DNA of 58,941 nucleotides, filler included, from Sphacelaria rigidula (GCA_964200075.2; 6 parts of 6 records of this genome joined end to end with filler, not necessarily neighbours in it), one strand, 5' to 3'; positions 1-58,941 are shown, counted from the first letter of the whole stretch. Translations and numbers: made by a program. Notes: generated by a model not told the origin, from the sequence alone.

Positions 1-40
1 GGGCGTACTCATTTGTTGCCTGCCTTAGTCGTGTGACCAA
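1..40 (-). mobile_element. 3'-terminal fragment of the oligo(C)-tailed LINE family (same family as the LINE ending at ~34143)
   Basis: The reverse complement TTGGTCACACGACTAAGGCAGGCAACAAATGAGTACGCCC matches 34085-34123 (TGGTCAAACGACTAAGGCAAACAACAAATGAGTACGCCC) with 3 mismatches. Confidence 0.85.
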
Positions 41-1276
41 TGATGGGGGGGGGGGGGCGCGTTGAAAATGCCCATCACAGTGGACTTTGCTGGTCGGCGG
101 GTGTGGGTTCAGCGTTCGCTGATACGTTAGTCGACAACGAAGCTATCCGTATGCATAGATGTTATCAAGGTGGTGTCACAGTTACGCTGTTGTGTCTTGT
201 GTCTAAATTAGTCGCTGCCCTTCTGCGCGCTGTGTGCTCTGGAGCACGGTGTAGTTGTGTCAAGGTCTGTGGAGAAAAACACCCCGGAATCCGTAAATTA
301 TGCGGGATCATATTTGTGTAGCTATCCTCAGCTCAGAAATCTCTGTGACTGTGCCTTCTACTAGAAAAGTGGTAGTGCCGACGGCCCTTGGGTTCGGAGG
401 GCACGTGTGAATGTTTGGGGGGCACAAGCTTTTTTCCCGCGCCTGTTCCTAGAGCTAACGTTGAACATGGAGTGACTTCGACGAAAGTAGTCCCCGGGTC
501 AAGAGCCACCTCAGAAAGAGAAGCCCTCCCTCCTTGGTGATCTTCTGCGAAGTAGTAAATAAGCTGTACACGACTTAGTTTGGCCCACGGTGTTCTTCGC
601 GTACCAGGTACGAGGTACGAGGTGCCGACCGACTGTACTACTACTATCGTAGGGTTGGCGAGGCGTTCCGCTTGGATGACGGCAAAATGTCATACCCTGG
701 ACAATATGTGGTCAATGTTTGCAACATAACAAAAATTGCACGGCTTAAAGGATACGCTTATTATTGCAACTGTTTACCACATACTATACTGTCCAGGATG
801 CGCAAAATGTAACGAAATCGTGCGTGTGAAGTGTTTGTAGCATACTTCCGGCAGGAATTTCGGCTTTTTACTATGTTATTCAGGACGCGAGAACTTCGGC
901 AGTGCGCAGGTCACGGGCATCTCGAGAACACGTTATTGCAGAGAAAATTGATTCCTTAACGAAGTGGAAGGAAACACAGGAGCCAATTAGCTTCGACGAG
1001 TAGGTGTATCGGCGGGCCTGTTTTTGCGAAGATTTCGGGATCTTTATCGCACAACTGTTCGTACATCGACTCAACAAACGTTCGCAATGAAACACAAAGA
1101 TTTGATGACGCTTGGCAAATGACTACAACATAAGTATTTTGCAGTCGAAGTAAACGTCAAATACCCTCTCAAAGATGTCAATGCTGGAGTTATTGTTGGT
1201 TTTAGAAATCTCTGCACCGGCTTTTTTTGCATTTTCGTCCAATCTCGGTTTATAAAAAGTGAAAAACTCCTGTCTT

Positions 1277-1382
1277 CACCTTCTTCCTGTGTGACCCCAG
1301 CTGATACGCCCATGTATACCGATGGTTGTATAATGGCGTCCAGAATAGATGGAATGACACACACATACACACACACACACAC
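1277..1382 (+). mobile_element. 5'-truncated copy of the (CA)n-tailed SINE seen at 23131-23495
   Basis: It shares CCTGTGTGACCCC-GCTG...GGCGTCCAGAATAGA-GG with 23409-23476 and ends in a (CA)n run. Confidence 0.7.
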
Positions 1383-1709
1383 TCGAGAAGAGCAAGCTCG
1401 GAATTGACAGCAGTGCAGTGTAGCCATGGTGTTCAGTGTTGAGGCTGTGAACACGGAATTTTAGAAATTGGGGATGGATTTTTTATTCAGGATGAGAAAC
1501 CCGGGAAATAAAAATCTTCGAAATATAGTCCCACTCCTTCACCTACTGATAGCATTTAACAACTACTTCACGCCATACAAATGTGGATCCTGATAACCGA
1601 CATGTTGGGGTCCCAAGTGAAGAAAAAAAGTTGGGCAATTTAGATGATCCGATCAGATCGCCGAAATTCCCACAATTGGGTCTTCATCTGGGACCCCACA
1701 TTTTTTTAT

Positions 1710-2468
1710 ACTTTCTACGATAGCCCCCCCCCAAACCAGCCCAGAAGTGCCAGGAAACAAATGGTCACACGGCGCCTGATGTTTGGATTCAGAATTTATG
1801 AAGCGCCTCATATGGGCGACATTGGCGAGAACGAACCCAAGCGTGGGAATTCCCAGCTTAGGGATGCTACGGTAGGGGTGCCTGAATGTTTTTTGAGGTT
1901 TGAATTTTTAGGAGCGTAGCCTCTGTGAGACGATCTGGACAAGAGGGCTTTCAACAAGGAACTCCTCCTGTATCACTGGCCTCGTGCTCGACAAGTCCTT
2001 TCTTCTCGCACTTGTTATTATCACGGAGTGATCCAGAAACAGACCACATCATGAGCTAGACGGGAAGGGGCCACACAGATAAGGGCCATTAATCCAGGAT
2101 CCCCTGTCCCCTGCCACTGCTCCAATCATGCGTGCGATTATACTTAAACCTATGGCTTAGTGTCATTTGGCTATACAGCCCTTTATCTCATCCACAACAC
2201 GACTCATGAAATATGTGAGAGTACGCTAGGATTACTAGTCCAATGTGCTAGGGATGTCCCAAATGAATTTGCAAACGGGGGTGCCCTTATACCCATGTTC
2301 TTGTACATCTAGAATCTTTAGGAGCCCCTGAACCAGACAAGATATCGCGCAAAAAGTGCACCCCTACCGTAGCATTGCTCAGCTACTCGTTGTATTCCGA
2401 TTTTTCCATTTCGCTTTACGTGAAACTTTAGCCTGGCACTTTTTTTGGGGGGGGGTATCGTAGAAAGT
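1710..2468. mobile_element. Non-autonomous foldback/MITE-like element with long imperfect inverted arms
   Basis: Nested inverted pairs: ACTTTCTACGATA (1710-1722) with 2456-2468; AAGTGCCAGG (1745-1754) with 2432-2441; a perfect 18-bp ATGCTACGGTAGGGGTGC (1864-1881) with 2358-2375. True outer ends are not defined. Confidence 0.6.
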
Positions 2469-5009
2469 GTCATTTCGGTTATCGAAATTCAAATTTCTAT
2501 GGCGTGTAGTAGTTGTCAATAGCTACCAGAAAGCGACGAAATGAAACCATATTTTGAAGATTTGATGTGGATACAACGGTCTGTCGAAAAAATATTTCGA
2601 GGCACGTAAACCCAAAATCGAAAATTCGAGTTTTTGAGAGAGGGGGGGGGGGCACCCAGCCTGCTGTCCCCTAATTTATTGCCGAGGCGTTGGCGGATGC
2701 GGTCAGCTGCCCGTGTACAGAGATCCTTGGCATGGAGATCGCTGAGATGACGGACACACCGCCCCTCCAAGCTCATCACCTACCATGATTACATTTATTA
2801 TGGGATCATGTTCCTTGTCGTGTGTCTCGACTACTTAGCGCCAGTCCGGGCAAATAGGCGAGGCGTGAGGTATTGTTGCTACTTTGGCCACAAGGTGTCG
2901 CTACCGTGCACTCGTGTATTGTACATGGATGTGTGTGAGCGTTGCCAGCATCCCAGTTCATCGGGACAGGGCGGGCAAGGAGCAGAAGCGAATATACGAA
3001 GCTCGCAAGGCCCGCCAGACTTTGCGGTTTTCGTCAGTGTTGGTTGATCATTTTTCTCAATGATATCAACAACAAAAACAAAAAAATCATGACATTTTTC
3101 GAAAACTTGCCCTCCGGGAGGGGGGCTCGGTGTCCGAATTTATTCTCTCGACAGACCCTTGGAGGATACGAAGATTTAAATTCTCCGGGTTCTCGGCCTC
3201 AAAAGAAATCCATCCCCAATTTGTAACTTCCTGTTTGTGGGGGTGTAACATGATCTGCATGAAAAAAACAGCAGAGCTAATTTTCGGGAAACGGGATTCT
3301 ACGACGGTAAGTGTACACTTTTCTTGTCAAATAGTGTTCTAAGGTGGCACACTACGGCCCGGATGTTTGTCATCAAGACACTCCGACAGTGCAGAACCTC
3401 AGAAAGAAAATATTCACCCCTACCGTGGAACCACTCGGGACTTCAAATTTCCAGGTTGAGGAAAAAAAAAAATGCATTGCGAAGTGTAACAAGAAGCCGT
3501 GCAACTTTCCCAGAAGGGGAAGGAAAACGTGCATGGAAAACGTGAAACACCGCGTGTCGAGTGCAAGAGCGTTGGAATAAATGAGTATTTTCCATCAGTT
3601 AGCGCGGAAGAAAGCGCCCAGGTGCCTGATATGCCGAGTCAACATGTTTTGCGTGACACCAAATGTTCATTACCTGATGACGTACACAGTCAGTCATTCA
3701 TCCACCGGAGCTCTAGCAAAATCGGCCCTCAGAGGGAGTGGTCGACACGCTTCATTCCGGACGCCCATTTTCTAGGCCGGTCGTATCATGTTTTCATACT
3801 CATCACGCTTTCGCCTGCCTTCAACCCTCCATCACTAACCAACTACAATTATGAATATATGCTCTCCAATGATGGTGTTTCGCTTGCATTCCGTCTCATC
3901 CTCTCATAACTGGGTCGCCGGCCTGCCAAAATTTAGCGCTCTGATTCTCCCCGGGGGGCTGTCTGTCTGTCCTTCCCCGCGTGTAGTCGGTACGCCGAAA
4001 GAGCGCGTGTTGGTCAACGGTGTCCTCAAGAACCTCATTCGTCACTTTGATCTCGGGTCACTCGACAAGAAATCCTATATCGCAGATCCAATTAATCAAT
4101 TGATTTCAGCGTGCTTGGCCCTTTGAACAGAAACTGTCCCCTGGATACACCAGGACATACACCAGTCTGATATGATGAACGAAAACATGCACATACATTC
4201 CGTGTACAGTATCAAGAATCGGATCGATTTCACGACGGACAAAAACAAGTAGCATGGAGCACGGCTGCTATATGGGCAGAAACATCTCGCTCACGAACAA
4301 AAACACAAGAGAAACGACTTCTTCTCCCCCCCTCGGCAACACAAATACACGGAGGCCTATGGAGCAAAAATCACAGTACTGCTACTGCAGATGTTTTTCC
4401 CCGCGCTACCTCTTTACCTGGTCACGAAAACACACCACACATCACACTAAGTTGTGCCTAACACAAAGGGTGGGGTCCCTCGAAACACACCGGTCACGTC
4501 ATCATTGTGGACCTGCGAGCAGAGTCATGGCCCGAAGCAACACTCCAAACAAGTGCTTCGAAAAGGAGCGGCTCGACAGGCCGCCTGTTCTTCACGTACT
4601 GTACATTCGATGTTTTAACAATTCGTTTGTACGGATCCCTCAACGCCGGCCGACATCAGGGGTATAATCACGTTCCATACATCCACACAACCTCCAAAGG
4701 CCGGATCTCCAAAGCTCATTGCACACTCGGCTTTGTCTGTGCCGTACGCTTCCGACGCATCCTCGCGCGCTCTCAACACCGACACTACTGCTCCGCTAGT
4801 CTATAACCCGAACCTAGTAAAAGCACCCAAGTGGGATAACGCCTCATCGTCTCCGCATAAATTTCGCGACCCGCACACGCTTTTCCCTCCTCCCCCCCAC
4901 CCCCCCCCCAAGATCATTTGCTTGACAACCTAACGCCTAAAAAAACTATAAGTACCATCTTCAAAAACGGACAGAAACCTCAAATATCTGCTTTCAAGAT
5001 CATGTCCCG

Positions 5010-5453
5010 TCAAGGGCTTGCGGCATCATCATTTCCGTCATCCGACCCCACCATGGCCTCCAAACTGTCCATGGCTTCCCGTGGTGGCGACGCGTCGCCT
5101 GGTTGGGACCCTACCCCCCCTGGCGCCACCCCCTCTGCCGCCCCTGCTGGCAACGCAGTGCTCTGCTCCGCCGGTCCTCGCTCGTCAGTGTCATCCTCCA
5201 TTCGGTCGTCAGGATCAGCGCCACCCGCAACCCCACTGCCGTCGGTGCTGAACGCCTGCGGATCAGGGGAAGATTCCATACCTTCGCTTGCCCCAGACAG
5301 CGGCGGTGTGCTAGGAATGTCGGAGCTGCCACCGCCGCCGCTACGCGTAGGCGTTGCTGGTGGGGAAATATTGATGGGCGCGGGCGGGGATGCCGTGTCG
5401 TCCATCATGGCCGAAAAGTCGGCAAAACCTCCGTATTGCGGGAATTCCGCAAA

Positions 5454-5488
<35 letters not shown>

Positions 5489-6161
5489 TACCAGCATTAC
5501 TTGCTCTTGCTCCGGCTCCATCCGCCCCCCCTCCCTGACCAGAGGATGAGCCCCAAGTCGGGGGACTAGGCGCAAAGACGTTCGGTCCCGGGCCGGGGTC
5601 CATGCCCCCGGGCGTTGACGATGAGTCGATGGCGAAGACGGAGTCGAACGTCGCGAACCCACCGCTGCTGTTGCTGCTGCCGCCGCCAGCCCCTGTGGCA
5701 GATTGAGTAGAATTACTGCTCGTCGGCGGTGCTGCAGGCTGTGGGTCGGCGAAGTCGAAGTCGGCGAAGTTAGCCCAGCCTTCGTTGACCCCCGAGGATG
5801 CCTCTCCAAACGTGCTGCCACCGTCTCCGCCGTCTCCACCGCCGGTCGAAGAACCAGCGACTCCCATCAACGAGCCCCACGCGCTCCCCCCCCCCGAAGA
5901 GCTCATGAAGTTACCAGAGCCGAACATCATAGACAGGGCATTGTTGTTTGACAAAGATCCACCGCCGCCGGCGGCACTATCCATGCCCTCGAAGTCGATG
6001 TCGTCATCTACATCTCCCGTGTCGTTCATAGCGCCACCCGCACCGCTGTTACCGGCTCGCCCCTGCTGCTGTGAAAGACCTTGCCCTCCGGCCAGGCCGG
6101 AGGAGCTATGCATCCTTGCGAGGTTTTCCAATATACCAGTCGTATCGTCCATGTCCACCGC
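5010..6161 (-). CDS. Terminal exon of SAPS-domain (SIT4/PP6 regulatory subunit-like) gene; Gly/Ser/Asp-rich low-complexity tail
   Basis: The acceptor ...CCACCAG|GCGGTGGAC is at 6161 (phase 0). The frame is open to the stop at 5010 and contains WANFADF/FATFD/FAEF/FADF motifs. It is in frame with the upstream exons. Confidence 0.75.
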
Positions 6162-7039
6162 CTGGTGGATGGCATGAAGCAGGGTAGGGAGGGGGGGGGT
6201 GCGGGAATTTCGTGTCATCATGGAGCTGGAGAGCCCCCATTCCTGTACACCAGCTGTACGTTTCCAACAGCTTCACACCACGCAACAAGATTCGTATTCA
6301 GAACCTGTAGTGAACTACTCGTATAAATGACACTTTGGTACCGCCAACAAGTCGTCAAAACCCCACGTGTCTGCAGGGAAACTAGGCGAATTTTGTAATC
6401 GGGTATTTTCCCCCCTACTTTTCCCGCATGCTATTTTTCCCTATACTCGAAATTGCTAGAGTCGATACTGGGAAAATAGACAGGTGTGGAGGACATGATC
6501 CTAATGTTGGCGTTGTCACGGTGATACGACGTCGAACCTCGTTCATCAGGAGGGTATTACTGACCGTCATCGTCAAGAAAACGCAATTTTAAGGCTTTAG
6601 CGTAATCAATAGGTGAAAATTTCAGAATCGGGAGACAGTTATAGTTAGTTGATTACGAGAACGATCGGGGTTGGTTTAATCGAGCAAAAATACTCGGAGA
6701 GTCAGAACATGGAACTGTAAACTCGCAGGACCCCCGAGAACCGGTCACTCCGTAAGATGTTCAATATTGGGTGCAGCAATGATTTTCTTCTCGGAATGTG
6801 AAGCTGATGCTGGTATCTCCCGATCCCCAAACTTTGGGATCAAGCGTTCACCATGGTGAGCGGTGGCTCGCGAAAAGGCCAATAAAAAAATATCCTGTGA
6901 CGAAACTCGTTCACAATAGTTCTTGCTTGCAGACTACAATGTATTACAGTAGTCCTCTCCTGAACAAATGATACATGAGAAGAAGACAAGAAGCAGGGAC
7001 ATTTCGCTTAGCGGGTGACACAGCGCTGTCTTCTTTCAC

Positions 7040-7156
7040 CTCGTCTGGAAAGTCGGAAGAGAGCTGATTTTCATCCTCGCGAGAGGGTACGGTGAATCCT
7101 CCGAGAGGATTTAGCTGCCTCTCCAGCTGTTCCGCGAGTGTCGTCGACACAAACTC
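7040..7156 (-). CDS. Internal exon of SAPS-domain gene (EFVSTTLAEQLERQLNPLGGFTVPSREDENQLSSDFPDE)
   Basis: AG acceptor and GTGAAA donor, 117 bp, phase 0/0. It joins ...EQWQ|EFVSTTL..., matching the W-x-x-F-V...LGG end of SAPS domains. Confidence 0.75.
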
Positions 7157-7436
7157 CTGTTCAGGCGCGTGACACATGATACGACGAAGCGCGAAAATCC
7201 ATTGGTCATGACGCGGCATCACATCTTTTGAGGTTGGCCATATTTGATCATAGTTATTCTATATTGTTCATTGCTGTTTAGCTTGTATCGCGTCTGTGTT
7301 TTTTTTTCCTGTTTTTTTTTTTCCGATTTCATCATACCTTGTTCTAGGTAGCTAGCCTGTGACCACGGAAGGCGTCCGCATCAGATGAACAGTACGGATG
7401 TACCGCGCAGATATCGGAACGGTTTTTAATATGAAG

Positions 7437-7477
7437 ACAACAATAACAACAACAACAACAACGACGACAACAACAAC
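7437..7477. repeat. Imperfect (ACA)n microsatellite in intron
   Basis: ACAACAATAACAACAACAACAACAACGACGACAACAACAAC. Confidence 0.9.
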
Positions 7478-7609
7478 ATGATAGCGGTGCGGAAGAAGCC
7501 TAGGTTCTCACAAGATATGTACTGGTTACTCGTAGAACCACTCCCGTTTGTGATAACTACGTACGCATGGAACACGCAGACCAAATAGTTGAGAATACGG
7601 AAGAATGAT

Positions 7610-7649
7610 CGGGGGTGTACTTATGATCATGCATGCCATAGTCCGGGGG
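7610..7649 (-). mobile_element. 28-bp 3'-end insertion of an oligo(C)-tailed retroelement with CGGGGG target duplication
   Basis: CGGGGG (7610-7615), then TGTACTTATGATCATGCATGCCATAGTC, then CGGGGG (7644-7649). The insert matches 9675-9702 with one mismatch. Confidence 0.75.
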
Positions 7650-7864
7650 GTAGTCACAACACACACGATGAAACACCGCCCAATGAGGCACACATGCGGA
7701 GACGGGCAATTGGAGGAAAAAATGATAAACCAACTGCGGGCACCGGCGGGTAGGGGCGCACATACAAGAACAAGCGCTCCTCACAGAGCACGGCCCGGAG
7801 AGCATAGGCATCGAAGAGATAAAAAATCATCAACACGTACACAAAGGGCACACACGAAACATAC

Positions 7865-8857
7865 CTGCCACTGCTCTGCACACTCTCGGCGGGCCATAAG
7901 ACCCGCCACAAAACTTTTCCTCGCGGCAGGACCCTCTTTCTCCATCGGCGCCACGCCCGCCCAATCTCCTTCATCCTCCCTCTCCTCCCCCGTACTCCCA
8001 ACCTTCCCTCCGTCCCCCGCCCCCCGGTTAACATCGCCCCGCCCCTCACTTTCCCCGCCTGCCCCCCCATCTCCTCTTACACCAGCCTCCTCCGTTAACC
8101 CCTCTCGCGGCTCCTTATTTTGCGCGTCTACGATCGCTCGACTGAGAAGTATTACGTGCCCCATGTGCCCGAGACGTCGGCCACGTCGAGCAATTCTTGG
8201 CTTTTCTTCATCATCTGTCGCCACACTCGCCGCCGCCTCCGCCTCTTCTTCCCCGCCCGGAACGGCCACAGCAGCAGCAGGATCAGCTTTGCCAGCGCTT
8301 CCTTCTCCTCCAGCGGCGGCGGCGGCCGCCGCTGCCGCCGCCTGATCTGCGCCCGGGGATGCGTCACCTTCTTCCACCACCCCATCCGGGGTCGATATCG
8401 CGTCATCTGGCGGCGATACTTCGGGTGTATCCCCCGATTCTTCTGTCACCGCCTTCTCCGCTGTCTCTACATCCGAGGACCCGCTGCCACCCTCTACCGC
8501 CGCTGCCGGTGCATTCCCCACCGCCGCTACCGCCGCCGCCATAGCTGGTGTGACCTCCTTTGGTCCCCTCTCCGCGTCCTCGTTGACGGCCACCGCTTCG
8601 AGGAGGCGTTCCGCCAACCGGCAATCTTCGAACAGATGGCGTTGGAACGGCTCCCGACGGCCAGAGTTAGCGGCGAGCCTAGCAGCCTCCGTGGTTTCCG
8701 CGACCCAGGCAGCAGCCATAGCCTCGTCCAAGCCGACGGGTGGTGGCGGGAGAGGCGAGGCGCCGAGAATGCTCAGAACGGCGCCGGAGACGCTGGCGTG
8801 CAGCATGGAGGATGATTCATACGTGAACATCATCTCTAGGAAGGTAGCCATAGCGGC
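7865..8857 (-). CDS. Large internal exon of SAPS-domain gene
   Basis: Acceptor GCTCAG|GCC at 8857, donor CAG|GTATGT at 7865, 993 bp. It encodes FLEMMFTYESSSMLHASV, HLFEDCRLAERLL and RLGHMGHVILLSRAIV, which resemble the SAPS F-F-x-Y-x-x-N-N-F-L-H and GYMGHL motifs. Upstream exons were not found in this contig. Confidence 0.8.
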
Positions 8858-9668
8858 CTGAGCATCGGGGGACCGTTGAAGCGGAGCGAAAGTGGAGCGA
8901 GTCCAAACGAATTCTGGGGGGTTCAGCATTACTCAACGAAAAAATAGAAAGATAAAGTTACAACATGGCCTGCCGAATCGAGGGAAGATTGACGGGATGG
9001 GCAGCTCGACGTGGACGTCCGTCGAGTGCGAAGTGCCGCGGTGGATTGCGCACTATTTCAATACAGAGCGTGGGTGTGGGCTTCAATCGTACGACACTGG
9101 CTGCATTGAGCCGATTAAACAGGACATGTAAACAACGCACAGCCCTCTCTACCCAACAAGCGTCGTCACTGCAGTATACTTGAGAGGACTCTGGAAAATA
9201 TCATCTACTTGGTTGCTCCTCAAGCACGCAAACCTAAGACGTTCCAACGGGTACGCTGCAGTTCCCATGCCAATGAACCCGCCGGGGAATAAACCCCTGG
9301 ACCAGAACACCCGAGCAAATTACCTCAGCAATCAAAACTTGGTCGATAGCTCGGTTGTCCATTCCTACGAGCGTTTCCAAAAATCGCACCACCTGGTACG
9401 CGAGCAATACATAAGGGGGGAAACACGGGTTACACAGGAGTTTCAAAAATAACATTCTTGTGCAACCGGCGCAACAATGCTTTTGCTTCAACATGGCACA
9501 CCTCGCTTAAAGCCCCCTTGTTCACGTAAGCCACTAGGGGTCTGTCTAATTCGCCGCACATCTACCGACCAGCGACACCGTTGGGCGAGGCAGATTGTGG
9601 CTATATTCAGCATGATTGTGCAGTGGATTCAATGTCGGCCAATCTAATTTTCTTACTTCACATTCAAT

Positions 9669-9742
9669 GGGGGGTGTACTCATGATCATGCATGCCATAG
9701 TCATGAGGCCATTGACCTCGCATCCCTACTAAGCCGGGACGA
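9669..9742 (-). mobile_element. 3' end of oligo(C)-tailed retroelement (cut by contig end)
   Basis: G6 followed by TGTACTCATGATCATGCATGCCATAGTCATGAGGCCATTGACCTCGCATCCCTAC; near-identical to 22111-22180. Confidence 0.8.
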
Positions 9743-9842
9743 NNNNNNNNNNNNNNNNNNNNNNNNNNNNNNNNNNNNNNNNNNNNTTAATTAATTAANN
9801 NNNNNNNNNNNNNNNNNNNNNNNNNNNNNNNNNNNNNNNNNN
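9743..9842. other. Artificial contig linker
   Basis: 100 bp of N with a central TTAATTAATTAA (stop codons in all frames). Confidence 0.98.
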
Positions 9843-9968
9843 AAAAGTTGCGTGGATACCCCTTGGGCCAGCGGTCGACGTTTTTCTCCCTTTTGCGCAA
9901 TCAGGCCGAAGAAATCGTGGATTTGGTGATTCGAACCCGTGATAACTCGTCCTGACCGTGAAATCTTC
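9843..9968 (+). repeat. Diverged copy of the dispersed repeat at 48081-48348 and 55067-55326
   Basis: It shares GCGGTC-ACGTTTTT...GAAAT-GT-GATTTGGTGATTCGAAC...GTGAT...TGAAA. Confidence 0.6.
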
Positions 9969-11919
9969 TGTCCACGGTTGCGTACGTTTCCATATATAAT
10001 TTAGGGTCCGGTACATCTTCACTTCTAATGTAACGGAGGGCCCGGTATATTTCCACCTGTACATGTATGTGATATCGAGAAAAATCCGCAACATCTGGGC
10101 GAACTGCAGGTAACGCAATCGCCAAATTTTTCACCTGCAAACTCTGCTCCAGTGCACTTTAAATTGGCATCGCTAGAAGGACACCACCATAACAACCTTG
10201 CCGGCTGCCAGACTGTGAGGGCGTGGGATCCGCTAGCATTGCTACTGTCTGTACTGGGGTGTTGCCCCCTTGTCAGGTACGTTTGAAGCTTGATGCTCGA
10301 TCAAGATCATCCTTCCTTGTACATGGGCACCAAACGCTGGGCGTTCCCACTCAAGACTTCGATTTGGAGGATGATACTAGGTAGGCAGCGGCAACTGCTG
10401 TGTGTCCAGGTGCCCCTTGGGGCAGGATGCGTTTGGTGTCTGTTCGGCGAAGTTATCCCCAAAACACTGAAGTCAGTAGGGGTTTCAGAGTGAAAAAATC
10501 TAGCAAAACAAATATCACAAGAATCGGGTCGCAAAAATCCTGTCGCAGAAACGGAGTTGCAAAAAAAACGCCTAGTCGAATTTTCACCCGCAGCAAAAAC
10601 CAAATTCATCTTGTGAGATTGGAATCATCATTACGGGAGCAGATAATCCGAATTCCACGACCAGTAAAATTCCAAAAGACATTCCCCACATTCGGGATGA
10701 AAACCTCATCATTTTTACCCTTTCATGGCGGCTTCGGCATTTCCCGGTCGGATACATGGAACACTCCAGGTTCCAAGTCAGGACGGACGAAAACGGAAGT
10801 AGATTTGTCCAATGTTTTGAACCTATTTTGTTATTACCCTTCCAAGAATATTTAGCCACTTTTCTTCAAAGCACTAATGAGTTCAACCTTCAGGAACCGA
10901 TCCCCGATGGACCTACCCGTGGTAACTAGATAGACGTACCAAAGATAAACAAAAACGAAAATGCTCGCTAAGGAAATAGTTAGGAATACAGAAGGATGGC
11001 ATAGACAGTGGACCTTGGGTGGGCTAAAAAAACACCAGAAATGGCCGGCCTCTGCAACATGGCTTTAGATGGGAAGCATCTTGCGAAAAACGCACATGCA
11101 ATCATACCAAAACGAAAACTTGACAGCCGTGGTAACGTATCACGACTCAGCTATTTCGGCTACGCTATTTTGGTATGAATTCGGACCCGTAAACCCTGCG
11201 GAAGCGAGGCATCGAACTACGACTTGCATAGACCAGGAGGGAAGAAACACACACCTAGAGAAAGGAAGATATGGAGAGAGAGGACAGCGAGGAAAACTAC
11301 GCAAGCGATGAAGCCTACGGACAAAAAAGTACGTACAAAAACGGTACAACCAGGGAACACCGCAAGGCCGCCGGCCAAGGACAGAGTAAACCGCCGGAAA
11401 CAACGAGACGGGGGTACGTCACTTTCCGTGTGGACCCAGCTTCCGACACACATCCCTAGTCGGGTAAAAAGCAGGATATTCTCTCGACCACTTCCATCCT
11501 AGATCCTTCACGGGCTATTGCTCTTGCATCGCAATGCAGCTCTCCAATTAATTTCTTTCGATGCAGCCACCCCTCTCGTGTGGCGCAGGTCCTATTCGCT
11601 TTGTCTCCGCGTCGTACGTCTCCTCGAAGCTTGCTGCCCCTCTCGATTCAACACCACAGCACTCTATCAGGAAAACGCATTTAAACTAGGAGATCATAAA
11701 ACGTCGGGAAAACTTCTACAATGAATGCATTTGGTAACCCCTCGGACACGTAGAGTCGGAACTATTACCACGACCACAAGGACCACTAGCGCCCTCACAT
11801 ACTCACCAACATCTTCACGCCAGTGCAGTGCAAAGGCTGATCTTATCCTCTAGCCCACAAGGCTGTACTGGCCCTTCATTCGCACGGCGATTTGCATCTC
11901 CTCGGGAGAGAGCGGTGCA

Positions 11920-12012
11920 TACTAACCCCAATCCTGACCTCAACGCGAAGCATATCAAGCACCCCTGGGTGAGGGGGGTGGGGTGCAAAGCGTGCCCTGG
12001 GCAAAGTGTACA
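11920..12012 (-). repeat. Dispersed repeat with telomere-like (GGGTTA) word; related copies at ~39895-39952, ~45840-45920, ~58860-58895
   Basis: The core CCCTTGCCCGAGGGTTCTCGGTATGC...GTTGGG...GTTAGT is shared by 39901 and 45871 and, as reverse complement, by 58862. 11920-12012 is a diverged reverse complement of 45840-45920. Confidence 0.6.
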
Positions 12013-14261
12013 TTGGCAAACCAAAAATCGGCGACATCGGCGCCGATCATGACAAAAACTCGTCCTGCGCACGCTAGGAGGCACTTGGGACTGCCACCCC
12101 TACCAAGGATCCGAATTTCGGTGTTACATTCAAACCAAGTAATATCAACTATGAATAAAATAATTCCGAACTGGGACAACTCCACCACTGACTGTAATTA
12201 TGTGCCTTGCAGCGCATTACTTTCACTTATTTGCGGGAACATCCAATTTGCAAAGCCTGGGCCAAAAGAGTGACTGAACTGACTAAAGAGTAATACTGTA
12301 TTGTAGAATAAATGTGGCAATGGAAAAAATCGCACTGGCGGGGCGTGAAAATCCCTCCCGAGAAATGGCTGATTCAAGATGGCAAATTCAAATTCTACAT
12401 GCAATTTAAACGACAAAAGCCGAGCACACTGAGCTGCTGGCAACTCCAACGCTTGGGGTCGTCGTCATCAATACCGCTCATTTATGCGCGCCATGCAGTC
12501 TGGAACCAGCCATCGTGCGCTGTATGGAATTTTTCTTCGTGACAGTTGTGGGGCAGGTTTTAGGGGGGGGGGGGGGGGGGCTCATCACGGCATCACTAAC
12601 TGCCGCTTCAATTCTTTTCCCGCACAAAAACCCGATAAAGTACTCTTCCCCTTGAAGCGAAGTGGGGACATTGTCAACGTGATGCGGATGATCCTTATAC
12701 CAAGAGCACAGTCCACGACCAGGATAATACACAATAGAGACTTGGAAGCGCACTCGGTATATGCTGCAGCAGGCTAGCAAAAAAGCACTTTGCGCAGCAT
12801 GGCAAGGGCTCGAGAACAGCGAACGAATACAGAGAAGAGGCTTGGCTTCGCAGGAAGACTTCAAGTCGGTCTGCTATACCAGGTTCATGTGTCCCAACCG
12901 TCGCGAGACATATGCCGAAACAAGTATTTCTACACCGGGAAACATAACTTGATGCAAACTGTCAACTTAAATAACGCAGAGATCCTTATTCTTTCGGTAC
13001 TGTCTACAACTTCGTCAACTGGTGGGCCACTTCCATGGTTCGAGCATGATTTTCACTCGACCACGCAGTAAAAGTGCGTTTGAAGGGGAAATGCCCTCAT
13101 CAGCGGCGGGGTAGGGGTCAACAGTGGCATTGCTCACGATTTTTTGCTTTTGTCACCAAGTTTTACAGCCACCGTTGCCACTACTACGACCGTCACTGCT
13201 ACCACACTGCACACCAACGGCAAGTTTTTTATGGAAGCCGCCGTCGAATTACTCCGACGGCCAAAAAATCCGGATTTTTCTCCATCAGACTGACGTGCGG
13301 GAGACAGGCAAGATCTTGTCTTTTCTTGGAAGTTCATTGACGAGGTTGTCCGCGCGACAGGCTTCACCTTTTGAGCCAGATAAAAAACGGGGCATTACGA
13401 AAACACGAAGCGAAAGAGTGGCGAAGCAAGGCGTGCCATATCAAACAAAAGCACAGAAGTCAACAAAATATGTCACCGGACGAGCAGTCCTCAAGCGTCA
13501 CGGGTGATTAAGCTTTCCGGCCAAATTGGTGATGACAACCGGGGGACTATGGATGGTTTTGTATCCTGCTGTTGCGGCACGAGAATGCAGCGGAACTCCG
13601 GCGAGCTACCGAGTGCTGACGACTCCAGAGCCAACTTGTGACACCTCTCATCCCGTCCCTAACGCAACATCCCGCCGAAAAACTTCTCCTTGTAGGATGG
13701 AAACGATAGGGCAATTGCAAAGTTGAACCAAGATCGAACACTGTCTTGCTAGAACTAGGGCAATCGAGGACGGCGTCTTCTGGTTGAACATGAGGTGGAC
13801 ATTTTGATAATATTGTAAGCGTTTGACGTTAGGAGAGTGACGGATTGATCAATTGATTTGTCGCACTTCAACTGCCCACCGAGGGATCCAGCCATGGTCA
13901 CATTATAGAGAGGGGTAAAATACAAAGCAGTAAAGACGACTGCGCGCAAGACAGTCAATCTCTACATGCTTCGGTACGTGTGATGAATCGCAGAAATACG
14001 ACTACGAAGGTGGATCACGATCGGCAAAACCTGATAGTGGATATCTGCACGTCAACCCTGCAGCAACTAATACGCGAAACCCCATGTAAAGACAAGTTTT
14101 TTTTATAGTTTTTGGTACTAAAAGCGACCTGCCACCGATAGTCTCAAATATATATTCAAATGCATGACGCACCACTCCGTACGCACAGCACATTGCCGCG
14201 TGTTGCCTAAACTATCATCAACCAACACACGGACAACCATAGGCAGGATGCACCTGCCCAC

Positions 14262-14330
14262 AGTTTTGGGCGTGCCTGACCCCTCAAACTGGGCAAGACA
14301 AAGTGTCACCGACCGAAAACACACACAGAC
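14262..14330 (+). repeat. Dispersed repeat core; other copies at ~19322-19390 (-) and ~58588-58660 (+)
   Basis: TGGGCG-GCCTGACCCC--AAA-TGGGCAA-A-A--GTGTCA-CGACC-AAA-CAC is present in all three. Confidence 0.7.
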
Positions 14331-15021
14331 AGGAAGAAGTATTGACTTTGTGACTTGTCCGTGCTAGCGGGAGTAAAATGCGCCTCACGCCATCGGAAGA
14401 GAGCAACACGAATCCAAACTTCACATCGAGAAAAAGCGGACTGCATTATAAACTCAGAACCCCAACGTGGCTGTCAGTACCATGCAATATATCAGGAGCG
14501 ATAACAGAAATCATGGACGGAGGAAGGAATAAATGGACCGGCAAAACAAGAGCAAACGCGAGGCAGCAGACACCTAGACGCTGTTAGCTTCGTCTTGCGT
14601 TGTAGAACACGTCTCGCCGTCCCAGCAGTCGCAGCTGCGCACACGTAGCACGCGAAATATTCTACACCGGGACCACAAGTGTGGCTTGTAATGATGCTCT
14701 TGTTCGTCTCGAGGAAAATATATTTGCCGTGCATCGGATCTAATCAAAGTATGGTAGCTAAGGTTGCGCATGTGCGATTCATTTCGGGCATTTGCGCTTT
14801 CATTTGCATCGGCTGCTCTTCTTTGCATTGCCAACTGCGACGGTAACATTATTCGTGCACCCGGGTGCACCGTCGGTAACCATGCTTACCCTGGGATAAT
14901 GGTAAAAGCACGCGCGGCTGATGAGTGCTACATGATCACCCTGACCGTGGTGACTTGAGAACACTTTCAATCGGAGCCAGCAAAATCGACGTGGAGTACA
15001 GTAGTACAATGAGAACATGAT

Positions 15022-16024
15022 GTCGCACTCTCTCTAGTCTCTCACTCGTCATCGCGTGGTTGAGTCTGCGTGACATCCCACTGCTAGCTCGAATACAAAA
15101 CATGATATGTGTTGATCATTTTCAAGTCCCAAGTATTACGCTCGCTTACTCCCATCCTCCATCCATGTATGATGCACGCCAACAACTCATGAAAGGAAAA
15201 TAGTTGCCGCTTTGTGTACCTAGAGAAGCACAGAAAAATCAAGGTAGAGAGCGTGGCGTGTACCGGAACAGACAACATCATGGCGACTACATAATGTTTT
15301 CCTGTCTGTTAGTTATGCCAAGTCCACCGGTACCGCCGTATGCGCCATGCCGTCAGCATTCGTCCGCTCTTATAAAGATCATGGAGAACGTGTCACCCCG
15401 AGGGTGGGTCCTCTGTTTCTTGAGGACAATTTTCACTCCAAGAATGCCCACCCTGGCGATAAAAGGATTAGATTTCACGGGTGGCGGCAGAAAGGGGTCA
15501 CGCTCCCCGGCGCTTTGGTGAAATCTGATCCGTCAGTGATACCCATGGACGAAGGGAGGAACGCAGCGGGAGGACACAGAAAAAGACGAAACTGCACTGT
15601 ACGGCGTTGTACAATATTCTGTGTTTCAGTTGGGCTTCAGTGCACATACATCGACATGTGTACCGTCCTGTCTCCATCTCATCACTCACTTTGTTGTAGA
15701 GACGGCGCAGCGCAATTGGCGGTACCGATAGACTCAAATCAACTAGCAGTGCAACTTAATATACTCGTCATGACGTTGTCTGTTCCGGTACACGCCACGC
15801 TTTCGATCTTGAGTTTTCTGTGCCTCAGGGTACGCAAAAAAACAACTCTATCCCTTCATAACTTATCGTGTGCATTATGCATGGATGGAGGATGGAAGTA
15901 GGCGAGCATAGACTTTTGAGCTTCAAAACAATGAACAGAGCATTCTGCAGTTCTTGAGCTGGCAGTGGGATGTCATGCAGACTCGACCACGCGACGAGTA
16001 GTGAGAGATGTGAGAGAGAGCGAC
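15022..16024. mobile_element. ~1-kb foldback element with ~265-bp inverted arms (15022-15287 / 15765-16024)
   Basis: AGCGTGGCGTGTACCGGAACAGACAAC pairs with GTTGTCTGTTCCGGTACACGCCACGCT, and GAGTCTGCGTGACATCCCACTGC pairs with GCAGTGGGATGTCATGCAGACTC. A third arm copy lies at ~17170-17390. Confidence 0.75.
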
Positions 16025-16456
16025 GTCAGGTTACTGCCGGAGATGCAAATCGCTCACAAAACACATGAAAATATTCCCCCAAAAGTGTCCCGCCTCTTCC
16101 TGATAGACAAATCAAGCTAGCCACTCAGAAACAAAGGATCCGACCGGTCGGTCCCAAGAGAACCCCGGAAGGCCTTCTGCGCAGATTACACATATAGTAC
16201 GGCCGCAGGTGCATTGCTCATGGGCGTACTGATCATCTGTCAAGCGAAGATGATTCCCATGCAGATGCCCACCCTGGGGGTGACTATAGACAAAGCTGAA
16301 TTAAAACAGAGAACACAATGCAGTACAAAAGCTGTGTGGTACAGTGCGGTGCGGTGTTGTCTCATCTCTCCCTCCACTGCTTTTCTTCGCTTCTTCACTG
16401 GGCACCATGAATGATCAGATTTCACGAATCCTTTGAAAAGCGTTGAGCTTGTGCGC

Positions 16457-17105
16457 CTCTACGGTGGGTCACCTGGGTCTTGCGTTCATCTTTCAAGGCA
16501 AAATGACGCCAACGTACAACAGATTACTCTCCCTGAAGGTGGTTGTATATAGACGGACAAAGCCGAGCAAGGCTCAGTACAGTACAGGAAATGTAGCACG
16601 ATGTAGGACAGTACATTTGAGGAGAGTGTTGTCTTCTCTCCCGCACCTCCCTGCGTTCCTTCCCACTGCTCCCATCATCTATGGCCATCACCATGGACCA
16701 GGTTACAAGAAGCTTTTTGAGAACGTGAACTCGTCCTGCCCCCAGCTCTAGAAGTAAACTCTTGGACCTCCACGGCGGGAAATCTGGGTCTTGCATTCAT
16801 CTTTCACGTCAACATCACGTAAATACACAACAGATGACTCGCCCTGAAGGTGGTTGTATGTAGATGGGCAAAGCCGAACAACAAGGCACAACAGTACAAT
16901 ACAGGGCAATGCAGTACAAGGAAATCCAGCCCAGTTTTGTAGTGTTGTCTTCTCCCCCTCTCCCTCCGTGGCTTCTTTCCCATTGCTCCCATCATCTATG
17001 GATAGAACCATGAACCAGATTACAAGAGAACTTTGGAGAGTGTGAAATCGTTCTGCCCCAGGCTATGTACATGAACCCTTGGGCCTCCACGGTGGGCAAT
17101 CCGGT
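16457..17105 (+). repeat. Tandem repeat, ~311-317-bp unit, two full copies plus partial copies on both sides
   Basis: Units start at ~16457, ~16768 and ~17085 (CTC-ACGG-GGG...C-GG-TC). The two full units share CCCTGAAGGTGGTTGTAT and TGCTCCCATCATCTATGG. Confidence 0.75.
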
Positions 17106-19583
17106 TCCCGTCCATATTTTGAGTCAAATCATGTCAATTCAGTATCTGCAAACACAACACTGAAGCTTCATGGCAGCGCAGGGATGATGTACAGACGGCA
17201 GGTTTCATGTGGCGGTAAAGGTGGACTCTGCATAACGGAGAAAAAGAAGAGCACAAGACAGTCACCGTGTTGTCTGTTCCGGTACACACCACGCTCTCTA
17301 ACGTGGGTTCTCAGAGCGACTGAATACACACGCGACAGCGTTTTGTTATTCATTTTCTCACGGAGTGCATTATACACGGACATAGTTTTACGCACCTAAA
17401 AAAGTTACTCCGGCTCAGACTTATTTTCCCTTCTTGCCTCCCCCGTCCCGTCTGTTTTTTTCTTCATTTGCTTTTGCCGGGGACGGTGGTTTGTTGGGGA
17501 GAGTCCATGGATAGGCCGGCTAAGTCAGAGACGATCTCGTCGACCACGAGTGCAATTCGAGCGCTGTTTCTTGCGTTGTGCGCTCCAAATCACAATACAT
17601 CTTGTGATGACCTCGCTTTCCGGGAACGTCCCACGCTCGGCACACCAGACGGCAAAAAGTATTTGTTTACAGAGTTTCTGTGAGCACTAGAAGAGTTGAG
17701 AAAAAAGCAAGTTACCTTGCAATGCGTGTCAGGGTGTGGACGTGTATGTGGCGCCCGAACAGGGAGGGCGTCGCTCGAACGCACGATTTGCTCGTTCCAA
17801 GGATGTGGTGTTCAATCAAGTGTATCCACATGGAAGAAAGAAAACGAGGATGAGTTGTCTATGGTCGATAAAATTCCGTCGAACGGCCTGACGAAATTCG
17901 GAGGCCAACACCCCCCCGATTCGCATCCCTGATTTTTGTACTGCTGTACTCTGCGTTGGTTACGCCGGCTTCGATAGAAGGTGCGACCCAAGTTGCACCA
18001 CGGTCGGGGCCGTGGTCATGCGGCATAGACTAGAAGCACGTCTTTTTGCCATTATCCCAGGGTGCGCATGAATATCGATGATGCACACATATTCTTTCCG
18101 CAACTGCGAGTGCTCACTCACGGCTGCCTACAGCAGCGACGGCGCGGCGTGCGCAGCTAATCATATGTGTTCCCTCGTTTTGCGTATGCAGAGTACCATA
18201 GGTTCATAGCGTCTTGTTGTGGAGCCCGCCATTGGCAGACGGTGTGCACAAATTTGTGTGCCGATCCTTCGTAATGATTATAGACGTAGCCGACACCGAG
18301 CACCAGTCGCTGTCTGCACTTCAGCTCGTCTAGGTTTTAGTATTGCCTAACCGTAAAGCGAAATATTGTCCATGAATGGAGCACGCTAGCTAGGAGCACA
18401 GCCCCCAATCAAGATCCAAATTGTGGCAACCCCCCCCACGATTTTGCACTCACGTTTCGAGGGGAGTCATACATATGTAGTGGGCATGACGTGGTTGTAG
18501 TTGGAGCTACTCCTCAAGTATGTATGTCGCGAGTCCCCATACAGATTCATGGTCATGTGGTGTGTGTTTCCATAATCACCACAACTCTCAAACGTCAATT
18601 GCAACAACGTTCGCCAAAACACAGCTACGGCTGACCTCCAGGGTATTTATTACCTCCCTAGGATCCGAGTTTTATTATGAATCAAGTGGGAATATATATA
18701 TATTTATATAAACATACAAGCCGTACGGGATCCGGGGCTGCGCCCCGGTCCCGTCCGTCTTTTTCGAGGGTTTCGGCATTCTTGCCTTGCCAAGCCCTCG
18801 TGAAAGCCCTGGTGAGAATATATCCTCTCTCGACATAATGTTCATGCCCGCCGGAAACATTGCAGGACCACCGCCATCGCGCATCCGTTCGAACGGTCGA
18901 GAACGTGTGTGTACCCCCAGACAAAGTAAAGTAGGAATCCGCTAACCGGGCCCGTAGTATTAGCATTGGTCCGAACAGTCATCTCCCGGGGCGGGTGCGG
19001 AGGAACTTGCACACTAAAACCAGCATTGAATCTCGTGGACGCCTCGTTACAAAGTATGCTTGACGCTCGTAAGTTCGAAATATTCTATATGTATATATGT
19101 ACTATTATGTTGATTTCTCGATCACCATGACTTCTTCCGCAAGACGCTAGATGGCAGCTGTGGCTTAGACGAATATATGCCGATGAGTAGCCATGGCACG
19201 CCGTGGTTCGTAGTCTGAGACGAGAAAAATGAGATGGCGTTACGTAAAAGCCCCACACAAATCACAAGTACTTCGGGGGATTTTACGGCGTGCCTCATCA
19301 GGGGATGAAACAAGATGTGCGGCCTGTTCGTGTTTTCGGTCGATGACACTTTTTTTTGCCCATTTTAGGGGGTCAGGCGCGCCCATTACGGTGCGTGTGG
19401 ATACGCTGTCTCTCACTCTTATGCGCAAGAACCTTCGAGTCTTTTGTCGGCAAATCCCGGCGAAGACGATCGCGGAACCGCCAACAATTTCTATGGGTGC
19501 GTATATGTACAAATGCGTACAACAGTTTAACCCTTTTGGAACCGTTGATGGAAAACTGAGGATTTACAACTGAGGTTTTTCCC

Positions 19584-19683
19584 NNNNNNNNNNNNNNNNN
19601 NNNNNNNNNNNNNNNNNNNNNNNNNNNTTAATTAATTAANNNNNNNNNNNNNNNNNNNNNNNNNNNNNNNNNNNNNNNNNNNN
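19584..19683. other. Artificial contig linker
   Basis: 100-bp N-TTAATTAATTAA-N. Confidence 0.98.
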
Positions 19684-19835
19684 ACGGCATAACTGCTTGC
19701 GCGTCATGGCGAGTCGACTCGTATAAATCTTGATTTGTCCTGACCTTGAATGGTTGGGCTCACACGCTTTCATGATGCCGTTCCTCGGTGTGCTGTCACC
19801 TTGGCTCTTGTAGACATATGTTGCCATTATACTGA

Positions 19836-20159
<324 letters not shown>

Positions 20160-20439
20160 TGAGTGGACGGCATTGACACACCAACTATATCTCGCGGCTC
20201 ACTAGATGCCACCCACCCACATGCCACAAGGTAGCTGGACACGAAGATATCTGTACAACTTCCACGTCCGAGCGTTGATTGTGTAGACGTGCATGAGGGC
20301 ACACTTCCAACATATTCCATGGCACGCTGGCGGCTACTGTTGGAGGATCATAGACCGCTCAGGTCGGCGTCAGGACTCGTTATGTTTATGTCCACTCAGA
20401 ATCGTGTCGAACTCTGTCTTTTCCTGCCATCTTTCGCAG

Positions 20440-20532
20440 TTCGTGAATCTCATGTACGGCCCGTGGAAGATCGACCCCAGCGAGAAGAAGAAAACAGCGG
20501 CGAAGCTTATCTGCCTCGGAAAGGAGCAAAGG
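20440..20532 (+). CDS. GSR: Glutathione reductase, internal exon (FVNLMYGPWKIDPSEKKKTAAKLICLGKEQR)
   Basis: Acceptor CTTTCGCAG and donor GTGAGA, 93 bp, phase 0. It bridges the flanking exons in frame. Confidence 0.88.
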
Positions 20533-21352
20533 GTGAGAAACCCGTGTCACGTTATACACGCGGGTAGTAGAGCAGTGCCTCGTCGTCTTGGGTCTCGACG
20601 AAGCGACGCGAATTTTCCAACGTCTGATACGAGCTGGGCCAGCTCGAAAGCTGCTGAAACTTGCTCACACCACAGCTTCCCCAGTTTCCCGAATGAACCC
20701 GATGTGAGCATATCAATGTGAAGTGTAGACTGACCTGGTGACACACGGCACCGCCGCTGAGTGAAAGAAAAAGTTGAAGAAAAATATACTGCATAATGTA
20801 TGACCTTAACGATGGACGGAAAAAATAAATAATATGTCGGGATTCGAACTCATGACCTCCATAATTGGAGTCTCCCATCACTTGATTTATACGAGTAGGG
20901 GTGCAGCAGCGTCACGGAAAATGTTGAACGCACGGCCCAATTCGACGAGTCTTGAGCTGAAATTTCAGGAAGACCTTCTGCGCCCAAGGAACTCATACTT
21001 CACGAGTCCAGCTGCAGATTCCCCTTTTTTTCCTGGACTTCTGGCATTATCTTGTTTTTGTTGAAATTTCAAATGCCCATGTCTTCTTCTCAACGTGATC
21101 CTCTGTATTTCGATCATGGAAAGCTACTGTCGAAATTTCATCAACTTATAATATCACGCCGTGCGTCGCCTGAGCGAGATTCACACCTACTCTTGGCTGG
21201 CCCAGCTCGTACTTTATTTTAAGTCACACGTTATGTTCCACTCTCCGGCAGACGCGACTTCGGAGTTCGTCGCACAACTTTTGATGATATGTCTGCATGT
21301 CGTGTGACAGCTGCAGTTGACTTCACGGAATCATTGCGTTTGCCACGGGCAG

Positions 21353-21535
21353 GTGATCGGCCTACACGTCATTGGGGAGGGGGCAGATGAGATGCTGCAA
21401 GGATTCGGGGTTGCTATGAAGCTTGGAGCTACCAAAGCGGACTTTGACTCCTGCGTAGCTATACACCCCACTGCTAGCGAGGAATTGGTGACGCTACCAC
21501 CATGGGGGTTGGCAGGAGAGCGCAGCCGGTTATAG
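21353..21535 (+). CDS. GSR: Glutathione reductase, last exon
   Basis: [48 protein letters not shown] contains the catalytic HPTxxEE motif and ends ...GERSRL*. Confidence 0.93.
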
Positions 21536-22094
21536 TTCTAATTAGGGTACAACCACCAGCGCTGTAAGGAAAGACATACAGCGTTCGAAGATAGTTTGCG
21601 AAGACCGTTGGGGAATGCCCCCGTTGCTTCACAGAAGCGCGCTACTTATTATCCACACGTACGTCACGCCCCCTCGAGGGTAAGGACGTCTCTAGTGTAT
21701 TGTCGTGCAGCTTGTTCGACAGGAAAGTGTGCTTGTGCCCGCAAGAACGTGCCCCCGTTCCTCGCTGCATGGCGTGAAACACACGACAAACTCCATGGCG
21801 CTACTGTACGGCAAATGGCTTGTTAGAGGACATTTTTTGCCATGTTTGTTCCCCGACGTTGTTGATCTGATAGCAATCCCGTATTCCTACGCACGTGTGC
21901 ACGCTGTGTGTATTTAGTCCAGAAAATATGTTCTTGATGTCGGGCCAAACGTAGAACCTTTTTTTTACTCCGAAGACGTTTGCACAGATGAGCCTCACTT
22001 GTGTAGCATAGGGTTGAAAACAACGGCTTGTACTCGTGCCTGAGCATGTTGCAAAAAGCAGTAGTCAAGGCAAGAGCAGCGAAGGCACTTCCTC

Positions 22095-22221
22095 CAGGGG
22101 GGGGAGGGGGGTGTATCCATGGTCATGCATGCCATAGTCATGTGACCATTGACCTCGCATCCCTACAAAGCCGGGACGGAGCACGCTGGGTTTTCGCCGG
22201 ACCAGGCTCGTTCTTCAGGGG
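22095..22221 (-). mobile_element. 5'-truncated oligo(C)-tailed retroelement end, probable CAGGGG target duplication
   Basis: The G-run at 22097-22111 is followed by ~100 bp matching 9675-9742 and, as reverse complement, 57349-57445. CAGGGG occurs at 22095-22100 and 22216-22221. Confidence 0.75.
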
Positions 22222-23130
22222 TGAATATCAAGTGGTACCCTGCGCTTGGAAACATACTGCATTTTCGATTCAGTCTAAGCGTCTAAGAGTATACTCGAGT
22301 AGTCGAAAAAGAGGAATTAATTGTTTATGGGCTCATTGTTTCCATATCTGATCCGCCGTTTTACGGTCCTAGATTTGGACTTCCTCTTCGTTCTTCTCGT
22401 GTATTTGTAAAATATCCCTAGTGGGCTAGCAGTGGCCTAGAAAGATGCGGGACGTGGACCTGTATCTCAGGTAAGTCACAACGTGGTTACTTCGGGAAAG
22501 CGGAATAGGTTCTTCTCGCACATACACTCACTAGCCGGGTAAATATCTCGTTACTTGTTGAAAACGCCCAACAACGGCCAGCTGTTCGTGCATGTGATTG
22601 AAGTACATCATTGAGCAGACGCAGGTCGCGTGCGGTAGGTGCTGACGAGATGCCATTATTATTGAACAACTTGAACTTTCCGGTTCGCTGGGGCAAACTC
22701 TCCATCGCTGCCCACTGTTCTCTCGGCCGGAGGATTGAGATAAGTAGCGCCGGTGCGTCCAGCTGTCGAATGCAGACACCTGTACAACAGTTGAACGTGG
22801 CAAGGCGATGCGACTCGAGTTACCCACCATCCATGTTGAGGTACCCCAGGACCCTTTTCTTGGAAAACATGCGCTGCATCCTGGGATGCGACGTAAATTT
22901 GTAAGGGCGTGCCCTCACTGCCGTAGAGTGCGTTTTGGCCAGCAAAATATTGAGAAATAGTGCAGTGTGGAACGTAAAAAATATGAAAATCTTCGAGGAA
23001 TACATTTCACAGTGGGAAATTAATCGTTCGAAGATGCGCGTTGACTAAACATTCCTACTTTGGTGGAAGGCGGGCAGAGAGGCGTTCAGCCAAAGCCAGT
23101 TGCAGAGTTATACCAATGGCAACCAATCTC

Positions 23131-23495
23131 GACGGCCCCGATGGCTCAGTTGGTAACCTCGAAACCGGCTAACGGCTGGGTCGTGGGCTCAATTCTCGGA
23201 GCGATCTGGGATTTTTCTCACACCATCCCCAACAACAGTGGAAAGTGAATATACCGTGGGTACACAAAATTCGATTTAACGATCGACGAGGGAAAGGGAC
23301 TGCTAAACCCCCTCTCGCGATGAACAATATCGGCAAGCACCGCAATAGGAAGATGGGGTACTAAGAACGAATAAAAAAGAAACAGCTCCTGTGTTGACCT
23401 TCCTTCCTCCTGTGTGACCCCGGCTGGTGCGCTCACATATACCGAAAGGTGTTGACCGGCGTCCAGAATAGACGGGACGACAGCACACACACACA
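23131..23495 (+). mobile_element. tRNA-derived SINE-like element with (CA)n tail
   Basis: Pol III A-box-like TGGCTCAGTTGG (23142-23153), degenerate B-box GGCTCAATTC (~23186-23195), a body shared with 1277-1382, and a CA-repeat tail. Confidence 0.65.
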
Positions 23496-24232
23496 ATAAT
23501 GCACCTTCAAGACGGGGACGTTGAACGTTGAAAAATTGCAAATAATGACGCACCCAACCAAACGTTTATGCCATCCCCCCTCTCTATTTTGCACCAGTGC
23601 ACGGACAGGATGTATGCTCAGGGATAAAGATCACCCGTTCCCGGGGGAAAAAATGTCCTAATATTTTCCCAACGATGCCCTCATATCCCCCCCCGCACCC
23701 CAACAACGTTGAACTACTCCAAAAAGAGAAGATACACAGCAGCGACGATGCCCAAATAATAAATAATATGAGGAGTGATGTCAACGCTGAGCGTGGTTTG
23801 GAATGAGACGTGGTGGTGGGGGAAATGCTGCCAAGATGGCCGATGCCCAGTTTCGTGATGGCGGCACAAAATCTGTGAGCCCGTCTTCCTCACACCAAAT
23901 CCAGCCATTAAAAGAGTCATAGCTCCTTGTGTGTAAGACTCGTCTGGATGATCCGCTGCACGCACTAAACTGTACACGCGATAATGCTACCCACCGCGTC
24001 GCGGATGATGGCTTGACCAAGTTGGTGAACCTTGAAGACGGAACTAACTATAGTATTGTTTTAACTGTTTGCAATTATCAAATGTAAACATTTTCTCAGA
24101 TCGAACACCGGTTCATAGCTTTTTGCTGTTGTAGTAAAAAGGACGACGCTGTATAACTCTGCCAATGCGCCCGGAACAAATGTTCGAGCCTTTACCCATG
24201 GGAACAACATGAAATAGACAAAAAACAGCTTA

Positions 24233-26145
24233 TCAACGCGAAGGCTGGTGGCCTGTGGTAGAGCCAGAAATTGCGGCGGAAGGTGCAGGCTCAATCGGCG
24301 TTGTCCGGAGCAGAGGGAGGTGTTGCTCTTGTTCCAGGGAACATAGGGCCGTGGTCGCAGTTTCTGTTGCGGTCGCGCACTGGCGCAAGCGGTGTTCATA
24401 GCGTCGTATCGAATCCCGCATCTGGTCGAGCGCAGCGAGGCGTTCAGTGAGTGTACGTTGAACCGCCCGCTGGCAGCTGGACGCCGAATCGACGGCCTGG
24501 CGTTGGCGCGCCAGTCGTGCCGCGAGGTCATCCTGGATGAGACGGTGAGCAGCGTTGTCCGCTGTTTGGCGGGGTGAAGGTGGCGCCGGGGCCGTGGCCG
24601 GTTCAAAAGCCTGGTACTCAGCCAGAGTTTGTTCTTGGTCCGCTCGTGCACCACGAAACCAGAGCCGGGGCGGAAGGCCCGGCGGGCAATGCTCGATGCC
24701 CAACAGGGGGCGGTCGTCCGTAGGAGACGTGGGTGCAGGCGCCGGAGCCGGACCAGTGGCGGCAGCATCCTGCGGGGAAGTGTCATATTCCGCAGGGGTG
24801 GCCGTCCTAGGGGTGTCAGCCGTAGCCGCCGTGGCGGCAGCTGCAGTTGCTGCCGCGCTGGGGGCGGTGGGCGTGACGCGGACACTCTCGGCGTCCGTAT
24901 CTACATCCGCGGCAACAGTATGGGAGGCGGCCGCGACGGGAGTGGTGGTCGAAGGAGCAGGAGCATTGGCCATAGCCGCAGCTGAGCGTAGGTATCGACG
25001 AAGATCTGCAATTTGTCGTTCGACAGCACGCGCAGTGGCATCATCAGGATGGGGCGGAAGGGCACGGTGAGTGCTGCGTCCGCTGCGCAAAGGTGCGTGA
25101 ATATTAGCGAACGAAGCATCAACGGGCAGCCGTGAGCTGACATGTGTCCGATCGACAGATTTAGGCCGTGAGGATCCCGTGGTTGAAGATAGTCCCGATA
25201 ACAGAGCACGTACATCATATGGACATGAGTAATGGTATCACCGTGGTGAGCAAGGTCGTCATTATCCAAATCGAAATCAGAAGCAGCATCTGAGGTTGAA
25301 CGTTCGTCGTCATGGGCAGCAGCCCCTGGTACAGAGGCCTGATGATTCACATTACTGTCAAAGTGAACATGATCTGAGGACGTTGAATATCGAACGGCTG
25401 TGTGAAACGCGGCCGCAAGCGCTTGTGAAAGGGCAGTTGTCGCCGGACCGTCAGAAGTGACAGCCGGTGATGAACGAAGCAGGTGCTCAAGAGCCGTGCC
25501 TAAAGGCAAGTGACCCGTGGAAGGTTCTTCGGAGCGGCCAAGATGCGAGGAGGATATTCGGCGCGAGGGCTGGTGAACATAAGTGTCCTCACGATACATG
25601 TCATGTCGGCGCGGGCGCTGTAAGGCGTCGAAACCTCCGTCACCGCGAGCGCGGGGTGAGTCAATAACCGCGGTAGAAGCCAAAAGCGGTTTGCGTTTCA
25701 CATCAGTGGCAACGCGTGGCGACTCGTCAGACATGTGGGAACCCCGAGACGGAGCACGTTGCACAACAGAGCGAGCGCGTAGCGACTCGTCGATCTTGGA
25801 GGAACTCCGAGACGGTGGGTGTTTCACAACAGAGCGAGCGCGGAGCGACTCGTCGATCAAGTTGGAAGTTTTGGACAGTGCATGGTCCGCGGCAGAGCGA
25901 GCGCGCAGCGACTCGTCGATAATGTCGGGAGTCTTGAGCGGTGTACGTTTCGCAAGAGAGCGAGCGCAGAGCGACTCGTCGATCGTGTTGGAAGTCTTGG
26001 ACAAATGGCGGTCGTAGTCACCAGTAGCAGCCAAGTCTTGAGACGTGTAGTCGCCAGAGTTGATGGCCGAAGCTCTGTCGGATTTCACTTCTTCGTGTAC
26101 AGGGGAAGTAAGAGTGAAGGGTTTTGAAGGAGTTGATGAAAGCAA
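24233..26145 (-). pseudogene. Two overlapping minus-strand ORFs (24901-26145 and 24233-25090), probably one frameshifted ORF; Ala/Pro/Thr-rich with a coiled-coil-like C-terminus, function unknown
   Basis: 414-aa and 285-aa open frames in the ORF track, with no obvious introns, directly divergent from the gag-like ORF. Confidence 0.4.
25700..26005 (-). repeat. 63-bp (21-codon) tandem repeat, about five copies, encoding IDESLRARS-containing units
   Basis: CGACTCGTC recurs at 25720, 25783, 25846, 25909 and 25972 (exact 63-bp spacing). Confidence 0.9.
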
Positions 26146-26174
26146 ACACTGACGGCGTAAAGATTTGTAAGTAG

Positions 26175-29100
26175 GCAGGGCCCAGGGGAGAATTATTTTC
26201 TGCGGCTTCGCCTACGCTCACCCCGCCTGCACCACGGCAGGTCCCTCGGGCTTCGGCGCCCCCCGCCGCCACACCCGGGCTGCGCCTGCAGGGCAGCGAA
26301 CGTGCTTGGCTCGGTTGGACGCTACGCCAACTCTCAGGAAAATACAACCGCAACAACGTTCTTCGCGCCTCTGAGCAGGCTTGGTGTTCGCTCACTCTGC
26401 CAGTTAATAGTGTGATCGTCCCCTTCCTTCAACAAGGCGGACGGCTGCCGCGAAACGACCCAGGCGCTCTTTCCATCGAACGCATCGTGCTCTACTTGAC
26501 CATTGGTGCCGGAGACGGTCGTCTTGCTTATGAGACCGCCGTTGCCGCCCTCTTTGCCGCCATGCGGGCAGCTCGCAACACACTGCCGTCCGACGATGAT
26601 GGGGCTTGGATCACGCCGCACCCCGCTCGCCACCATCGTGGTGATGACGACTCTGACGACGACTCTACCGGGGCTGCACCACGCCGTGGACAGGGAACCC
26701 ACCGCACCAACAACAACGCTCGACGATCGACCCGGGGCACCCATAAACGTTCTGGCCACCAGTCATCCGGCTCGTCTACGACTAGACGCCGGCATTACGC
26801 TTCGACGCGATCCATGCGGCCCTCACCCGCCGTAAGGCAAGTAACGCCTCCTTTAGCAGATGCGTCTGCTCGCCTTTTAGGTCAAACGGATAGTGATAGT
26901 GAAAATTCGGCTCGCCCATCGTCTTCCAGCTCGGCTCGGTCACTAGCTGCCGCCGCCGCAGCCAAACGCCAAGCTGCCGCGGAAAAAATGGCTTCCGATA
27001 CTCGTAGAGAAGCGTCTCGTGTCGCTGCCATAAAACGAGAGTACCTACAGATGGATGTAAAGAAACTCTGGCATATCAAAACCATGCCTGCTGCAGACAA
27101 TGAAGACTCTGGTCAGTTTACGTAAGCTCTCATTTCCTCCATGCGTCGAACGATGCGCAGCATCCTTGAATTGGCCGATGCATCTGATCAACAACGTTTC
27201 GAAGACTCTGACTGGGTTGATGGATGGCAAACACCGCTGCATAAAGCTTTGCACCGCTCAATCAGCCGTCGCTCCCCTGACGTTGTTGCCTCTTTGACGC
27301 AGATTCTCGATTCCTTCTTCGCCGCCATGGATCAAGATGGTGCCAGCGGGCAACCAGCGCCGCTATTATTCAGCAATTTGGAAAGGCGTTTCATAGGATA
27401 TTTTGATAAGCCTGATCAGGCAGGCGCCATCAAACGCCTCAGTTCCTGCGCCGTGGCAACAGACGTGCCCTTTGCTGACTACCTCCGCGAATTCAAGCTT
27501 TTGGTGTCAAGTGTGACTGGCACCGGACGACAGAATGGCCCTAGTGATGCTATGTGCCAAACATACGTTCGCAATAGCATCGCTCAGCAATTTCCGACGC
27601 TGATGCTGTCTTTGTTTCCGGGCGCTTTGACGCACAAAGAGGTGCCTTACGCCTCCGTAGACGCGATGTGGAATGCGTTTGTAGATCAGGAACATAATTT
27701 AACGCCTGCCTTTCGTGGTGCACAGTGTTTTTCTGGGTCTTCGCAGACCTTGCGTGCCGCATCAACGAGTACCTCCGGGCCTCGTGGACGCACTCAGACT
27801 TTGTCCAGTAATACTTGGACACCAAACTCTGTCGGTGGATCGGTCATGTCTGTTCGTAACAAAAGAGACCCGTTCCGTTCAAGCTTCGATGCTTGGCCTT
27901 TTTTCGGCAGACACTTTTGATGACGTTTGTGTTGTTTCCACAACCGCTTTCATCACCGATGACCCACATTTGTGGACCCCCTTGCTTTCGCCTTCGGCTC
28001 GCAAGGATGCTTTTCGTCGCCATGCTAACACATGCATCAACTGCAATGGTACTGGCCACAGTATGCGTGATTGCCCTGAACCTTGCATCAATATTTTTTC
28101 GCTCATGGACCCTGAACTTCAGAGCAACAGGCAGGCGTGGCGCCGATGGCAAAAACGTATGCGCGAGTATTGTCCACCTTCTCGCCACCATCGCCAGCCT
28201 TACCACAATCATAGCGACTCTCGCTCAAATCGCGACCGCCGCCACACCACCAACACCGTCTCTGGTAGTCGTCATGGATGTAGTTCTTTCCGCCCTTCTC
28301 AGTCTTCGCATGGTCATCACCAGCGAACGGGGCCGACTCCAACCCCAATGCCAGAAACCCTGGTTCTTTCATGACGGATCGTAACGATCCATGACACGCC
28401 GACGACGGCGTGAAGTCTTCGATGTCGCCGATAGCAACATCGAAGACTCATCCAACACACACTCGGGTGACGAAACATTCTAACCCAACACTGTGTAGGA
28501 GATCTGATGACGGCCGTTCTTCTCGACCCCCGTCTCTATCTTCACACACACAGCGTAACCGTTGTGTTGACTCACAACCCAGCTCTATGCTTGGCTCCAG
28601 AATTGGTCCTCCGGAACTAAGTAAAAATCTGAGGTGTAGGAAGACCGACCGCGGACCCTTGAGGCACAGGCTTCCCTCAACAACCACACGCACCGGTTGT
28701 AGCAGACTTCCTTCAACTGGTTCCGATGTTGATAGTTCGAAACTGACCACTTCAAACCCTTCGACTCCTACCCAGTCTGATCGTAGTCGTTTTTCGCGCT
28801 ACTCTTCTTCCGCGAAATTACCTCGACATACAGTGGACAACACTCGTCCCCTTTCATATTTAGCAGTACCCTTGGTACCGAGCTTATCAGCGGACAGTCC
28901 ACAAGTTTCGGCCGAGCATACCCCGATGCTGACAAAATCACCTCAACTGGACGCAGTTGCAGTTTCCGAAGAAGTCTTGGAAGTTCCCAGCCATTTGTCA
29001 CGGCACGAGAGGAAGCCTCGTCGTCATGCCCCCAAGGAAGCACGAGCATTGACACGTCCCCCTCCCGTCAGCGGAAAATTCCGACCTCATTCTCCCCAAA

Positions 29101-29423
29101 AAGCGGCGACTTTGAGCTCGATGACATTGCCACGCATCCAAGAGGAATCCAAATCGGACCTTTCCAACGGTCCCGCTTCCTCCCCTGATGGCCCCACTGG
29201 CACTTCGCAGCAATCTATTTTTAATGATGATCCTTGTACTTCCAAGCCACGCATCTACGAGATTGATCAAAATTTTGATTCACGCTGCCCTTCACGATCG
29301 GATCAGACCCCCGCGCTGTCTACCGATACCTTCGAACCCCCCGCGGATCACCCGCCATCCGTTTTCACGGTCAGTCCAACTAATCCTGACCAATTCACGT
29401 TATCTGAACATGGCCCTGACCTT
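26175..29423 (+). mobile_element. Decayed gag-like region of an LTR/DIRS-type retroelement, followed by a Ser/Pro-rich ORF; pol not reached before the contig end
   Basis: One frame is open from 26175 with a single TAA at 27123. A T-run frameshift at ~27900 leads to the CCHC knuckle CINCNGTGHSMRDC (28033-28074). A gag-like FADYLREFKLL segment is present, and there are no introns. Confidence 0.6.
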
Positions 29424-29523
29424 NNNNNNNNNNNNNNNNNNNNNNNNNNNNNNNNNNNNNNNNNNNNTTAATTAATTAANNNNNNNNNNNNNNNNNNNNN
29501 NNNNNNNNNNNNNNNNNNNNNNN
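29424..29523. other. Artificial contig linker
   Basis: 100-bp N-TTAATTAATTAA-N. Confidence 0.98.
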
Positions 29524-30442
29524 CAGCAGCGGGGCAAGAAGATAGAAGATGCGATTGTGGGATGCCTGGACGGTTCACCGTGATGATCGCCTGGCACAAA
29601 CGTGGGGCACTTGAGTCAAAGGTGTTGGACTTGGTTTCAGGCTACGAGCCCGTGTTGGAGGCATTGTATAGTGTCGGTGATCCAGCAAAAGAACTAAAAG
29701 GCACCAGACCCCCAACAAGTACTAGGATTGGGATGTCCCAGTACGTTGATTATACCTCACGAATACACTCGAAACGAACAAGCTGGAGGTTTCTCGAAGG
29801 AGATCGAGAGAGAGAGACGGTTGGGAAGGTCGGATGGAGAAGTAAAGAGTGGACGGGTGAAGTACTACAAGTGCTGGTATTCGGAGTGCGTAGCGATATG
29901 ACGACGATAGAGTTTAAAAGGAAATGCAACGGAGTTGGATTATATATGCTATTTGGCAACAGGAAAAGTAGAAAGGGAGTGAGAACGCTTCCGAGTCACG
30001 CTAAAACAGAGCGCGAGCAAGGAGGGGGAAGGATAGAGACAAGTAAGGTATTGTCATGGGCTAGATAGAAGGGTAGGATGGAGAGTATGCATAGATAATG
30101 GGACAGCAAACCTAAGACGTAGTTAATTGGTAAATGGAGGGAAAGAAAGGCAGGAACAGGGAAATGCCCGGAAGGTGAGGGAGAGGAGACACAACGCCCC
30201 GAAGCAAGTAGACAAAGCCCAAACCGGTAAGGGGCAGAACAATCAAGCGAGAGAAAGTAGCAGTAAAATCGACGGAGAGAGAACAGTAGACAAAAGGGGA
30301 GCAGATTATGGTCCGGAAGGGAAGTTGAGAATAGGATCGTGGAACGTGTGTGGATTCGCCACAAGCAAGCGTAAAAGAATAGAGATAGTCAAGCAAGTAA
30401 GAAACCGCGACCTAGATATCGCAGGAATCCAAGAGTCAAGGG

Positions 30443-30482
30443 AGAAAAGGGGGGGGTGTACTCATGATCAGAAAAGGGGGGG
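30443..30482 (-). mobile_element. 14-bp retro-insertion (extreme 3' tip of an oligo(C)-tailed element) with 13-bp target duplication inside the LINE endonuclease
   Basis: AGAAAAGGGGGGG (30443-30455), then GTGTACTCATGATC, then AGAAAAGGGGGGG (30470-30482). The insert is identical to 9674-9687. Confidence 0.85.
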
Positions 30483-32642
30483 CGGAAATAGGATGCAAAG
30501 TTGAAGAGTACGCGTGGATAGGGGAAAAGCGAAAGGGACAGAAACCCGAGAGCAGGGGAGCGGGGGAAGTAGAGTTTTTAGTCAAAGAATACCTGTCTGG
30601 CATTATAGAAGTGATCGAAGACACGGGATTCGACGAGAGCATGTCGATAAGGGTACCAGGAAAGCGGGGAACGAAGGACTTCTTCGTAGGAAACGTCTAT
30701 ATGCCCTCAGAATCGAAGAGTAGGATGGACGATATACAGTGGAGGTTTGGAGAGATAGAAGCAGATGCACATCAGTATAAAAGGCAAGGAGAAGTAATAT
30801 CAGTGGGAGATTTTAATGCAAGGGTAGGAAAATCAGGTCAACCGGATGGTACCGTTGGTCAGTACGGGGAATATAAGAACACGAATGGGGTAGAAATGCT
30901 GAAGCTCGTTGAGCATAACGAGATGAAGACGCTAAACGATAGAGTACCAAAGCCAGAGGCACAATGGACATGTACTGAAATATGCAAAGACGATGGAGAA
31001 CTCTCCGTTCTTGACCATATTTTGGTGGAACATAGAAATAGTGAAGAAATAGACATACATGTATGCCCGGAGGACGTGGGAACCACAGATCACTGCCTAA
31101 TATGGACAGAAAGCCAACAGACGAGAGCTAAAAGAAATAGGCGGGGGAGGAAGTTGTACAAATGGAGAATCGATAAACTAGATATGGAAGAAAAACGGCA
31201 AGAGTTCCAAGAAGAGATGACCAGAAATGCAGTGAAATTTTCCGAGCTGTTGGAACGCGTAGGTGCAGTCGATACCGAAATGGAAAGAAACCAGGCAGGA
31301 GCGAAGATTATAGAAGGATGGGAGAAGCTAGTCAAAAACATAGCGAGTAAAGTCATGGTGAAGAAACTGATCGTATGCAACAGAGCAGTAAAATGGTGGG
31401 ATGGGTAAGTGAAAGAGGCTATCAGAGTAAGGAGAGAGGCCCACGCGAGATGGATGTCGAGCAAAAGTACAGTAGGATGGGAGGAGTATACTAAAGCTTT
31501 GAAAGAGCGTAAGGAATATGGTAAAGGAGAAAAGTAAGGGAATATGGGAAGATGTAGTGAATAAATCGAAAAAGGATTTCCATGGCGGGAGGGAAGAGAT
31601 GTGGATAGGGATGAAAGGGATTATGGGAAATCAGGCAGGAAAGATAGACAACAGGATAGCTACACTACGGGCACAGAACGGTAAAATGGTCAGGAGTTCG
31701 AAGGGAAAGAGAAAAGTGCTATTCGAGCACTACCGTAAACTAGGAACATCAGAAACTAATGTGAACTTCGACACGGAATTCGAGAAATAGATCGACGAGT
31801 GAGCAGAAGCAAAGGTAGAGACGTCGAAACGGGAGGATAGTGGCTCGAAAGAATTGCAGAGAGAATTTACCAGAGATAAAGTAAAGGAGTGCGTAGCTAA
31901 ACTCAAGAACGAAAAGGCAGCAGGGGCAGACGAAATAGTGGAAGAATTTCCGAAGTACGGGGGGGAAGGAATGATTGCCATGATGGTTATGCCATACACA
32001 ACTGAATATGGGAAAACGAGTACACACCCAAGAGGTGGAGAGAGGGAGTAGTAGTCTATCTTTTCAAAAAAGAGACACGGCTGACTCAGGAAACTATAGA
32101 GGAATAACGCTACTGAGCACGGTAGGGAGAACGTTCTGTAAGATTCTGAACGATAGAGTAGGAACGATAGAGTAGGAACGATGCTAGAAAAGGAAGACAA
32201 AAATCAGCGAGGGAAAAGAAGGTTTCAGACCAAACCGTCGTTGCGTAGACCATGTGTACACATTAGGTAAGATTATTCAAGGTAGGAAAGATGCCGGGCT
32301 GACAAGGTACTGTCTGTTTCTTTCTGGACGTGTAAAAGGCTTATGACACAGTATGGAGAAGTAGGCTGTGGAAAAAGTCGCGGGAAACTGGTGTCAGAGG
32401 AAAGATGCGGAGAATGGTGAAGAAAATGACAGAATGTGCCAAAAGTGCCGTGATGCTAGACTGGGAAATACCGAGATACTTTGATCTTTTACAAGGAGTT
32501 GCATAAGGATGTACGTACGTTATCATCCACTTTGTTCAAGGTATTTAATCATGACCCAAGGAGTCAAGGTGGGTGAAGATACGGTATTAGGTTTGATGTT
32601 CGCGGATGATATTGTGGGCGTATCAGGAACAACAGAAGGATT

Positions 32643-32814
32643 TGTGACAAAAATACGCCGCCACGTTGAGTTGGTAGTGATGATCTGGATAATAACTGGG
32701 GGCATGGGGATTCTGGGGGGATTCTGGGGGGATTCTGGATAATGACCGGGGCACGGGGATGATACCCTGCGTTTCTAGAAGGTTGGTGCCTGGTAGGGCA
32801 CCCAGCGCGTCACA
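32643..32814. mobile_element. 172-bp TG...CA insertion (solo-LTR-like or MITE) in the LINE RT
   Basis: Termini TGTGAC...GTCACA with a 4-bp duplication GATT (32639-32642 / 32815-32818). Removing it restores ...GTTEGLQK. It contains internal GGGATTCTGG tandem copies. Confidence 0.85.
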
Positions 32815-34314
32815 GATTACAGAAGTAGATAGACAAGGCGCTAGAATACACTAGGAAATGGAAAATGACAGCAAACGTTAACAAATGCGCGGTACTCGTA
32901 TGTAACCTAGATAAGAAAAATCCGGTAGAGTTCAAACGGAAGTGGGGACAAGAGAACTGCCGATCGTAGACCAGTAGACATACCTTGGCGTAGAGATATC
33001 AAAAAACTGTTCTTGTGATGCACGCATAAACAAAGTAGTAGAAAAGGGTAAGGTACAGATAAACAGGATGGATCTGATCCTCAGACACTCGCACCTAGAC
33101 ACTAGGATTACAAGAGATGTATCCTGATGAACGTGATTTTATCACAGCTGGGATATGAAGGAGAGGTATGGGAGGGGATCGTGAAGTTGGCGAAGAATTT
33201 GGAAACAGGAGAGATGGCAGGCAGCCACCAAGAAAACACTTGGATGCTCGAAAACGGCGAGTATTACAGCATTGAAAGCAGAGTTGGGAATAAACTCACT
33301 CAAAACAAACAAAGACATCAGAAATTGCGACGGCACTATAGCGTAAAGAGCACGCAGAGAAAGAGACAGCCAGCTATAGCTGATATGGCCGTATGGAAGA
33401 AAAGTGTGCGGAATCGCAGGTTGCATGGCACAAGATGGGATAGAAAAGTTGAGAAAGTATGGAAGGAGATAGGAGGAAACAAAGACGAAATACTGTCCAT
33501 GCCCGGGCTACAAGACAAAAGTAAGAGACGTGACAGAAAAAAGGAAAGAGGGGCGCTCAGGCGCAAAGTTGACAAGGTAGAAAACCTGGAGATATACGGG
33601 GGGTTGAGAGAGGGCTTAGGGGTGAAAACATATTTGCATGGCCCAATGGACGCGGCGAAAGAATTAAAACTGCGATTTCGAGTTGGGGACCTGGGCCTGC
33701 CAGAAAGAAGAAAGAGATCTACCAGTCGTCGAAAGGAGGAGGACGTGGGTGCACAGAACTGCCCCTGTGGCAAAGCAATAGAGAACAGAACTCCTACAGT
33801 CGCAGAATGTGAACTGTACGAGGAGGAACGAGACGTGCTAGAGGGGAAAGTGCAGAACGTGAACGCAGGTAACATGGAATCGTCTGATGCACTAGACACT
33901 AGTGAAAAAACGATGGCTATACTAGGAGATGGATAGTGGTCACAGAGGGCGAAACAGGACGTGGCTAGGATATGTAAGAGGGTTTTGTGTAATGTGTGGA
34001 AGAAACGTGATTGGCGCCGGAATGTTGGAGGTGTCTCTATTAGGAGTAGGAACGGTGCTCTGTCTCGAAAGGGATGCATGCCAATGGTCAAACGACTAAG
34101 GCAAACAACAAATGAGTACGCCCCCCTCCCCCCCCCCCCCCCTCGCCACCGCACAGTCTGACNNNNNNNNNNGGTGGTGTCTTGGGAAGGGATTGCGTGC
34201 ACTGTGGAAAACCCTAAAGAAAAAAAAAAAAAATTTGTCCCCCCCCCCCCCCCCCCCCCTGAGTGTAGGTACTGTTGAGGTGCCCCCTTCTCAACATGGT
34301 GGTGATATGGCCCT

Positions 34315-34473
34315 GTCTTAACGAGACAAAAGCAGGAAACAAGGAACGAAATATGCGTTCGGAAGCAGCGCGTTGATTGATCGCTGAGAGGGTCTATGGT
34401 TGAAGCGACTTATTGACATCCTGCGTTTGGGCGCTTGTTTCGCTCCACGCTTAATTTCTTGTCTCGATAAGAC
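34315..34473. mobile_element. Hairpin MITE-like element, copy 1
   Basis: Self-complementary ends GTCTTAACGAGACAA...TTGTCTCGATAAGAC. It shares GTTGATTGATCGCTG...TCTATGG with copy 2. Confidence 0.75.
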
Positions 34474-34732
34474 GACCTGTCCAGAAGTACCGGCTCCTCA
34501 AAATGTGGTGTTATCAAACTTTACGCAATGCTTGCAGAACCAACACATTTTAATGAAAGGCGTCCCACGGAGCGTAATGATGATACATATTTCCCTATTT
34601 ATGCCCCCCCCCCAACATGTGTGTATATATACATACATGTATATACTTACCCAACTCCTGACCCATGGTACACCGTAGGCTTATTTGAGTTGGCAGGCTT
34701 CATAAGTACGGACCGCACTACTACATACTTTG

Positions 34733-34898
34733 GTCGTGTCTTATCGAGACAGAAAAAACGCGGGAAAAGGAACAAGCGCCCAACAGGAGCATGTTGATTG
34801 ATCGCTGGGCGGATCTATGGCTGCGGTGACCAATCAACATGCTTTTGAACGCCTGTTCCCTTTCCCGCTCTTTTTTTGGTCTCGAAATAAGGCACGAC
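34733..34898. mobile_element. Hairpin MITE-like element, copy 2
   Basis: GTCGTGTCTTATCGAGAC...GTCTCGAAATAAGGCACGAC, with internal arms GCATGTTGATTG / CAATCAACATGC; nearly the whole element folds back. Confidence 0.8.
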
Positions 34899-36563
34899 AT
34901 TTAAGCCGGCCGCCGACAGCGTTAAACACTTTTTTTAGGACGTAACCCTATACGAAGTATGAGCATTGATCACATTGGAATTTATAGTGTACTGGAACTC
35001 AGCATACTTGATATAGGTCACATACACTTTGCATAGGAATGCTTTGTATAGGGTTACCTACTGTACGGTACCGTGCACGACGACGATAGCCAGCCGTCGA
35101 CCAAGAGATATTAGCCTATCAGATTTCCTTAGGTGTAGATTCTTCCGCCAATCAGAAGATTGCGTGCCACTCTACTTTCTGTCAGATTGACATATGTCCC
35201 GCGGTGGATCGAGCGGAGCTTGCCAGTGCGCCATTTGCGTTTTCATAGTTATGACGACTCCTGTTTACACCCTTATTCACATTACGATGATGATACTACC
35301 GCGCGTGGATGGCGTCAGCCGTCGACCAAGGAACAACGGCCAATCAGATTTTCTGGGTTAGTTTCTTCGCCATCAAAATATTGCTCATCATTTTACTTCC
35401 TGTCTACTGTTGTTGTACATACATGTCGGTTTGTGTGCAATGGACGTCGAGTAACTCCGCTGATGATGTCTATACCTGTTCGTTGTAAGAATATGAACTC
35501 AGTGATGGTGGATCCATACGTCGTCATAAATGCTCCCCGCAGGTTGTACCTTCGCACTAATTGTCTGTACGTCCATGGTCAACTTGGTGGGTATACCTCT
35601 GCGAGTAGGGTGTTGAGGAACCACATTCCACGTTCGTCATGGGGAGCCATCTTTTTGATCCGTCGAATCAGTTTGGAGACGTTGCTACACACGCCTGCTG
35701 ATGGCGTTATGGAGGTAACTTTGCCCATCGCATCGACAGTAGCTCCCACACGACTGTTTCCTCGCCTTTCTTCAGCACCTTCAATTCTGTTTCCTCCTGC
35801 TCCTGCCGTGTTGAAAAGCTTAACCTGAAGTTTCCCGGGGTATCCAGGGTATCCATCTTCGTGTTGCCGTCGAGGAGGCAAGTGCAAGTGGCCCGCTCCT
35901 ATCCCAATCTGAAGGAGCTGCAGACGCCGCCACTCCTTGATGAATCGCTTAGGCACTCTTACACTCCCACATCATAAGTTGGCAGCGTATCCACCGCTGG
36001 CGTTTCGACGCAAACGTCATTGCGGTATTGCCGTGGCATCATAACATACCCCACGTTCATATCCCGCCGTGTGTTCCTCCTTCCATTATTGCACAACGGT
36101 GTTTATTCTTGTACATCGAAGTATGGGAATAAGGATGAGCAGGAAGCTTCAGCGAGCCAATAATGGGAACTAGTGACCTGTAGGTGTCACGATTCAGACT
36201 TATTTTTGTTTTGATGCTACGCGTGTATCGAGCGAATATTACTTATCTATCAACGGTGTAGTAGCCGGCGTACTGTTGATTGAGGGCAACATACATACAC
36301 TAAGTCCAACACAACTGCAGTAGGCTTCGCATCAGACAAAAAAATCAAGGCTGGGCCTTGGCTGGGCCTGATTTTCAGTTTCCTCTGAGCCGGCCGCGAC
36401 CGTTTATGCGGTAAATAATGACGATGACAGTTCATTATGATGCAATTGAAACGAAACAAATTACAACCCCGACCTCGAATGTTTAGGGCTCGGTACAGCA
36501 TTTTGACGGGCAATATGTTTAATTTCTTCTGTCGTGGTGGTTGTTTAAATGATTAGCACACTG

Positions 36564-36589
36564 ACTGCTGCTGCTGCTGCTGCTGCTGC
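36564..36589. repeat. (CTG)8 microsatellite
   Basis: Read directly from the sequence. Confidence 0.95.
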
Positions 36590-37176
36590 ACACGCATGAG
36601 TCTTCTATACATCTTGGAGGTTCGCCACGGTCACCACCTGAAGAACGAATTTCAGCCCATCACCGTCTAGTATATACACAATATATCTATATATTTATAT
36701 GTGTGTGTGTATCGTAATCTATCTCAGGTACGGTAAGTACTACTGTGTTTCGTGCTGTTTTCCCATGTGTGCATATCCTACACGTATCACGATCGTCTTG
36801 CAACGCCAATTTGCAGGAACTCCAATGAATGGCTACGGGTCTGAACTGCGGCAAGAGTTCTTACTCTTCTGACTTCTGTCATGCCCCAGTCTTTCGAACA
36901 AGCTACAACGTAGTGCAACGACAGCATATGACAAGTGAAAGAGCTACGGACTGAGTGCAGTTATCAAGCCCAGACAATTTCCTTCCACAGCTCACCATCC
37001 ACTGCGCATTTCTTGCTCCTGTCCAAAGGAGCTGCTACTGTGCTGGACAAGTGTGGAGAGTGGAACCAGAAAAGAGAGCTTGATTGCACGGGAGCGTGGG
37101 CTTCTATCTTGCGGGGGATACCATATTGTGATACTACTGTACTGGGTACTGTCTGGACTGACTGTGTTGTACAACT

Positions 37177-37274
37177 ATGAATCTGTTTGGGAAGGCGAAG
37201 GCAAAGCCAGTGGCCACAGATACCTCGGCGACCATTCTAAAACTGAGGGAGACACTGGATAGCTTGGACAAAAG
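37177..37274 (+). CDS. First coding exon of an ESCRT-III Snf7/Vps32/CHMP4-like protein (MNLFGKAKAKPVATDTSATILKLRETLDSLDK)
   Basis: ATG in CAACTATG context and a strong donor AAAG|GTGAGC (phase 2). The M-x-LFGK...I-x-KLRET-x-x-x-L-x-K pattern is typical of Snf7-family N-termini. The exon is too short for the ORF track, and the next exon was not found. Confidence 0.75.
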
Positions 37275-39263
37275 GTGAGCGTGTTCTACAATACTGTTCA
37301 AACCTGTAAACTTCGAACGATTGTGCAGCGACTGAATACATCAGCAAGGTTATCGATCACTCTCCCTTCACGTTCACTGAAATCAAGATAAATATACCGC
37401 AGAGCAGGGGGCCGGTGTTTGATTTTTGGAATTTGGGTTGCAGCACACTGCTACACCGTTGTTGTAACTTGTAATGTCTGTACGCACGGAACATCGTGAC
37501 ACTCAGTTGGCATCGAGGTTGTTTCTGCTGCTTCCTTTCTCGAGGCTCACGTATGCAATTGGGCAGTCAGTGCGCGGTACATTCAAGCTGTGATGCATGC
37601 CTTTCGTTCTACATTTGTTGGACCCACCAACATGTAGTAAACACACGTTTAAGCGTTTTTAATTCAGACAAGTAAGGCCGGAGCAGTCACGCATGAGAGT
37701 AGATGGATGCAGCCGCCCTCTGAAGCACGGAAGAGCGAGAATATACTCTCCCGGTTGCAGTACAAATGAATGTGCGCACGGTACAACCCGCCAGTTAATG
37801 CTGTTGCGGGTGCACGGTGCAACCGAGATGATCTGGTGCAGTCAGTGGCTTGCCTCTGCACCAGACCAAACAGTACTTGCTGTCTGTCGGGCTTGGCGCG
37901 ACCGAGGTGCAGGGCAGCTCAGAAGAGTACAGAACAGAACCATGTACAGTACAGTACTCGTCGCAGAATGCAGAGGTTGGTACGCGATTGCCGACAAAAC
38001 AACTACAGCGGTTAGAAGCGTAAGGAGGAACAGGCGGGCCTTGGGATTGTTCTTTCATCCCATTGCTTAGAATTTCATCGCGCTTGCGTTACTTCCCTCA
38101 TAGTATGAGGGGGGAGGTTCGAGAGCGGTGAAAATGAACCATGGATCGGTTCACCGAGTGAAGAGGAGGAGAAAGCGCAGCGCAGAGCCACTGTATAGCT
38201 TCTGCGCGCGTCCTGTCACTTCCTATCGATTGAGTACCCTGCGCTTATAGTGAAGGGTGGCTGTCTTTGTTCAAGCTTCGCGGACGTCATAGCACCGTTG
38301 GGCCGTAAATTACACTCGGTAGTCAGATCGTTTTGGACACATGATCTCCATATGTTTTGTTTTTTTTGTCAAGAAAACGTTATTTTACACGTCCACGACA
38401 CAAAAGCACCGCCAACATACACAAGTCCCTGCGGTGTGACTTCCGGATGATGTTGATAACAAAGATGCCGAGAGAGAAGATTTGGCCGGGCTGCTGGAAA
38501 ACCCTGAGAAATATTCTCAAAAGATGTCAATAACATCCCCCGAAGCACCGAAGTCATTTGAAAGTGCCGTCCGTGTTATTTATTCTCCAAGGAAAACTCC
38601 AAGAATTTTTCTCGGGTGCCACAGATTACCGCGCATCGATGAGAAGAAGAAAAATACGTCAACACTTGGTTTCATGGTTCGTGTCGAAAACGTGCGGTCG
38701 AATCGAATTCCCTCGTTTCTGATTCGCCCACGCTCTTTATTTTCTCAGATGGTTGAGAACATGGATGCCGTGGACGTATCAGGTAAGAGCAAATCCGATT
38801 CCACGGTACGTTTTCGAGTCGAAGACAATTTGATAAGACACGGCCTCAGTCACGCCAGTAATCGCTAACGGTGTACTTCTTGTAGGCAGCTGGCGGAATT
38901 GTTGAAAATGTGCTTCACCCGGATTCTGATCGATTGTTGGAAATTTGAGAACCGCGGCCATGGTGTAAGGCAGAGTCCCGTCTCTCGCGTTTTTTGTCGG
39001 TGAAATGTCATGAAACCAGTGAGTACGTCATGTGCCAGAACAATAACATGTGTGTGTTGAAAGCCACGGTCCCGACACTTCTCTCGGAATCTCTCGAGAA
39101 AGAAAAAGAAAAAAATCACATCTCTTCACCAGTGTTCTCAAGTGAACAACGCCGTTACCACTCAAGTATCGTCTGTGCGCAAGCAGCTCGACGTCGAGGA
39201 GTGTTGGAGTGTCCGTCCGTCTGGTGGCGACCGTGTTTCACTTGATTTAAGTTCACGTTTTTC

Positions 39264-39363
39264 NNNNNNNNNNNNNNNNNNNNNNNNNNNNNNNNNNNNN
39301 NNNNNNNTTAATTAATTAANNNNNNNNNNNNNNNNNNNNNNNNNNNNNNNNNNNNNNNNNNNN
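39264..39363. other. Artificial contig linker
   Basis: 100-bp N-TTAATTAATTAA-N. Confidence 0.98.
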
Positions 39364-42216
39364 TGTCTAGTGGAACTAATGAGCGGGGTTGATCTGGGGG
39401 TGTGGTTGGGATTTGGGGGTGAGCGGGAGGGAGAGATACGACGCGAAATCAGTAAGAGGGCAGTTTGAACCCAAAATGTCCGTTCACGCGTATGTTGTGC
39501 CAGACTTCTTCGTGACCGGGCCACGACCGAACACATAAGCCGTGACACACCAGGATCACCATGACCGTTAATCCCGTCGGATGCAGATACAGTCATGCGT
39601 GTAAGGAGACTACATGAGCCACTGCAAGGCCGTGGCGTAACTCGATGATGCATACAGGGAGAAACGCGAACCTGTCTTCCTCAACCGATGGCACAAGGCT
39701 GCTGCACACCATTAACCCTTTGACGGCGAGCAGAGGTCATCTGCTGAATCAGTATCAATTTCACTTGAAATATTGACTGCATGACCAAATGGCTTACCCT
39801 CGATGTCAAAGGGCTATTTGAAGGAGTCTAGTCTTGAGCAGTTTTGCCAACCGTCCGTGTCTACCAAGGCCACACTTCGCCAGGGGAATGTATGTGCCAC
39901 CCTTGCCCGAGGGTTCTCGGTATGCGTTGGGCAGGATGTTAGTGTTAGGGGTAGCAATGCTTGTAAAATGGTGTCAACCGTGGACATCTGTAGCCCAACG
40001 CCTGTAAACTAGCCTCGTATATGATATCCCGTGGTCTCACGTGTAAACAAACACGTTTCAACGAGAAAAAAAAAAGACGGTGACGCTTTGTTGGGGAGAA
40101 ATATATTGCATCGCAGTAACAAGACAGACGAGCACCACGTGACATCGCCTCAGATATAGTAAAATGTCTATATATACCTTGATAGCGTGCCCGCGTTGTA
40201 AGCACTGGATTGGCGTTACTCGGTCGCGGGGTTATCCTGCACTGCGGTTCAGTGTTATTCCTCTTCCATAATATGGAGGAGGTGTGTATGGGAGACTTTG
40301 TACCTCCTGGTAGCTACCGTCATATTCTGCAGTTTCAATTGTGCTAGATCAAGAGTATAGATCATCACGGGAAGAGGGGTGGGCACTTCTAACATCAAGA
40401 GCTCGCTTCACGGGCTGTGTGCGGAGGTGGAAAAGCGCCATCACGCACGAGACCCGTCACAGCACACATCGCAAGCGATTGCTACTGAAACGAGGCCGCG
40501 TCCCGGTAGTACACGGCAATGTTGTGCAAGGTTCTCTACATGTCGGCCCACCCCGCGCGCACGGATTTCAACTCACATTTGTATACAGTATATTTGCACG
40601 GTATTGCTTGCTGTCTGTGTGTGCCGAGAGGTGGTACGTGGTGTACCACCCCTCGCTCCGCCACATCTTGTATACAACGGTCGGTATTGCAGCTGAGCGT
40701 GCATTTGCCCTATGTGGCGCACGCATGAGTAAAAGGCCGCCTCGGCCGCTATGATGCCTGCCTATATCTTTAGCGGTGCTGTATGGTAACACAGCCGATA
40801 TGGCGCGCAAGCCGGCTGTAACATTTCATACCGTGGAGATTTCCAATCTTTCTTGAAGTTATAGTGCGCGCCGTTCGCACTTCGAGTATTTCCCATGTTG
40901 CAGTAGGTAATAGCTTGTGTACAGTACATTCGTTTTTAATTGTAATACTGACTGTCGAAAGCTGTTATCCAGGGTTATACACTTTCACATATATTAGGCG
41001 GTGATATCGTGAAATAATCCCCAGCACATGGCCGAAGTGGAAGTGAGGCAATCACCGAAACATCCAAGTGCAAAGCTTGTGCGGAAAAATCTAAGTTGAT
41101 AAGGCTAGAAGAATACCTGTGCAACGCCCACTCCGGCTACCAGCCTGTTTGCACGGCCGTCCCGGTAGTGGTGGGACTGTCTGTACCGAGATGTCGCCCC
41201 CAGTACCAGGTACGCTGGCAAGGGCCCGTCGCGCTACCCACTGGTCGCGCGACAGGAGCCTAACCTTCGACTGTCGACCATTTTGGAGCAGAAACGTTCA
41301 CCTCCCAACACTCATATATATAGCGGACCATAAACGATGCTTGTTTGCTGGGTTTCTTCGAGCGTTCATCCATAACTGGGCGAAGATTGATGATGAGGCC
41401 AGCAGGATCCGTTGCAGTCAGCGTGCTCAACTATCACTGTTCCCACCATAATCGTCATCAGACAGCAGGGTGGTGAAAAAAAAGTCCGACGCATCGTGGA
41501 TATCCACCGTATCACTGCAGACCGGGCCATCAGCGACTTCCCCTGCTGCAGCTGTGAATGTGACACCTTCCTCTGATACTAATCTACACACTCTCCCAGT
41601 TTCGGCGTCATCTGACGCGAGGTGCGGATTCTCTCCGCGGCTAAGCTGCCAAAACACCGCCTCCATATTATGGAAAAGGAGTAACACTGGGTCTGTGGTT
41701 TAAAAGTGTCGGTTCAAAAATCTCGCCGCACCTCTATCTTTTTTTTCCAACCAGCCGAAAAATGGAATCTATGTTTTTCCCGCTGGCATCCCTGAACCAT
41801 CGCGTCGCTTTAATGATACCGTTGACATTCAGTCTCCACACCTATTTGAGGCGCAGCGTGATGATCCTTTGGGGGAAAAAACAATGTTGGAACAGGTATT
41901 GTCTAGGGGTGTTATACAACGTATCAAAATTCGTCCACGAACGTATGTGCATGCGAATACTGCTATCACCTTCCAAGGTCGATGACAACAGGCGACTTCT
42001 TCGGGGAAGATCTGGATGACGCACCCACCATACGGCTTGAAGAAGACGTCGACAACAACATCGTGCTTATCCCAATTCCTCCCTCTTTTCTCCGTTACGT
42101 TCAGCTTGCTGGTTTCGTTCAAAAAACATACATATTACCTTTGTCATATTCTAACGTATCTCGCATACCCCTCAGTCATACTACTTTTCACCGGTCAGAA
42201 CGGCAGTAGGCACAAC

Positions 42217-42283
42217 ATGATGCTTTCTGCACGCCGCACCGCGCTAGCTCTTAGGGGAGTAGCTTCACCGCTCGGTACCAGAG
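42217..42283 (+). CDS. Candidate first exon encoding a mitochondrial presequence-like peptide (MMLSARRTALALRGVASPLGTR)
   Basis: CAACATG start context, an Arg/Ala/Leu/Ser-rich acid-free peptide, and AG|GTGCAG donor (phase 1). Confidence 0.4.
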
Positions 42284-43989
42284 GTGCAGTATACATTGAT
42301 TCATACCTTTCTATTAGCTGGGCAATGTTCACGGCCTGGAAATGTTGCACACTCATTTTGATGTTGGAATTTTTTTTCAAAGCTTGTAGCATGTACGCGC
42401 TCTGCACTGCTCTACACGTGCCACCTCGGGCGTTGCAATGTACACCTACTGAGTCGTGTGTGTGTCCACTTCTTCCCATTGCCATGGGGCAGCATGCGTC
42501 CCCGAAAGCACTGCATTCCAGTAGAGGACTGGACCGCTTGATTGTCTCTCGAGTTGGGTCTTGTCAGGGTGAGGTGTGAGCTTGCATGAGTCATGAGTGT
42601 ATGCCAACCAACGGAGCAAACAGTTTTCACGCGGAAGCAGCTTTGGGGGGTTGCAGAAGGACCACATGGCCCATGCCACCCTTGTTGCCGTAGAACAACC
42701 CTGTGGTCATGGGTAGGTCACGTTTACGTTACTGTCTCTACTGGCTGGGCTCCGGCCGTGAAGTATCTTGCACCAAAATAGAGGTGAAGCTGCCGAGTAG
42801 CCCTCTCTCCTATACTCAGTTGCTTCGATAACGGAGTACTTGTGTCGCTCGCCGCGCTCGCTTCTGCACATGTGTATGTCTCATTTTCTACTCTAGTTTT
42901 CAAGCTTATCAGGCCGTTCTCACATATCTTTGAAAATAAATCTCATAAGTGAAGGATCGGAGCGTAGCGGGATCTGCGGTTTGTGTATCGGTACGAATCG
43001 TTACATAGTGCAACGGATCAAGTCGCCGGATTACAGCGAAGCAAGAATCGGATTCAGCGTAGTCGGGAAGGAGTGGTAACAACATTACGGTTCGGCATTT
43101 ATTCAACAGTACCGTCAAGCAACGCAGCAGGCGAATTCGTTTTCCCATCCCTCCCACCCAACGGGGAAGTAGTATCGTGCTAACCATGTAGGATAGCAGA
43201 ATGCGCTTTCTTGCGTTCATACGCACACAAGTATTAGATAGTCATGGGCGTGGGGTGCACAAGGGGCACCAGATTGTAGAAATGCTACTCGAGACGGAGG
43301 CGATATACCGCCTCTATTTTGAGTTCGGGATTAGTAGCATTTCGCACCGTTTCCTTGCATATGCTTGCCGAGGAAAATTTAACAAAATCATTCCAGATTC
43401 ACAAGAGGAGCAAATGCCCATTTTGGCGATCCAGGGCCGATTTTCGCCGGAATATGAGGCTTGACAGATTGTTCTACTTCGGAAAGACTTGTTGTACTCT
43501 CCGGACAGAATCTTCAGACAAACGCCCTTCTTTTGGACAGGGTGAGACATCACTTGTGCAACCAAAAGTCAAACTGGGCTCATGAAAGATCGGGAAAGTG
43601 TCCTGCAGTAGAAGTCCTCTCGTCTTCTATTATACAGTAGCATGAGGAGCGATCTCTCTCACTACAGCGCAACAGTATCAAAGGAACACACTTTCCAAGG
43701 TTATGTTCTGTAGGGTGTCGTATACCCCGAACGTGGGGGGAAGGGGAGGGGATACTAAAGCATACCCGAATGTGTGGCGAACATTCCGGCATGGTTCGGG
43801 AGGATATCGAGCCCTGTTCCGAACACTCCGGTATGGTCCAGAAAATGTATATACCGATAAATTACCTGTTTGACACTTCTGGAAATATCCGAATTTCAGT
43901 CGGTATACCATACAGAACACATCCTTGATATTTTCAACGTTTCAACTTACGTCGCCGCTTCCCTGAGCTATCTCGGCACCACACTAATG

Positions 43990-44200
43990 TACCTTCCGTG
44001 GACCGTGGGGGGAGGTCACCTGCCGAATCGGCATCAATTTCACTTGGAAAAAGTATGCGTGATCCCGATGGACTACCCGCATCGCGGTCGAAGGGTTGAT
44101 TTACCCTTCGACGGGGAGAGTAGGTTATCCGTTGGATCGGCACCAATTTTACTTGGAAAAAGTAAGCATGATTCAGGTAGACTACCCTTTTCGTGGTGAA
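43990..44200 (+). repeat. ~110-bp tandem duplication
   Basis: ATCGGCA-CAATTT-ACTTGGAAAAAGTA-GC-TGAT...GACTACCC occurs at ~44027 and ~44136. Confidence 0.8.
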
Positions 44201-47200
44201 ACAGTCAAGCCATGTTTCCTTCGTGCTGCAAGCCTCGCCCCTCTCACTGCAAACCGCAAACCGTGTGTACGCGACTGCTCCGTCAGTTGAAGTACTCTCT
44301 GTCGTGGCATATATATAAATATATTTATATATTTCCATCTCAATTATTACAGCACCATCAAGTTCGAAGGCTCAAAGTTTCAGCAGCCGCCCCCTGTGTG
44401 CCGTCACCCTCTAAATGGTATGTATGTGTTCAGTGTCGTCTTGCATGTGAACGGGACATGCTAACAAAGAATCGTGGACAACAGTGGTTCAGGCAGTCTT
44501 CAGTACGTTTGGCTGTTGCATGCCTTTTATTATCTCCTCTCCTCCTTCCTTTCGGTGTACTCTCTTTTTTTTCGGCAGATGTGACGTTGTCGAGTTTTTT
44601 TTCCCATATAAGCTCGGGGGAGCTACTTCTCACATGTTTTCGTGGCGTCTCTCTTCTTATTTTGTTTTTTGGTGATTTGTCTTGTAGGAAATAACAAGGA
44701 CGGTATTGGAAAGACGAGCCTACGTCTGTGACCACGGGTTCACGAGATCGAACTAATGTGCGGGGAAAAAAATAATGATAATAATGCCGTCGCCTGTATC
44801 TCGGATGGCAAAACTATGTTACCTGGGCTTGACTCCATATACTATTTTACAGACTACCGTTCCGCCCAGCAGTTTACGTGAGTAAACATGATCGGGTACA
44901 GCGGTTGTCCCTTCATTCACAGAAAAGGATTTGAGTATAGAGAGCTGGGCGTTGGTATGCACCTCCACCATGTCTACGTGAGCTGTAGCAGAGCAATACG
45001 GCGCAAAACAAAGTGCGGTGCAGATTAAGCAAACGCATACGCAGGCGAAGCGTACGACATTGAAGCGGTCAGGGTGGAAGAGCATAGCGCACTACAGTGC
45101 TGGCCCGATCATGAGGAACAGCTGTTTAGAGCGAAGCTCAAAACCTTACTTTGGCAGCCAATCTGAGCGTTACTTCTCATTTCACCATTTTGCACGTCAG
45201 GCCACGAAAATTGCATACCTGGTATATATTTCCATTTATTATTTTGGTCATCTATTCTTCTCAGCCCAGCAATTTCATGTTTCTCACGCCATTTATTCTA
45301 CATACATACCAGCTTTCGTTGCATGACATTAATCCCATCTTTTGAGCTCAATTTCTTGCGAAGACATTTCCCATAAGCGGGCCGGCACTGTACAGCAATG
45401 CTGTGCTGTGCTGTGCTGTGTGCACGTGGGGTGAATTTCACACCCTTACGTGAGAACATCGTCTACCTCGGTGTCGCCGACAGTTGCAACAGCGACCATA
45501 GATGGATCCGAAATGTTTCGTTGAATTTGGAAAGAGACGCGCAAGTCATTCGCCGGGAAATCATGCCGTACAGCGAGAGAAATCGTGCGTCATCCTCGCT
45601 CATCGAGGACAGGTGGAGGTTGGATACCTCTGTCTGTAGGCAATAAGTCGCGAGTAGGCAACATAACGCGAGCAGCCCGTGATAAGAACAGTAGAGTTTA
45701 CTACGTGGTAGTTACTTGGTTTTAGTGTGGAAATTAAAAAAAAATCCGGATCTTTGTTGGAGGAGATATGCTCCAAGCGTCCACACAGCGCGTTTTTGTC
45801 TAAACTGGCGCCTGGAGCGCCGATTTAAGGTCGGACAACGCACACTTTGCGAAGGGAACACTTTGCACCCCCCTTGCCCGAGGGTTCTCGGTATGCCTTC
45901 GTTGGGGTTAGGGTTAGTGTTGATGTTAGTGTTCGCGTTATTCGAAGTAATGAAATCCCAAGAAATTTCCCACCCGCCCCCTACCAAGTGGTAAACTGAC
46001 CTCGATGTGGAACAGACGCAAAGCAAGGCTACCGTGTTGAGGACCTGACCTGTCAAGTATTGGATATCATGAGAGTCTGTTTACAGGATGAATTTGCGAA
46101 TAACAGAATTGAGGCCACAACGACCATCTTTGACTCCATCGACTGCTCCTTATTATGCCTCGACAAAAATCTGTTCGATTGCTTTTTTTGTACGATATTT
46201 TTCGAAGAGATTTCTCAAACACCGTCTCTTGCGGGGCATATTGTTCGAAAAATGAAGATTTTCTGAATAACGACAATTTCTTCGACAATTGTTGAGAAAT
46301 ACCTCCAACTCTGTAAGTCGGTCAGACTTTTGTGAGAAATCGCTTCAGACAAGCACGCCTCCGTACGCACGCGGCGGGTTAGAGAAATGGAGTATGAAGC
46401 TGTCTGTATAGGTCAAACGAGGACATTACAGCAGTTGAGTCGACCGTGGTGCACCAGGTTCGCAACAACATCGTGACATCTTTTTTTTTAGTTTCACTCT
46501 CTTTTATCCCTCCGTTATTCCTTCACTTTTTTTTCTGTTCCACATCCTTTCTTTTTTCCTTTCTTCACTTTGTTTTTTCCTCCTAATTTTCGCCCCCCTT
46601 TTCTGAAGTTTCTTCCAACAAGCATCCCCGTTTTATAAACCTTGGGGTAGGTCGAATTTGTGAGGACGCGACTGGAGTTGTGGCGGATCAAAGGTGTGAC
46701 AAGCAAAATGAATCGCCGAGTGGTGTTATCGACAACGCCATTCGCCTTGCAGCCACTAGTGTAATTGATAGAGCTCGGAAATGGTACCAGTTATAACTGA
46801 CCATTATCATTATGACGGTAATAACGGTGATGGTTATATGAACATTTTGGATAATGATTTCAAGCCATGATGTACCGTTACCGGCTACGTATGCTACACA
46901 CAGACCTTGAAAATTTGGCCCGAATTTCACGTATTTTTTTAACTCTAGTGAAGCCAAATCGCGTAAAAATGTGCATCCGGCACGGCGTCTCCAGCGGGGC
47001 CCCCTCTGCTTGGGAGGGCTTTTTAGATCGCGGCTGCGCCGCTCGATGACCAAACCATTATGTACCATTTAACTGCTTAATGGGTGCGCTACGCGTAACC
47101 ATCCAACTGGTTATTAGTTAGACAAACCATTTCCGAGCCCTAGGATTTGATTGATAGGTTGATTGAATATAAGATTGATTGATTGTCGTACTTAAGTTGA

Positions 47201-48080
47201 TATCTCAGGAGTCATGATCCAGCCGTTATCATTACCCACAAGATGGACGAATCCGAGGTGAAGATGAAATGGAAACACTCGTTGAAAAAGAGTGGAGAAG
47301 AAAACCGAACGGTAGATGAACAAGAGTAGGCGAAGAGAAAAAATAAAAAAAAGGAAAGGAAAAAAACACTGATGTTGATGAAATCATCTTGTTATTTTAC
47401 ACAAAATCGTATGGTGTGCGTGCGGCGGCGATGGCAGACCTGATGCCCACTTATTGTGCGTGGAAGGCGGCCGTGTCTCGTCTGGGTTCCACATTTCATG
47501 ACATTTTGTTTTTTGTTCCCATCCTTTCACCTTGTCTGGTCCATTTGTCTCCCTTGTGTTCTCTCATCATCGTCAAGGATTCGGACTTATCTCTCATGGT
47601 GAATTTACCGCGTTTTGAAGGAAACTAACCACGGTTTCTAATTATTTCAAACGAGTATGGGAACAAGTTGGCAGAAATATGCTGGGTTGGTTGGTTGATT
47701 GATTGATTGGCACGCTTGCCGCGAGAATTGTTTTTAGTTCGGGGCTTTTGGTGAGAGAAGTGAGTGCTTGTGTGAGTTTCCGGGCGCTAGTGCTGTTCGG
47801 TGTAGCTTGTCCAAAGTAGCGGAGGGTTTGAAGATGGGTGATAAAAAAAGGTGTAATATTTTGCGTCGGGTGTAGGTAAATGAGCAGTTATTCACTCAGA
47901 GCGAATCATCAAGATTTCCACACCCTGAAGGATAGATTCCGTGGTGAAAAAAAAAATGTACTGCGCACAGCACGAAATCTATGTCTTTTGCAATAGATGC
48001 AATATTCGATACTCTACGCTATACACATTTAATCATGGAATCTCTTGTCCTTATCCAGGGTGTGTAAAGACTATACACTG

Positions 48081-48348
48081 GTCGGACGTAGAATGATTCA
48101 TCCGAAAATTACTTGCTTTTTATCAGTGTAATTGATTCGTACCGTACGAATCAATCCTTGGGCTTTGTCTTCAGCAGACCCCCCCCCCCCCCAAGCACGC
48201 GCAACCGAGACGCCTGGAATAGCGTAAAAATTGCGCAGAGACTTCTTCGACCCTGCGGTCAACGTTTTTACCTTTTCCCGAGCAAGCAGGTCTCAGAAAT
48301 AGTAGATTTGGTGATCCGAACCAGTGATGATTTGTTTGAGCCTTGAAA
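48081..48348 (+). repeat. Dispersed repeat/transposon fragment homologous to the insertion at 55067-55326
   Basis: Colinear matches: GTCGGACG...AATGATTCATC, CGAATCAATCCTTGGG, GGAATAGCG-AAAA-TTGCGCAGAGAC, AATAGTAGATTTGGTGAT. Confidence 0.85.
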
Positions 48349-48445
48349 AGATTACCCGCCAAACGAAACTGTAGCCCCCAAACGTGAAGATCCTCATCAC
48401 TTCCCCCGCGGCGGCTGCGACGGCGACATGTTTTGTACACGACAG

Positions 48446-48543
48446 GAATTGTTTCCTCGGCTGGTGCTAAAAGCAGCAGCTCCCGGGCGGCGTTATCCTA
48501 CTCGGCGCTTGGAGTCGTTCTGGCGGCCGGAGCGTATACATAC
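48446..48543 (+). CDS. Candidate exon (G)IVSSAGAKSSSSRAALSYSALGVVLAAGAYTY: presequence end plus hydrophobic anchor
   Basis: GACAG acceptor (phase 1, compatible with 42217-42283) and TAC|GTGAGT donor. Confidence 0.4.
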
Positions 48544-48997
48544 GTGAGTCAAGTGATCAGAGATCTCGCGGTCATGATCATGCGCACCGTAGGTGCAGCA
48601 GCACGCTGGACGATGTGCTCACTACTCTCGAGGAGAGAGAGAGGGGGAGGTACTGATTTTTTTTTATGTACCTCAAATGCCGGGCGGGGGATCATATGTG
48701 CTCGCGCCTGGGATCCGAGAGGGTGGGGACGGGGGCGAGGTGTATGGGGGTCGAGCGGATAGGCAAGAGGTGGTAGCATAGCGATGGTGATGGAGTGCAA
48801 CGCACGCTCCGGGCAAAAAGGTTTACAACGTTGATCTTGTGGGAACCTGCGGACAGTCATCATCCCGCCAAGAATTTTTGGTCGTTGAGGATATATCATG
48901 TCGTCGTGGTCCTCCTTCGACCCATAGGATGCGTCGGTAGTCCTCGGGTCCGTCTTGCTTCTCAAGAACATATGGCTGAAAATTTCATCACCTGGGG

Positions 48998-49032
<35 letters not shown>

Positions 49033-49103
49033 GCACTTATTTGTTTTTTGCCCTAGTCGGTTGACCACTTGCCACCCCTCCCCCCCGAGGGGGAGCCTGC
49101 ATT

Positions 49104-49203
49104 NNNNNNNNNNNNNNNNNNNNNNNNNNNNNNNNNNNNNNNNNNNNTTAATTAATTAANNNNNNNNNNNNNNNNNNNNNNNNNNNNNNNNNNNNNNNNN
49201 NNN
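49104..49203. other. Artificial contig linker
   Basis: 100-bp N-TTAATTAATTAA-N. Confidence 0.98.
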
Positions 49204-49247
49204 TGACTATGGCATGCATGATCATGAGTACACCCCCCCCCCTCCCC
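49204..49247 (+). mobile_element. 3' end of oligo(C)-tailed retroelement at contig start
   Basis: TGACTATGGCATGCATGATCATGAGTACA followed by C10TC4; reverse complement of 9669-9704. Confidence 0.85.
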
Positions 49248-51001
49248 AAGCCCCAAGCCCCATATGTGCTTTTTCTTCATTTCGTATTGGTGAGGACGGC
49301 AAATAGGTTAGAAGACTTCATCGAGGGGTCGGCTTTGACAGCCCAGTTCCCCTTGATGGCGTGTGTGCTTCAAATCCAAATGCAGAGAGCTGCCAGCTGC
49401 TTGTTAGGGAACGCATCGCTCTCTGCAGAATACATAGAGGCGTTTTCTTTTTTTGCCGGTTTTGAGGGTAGGCTTCGAAAGCAATTGAAAGAAAAGGTCG
49501 CTGACCCTCTGCTTAGTGGTGTGCGGCGGGTGTATGTAGCGCCCGAACAGTGAGGGTGTCTGGACGCACGACTTCTCGATCAAAAGGGTATAGTAAACAA
49601 TCAACCATATTCAGGTGAAGCATCCACGGGGGAAAGGGGGGCCAGGGGGGGCGAGGGGATGAGTTTCTCTGGTCGAAATTGTGTTAATAACAGCCAAGAT
49701 ATTTTTTGCAGCCCAAACTCAGTCTGACTCACGTTGCTAGATCAAGTGTACTACACGACATGAAGTGGCTTGGCCCCGGCACCGATTTCATAGGTACGGG
49801 TTGTTATGGCATGTTCAAACTGAAACAAGCGATTTTCTTGTGTTACATGGTTCTTGTCGGGATTTCCGCTGGATACACGTGCGCTACTCAAACCCTATCT
49901 ACCGCAGATAAGTCAACGAGATTGCACCGTTTAGTTATTTTTTGTCTGGGCCGGGTCTGGACTTCATTTCCCTCCGATAGCTTGCTACAGCCCAAAACAG
50001 TAGCAGGAGAGCTGAAAAAACGATGTGTACGGTAGTCAGCATCGAAAATATTCTGATAAGCACCAAGTTATGAAGCAAACAAAGAGTACTGTATACCGTC
50101 GGAAGGAAGCGGCGCTCTAGCACACGGGATAGCACACGCAAAAGAGATGCATCTTTGCGTTAGCTGTCTGATGTCCCGTGTGTAGAGTGCTAAGTTATCT
50201 CCAGCGTTGTACCTCAATAACTTTCTGTCGCGACATCGACTGTATCTGTACCACAAGAAGATTCGTCAACGCTGGCCAGCCAGTTGACACCATGCTTCTT
50301 GTGTGCGTACGGCACCGATCAACGCGAGCCATCCGAAACAACAGCACGGCAGCCTACAAAAGGGAGCCAGCGGCATTGATGCGGGTACAGCCCTTTTCTC
50401 GGATTATGTTTTGTCCGAGCAGCATGAAACAAAAACAACAACGATGGGGCTATCCTAAACCATGCCACGTATCCAAGGCCGTGCAGAATGCAGCAGCAAG
50501 ATAAGCGCAAATGGAGACTGTAACGCCAACCCCGGCCACCGCAACCATACCGCGGGCACGGCGGCACTCGAAGCAACCGTTGGGTACACTATCCCGCATA
50601 CCAATAGACAGAGCACCGCTTGTGAGACTGCCGTCGTCTTGGATATCACCCTGCCCCCCCACGGTACTCTACCGCAGCTGCGGGCACCCCAAGACCGGCA
50701 AAACCATGTGTGACGGAGTTAACACTAAAATCAAGTTTGTATTGTGAGGTGTACTATGAAACGTAAAGACTGGTCAGAAGGTTATATTAAATTACTTGAA
50801 TAAATAGTGTTTGTACCATGAAAAAAAGACGTACCTATGACCCCACCGCCTTCACCCCGGCGTTAATCCCTGAATATAGTACCACGTGGTGACTTCGTCG
50901 CACACCCTTGCAACCCCACAGGACCAGCGAACAACATCGACATCATACGATATGGTCAGCACGTCGACACACGACAATGACGTAGCTCCATCGGCTTTCA
51001 C

Positions 51002-51127
51002 CTGAGCTTGCAATAACCCCGCACGATTGTCGAGCGTGGCGGCCAAGCTTGGGTGCTTAGGGTCGGAAATCTACTCATATATCGTCTGACACCACTTGTA
51101 AAGTGCCTCAGCCTCGGCGTACTTGCC
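51002..51127 (-). pseudogene. TPR cassette 16: GKYAEAEALYKWCQTIYE*ISDPKHPSLAATLDNRAGLLQAQ (in-frame TAG; terminal or dead exon)
   Basis: TAG at 51071-51073, weak GAG acceptor, donor GTGAAA intact. Confidence 0.8.
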
Positions 51128-51403
51128 CTCCAATGTAGTACACGGCGCAGGGGCAGCCCACAATAATGACCAGCTCTACATCGGCGGCGAGATGCTGCCA
51201 CAGGTGTGCAGCCGCGAGCGATATGTCTACAATGCCAACGGTGCTATACCCGATCTTCACCGATCAGAGGTACCACGGGTTGGCTTCACCGTAATCACCC
51301 TCTCAGTCAACATCGGCCCCCAGGGCCAGCGAACAACCTTGACACCACATGATGCTGTTCATACGTTGACACACGACTATGGCAAAGTTCCATGGGTTCT
51401 TAC

Positions 51404-51529
51404 CTGAGCTTGCAACAATCCCGCCCGCTTATCGAGTGTGGCGGCCACGCTTGGGTGTTCCGGACCGAGAAACTTCTCCTGTATCGCGTGGCACCGCTCG
51501 TAAAGTGGCTCAGCTTCGGAGTACTTGCC
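51404..51529 (-). CDS. TPR cassette 15: GKYSEAEPLYERCHAIQEKFLGPEHPSVAATLDKRAGLLQAQ
   Basis: CAG acceptor, GTAAGA donor, open 126 bp. Confidence 0.85.
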
Positions 51530-51823
51530 CTGAAATTCAGTATACGACGAAGAACCATCCTGTAACAGTCAACGTCGGACCTACGACGGCGGCGGGACGC
51601 TCGCGTCACCGCCCCACCCCCGTGTGCAGCCGATGAGCGATTAGTCTTTAGGGCCACGGTTCCTATGCCCGATCTCCACGGCTTAGAGGTACAATGGGTT
51701 GACATCGCCGCACGCACCCTCTCAGTAAACGTTGGCCGACAGGGCCAGCGAACGACATTCAACACCACACTATGCCATTTACACGTCGACGCACGACTAC
51801 GAAAATATTCGACCGCTCCTCAC

Positions 51824-51949
51824 CTGAGCTTGCAGCAACCCCGCACGGTTGTGGAGCGTGGTCGCCAAGCTTGGGTGCTCCGGGCCGAGAACTCTCTCCT
51901 CGATCGCCTGGCACCGTTCGTAGAGGGGCTCGGCCTCGGCGTACTTGCC
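51824..51949 (-). CDS. TPR cassette 14: GKYAEAEPLYERCQAIEERVLGPEHPSLATTLHNRAGLLQAQ
   Basis: CAG / GTGAGG, open 126 bp. Confidence 0.88.
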
Positions 51950-52250
51950 CTGAAATGTAGTACACGACGCACAAGCACCCTATAACAGTCAACGGTGGAC
52001 TGAAAACGGCGGCGAGACGCTCGGGTAACCGCTCCGTCTTGGTGTGCAGCCGGTGAGTGATGTGTGTACAGAGCCAAGAGCCAAGTTTACCACGCCCGAT
52101 CTCCACAGCTCAGAGGCGCCACGAGTAAGCTTCGTCGCATTCACCCTCTCAGTCCACGTCGGCGCCCCGGACCAGCGATCGATGGCAATAACCTCACGAT
52201 GTCGTTCACACGTCAACACACGACTACGGCAAAGCTCCATCGGCTCTCAC

Positions 52251-52376
52251 CTGAGCTTGCAATAATCCCGCACGGTTGTGGAGCGTCACGGCCAAGCGTG
52301 GGTGTTCCAGGCCAAAAACCTTTTCCTCGACCACCTGGCACCGCTCGTATAGTGGCTCTGCCTCGGCGTACTTGCC
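52251..52376 (-). CDS. TPR cassette 13: GKYAEAEPLYERCQVVEEKVFGLEHPRLAVTLHNRAGLLQAQ
   Basis: CAG / GTGAGA, open 126 bp. Confidence 0.88.
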
Positions 52377-52663
52377 CTGGAACACGGTAAACCACGAAAT
52401 ATCATCCTATGTTGGTAGTTGTTGGACCTACAACATTGGCGAGATGCTCGCGTCACTGCCCCGCCCAGGTGTGCATCCTGCGAGCGCTGTGCGCAGAGGG
52501 CTAAGGCTACTTCGCCCGACCTTCATGGCTCGAAGGTACCACGGATTGCCGCTCTCACACTTTCAGTCAGCGTTGGCCCACAGTACCAGCGGACAACATC
52601 CTTAACACACATTGTCGTACATACGTCAACACACGACTACGAGAAACCTAAATCTGCTCTCAC

Positions 52664-52789
52664 CTGCGCTTGCAACAACCCCGCACGGCAACGTAGGGTT
52701 GTAGCCAAATCAGGACTTTCCGGACCGAGAAGCTTTTCCCGCATCACCTGACACCGCTCGAACAGTAGCTCCGCATCGGCGTACTTTCC
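52664..52789 (-). CDS. TPR cassette 12: GKYADAELLFERCQVMREKLLGPESPDLATTLRCRAGLLQAQ
   Basis: AAG acceptor (weaker), GTGAGA donor, open 126 bp. Confidence 0.8.
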
Positions 52790-53082
52790 CTTCAATTTAG
52801 TACACGGCGCAATAGCATCCCATTACACTCAACGGTGGACCGACAACAGCGGCGAGACGCTCGGGCCACCGCCCCGCCCTGCTCTGCAGCCGACGAGCAA
52901 TATGTGTACAAGGCCAATGGTACTATGCCGAACATCAACGGCTCGGAAGTACCACGGGTTAGCCTCGCTGCACTTACCCGCGCAGTAAACGTTGGCCCAC
53001 AGAATAAGCGGGCAATATCGACACCACACGATATCGTTCACACGTCGACAGACGACTACGACAAAGTCCCATCGGCTCTCAC

Positions 53083-53208
53083 CTGAAGTTGCAACAACCC
53101 TGCGCGGTTGTGGAGCGTGGTGGCCAAGCTTGGGTGCTCCGGGCCGAGAATTTTCTCCTTGATCGCTTGGCACCGCTCGTAGAGTGGCTCCGCCTCCGCA
53201 TACTTACC
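53083..53208 (-). CDS. TPR cassette 11: GKYAEAEPLYERCQAIKEKILGPEHPSLATTLHNRAGLLQLQ
   Basis: CAG / GTGAGA, open 126 bp. Confidence 0.88.
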
Positions 53209-53496
53209 CTGCAATGTCGTGCATGACATACAAGCATCCTACAAATTTCAACAGCAAATCTACAGCGGTGGCGAGATGCTCAGGCCATTGCCTCGCCCGC
53301 GTGTTCAGCCGACGATCGATGTCTACAGGGCCTAGGGTACTATGCCCGATCCTCACGAAATGGAGAACAAGTTGGCGTCGCCACACTCGCCCTCTCAGTC
53401 AACAACGGCTTACAGGACCAGCGGTCAACATACAACACCATACAATGCCGTTCACATGTTGACACACGACTACGAGGAAGCTTCACCCGCTGTCAC

Positions 53497-53622
53497 CTGA
53501 GCTTGCAACATCCCCGCACGGTTGTGGAGCGTGGCGGCCAAGCTTGGGTGATTCGGGCCGAGAACCTTCTGTTGCATCGCCTGGCACCGCACGTAGAGTG
53601 GCTCCGCCTCGGCGAACTTGCC
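53497..53622 (-). CDS. TPR cassette 10: GKFAEAEPLYVRCQAMQQKVLGPNHPSLAATLHNRAGMLQAQ
   Basis: CAG / GTGACA, open 126 bp. Confidence 0.85.
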
Positions 53623-53911
53623 CTGCAATGTACACGACGCACAAGTATCCTGTAGCAGTCAACGGCGAATCAACAACGACGGCGAAACGCAAGGGGATCC
53701 AACTCCGCAGGCATGCACCTGCGAGCGGTATGTCTACAATGTCAAGGGTACTATGCCCGATCTCCACAGCTCAAAGGCGCCACGGGATGCCTTGGCCGCA
53801 CTCACTCTCACAGCCAACTTAGGCTCACCAGACCAGCGAACAACATGCAACACCACACGACGCTGTTCATACGTCGACACACGACTACGACGAAGATCCA
53901 TCAACTCTCAC

Positions 53912-54037
53912 CTGAGCTTGCAACAACCCTGCACGGTTGCAAAGTGTGGCGGCCAAGCTCGGGTGTTCTGGGTTGAGAACCTTCTCCTGCATCGCCTGGC
54001 ATCGTTCGTAAAGTGGCTCAGCCTCGGCGTACTTGCC
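53912..54037 (-). CDS. TPR cassette 9: GKYAEAEPLYERCQAMQEKVLNPEHPSLAATLCNRAGLLQAQ
   Basis: CAG / GTGAGA, open 126 bp. Confidence 0.88.
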
Positions 54038-54330
54038 CTGCAATGTAGTACACGACGAAGAAACAGCCTACACTAGTCAACGTCGGGCCTACAACGGCAG
54101 CGAGACACTCCGGCCACCACCCCGCCCAGGTGCGCAGCCGGCGAGCGATATGTTTACGGGGTCAAGGGTACTATACCCGATCTCCACAGATCACAGGTAC
54201 ATTGAGTGGGCCCCGCCGCATTCACCCTCTCAGTCACTGTTGGCCCACACGACCAGCGAGCAGCATCAACACCAAACAACGCTCTTTACACGTCAACACA
54301 CGATCACGACAAAGTTCCATCGCCTCTCAC

Positions 54331-54456
54331 CTCAGCTTCTAACAACCCCGCACGGCTACGAAGCGTTGCAGCTAAATCCGGATGTGCCAGGCCATGAACC
54401 TTCTCTTGCATCGCCTGGCACCGCTTGTACAATAGTCCAGCCTCGGCGTACTTGCC
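54331..54456 (-). CDS. TPR cassette 8: GKYAEAGLLYKRCQAMQEKVHGLAHPDLAATLRSRAGLLEAE
   Basis: CAG / GTGAGA, open 126 bp. Confidence 0.85.
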
Positions 54457-54735
54457 CTGAAACGTAGTACACGACGCACAAGCATCGGGTGACAGTACAC
54501 ATCGGGCCTACAACGGCGGCAAGACACTCGGTCACAGCCACGTTCAGGTGTCCTGGCGAGCGATATGTCTAGAGAACTGAGAGTACTATGCCCAATATTC
54601 CCCACCCAGCGGCACAACGGGTTAACTTCATCACACCCCCCCACTCAGTCAACATTGGCCCACTGGATCAGCGAACAACATCGGCACATCGTCCACACAC
54701 CGACACCACTACGTGCAGATTCCATTGACTCTTAC

Positions 54736-54861
54736 CTCCTCTTGCAACAGCCCCGCACGGCTGTGGAGCGTGGTGGCCAAGCTCGGGTGCTCCAGGCCGA
54801 GAACCTTCTCCTGTATCGCTTGGCACCGCTTGTAAAGTAGCTGCGCCTCCGCATACTTGCC
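54736..54861 (-). CDS. TPR cassette 7: GKYAEAQLLYKRCQAIQEKVLGLEHPSLATTLHSRAGLLQEE
   Basis: CAG / GTAAGA, open 126 bp. Confidence 0.88.
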
Positions 54862-55066
54862 CTGAAAGAAAGTACGCGGCGCAGGATCATCCCCTGTCAA
54901 TCAGTGTAGCACCAACAGTGACGGCCAGACGCTCGGGCACCGCCCCGCCCAAGCGTGCATCTGGTGAGCGTTATGTCTACAATGCCAAGGGTACTATGCC
55001 CGACCTCCATTACTCAAAATTACCACGGGTTGGCTTCGCCGCATTCGCCCTCTCAGCCAACCTTGC

Positions 55067-55326
55067 AAGTGTCGGACGAACAATGATTCATCTGACAATT
55101 GCTTGCTTTAGTTTTTTTTTTTTCGTACCGTGCGAATCAATCCTTGGGATTTGGTTTAAGCATTGCACCCCAAGCATGCGCACTCCAGGCACGTGGAATA
55201 GCGCAAAATTTGCGCAGAGACGTTTGTGACCTGTGGTCAACGTTTTTAGCTTTTCCCAGTAAACAGACCTCGAAAATAGTAGATTTGGTGATTCGAACAA
55301 GAGATGATTCGTTTGACCCTTGAAAT
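55067..55326 (+). mobile_element. 260-bp insertion in TPR intron, flanked by CTTGC direct repeat
   Basis: CTTGC at 55062-55066 and 55327-55331. Removing 265 bp restores a standard 291-bp intron. The insert is homologous to 48081-48348. Confidence 0.8.
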
Positions 55327-55417
55327 CTTGCCCACAAGGCCAGCGAACAATATCAACACCAAACAATGTCGTTCACACATCGACACACTACTACGAGATT
55401 GATACATCGGCTCTCAC

Positions 55418-55543
55418 CTGAGCTTGCAACAACCCCGCACGGTTGTGGAGAGTGGTGGCCAAGCTTGGGTTCTCCGGGCCGAGAACCTTCTCGTCAATGA
55501 TCTGGCATCGTTTGTAGAGTGCTTCCGCCTCGGTGTACTCGCC
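55418..55543 (-). CDS. TPR cassette 6: GEYTEAEALYKRCQIIDEKVLGPENPSLATTLHNRAGLLQAQ
   Basis: CAG / GTGAGA, open 126 bp. Confidence 0.88.
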
Positions 55544-55833
55544 CTGCAATTTAGTACATGACGCAGGCGAGCCCACATCAGCCAACGGCGAACCTACAAC
55601 GATGGCGATACGCTCTTGTTGACGCTCTGCCCAGGTGTCCCGCCGGCGAGTTTAACGCCTACATGGCGAAAGGCACTATACCCGATCGTCGCGGCTTGAA
55701 GGTACAACGAGTTGGCATCGCCGCACCCATCCTGAGTCAACATTGGCTCACAGGACCAGCGAGTAATATCCACACCACACAATGTCGTTCAAACGTCTCA
55801 ACACAACTACAGCAGACTTGCATCCACTCTCAC

Positions 55834-55959
55834 CCGAGCTTGAAACAACTCCGCACGGTTATGGAGCGTGGTGGCCAAGTTTGGATGCTCCGGACCGAGA
55901 ACTTTCTCCAGCATCGCTTGGCACCGCTCGAAGAGTGCCTCCGCCTCGGCGTACTTGCC
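55834..55959 (-). CDS. TPR cassette 5: GKYAEAEALFERCQAMLEKVLGPEHPNLATTLHNRAELFQAR
   Basis: TAG / GTGAGA, open 126 bp. Confidence 0.85.
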
Positions 55960-56250
55960 CTACAAAGTTGGGCATGACACAGAAACAGCCTATAAGAGTC
56001 AACGGTGGGCCTACAATGGTGGCGGGACACTGAGGCCACCGCCACCGCCCAGGTCTGCTGCCGGCTAGTAATGTGTCTACAGCGTCGAGGGAACTATGCC
56101 CGATCTCCACGGCTCAGAGGTACCATGGGGTGGCTTAGCCGCACCAACCCTCTCAGTCAACGTTGGACCAAATAATCAGCAAGCACCAACACCAAACAAC
56201 GTCATTATGATACGAACATACGACCACGACAAGGTTCCATTGGCCTTCAC

Positions 56251-56376
56251 CTGAGTTTTCAACAACCGCGCACGGTTGTCGAGCGTGGCGGCCAAGGTTG
56301 GGTGCTCCTCGCCAAGAATCTTCTCCTCAATCGCCTGGCACCGCTTGTAGAGTACCTCCGCCTCGGCGTATTTTCC
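56251..56376 (-). CDS. TPR cassette 4: GKYAEAEVLYKRCQAIEEKILGEEHPTLAATLDNRARLLKTQ
   Basis: CAG / GTGAAG, open 126 bp. Confidence 0.88.
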
Positions 56377-56606
56377 CTGCGATGTGAAAGATGGTGCACA
56401 AGTATCCAAACATCAACTACGGACCTTTAACCTCGGCGAGACGCACGGGCCATCACACCACCCAGCTGCGCAGCCGGCGAGAAACGTGTGTACATGGCCA
56501 ACGGTGCAGCGGGATGGCTTCGCCGCACCAACTCCATCAGTCAACGTTGGCCAATAGGACCAGCGTACAAAATCGACACTTACCACATGTCGACACACGC
56601 TCTCAC

Positions 56607-56732
56607 CTGAGCTTGCAAGAATCCCGCATGGTTATGGAGCGTGGTGGCTAAGCTCGGGTGTTCAGGACCAAGAACCTTCTTTTGCATCGCCTGGCACCGC
56701 TCGTAAAGCGGCTCAGCCTCGGCGTACCTTCC
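56607..56732 (-). CDS. TPR cassette 3: GRYAEAEPLYERCQAMQKKVLGPEHPSLATTLHNHAGFLQAQ
   Basis: CAG / GTGAGA, open 126 bp. The following intron is shortened to 230 bp by deletions. Confidence 0.88.
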
Positions 56733-56931
56733 CTGCAATATGGCACATAACGCACAAGAATCATGCAACAAGTCAACCGTGGATTTCCAAAGGCGTCGAG
56801 ACGCTCGGGTAACCGCCCCGCCCAGGTGTGCGTCCAGCGAGCGATATACCTACGGGGCCAAGGATACTATGCCCCACCTCCACGGCTCAGGGGTACGACG
56901 AGTTGGCCCTGCTCTACTCACCCCTTCAGTC

Positions 56932-57462
56932 AACGGACCCTCAATGGGGTTGGCGTCTCTTAGCAATGACGCTAAAAAACACGCCACTCACTGAGTACGT
57001 TGGGCACCCCAAATTACCGGGGTTTCTTGCGCGCTGCCTTTTTTTTTCGGTATGCATGATAGTGGTCGGGCTTGATCATATTGTGCGGGGTGGTAGAACC
57101 TAAAGTCCGCGCTGAGGGAAGGATCATACTACGTAGTGTTCAAATGGAGAGACACCCATGAGGTAGTGTGGAACACGTGGCTGTCTCTGGAAGTGGCAAT
57201 ACCAGAAAATGAGGCAACTCATGAGAGGAGTTCATCCTAATGCAGACAATCAGTACGCTTCGGGTCGAACAATCTTAGCAAGATGTGGCTCACCCTCCAT
57301 GCGACTCGCCGAACACATCACGGCGCTTCGCGCTTGGCGATTAACTGCGAGCCTGGTCCGGCTAAAACCCGGTGAGCTCCGTCCCGGCTTTGTAGGGATG
57401 CGAGGTCAATGGTGATATGGCTGCGGCATGCGAGATGAGTACCCACCCCCCCCCCAACCGTT
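56932..57462 (+). mobile_element. Nested insertion in TPR intron: small AACGG...CCGTT element carrying a 5'-truncated oligo(C)-tailed LINE fragment (~57013-57451)
   Basis: Outer duplication AGTC (56928-56931 / 57463-57466); removing 535 bp restores a 294-bp intron. Inner duplication CCCCAA (57007-57012 / 57452-57457). 57349-57445 matches the reverse complement of 22111-22210. Confidence 0.7.
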
Positions 57463-57561
57463 AGTCACTGTCGGTCCACAGGACCAGGGAATCACATCGA
57501 CACCACACGATGTTGTTCATACGCTGACTCACAACCACGAGGAAGTTCCATCGGTTCTAAC

Positions 57562-57687
57562 CTGAGCTTCGAACAATCCCGCACGGCTACGTAGTGTCGC
57601 GGCCAAATGAGGATGCTCCGGGCCGAGAACCTTCTCTTGCATCGCCTGGCACCGCTCGAAGAGTGCCTCTGCCTCCGCGAACTTGCC
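57562..57687 (-). CDS. TPR cassette 2: GKFAEAEALFERCQAMQEKVLGPEHPHLAATLRSRAGLFEAQ
   Basis: CAG / GTTAGA, open 126 bp. Confidence 0.85.
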
Positions 57688-57965
57688 CTGCAATGTAGTA
57701 AAAAACGAAGAAGCAGCCCATGACAATCAACAGCGAACCTACAACGGTGGTGTGACGCTCACGCGACCGCCTTGCCCAGGTCTGCAGCCGGCGAGCGATG
57801 CATTTACAGGCCCAACTTCTACTGCTTGAAGGTGAAAGCGGGGTGGCCTCACCGCGCCAACTCTCTCAGTCAACGTTGGCCCACAGGACTGGCGGACAAA
57901 TCCACACCACACGATGTCGTTCACACGTTGACACACGACCACGACAAAATCCTAACGACTCTCAC

Positions 57966-58091
57966 TTGAGCTTTCAACAACCCCGCACGATTGCGCAGCG
58001 TGAAGGCCAAGCTTAGGTGCTCCGGGCCAAGGGCCTTCTCCTTGATCGCCTGGCAACGCTCGTAGAGTGGCTCAGTCTCAGCGTACTTGCC
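57966..58091 (-). CDS. TPR cassette 1: GKYAETEPLYERCQAIKEKALGPEHLSLAFTLRNRAGLLKAQ
   Basis: Pyrimidine-rich non-repeat acceptor (...ATTTCCCAG), CAA|GTGAGA donor, open 126 bp. Confidence 0.88.
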
Positions 58092-58941
58092 CTGGGAAAT
58101 AATTGACAAAGGGAGACATGCGTGTTCCAGGCGAAGCCGGATGTGGGTTGTGATGAAAATAGCATTAGCGCTTTTCTGTCGACCCTCCCGGCGGAACAGC
58201 AATGCTTCGGGTCATGGGACTCTTCTTCAATGTTATCGATTCTTCATACACTTATGTTGGCGTCATTGGAGATTCCACTGATGATATGCATCGAAAACCC
58301 AGAAAGCGTCGTGACGGTCCCCCTCATGCTTGTCGTAGAAGAGCTCCGACCATCCTCTAACTTGGCAGTTTGGTATAGATGGGTACTACAGATAGAAAAG
58401 CAAGAATCGTTGAAGAACGTTCAAGGTTTATCTGCTCTCTACCGGCTTCCGGGGGTCCCCCCGTGAAGACCCCCAGAAGCAGGTACATGTTCGTTAAGAA
58501 AAAAATCCAACTTTCATTCGTCCCGAGGTAGTCCAAGCAATGTCCGCACAAAGGTTCGTTGCGTACCTCGAAAACTTGATCTCACACAGTTATGGGCGGG
58601 CCTGACCCCCCAAACTGGGCAAAAAACGTGTCACCGACCCCAAACCACGAAAAGACACGAACAGATCGACTTTTGGGGCTTATTCAGGCTCGTCGGGTGA
58701 AAAATGCCTAACGTCATGGGAAGAGAACGACATGGATCCAAAATTCATATAGAGAACCCTACCGTTACTTTCGTTGTTTCACATATGCTGCATGCCACTG
58801 CGTAGCTTTTCGTCCATGCTTGCGAACGCTGGAATGCCAGGAAGCTAGTTGGGTTGATCCAACCCAACGCACACCGAGAACCCTCGGGCATGGGCGGTAC
58901 ATACATTCTTTGAACAAAGTGAGGCCTTGGTAGACCCCAAA

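What the first reader, a model, noticed from the sequence alone, without database searches (positions are those of the whole stretch)
50880..58091. Array of 16 interchangeable TPR exon cassettes with homologous introns: a candidate receptor-diversification system
Seen: 16 exons of exactly 126 bp, all phase 0/0, so any subset can be joined in frame. Each is followed by a copy of the same ~290-bp intron, and 15 of 16 exons are open with intact GT/AG sites. Each exon encodes helix B, linker and helix A of the next repeat rather than one canonical TPR. Established: one-repeat-per-exon NB-ARC-TPR and ROCO-LRR genes with exon shuffling were reported in Ectocarpus as candidate pathogen receptors, so the architecture is not new; to my knowledge the mechanism is unresolved. 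Inference: the array can generate receptor variants by combinatorial exon skipping and/or recombination between homologous introns.
Basis: partly seen in the sequence, partly recalled or inferred. Interest (0 to 1): 0.8.

Follow-up and report, generated by a model that had tools for sequence, protein, structure and literature searches.

The report
Brown-alga TPR exon array, spliced consecutively

Summary
On the MINUS strand, 58091..51002 holds 16 units of exactly 126 bp, all phase 0. Fifteen are open and the last has a stop. Each is followed by a copy of one ~290-bp intron family. Single exons match Pfam TPR_12/TPR_10. The exon motif and length are those published for Ectocarpus NB-ARC-TPR genes (PMC3341825). 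The closest proteins are brown-algal NB-ARC-TPR proteins.

New here: contigs of two runs guessed to be RNA carry exact GT..AG joints for 7 of the 15 introns. All 7 join neighbouring exons, and none is in either DNA run. Exons are under purifying selection (median dN/dS 0.23). Units are about equally diverged: introns 68% identical, longest shared exact tract 30 bp, star-like trees. A second DNA source is colinear wherever its contigs bridge.

The array is therefore an old, stable, expressed repeat domain built by tandem duplication. An NB-ARC domain could not be checked because the window ends 850 bp upstream. Rare skipped isoforms cannot be excluded. The diversification idea is already in print (Zambounis 2012; Teng 2023 by title). 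Verdict: a new member of a known kind, of modest interest.

The parts
57966..58091 (-). E1, 126-bp TPR exon (GKYAETEPLY...LLKAQ), first unit of the array
   Evidence: Pfam TPR_12 E 1.9e-06; RNA-like contig depth about 22 in its bin
57562..57687 (-). E2, TPR exon; subtype with TLRSRAGL
   Evidence: joined to E3 in RNA-like contigs (joint 56731>57561)
56607..56732 (-). E3, TPR exon
   Evidence: joints to E2 and E4
56251..56376 (-). E4, TPR exon
   Evidence: joints to E3 and E5
55834..55959 (-). E5, TPR exon (acceptor TAG)
   Evidence: joints to E4 and E6
55418..55543 (-). E6, TPR exon
   Evidence: joints to E5 and E7
54736..54861 (-). E7, TPR exon
   Evidence: joint to E6 across the 556-bp intron
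54331..54456 (-). E8, TPR exon, the most diverged open unit (subtype TLRSRAGL)
53912..54037 (-). E9, TPR exon
   Evidence: RNA-like contig piece 53911-54039 (record 19)
53497..53622 (-). E10, TPR exon
   Evidence: Pfam TPR_12 E 7.1e-08; joint to E11
53083..53208 (-). E11, TPR exon
   Evidence: joints to E10 and E12
52664..52789 (-). E12, TPR exon (acceptor AAG; subtype TLRCRAGL)
   Evidence: acceptor used in RNA-like contigs (joint 52788>53082)
52251..52376 (-). E13, TPR exon
   Evidence: RNA-like contig piece 52250-52379 with short unlaid ends (record 24)
51824..51949 (-). E14, TPR exon, closest to the consensus
   Evidence: Pfam TPR_12 E 7.3e-10, 39.4 bits, above the 30.1 cut-off
51404..51529 (-). 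E15, last open TPR exon
   Evidence: bin depths fit cover of the exon alone in both RNA-like runs
51002..51127 (-). E16, inactivated unit: in-frame stop (..YE*IS..) and GAG acceptor context
51128..57965 (-). 15 copies of one intron family between the exons. Twelve are 276-301 bp; I3 is 230, I6 is 556 and I2 is 829 bp. All are GT..AG.
   Evidence: mean pairwise identity 0.685, range 0.54-0.75; alignment A2
56935..57465 (.). dispersed-repeat insertion inside intron 2 (includes a very high-copy stretch, 57176-57474)
   Evidence: depths; other partial copies at 22100-22210 and 9669-9741; no Rfam family
55060..55335 (.). dispersed-repeat insertion inside intron 6
   Evidence: 78% identical copy at 48081-48348 and a partial copy at 9873-9967
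50915..51001 (-). truncated 16th intron copy (first ~87 nt only); the array ends here
   Evidence: blastn against the other introns

Best explanation
This is the repeat-encoding part of an expressed brown-algal gene of the NB-ARC-TPR (NLR-like) kind. It lies on the minus strand.

Fifteen intact 126-bp phase-0 exons (E1-E15) each encode helix B of one 42-residue TPR, the linker, and helix A of the next. Spliced in genomic order they give a 630-residue TPR solenoid, the presumed ligand- or partner-binding sensor domain. E16 is a dead copy at a truncated end of the array.

The array arose by tandem duplication of a 419-bp exon-plus-intron unit (unequal crossing-over), which is why the introns are homologous. 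Since then the copies have diverged independently. Amino-acid sequence and splice sites have been kept, while introns and synonymous sites have drifted.

Shown: the anatomy, the family of the repeats, the splicing of 7 introns in neighbour order, purifying selection, and the absence of recent exchange between units.

Inferred: the upstream NB-ARC domain, the binding function, and the duplication mechanism.
For: Anatomy: 16 units, 15 open, GT..AG throughout.

Family: TPR_12/TPR_10 matches for single exons. The exon length and the motif GKYxEA..LLxxQ equal those of the 124 Ectocarpus TPR exons (PMC3341825, passages read). Of the 27 brown-algal or eukprot hits that I fetched out of 120 listed, 16 carry PF00931. 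The 4 relatives whose repeats are all of the window's 'RCQ' type all have a P-loop. NB-ARC was re-confirmed in P0002 (E 1.9e-26) and P0007 (E 1.1e-15).

Expression: in runs X6 and X7 (one study, guessed RNA), contigs 100% identical to the window carry joints 56731>57561, 56375>56606, 55958>56250, 55542>55833, 54860>55417, 53207>53496 and 52788>53082. All are CT..AC on the + strand and all lie at the predicted exon borders. They link E2-E3-E4-E5-E6-E7 and E10-E11-E12, at depth 21-43. Neither DNA run (X1, X4) has any contig with these joints.

Selection: identity by codon position is 0.83/0.86/0.65. Mean dN is 0.165, mean dS 1.04, median dN/dS 0.23, and 2 of 105 pairs exceed 1.

Old and static: intron identity is 0.54-0.75 with no close pair. 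Trees are star-like with long tips, and distance does not correlate with separation in the array (r -0.13 and -0.08). The longest exact tract shared by two units is 30 bp, median 16. Contigs of X4, from another study, are colinear over 50916-53541, 54028-54478, 54764-55214, 55433-56992 and 57393-58456, with 1-5 differences each.

Fold: four repeats of P0002 give pLDDT 96.2, with helices at 3-21 and 26-41 of each unit.
Against: No NB-ARC or other N-terminal homology exists anywhere in the window. The first 560 residues of 17 relatives gave only noise outside the array (E >= 0.018). Only 850 bp lie upstream of E1, and from about 58372 that stretch is a high-copy repeat.

The C-terminal cap repeat typical of many family members (..LLERALSIR..HPDT..) is absent: 0 of 76 hits fell outside the array. 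The array ends in a dead exon and a cut intron. The 3' end of the transcript is unknown, so the gene could be truncated.

Junction evidence covers 7 of 15 introns; 24 joints were not displayed. 'RNA' is the tool's guess for X6 and X7, and both come from one study.

Introns (identity 0.685) are somewhat more alike than 4-fold synonymous sites (0.589; bootstrap 0.52-0.67). Pure neutral decay of introns does not predict this.

Some brown-algal proteins with very similar repeats lack NB-ARC (P0021 and P0045, whose N-terminal ~330 residues match no Pfam family).
Confidence: 0.75

Rival explanations
1. One reading: regulated combinatorial exon skipping produces many receptor variants from this one array, in a Dscam-like logic.
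For: All exons are 126 bp and phase 0, and each carries helix B plus the next helix A. Any subset would therefore give an in-frame, regular solenoid (inference). Splice variants that combine repeat exons differently are reported for Ectocarpus ROCO genes and, by citation, for NB-TPR genes (PMC11378527 section 15, read; Teng 2023 not seen).
Against: All 7 canonical joints displayed join neighbours. The only long-range joint (54866>57610) is non-canonical (AG..TG) and has just 22 letters on one side. A loose end seen in the RNA-like runs at 57655 in the same exon (E2) is also seen in a DNA run, so that joint probably comes from a paralogue or the contig graph. The 13 aligned introns show no conserved RNA structure or selector-like pairing: consensus energy -6.9 kcal/mol over 304 columns. 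Contigs cannot exclude rare isoforms.
Confidence: 0.15
2. One reading: ongoing (somatic or frequent germline) recombination between the homologous introns changes cassette number and order.
For: The array must have grown by such events in the past, since exon and intron are duplicated as a unit. Somatic recombination was proposed for this family (PMC3341825).
Against: Units are 54-75% (introns) and 64-87% (exons) identical, with at most 30 bp of shared exact identity. From established knowledge of homologous recombination, that is far from what efficient exchange needs. The trees are star-like and show no young pair. DNA contigs of two sources are colinear, and no displayed DNA joint lies at a cassette border; those shown lie in the inserted repeats with sides of 20-25 letters. 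PMC11378527 states that no somatically recombined loci or dedicated recombinases have been reported.
Confidence: 0.05
3. The array is a detached or truncated remnant: a TPR-only transcript or a decaying pseudogene without a signalling domain. It is still transcribed but no longer acts as a receptor.
For: A high-copy repeat begins about 280 bp upstream of E1. No N-terminal domain or cap exon is in the window. The distal end is a dead exon plus a cut intron. The neighbourhood is rich in transposon fragments. Zambounis et al. class many family members as pseudogenes.
Against: Fifteen consecutive open exons with intact splice sites have persisted, although neutral sites are about 30-40% diverged and every intron is full of stops. 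Splicing is precise. Median dN/dS is 0.23. Relatives P0002 and P0005 also lack the cap.
Confidence: 0.15
4. Same architecture, but the gene belongs to a different brown-algal TPR class: TIR-NB-ARC-TPR as in P0003 and P0057, or the class with an unassigned ~330-residue N-terminus as in P0021 and P0045.
For: Such proteins are among the hits, with 64-83% identity to single exons.
Against: The repeats most like the window's are in P0002, P0005, P0007 and P0008. Every repeat in those proteins has the RCQ motif, and all four have a P-loop.
Confidence: 0.15

Closest known systems
Ectocarpus NB-ARC-TPR genes with repetitive TPR exons (Zambounis et al. 2012, PMC3341825)
   Same: 126-nt, 42-aa exons. 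Same exon register and motif (GKYxEA[E/D]PL[Y/F]...LLxxQ). Phase 0. Inactivated exons on the coding strand, and none on the other strand. Closest protein hits belong to this family.
   Different: Not the same locus or species: best per-exon identity to any database protein is 67-90%. NB-ARC is not seen here. In the passages I read, the paper does not describe homologous introns or their divergence. This array shows no sign of recent shuffling.
Brown-algal NB-ARC-TPR alternative splicing (Teng et al. 2023, Plant J 114:246; not held, known from its title and from PMC11378527)
   Different: Here the assembled RNA-like contigs show only neighbour-to-neighbour joins for the 7 junctions displayed. 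I could not read that paper or its supplements, so its evidence may bear on this claim.
Brown-algal ROCO LRR exon arrays (Teng et al. 2024, PMC11378527)
   Same: One repeat per exon, in-phase introns, tandem exon duplication, candidate immune receptors.
   Different: LRR exons of 72 nt in phase 2, with copies on the non-coding strand. Here the exons are TPR exons of 126 nt in phase 0, on the coding strand only.
Kinesin-light-chain / nephrocystin-3 type 42-residue TPRs (Pfam TPR_12, TPR_10, TPR_NPHP3)
   Same: Sequence family and helix-loop-helix geometry.
   Different: Those Pfam families say nothing about exon structure. The TPR_NPHP3 match is far below its cut-off (20 bits against 100).
Dscam exon clusters / lamprey VLR cassettes
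   Same: Arrays of similar in-frame cassettes linked to recognition diversity (analogy drawn in the cited papers).
   Different: No mutually exclusive choice, no selector or docking structure, and no DNA rearrangement seen.

Membership tests
Pfam TPR_12 / TPR_10 (42-residue TPR) | Profile match at or above the curated cut-off | tested here: met
   E14: TPR_12 39.4 bits (cut-off 30.1) and TPR_10 30.6 (27.5). E10: 33.0 and 32.2. E1 is just below (28.4 and 20.9). Three of 16 exons were scanned.
Pfam TPR_12 / TPR_10 (42-residue TPR) | Antiparallel helix pair per repeat | tested here: inconclusive
   One window exon folded alone gave a single helix 6-41 (pLDDT 79.5), which is uninformative. Four repeats of relative P0002 gave helices at 3-21 and 26-41 of each unit, pLDDT 96.2. 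That is evidence by proxy only.
Brown-algal NB-ARC-TPR with one repeat per exon | TPR domain built of 126-nt, 42-aa in-phase exons with the motif GKYxEA..LLxxQ | tested here: met
   16 units; definition from PMC3341825.
Brown-algal NB-ARC-TPR with one repeat per exon | NB-ARC (PF00931) domain N-terminal to the repeats | not testable with these tools
   The window ends 850 bp upstream of E1. There is no hit in the window, no genome is held, and an exact 40-mer was not found in the metagenome contigs.
Brown-algal NB-ARC-TPR with one repeat per exon | Closest repeat sequences lie in NB-ARC-bearing proteins | tested here: met
   P0002, P0005, P0007 and P0008; 16 of 27 fetched relatives carry PF00931.
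Brown-algal NB-ARC-TPR with one repeat per exon | Inactivated TPR exons on the coding strand only | tested here: met
   E16 has a stop. There is no plus-strand TPR hit and no decayed exon inside the introns: best 3.6 bits, against up to 5.5 in shuffles.
Cassette alternative-splicing systems (Dscam-like) | Transcripts that use alternative subsets of the cassettes | tested here: inconclusive
   7 of 7 canonical joints shown are neighbour joins. 24 joints were not shown, and contigs drop rare variants.
Cassette alternative-splicing systems (Dscam-like) | Conserved intron RNA pairing elements that govern cassette choice | tested here: not met
   RNAalifold on 13 introns: -6.92 kcal/mol; 5 of 30 pairs have any compensatory change.
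Somatic cassette recombination (VLR / VDJ-like) | Rearranged DNA forms beside the germline form | tested here: not met
   No displayed DNA joint lies at a cassette border in X1 or X4, and the contigs are colinear. The data are contigs only, so rare forms would be missed.
Somatic cassette recombination (VLR / VDJ-like) | Long identical tracts or recombination signals between cassettes | tested here: not met
   Longest shared exact tract 30 bp, median 16.

The most novel reading that the evidence does not exclude
The intron copies are not drifting freely. They are more alike (68.5%) than 4-fold synonymous sites of the exons they flank (58.9%), and they keep their length (276-301 bp in 12 of 15). 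If that reflects constraint, the homologous introns could be functional parts of the array. For example, they might set the rate or order of splicing so that particular cassettes, such as the diverged E8, can be left out under some conditions. That would make the locus a regulated, low-frequency cassette-choice system rather than a fixed repeat domain.
Probability: 0.1. Interest if true: 0.6.

Novelty: new member of a known kind. Interest (0 to 1): 0.3.

Why it matters
Brown algae are an independent multicellular lineage, and their immune receptors are unproven. The NB-ARC-TPR and ROCO families are the main candidates, and the 'adaptive immunity by exon shuffling' idea has stood untested since 2012.

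This locus offers a clean, expressed 15-exon example. Its numbers argue that, at least here, the architecture is an old product of duplication kept by purifying selection, not an active shuffling machine. That is useful calibration for the published hypothesis, but it does not open a new question. The concrete junctions listed under next steps would make the splicing question directly testable with existing or cheap data.

Tried and rejected
(1) Whole-genome context: no genome is held. No earlier scan notes exist.

(2) Upstream ORFs 58244-58941 on the minus strand: no Pfam family.

(3) Extending the contig with an exact 40-mer in the metagenome contigs: 0 matches.

(4) Folding a single exon with the 15-exon alignment: one continuous helix, an artefact of isolation.

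(5) Conserved intron RNA structure: none.

(6) A decayed TPR exon hidden in the intron family, prompted by two weak tblastn hits: best 3.6 bits, within shuffled controls; nhmmer E 0.28.

(7) Homology of the window's introns to an apparently read-through intron in the Sphacelaria protein P0007: E 0.8, not significant.

(8) Exon-versus-flanking-intron co-ancestry by Mantel tests: r 0.07 (p 0.36) and r 0.15 (p 0.24). No signal either way.

(9) Plus-strand ORFs across the array (4 tested, 139-166 aa): no family. They are mirror ORFs of a GC-rich coding strand.

(10) Rfam on 50000-58941: nothing.

(11) Sequencing runs: no listed holder is on record as RNA, and X6-X9 are guesses. Parts without RNA-contig cover (E8 and E16 bins in both RNA-like runs; the E14 bin in X7) are holes that prove nothing.

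(12) The joint 54866>57610 was considered as a possible E2-to-E7 skip. I rejected it because it is non-canonical and has a 22-letter side, and because the loose end seen at 57655 in the RNA-like runs (in the same exon, E2) is also present in DNA run X4.

(13) Teng et al. 2023 could not be read. Supplements of all papers were closed, so supplementary table 1 of PMC3341825 (lists of inactivated exons) was not seen.

Full report
**What is there.** Tandem Repeats Finder reports a 419-bp period over 51201-55065 (9.3 copies, 70% matches). Reading the reverse strand, a script found 16 units of exactly 126 bp. Each is flanked by AG and GT and translates to a GKYAEAEPLYERCQAI.EKVLGPEHPSLATTLHNRAGLLQAQ-like peptide. 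Minus-strand exon starts are 58091, 57687, 56732, 56376, 55959, 55543, 54861, 54456, 54037, 53622, 53208, 52789, 52376, 51949, 51529 and 51127.

Fifteen units are open. E16 has an in-frame stop and a GAG acceptor context. Twelve of the 15 introns are 276-301 bp. I3 is 230 bp, and I6 (556 bp) and I2 (829 bp) carry insertions that have other copies in the window, so they are dispersed repeats.

After E16 only about 87 nt of the intron family remain. Upstream of E1 there is none. An exon peptide finds exactly these 16 places (E <= 1e-14), all on the minus strand, and nothing else in 58.9 kb (8 other hits, E >= 1.6). In the exon frame every intron runs into a stop, after 8 codons in 12 of 15.

**What family.** Single exons match Pfam TPR_12 and TPR_10, starting at profile position 16-17 (E14: 39.4 and 30.6 bits, above the cut-offs). 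A profile of the 15 open exons (A1) was searched against longer proteins. At the top it found brown-algal proteins from Ectocarpus species, Scytosiphon, Sphacelaria, Pylaiella and Choristocarpus.

Of the 27 such hits that I fetched out of the 120 listed, 16 carry PF00931 (NB-ARC) in the precomputed lists. The four relatives whose repeats are uniformly of the window's 'RCQ' type (P0002, P0005, P0007, P0008) all have a P-loop. I re-confirmed NB-ARC in P0002 (E 1.9e-26) and P0007 (E 1.1e-15). Per-exon identity to any database protein is 67-90%, so this locus itself is not among them.

Zambounis et al. 2012 (PMC3341825; passages read) describe 13 of 24 Ectocarpus NB-ARC genes with TPR domains made of 42-aa, 126-nt exons. 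They used the search motif GKYxEA[E/D]PL[Y/F]...LLxxQ. They found inactivated exons on the coding strand and none on the other strand. All of this fits here.

A natural run of four repeats from P0002 folds with pLDDT 96.2, with helices at 3-21 and 26-41 of each 42-residue unit. The exon border therefore lies in the short A-B turn, and the longer GPEHP loop lies inside the exon. A single window exon folded alone gave one long helix and is uninformative.

**What could not be shown.** The window ends 850 bp upstream of E1. That stretch has no Pfam match and no similarity to the N-terminal 560 residues of 17 relatives. From about 58372 it is a high-copy repeat. No genome is held, and an exact 40-mer was absent from the metagenome contigs. 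The NB-ARC assignment therefore rests only on the likeness of the repeats.

The cap repeat that ends many family members is not in the window: 0 of 76 hits fell outside the array. P0002 and P0005 also lack it.

**Expression and splicing.** Eleven runs were listed for this stretch, and none is on record as RNA. I laid two likely DNA runs from different studies (X1, X4) and two runs guessed to be RNA from a third study (X6, X7), all kept as contigs.

X6 and X7 carry contigs that are 100% identical to the window, with seven joints:
- 56731>57561 (829 skipped)
- 56375>56606 (230)
- 55958>56250 (291)
- 55542>55833 (290)
- 54860>55417 (556)
- 53207>53496 (288)
- 52788>53082 (293)

Each joint is CT..AC on the plus strand, which is GT..AG on the minus strand. 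Each lies at the predicted exon borders, at depth 21-43. X1 and X4 have no contig with any of them.

The joints link E2-E3-E4-E5-E6-E7 and E10-E11-E12, always neighbour to neighbour. They include the weak AAG acceptor of E12 and the two introns with insertions. Pieces or bin depths also cover E1, E9, E13 and E15.

One further joint (54866>57610) is non-canonical and has 22 letters on one side. A loose end seen in the RNA-like runs at 57655, in the same exon (E2), is also present in DNA run X4. I take that joint for a paralogue or a graph artefact.

Limits:
- 24 joints were not displayed.
- Contigs drop rare variants.
- Both RNA-like runs come from one study.
- Holes in cover (E8, E16) prove nothing.

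**History of the array.** Exons are 64-87% identical in nucleotides (mean 78%). Identity by codon position is 0.83/0.86/0.65. Nei-Gojobori estimates give mean dN 0.165, mean dS 1.04 and median dN/dS 0.23, with 2 of 105 pairs above 1.

Introns are 54-75% identical (mean 68.5%) with no close pair. Conservation is even along their length, and the alignment shows no block beyond the splice sites that stands out. Trees of exons and of introns are star-like with long tips. Distance does not fall with proximity in the array (r -0.13 and -0.08). Exon and flanking-intron distances are uncorrelated (Mantel r 0.07 and 0.15, not significant). The longest exact tract shared by any two units is 30 bp, median 16.

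Contigs of X4, from another study, differ by 1-5 bases each and are colinear over every stretch they bridge. The DNA joints displayed all lie in the inserted repeats, with sides of 20-25 letters.

The picture is a burst of tandem duplications long ago, followed by independent divergence under purifying selection. There are no recent conversions, duplications or rearrangements.

**Mechanism and rivals.** The best-supported reading (0.75) has two parts. The array is the sensor-domain part of an expressed NLR-like gene, and its major mRNA contains the exons in genomic order, giving a 15-repeat (630-residue) TPR solenoid. Intron homology is a by-product of unit duplication.

Twelve of 42 positions are variable (entropy above 1). 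Six lie in the helix 26-41 (helix A), five in the helix 3-21 and one in the linker (helix positions). From recall, helix A lines the concave, ligand-binding face of TPR solenoids. This would fit repeat-to-repeat diversification of a binding surface, but I did not test it.

Regulated combinatorial skipping (0.15) stays possible in principle, because any subset of exons is in frame and structurally regular. It has no support in the displayed joints, and no conserved intron RNA structure backs it (-6.9 kcal/mol over 304 columns). Ongoing intron-intron recombination (0.05) is disfavoured by the divergence figures and by colinearity. A truncated remnant (0.15) and another N-terminal class (0.15) cannot be excluded without upstream sequence.

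**Comparison with what is known, and novelty.** The architecture is that of PMC3341825. Somatic recombination was proposed there. Combinatorial alternative splicing of TPR exons is the title claim of Teng et al. 2023 (Plant J 114:246). That paper is not held. I know it from the reference list and discussion of PMC11378527 and from PMC13449251. PMC11378527 also states that no somatically recombined loci or dedicated recombinases have been reported.

My searches found no paper that measures intron homology or the age of units in such arrays. Supplements were closed and Teng 2023 is unread, so I do not claim this is absent from print.

The finding is a new member of a known kind. Its added value is direct junction evidence plus a quantitative argument that this array is old and stable.

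**One unexplained point.** The introns (68.5% identity) are somewhat more alike than 4-fold synonymous sites in the exons. The 4-fold figure is 58.9% (960 of 1631 comparisons over 21 codon columns; bootstrap 52-67%). A no-indel simulation shows that MAFFT does not inflate identity. The sample is small and the pairs are not independent. It may reflect weak constraint on the introns or a higher mutation rate at GC-rich third positions. It is the basis of the novel case above.

Noticed in passing
window 57176-57474 (inside intron 2), also 56877-57175: Extremely high-copy stretch: summed contig depth is about 1e6 in the DNA runs and about 1e5 in the RNA-like runs, against about 25 for the exons. 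It matches no Rfam family. Partial copies lie at 22100-22210 and 9669-9741. Probably a short dispersed element.
   Followed up: partly
window 58372-58941 and 50000-50597: Both flanks of the array are high-copy repeats (depth about 1e3 to 4e4). Pieces of the upstream flank recur at 14259-14432, 19324-19393 and 39859-39937.
   Followed up: partly
exons E2 (57562-57687), E8 (54331-54456), E12 (52664-52789): These three exons share a subtype (..TLR[S/C]RAGL..) and form a clade in the exon tree (support 0.92). Their flanking introns do not group together. This could be old subtypes, exon-limited exchange or convergence.
   Followed up: partly
introns of the array, 51128-57965: Intron copies are more alike (0.685) than 4-fold synonymous sites of the exons (0.589; bootstrap 0.52-0.67). 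This is unexplained.
   Followed up: partly
window 52093-52391 and 54485-55082: Summed contig depth in the RNA-like runs is 240-1480 here, far above the 21-43 of the spliced contigs. DNA depth is also raised. Sequences at least 95% alike from other, more abundant loci (paralogues or repeats) must map here.
   Followed up: no
window 30416-31408 (+), 27703-28374 (+): An endonuclease-reverse-transcriptase ORF (PF14529, E 9.5e-05) lies in a region of strong GC and AT skew (30-34 kb). A zinc-knuckle ORF (PF00098, E 6e-04) lies nearby. These are retroelement remains next to the array.
   Followed up: partly
window 7781-8932 (-): ORF with a SAPS domain (SIT4 phosphatase-associated protein, PF04499, E 1.6e-08). 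An ordinary host gene is likely here.
   Followed up: no
window about 29.45 kb, 33.9-34.0 kb, 49.15-49.2 kb; 48994-49030: Runs of N (assembly gaps) appear as X in translations, and there is a 37-base G homopolymer.
   Followed up: no
proteins P0021, P0045 (also P0010, P0018, P0047, P0048 by eye): This is a second class of brown-algal proteins with very similar 42-residue TPRs. In place of NB-ARC they share a ~330-residue N-terminal region, which matches no Pfam family at E <= 1e-4 in the two proteins scanned.
   Followed up: partly
protein P0007, residues about 881-899: A gene model from Sphacelaria appears to read through an intron. The resulting peptide (VKGGVTLSW..) resembles the translated start of the window's introns (VKANGTLSW.. 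and VRADGTLS*). The match is not significant (E 0.8), so shared intron ancestry across species is only a lead.
   Followed up: partly
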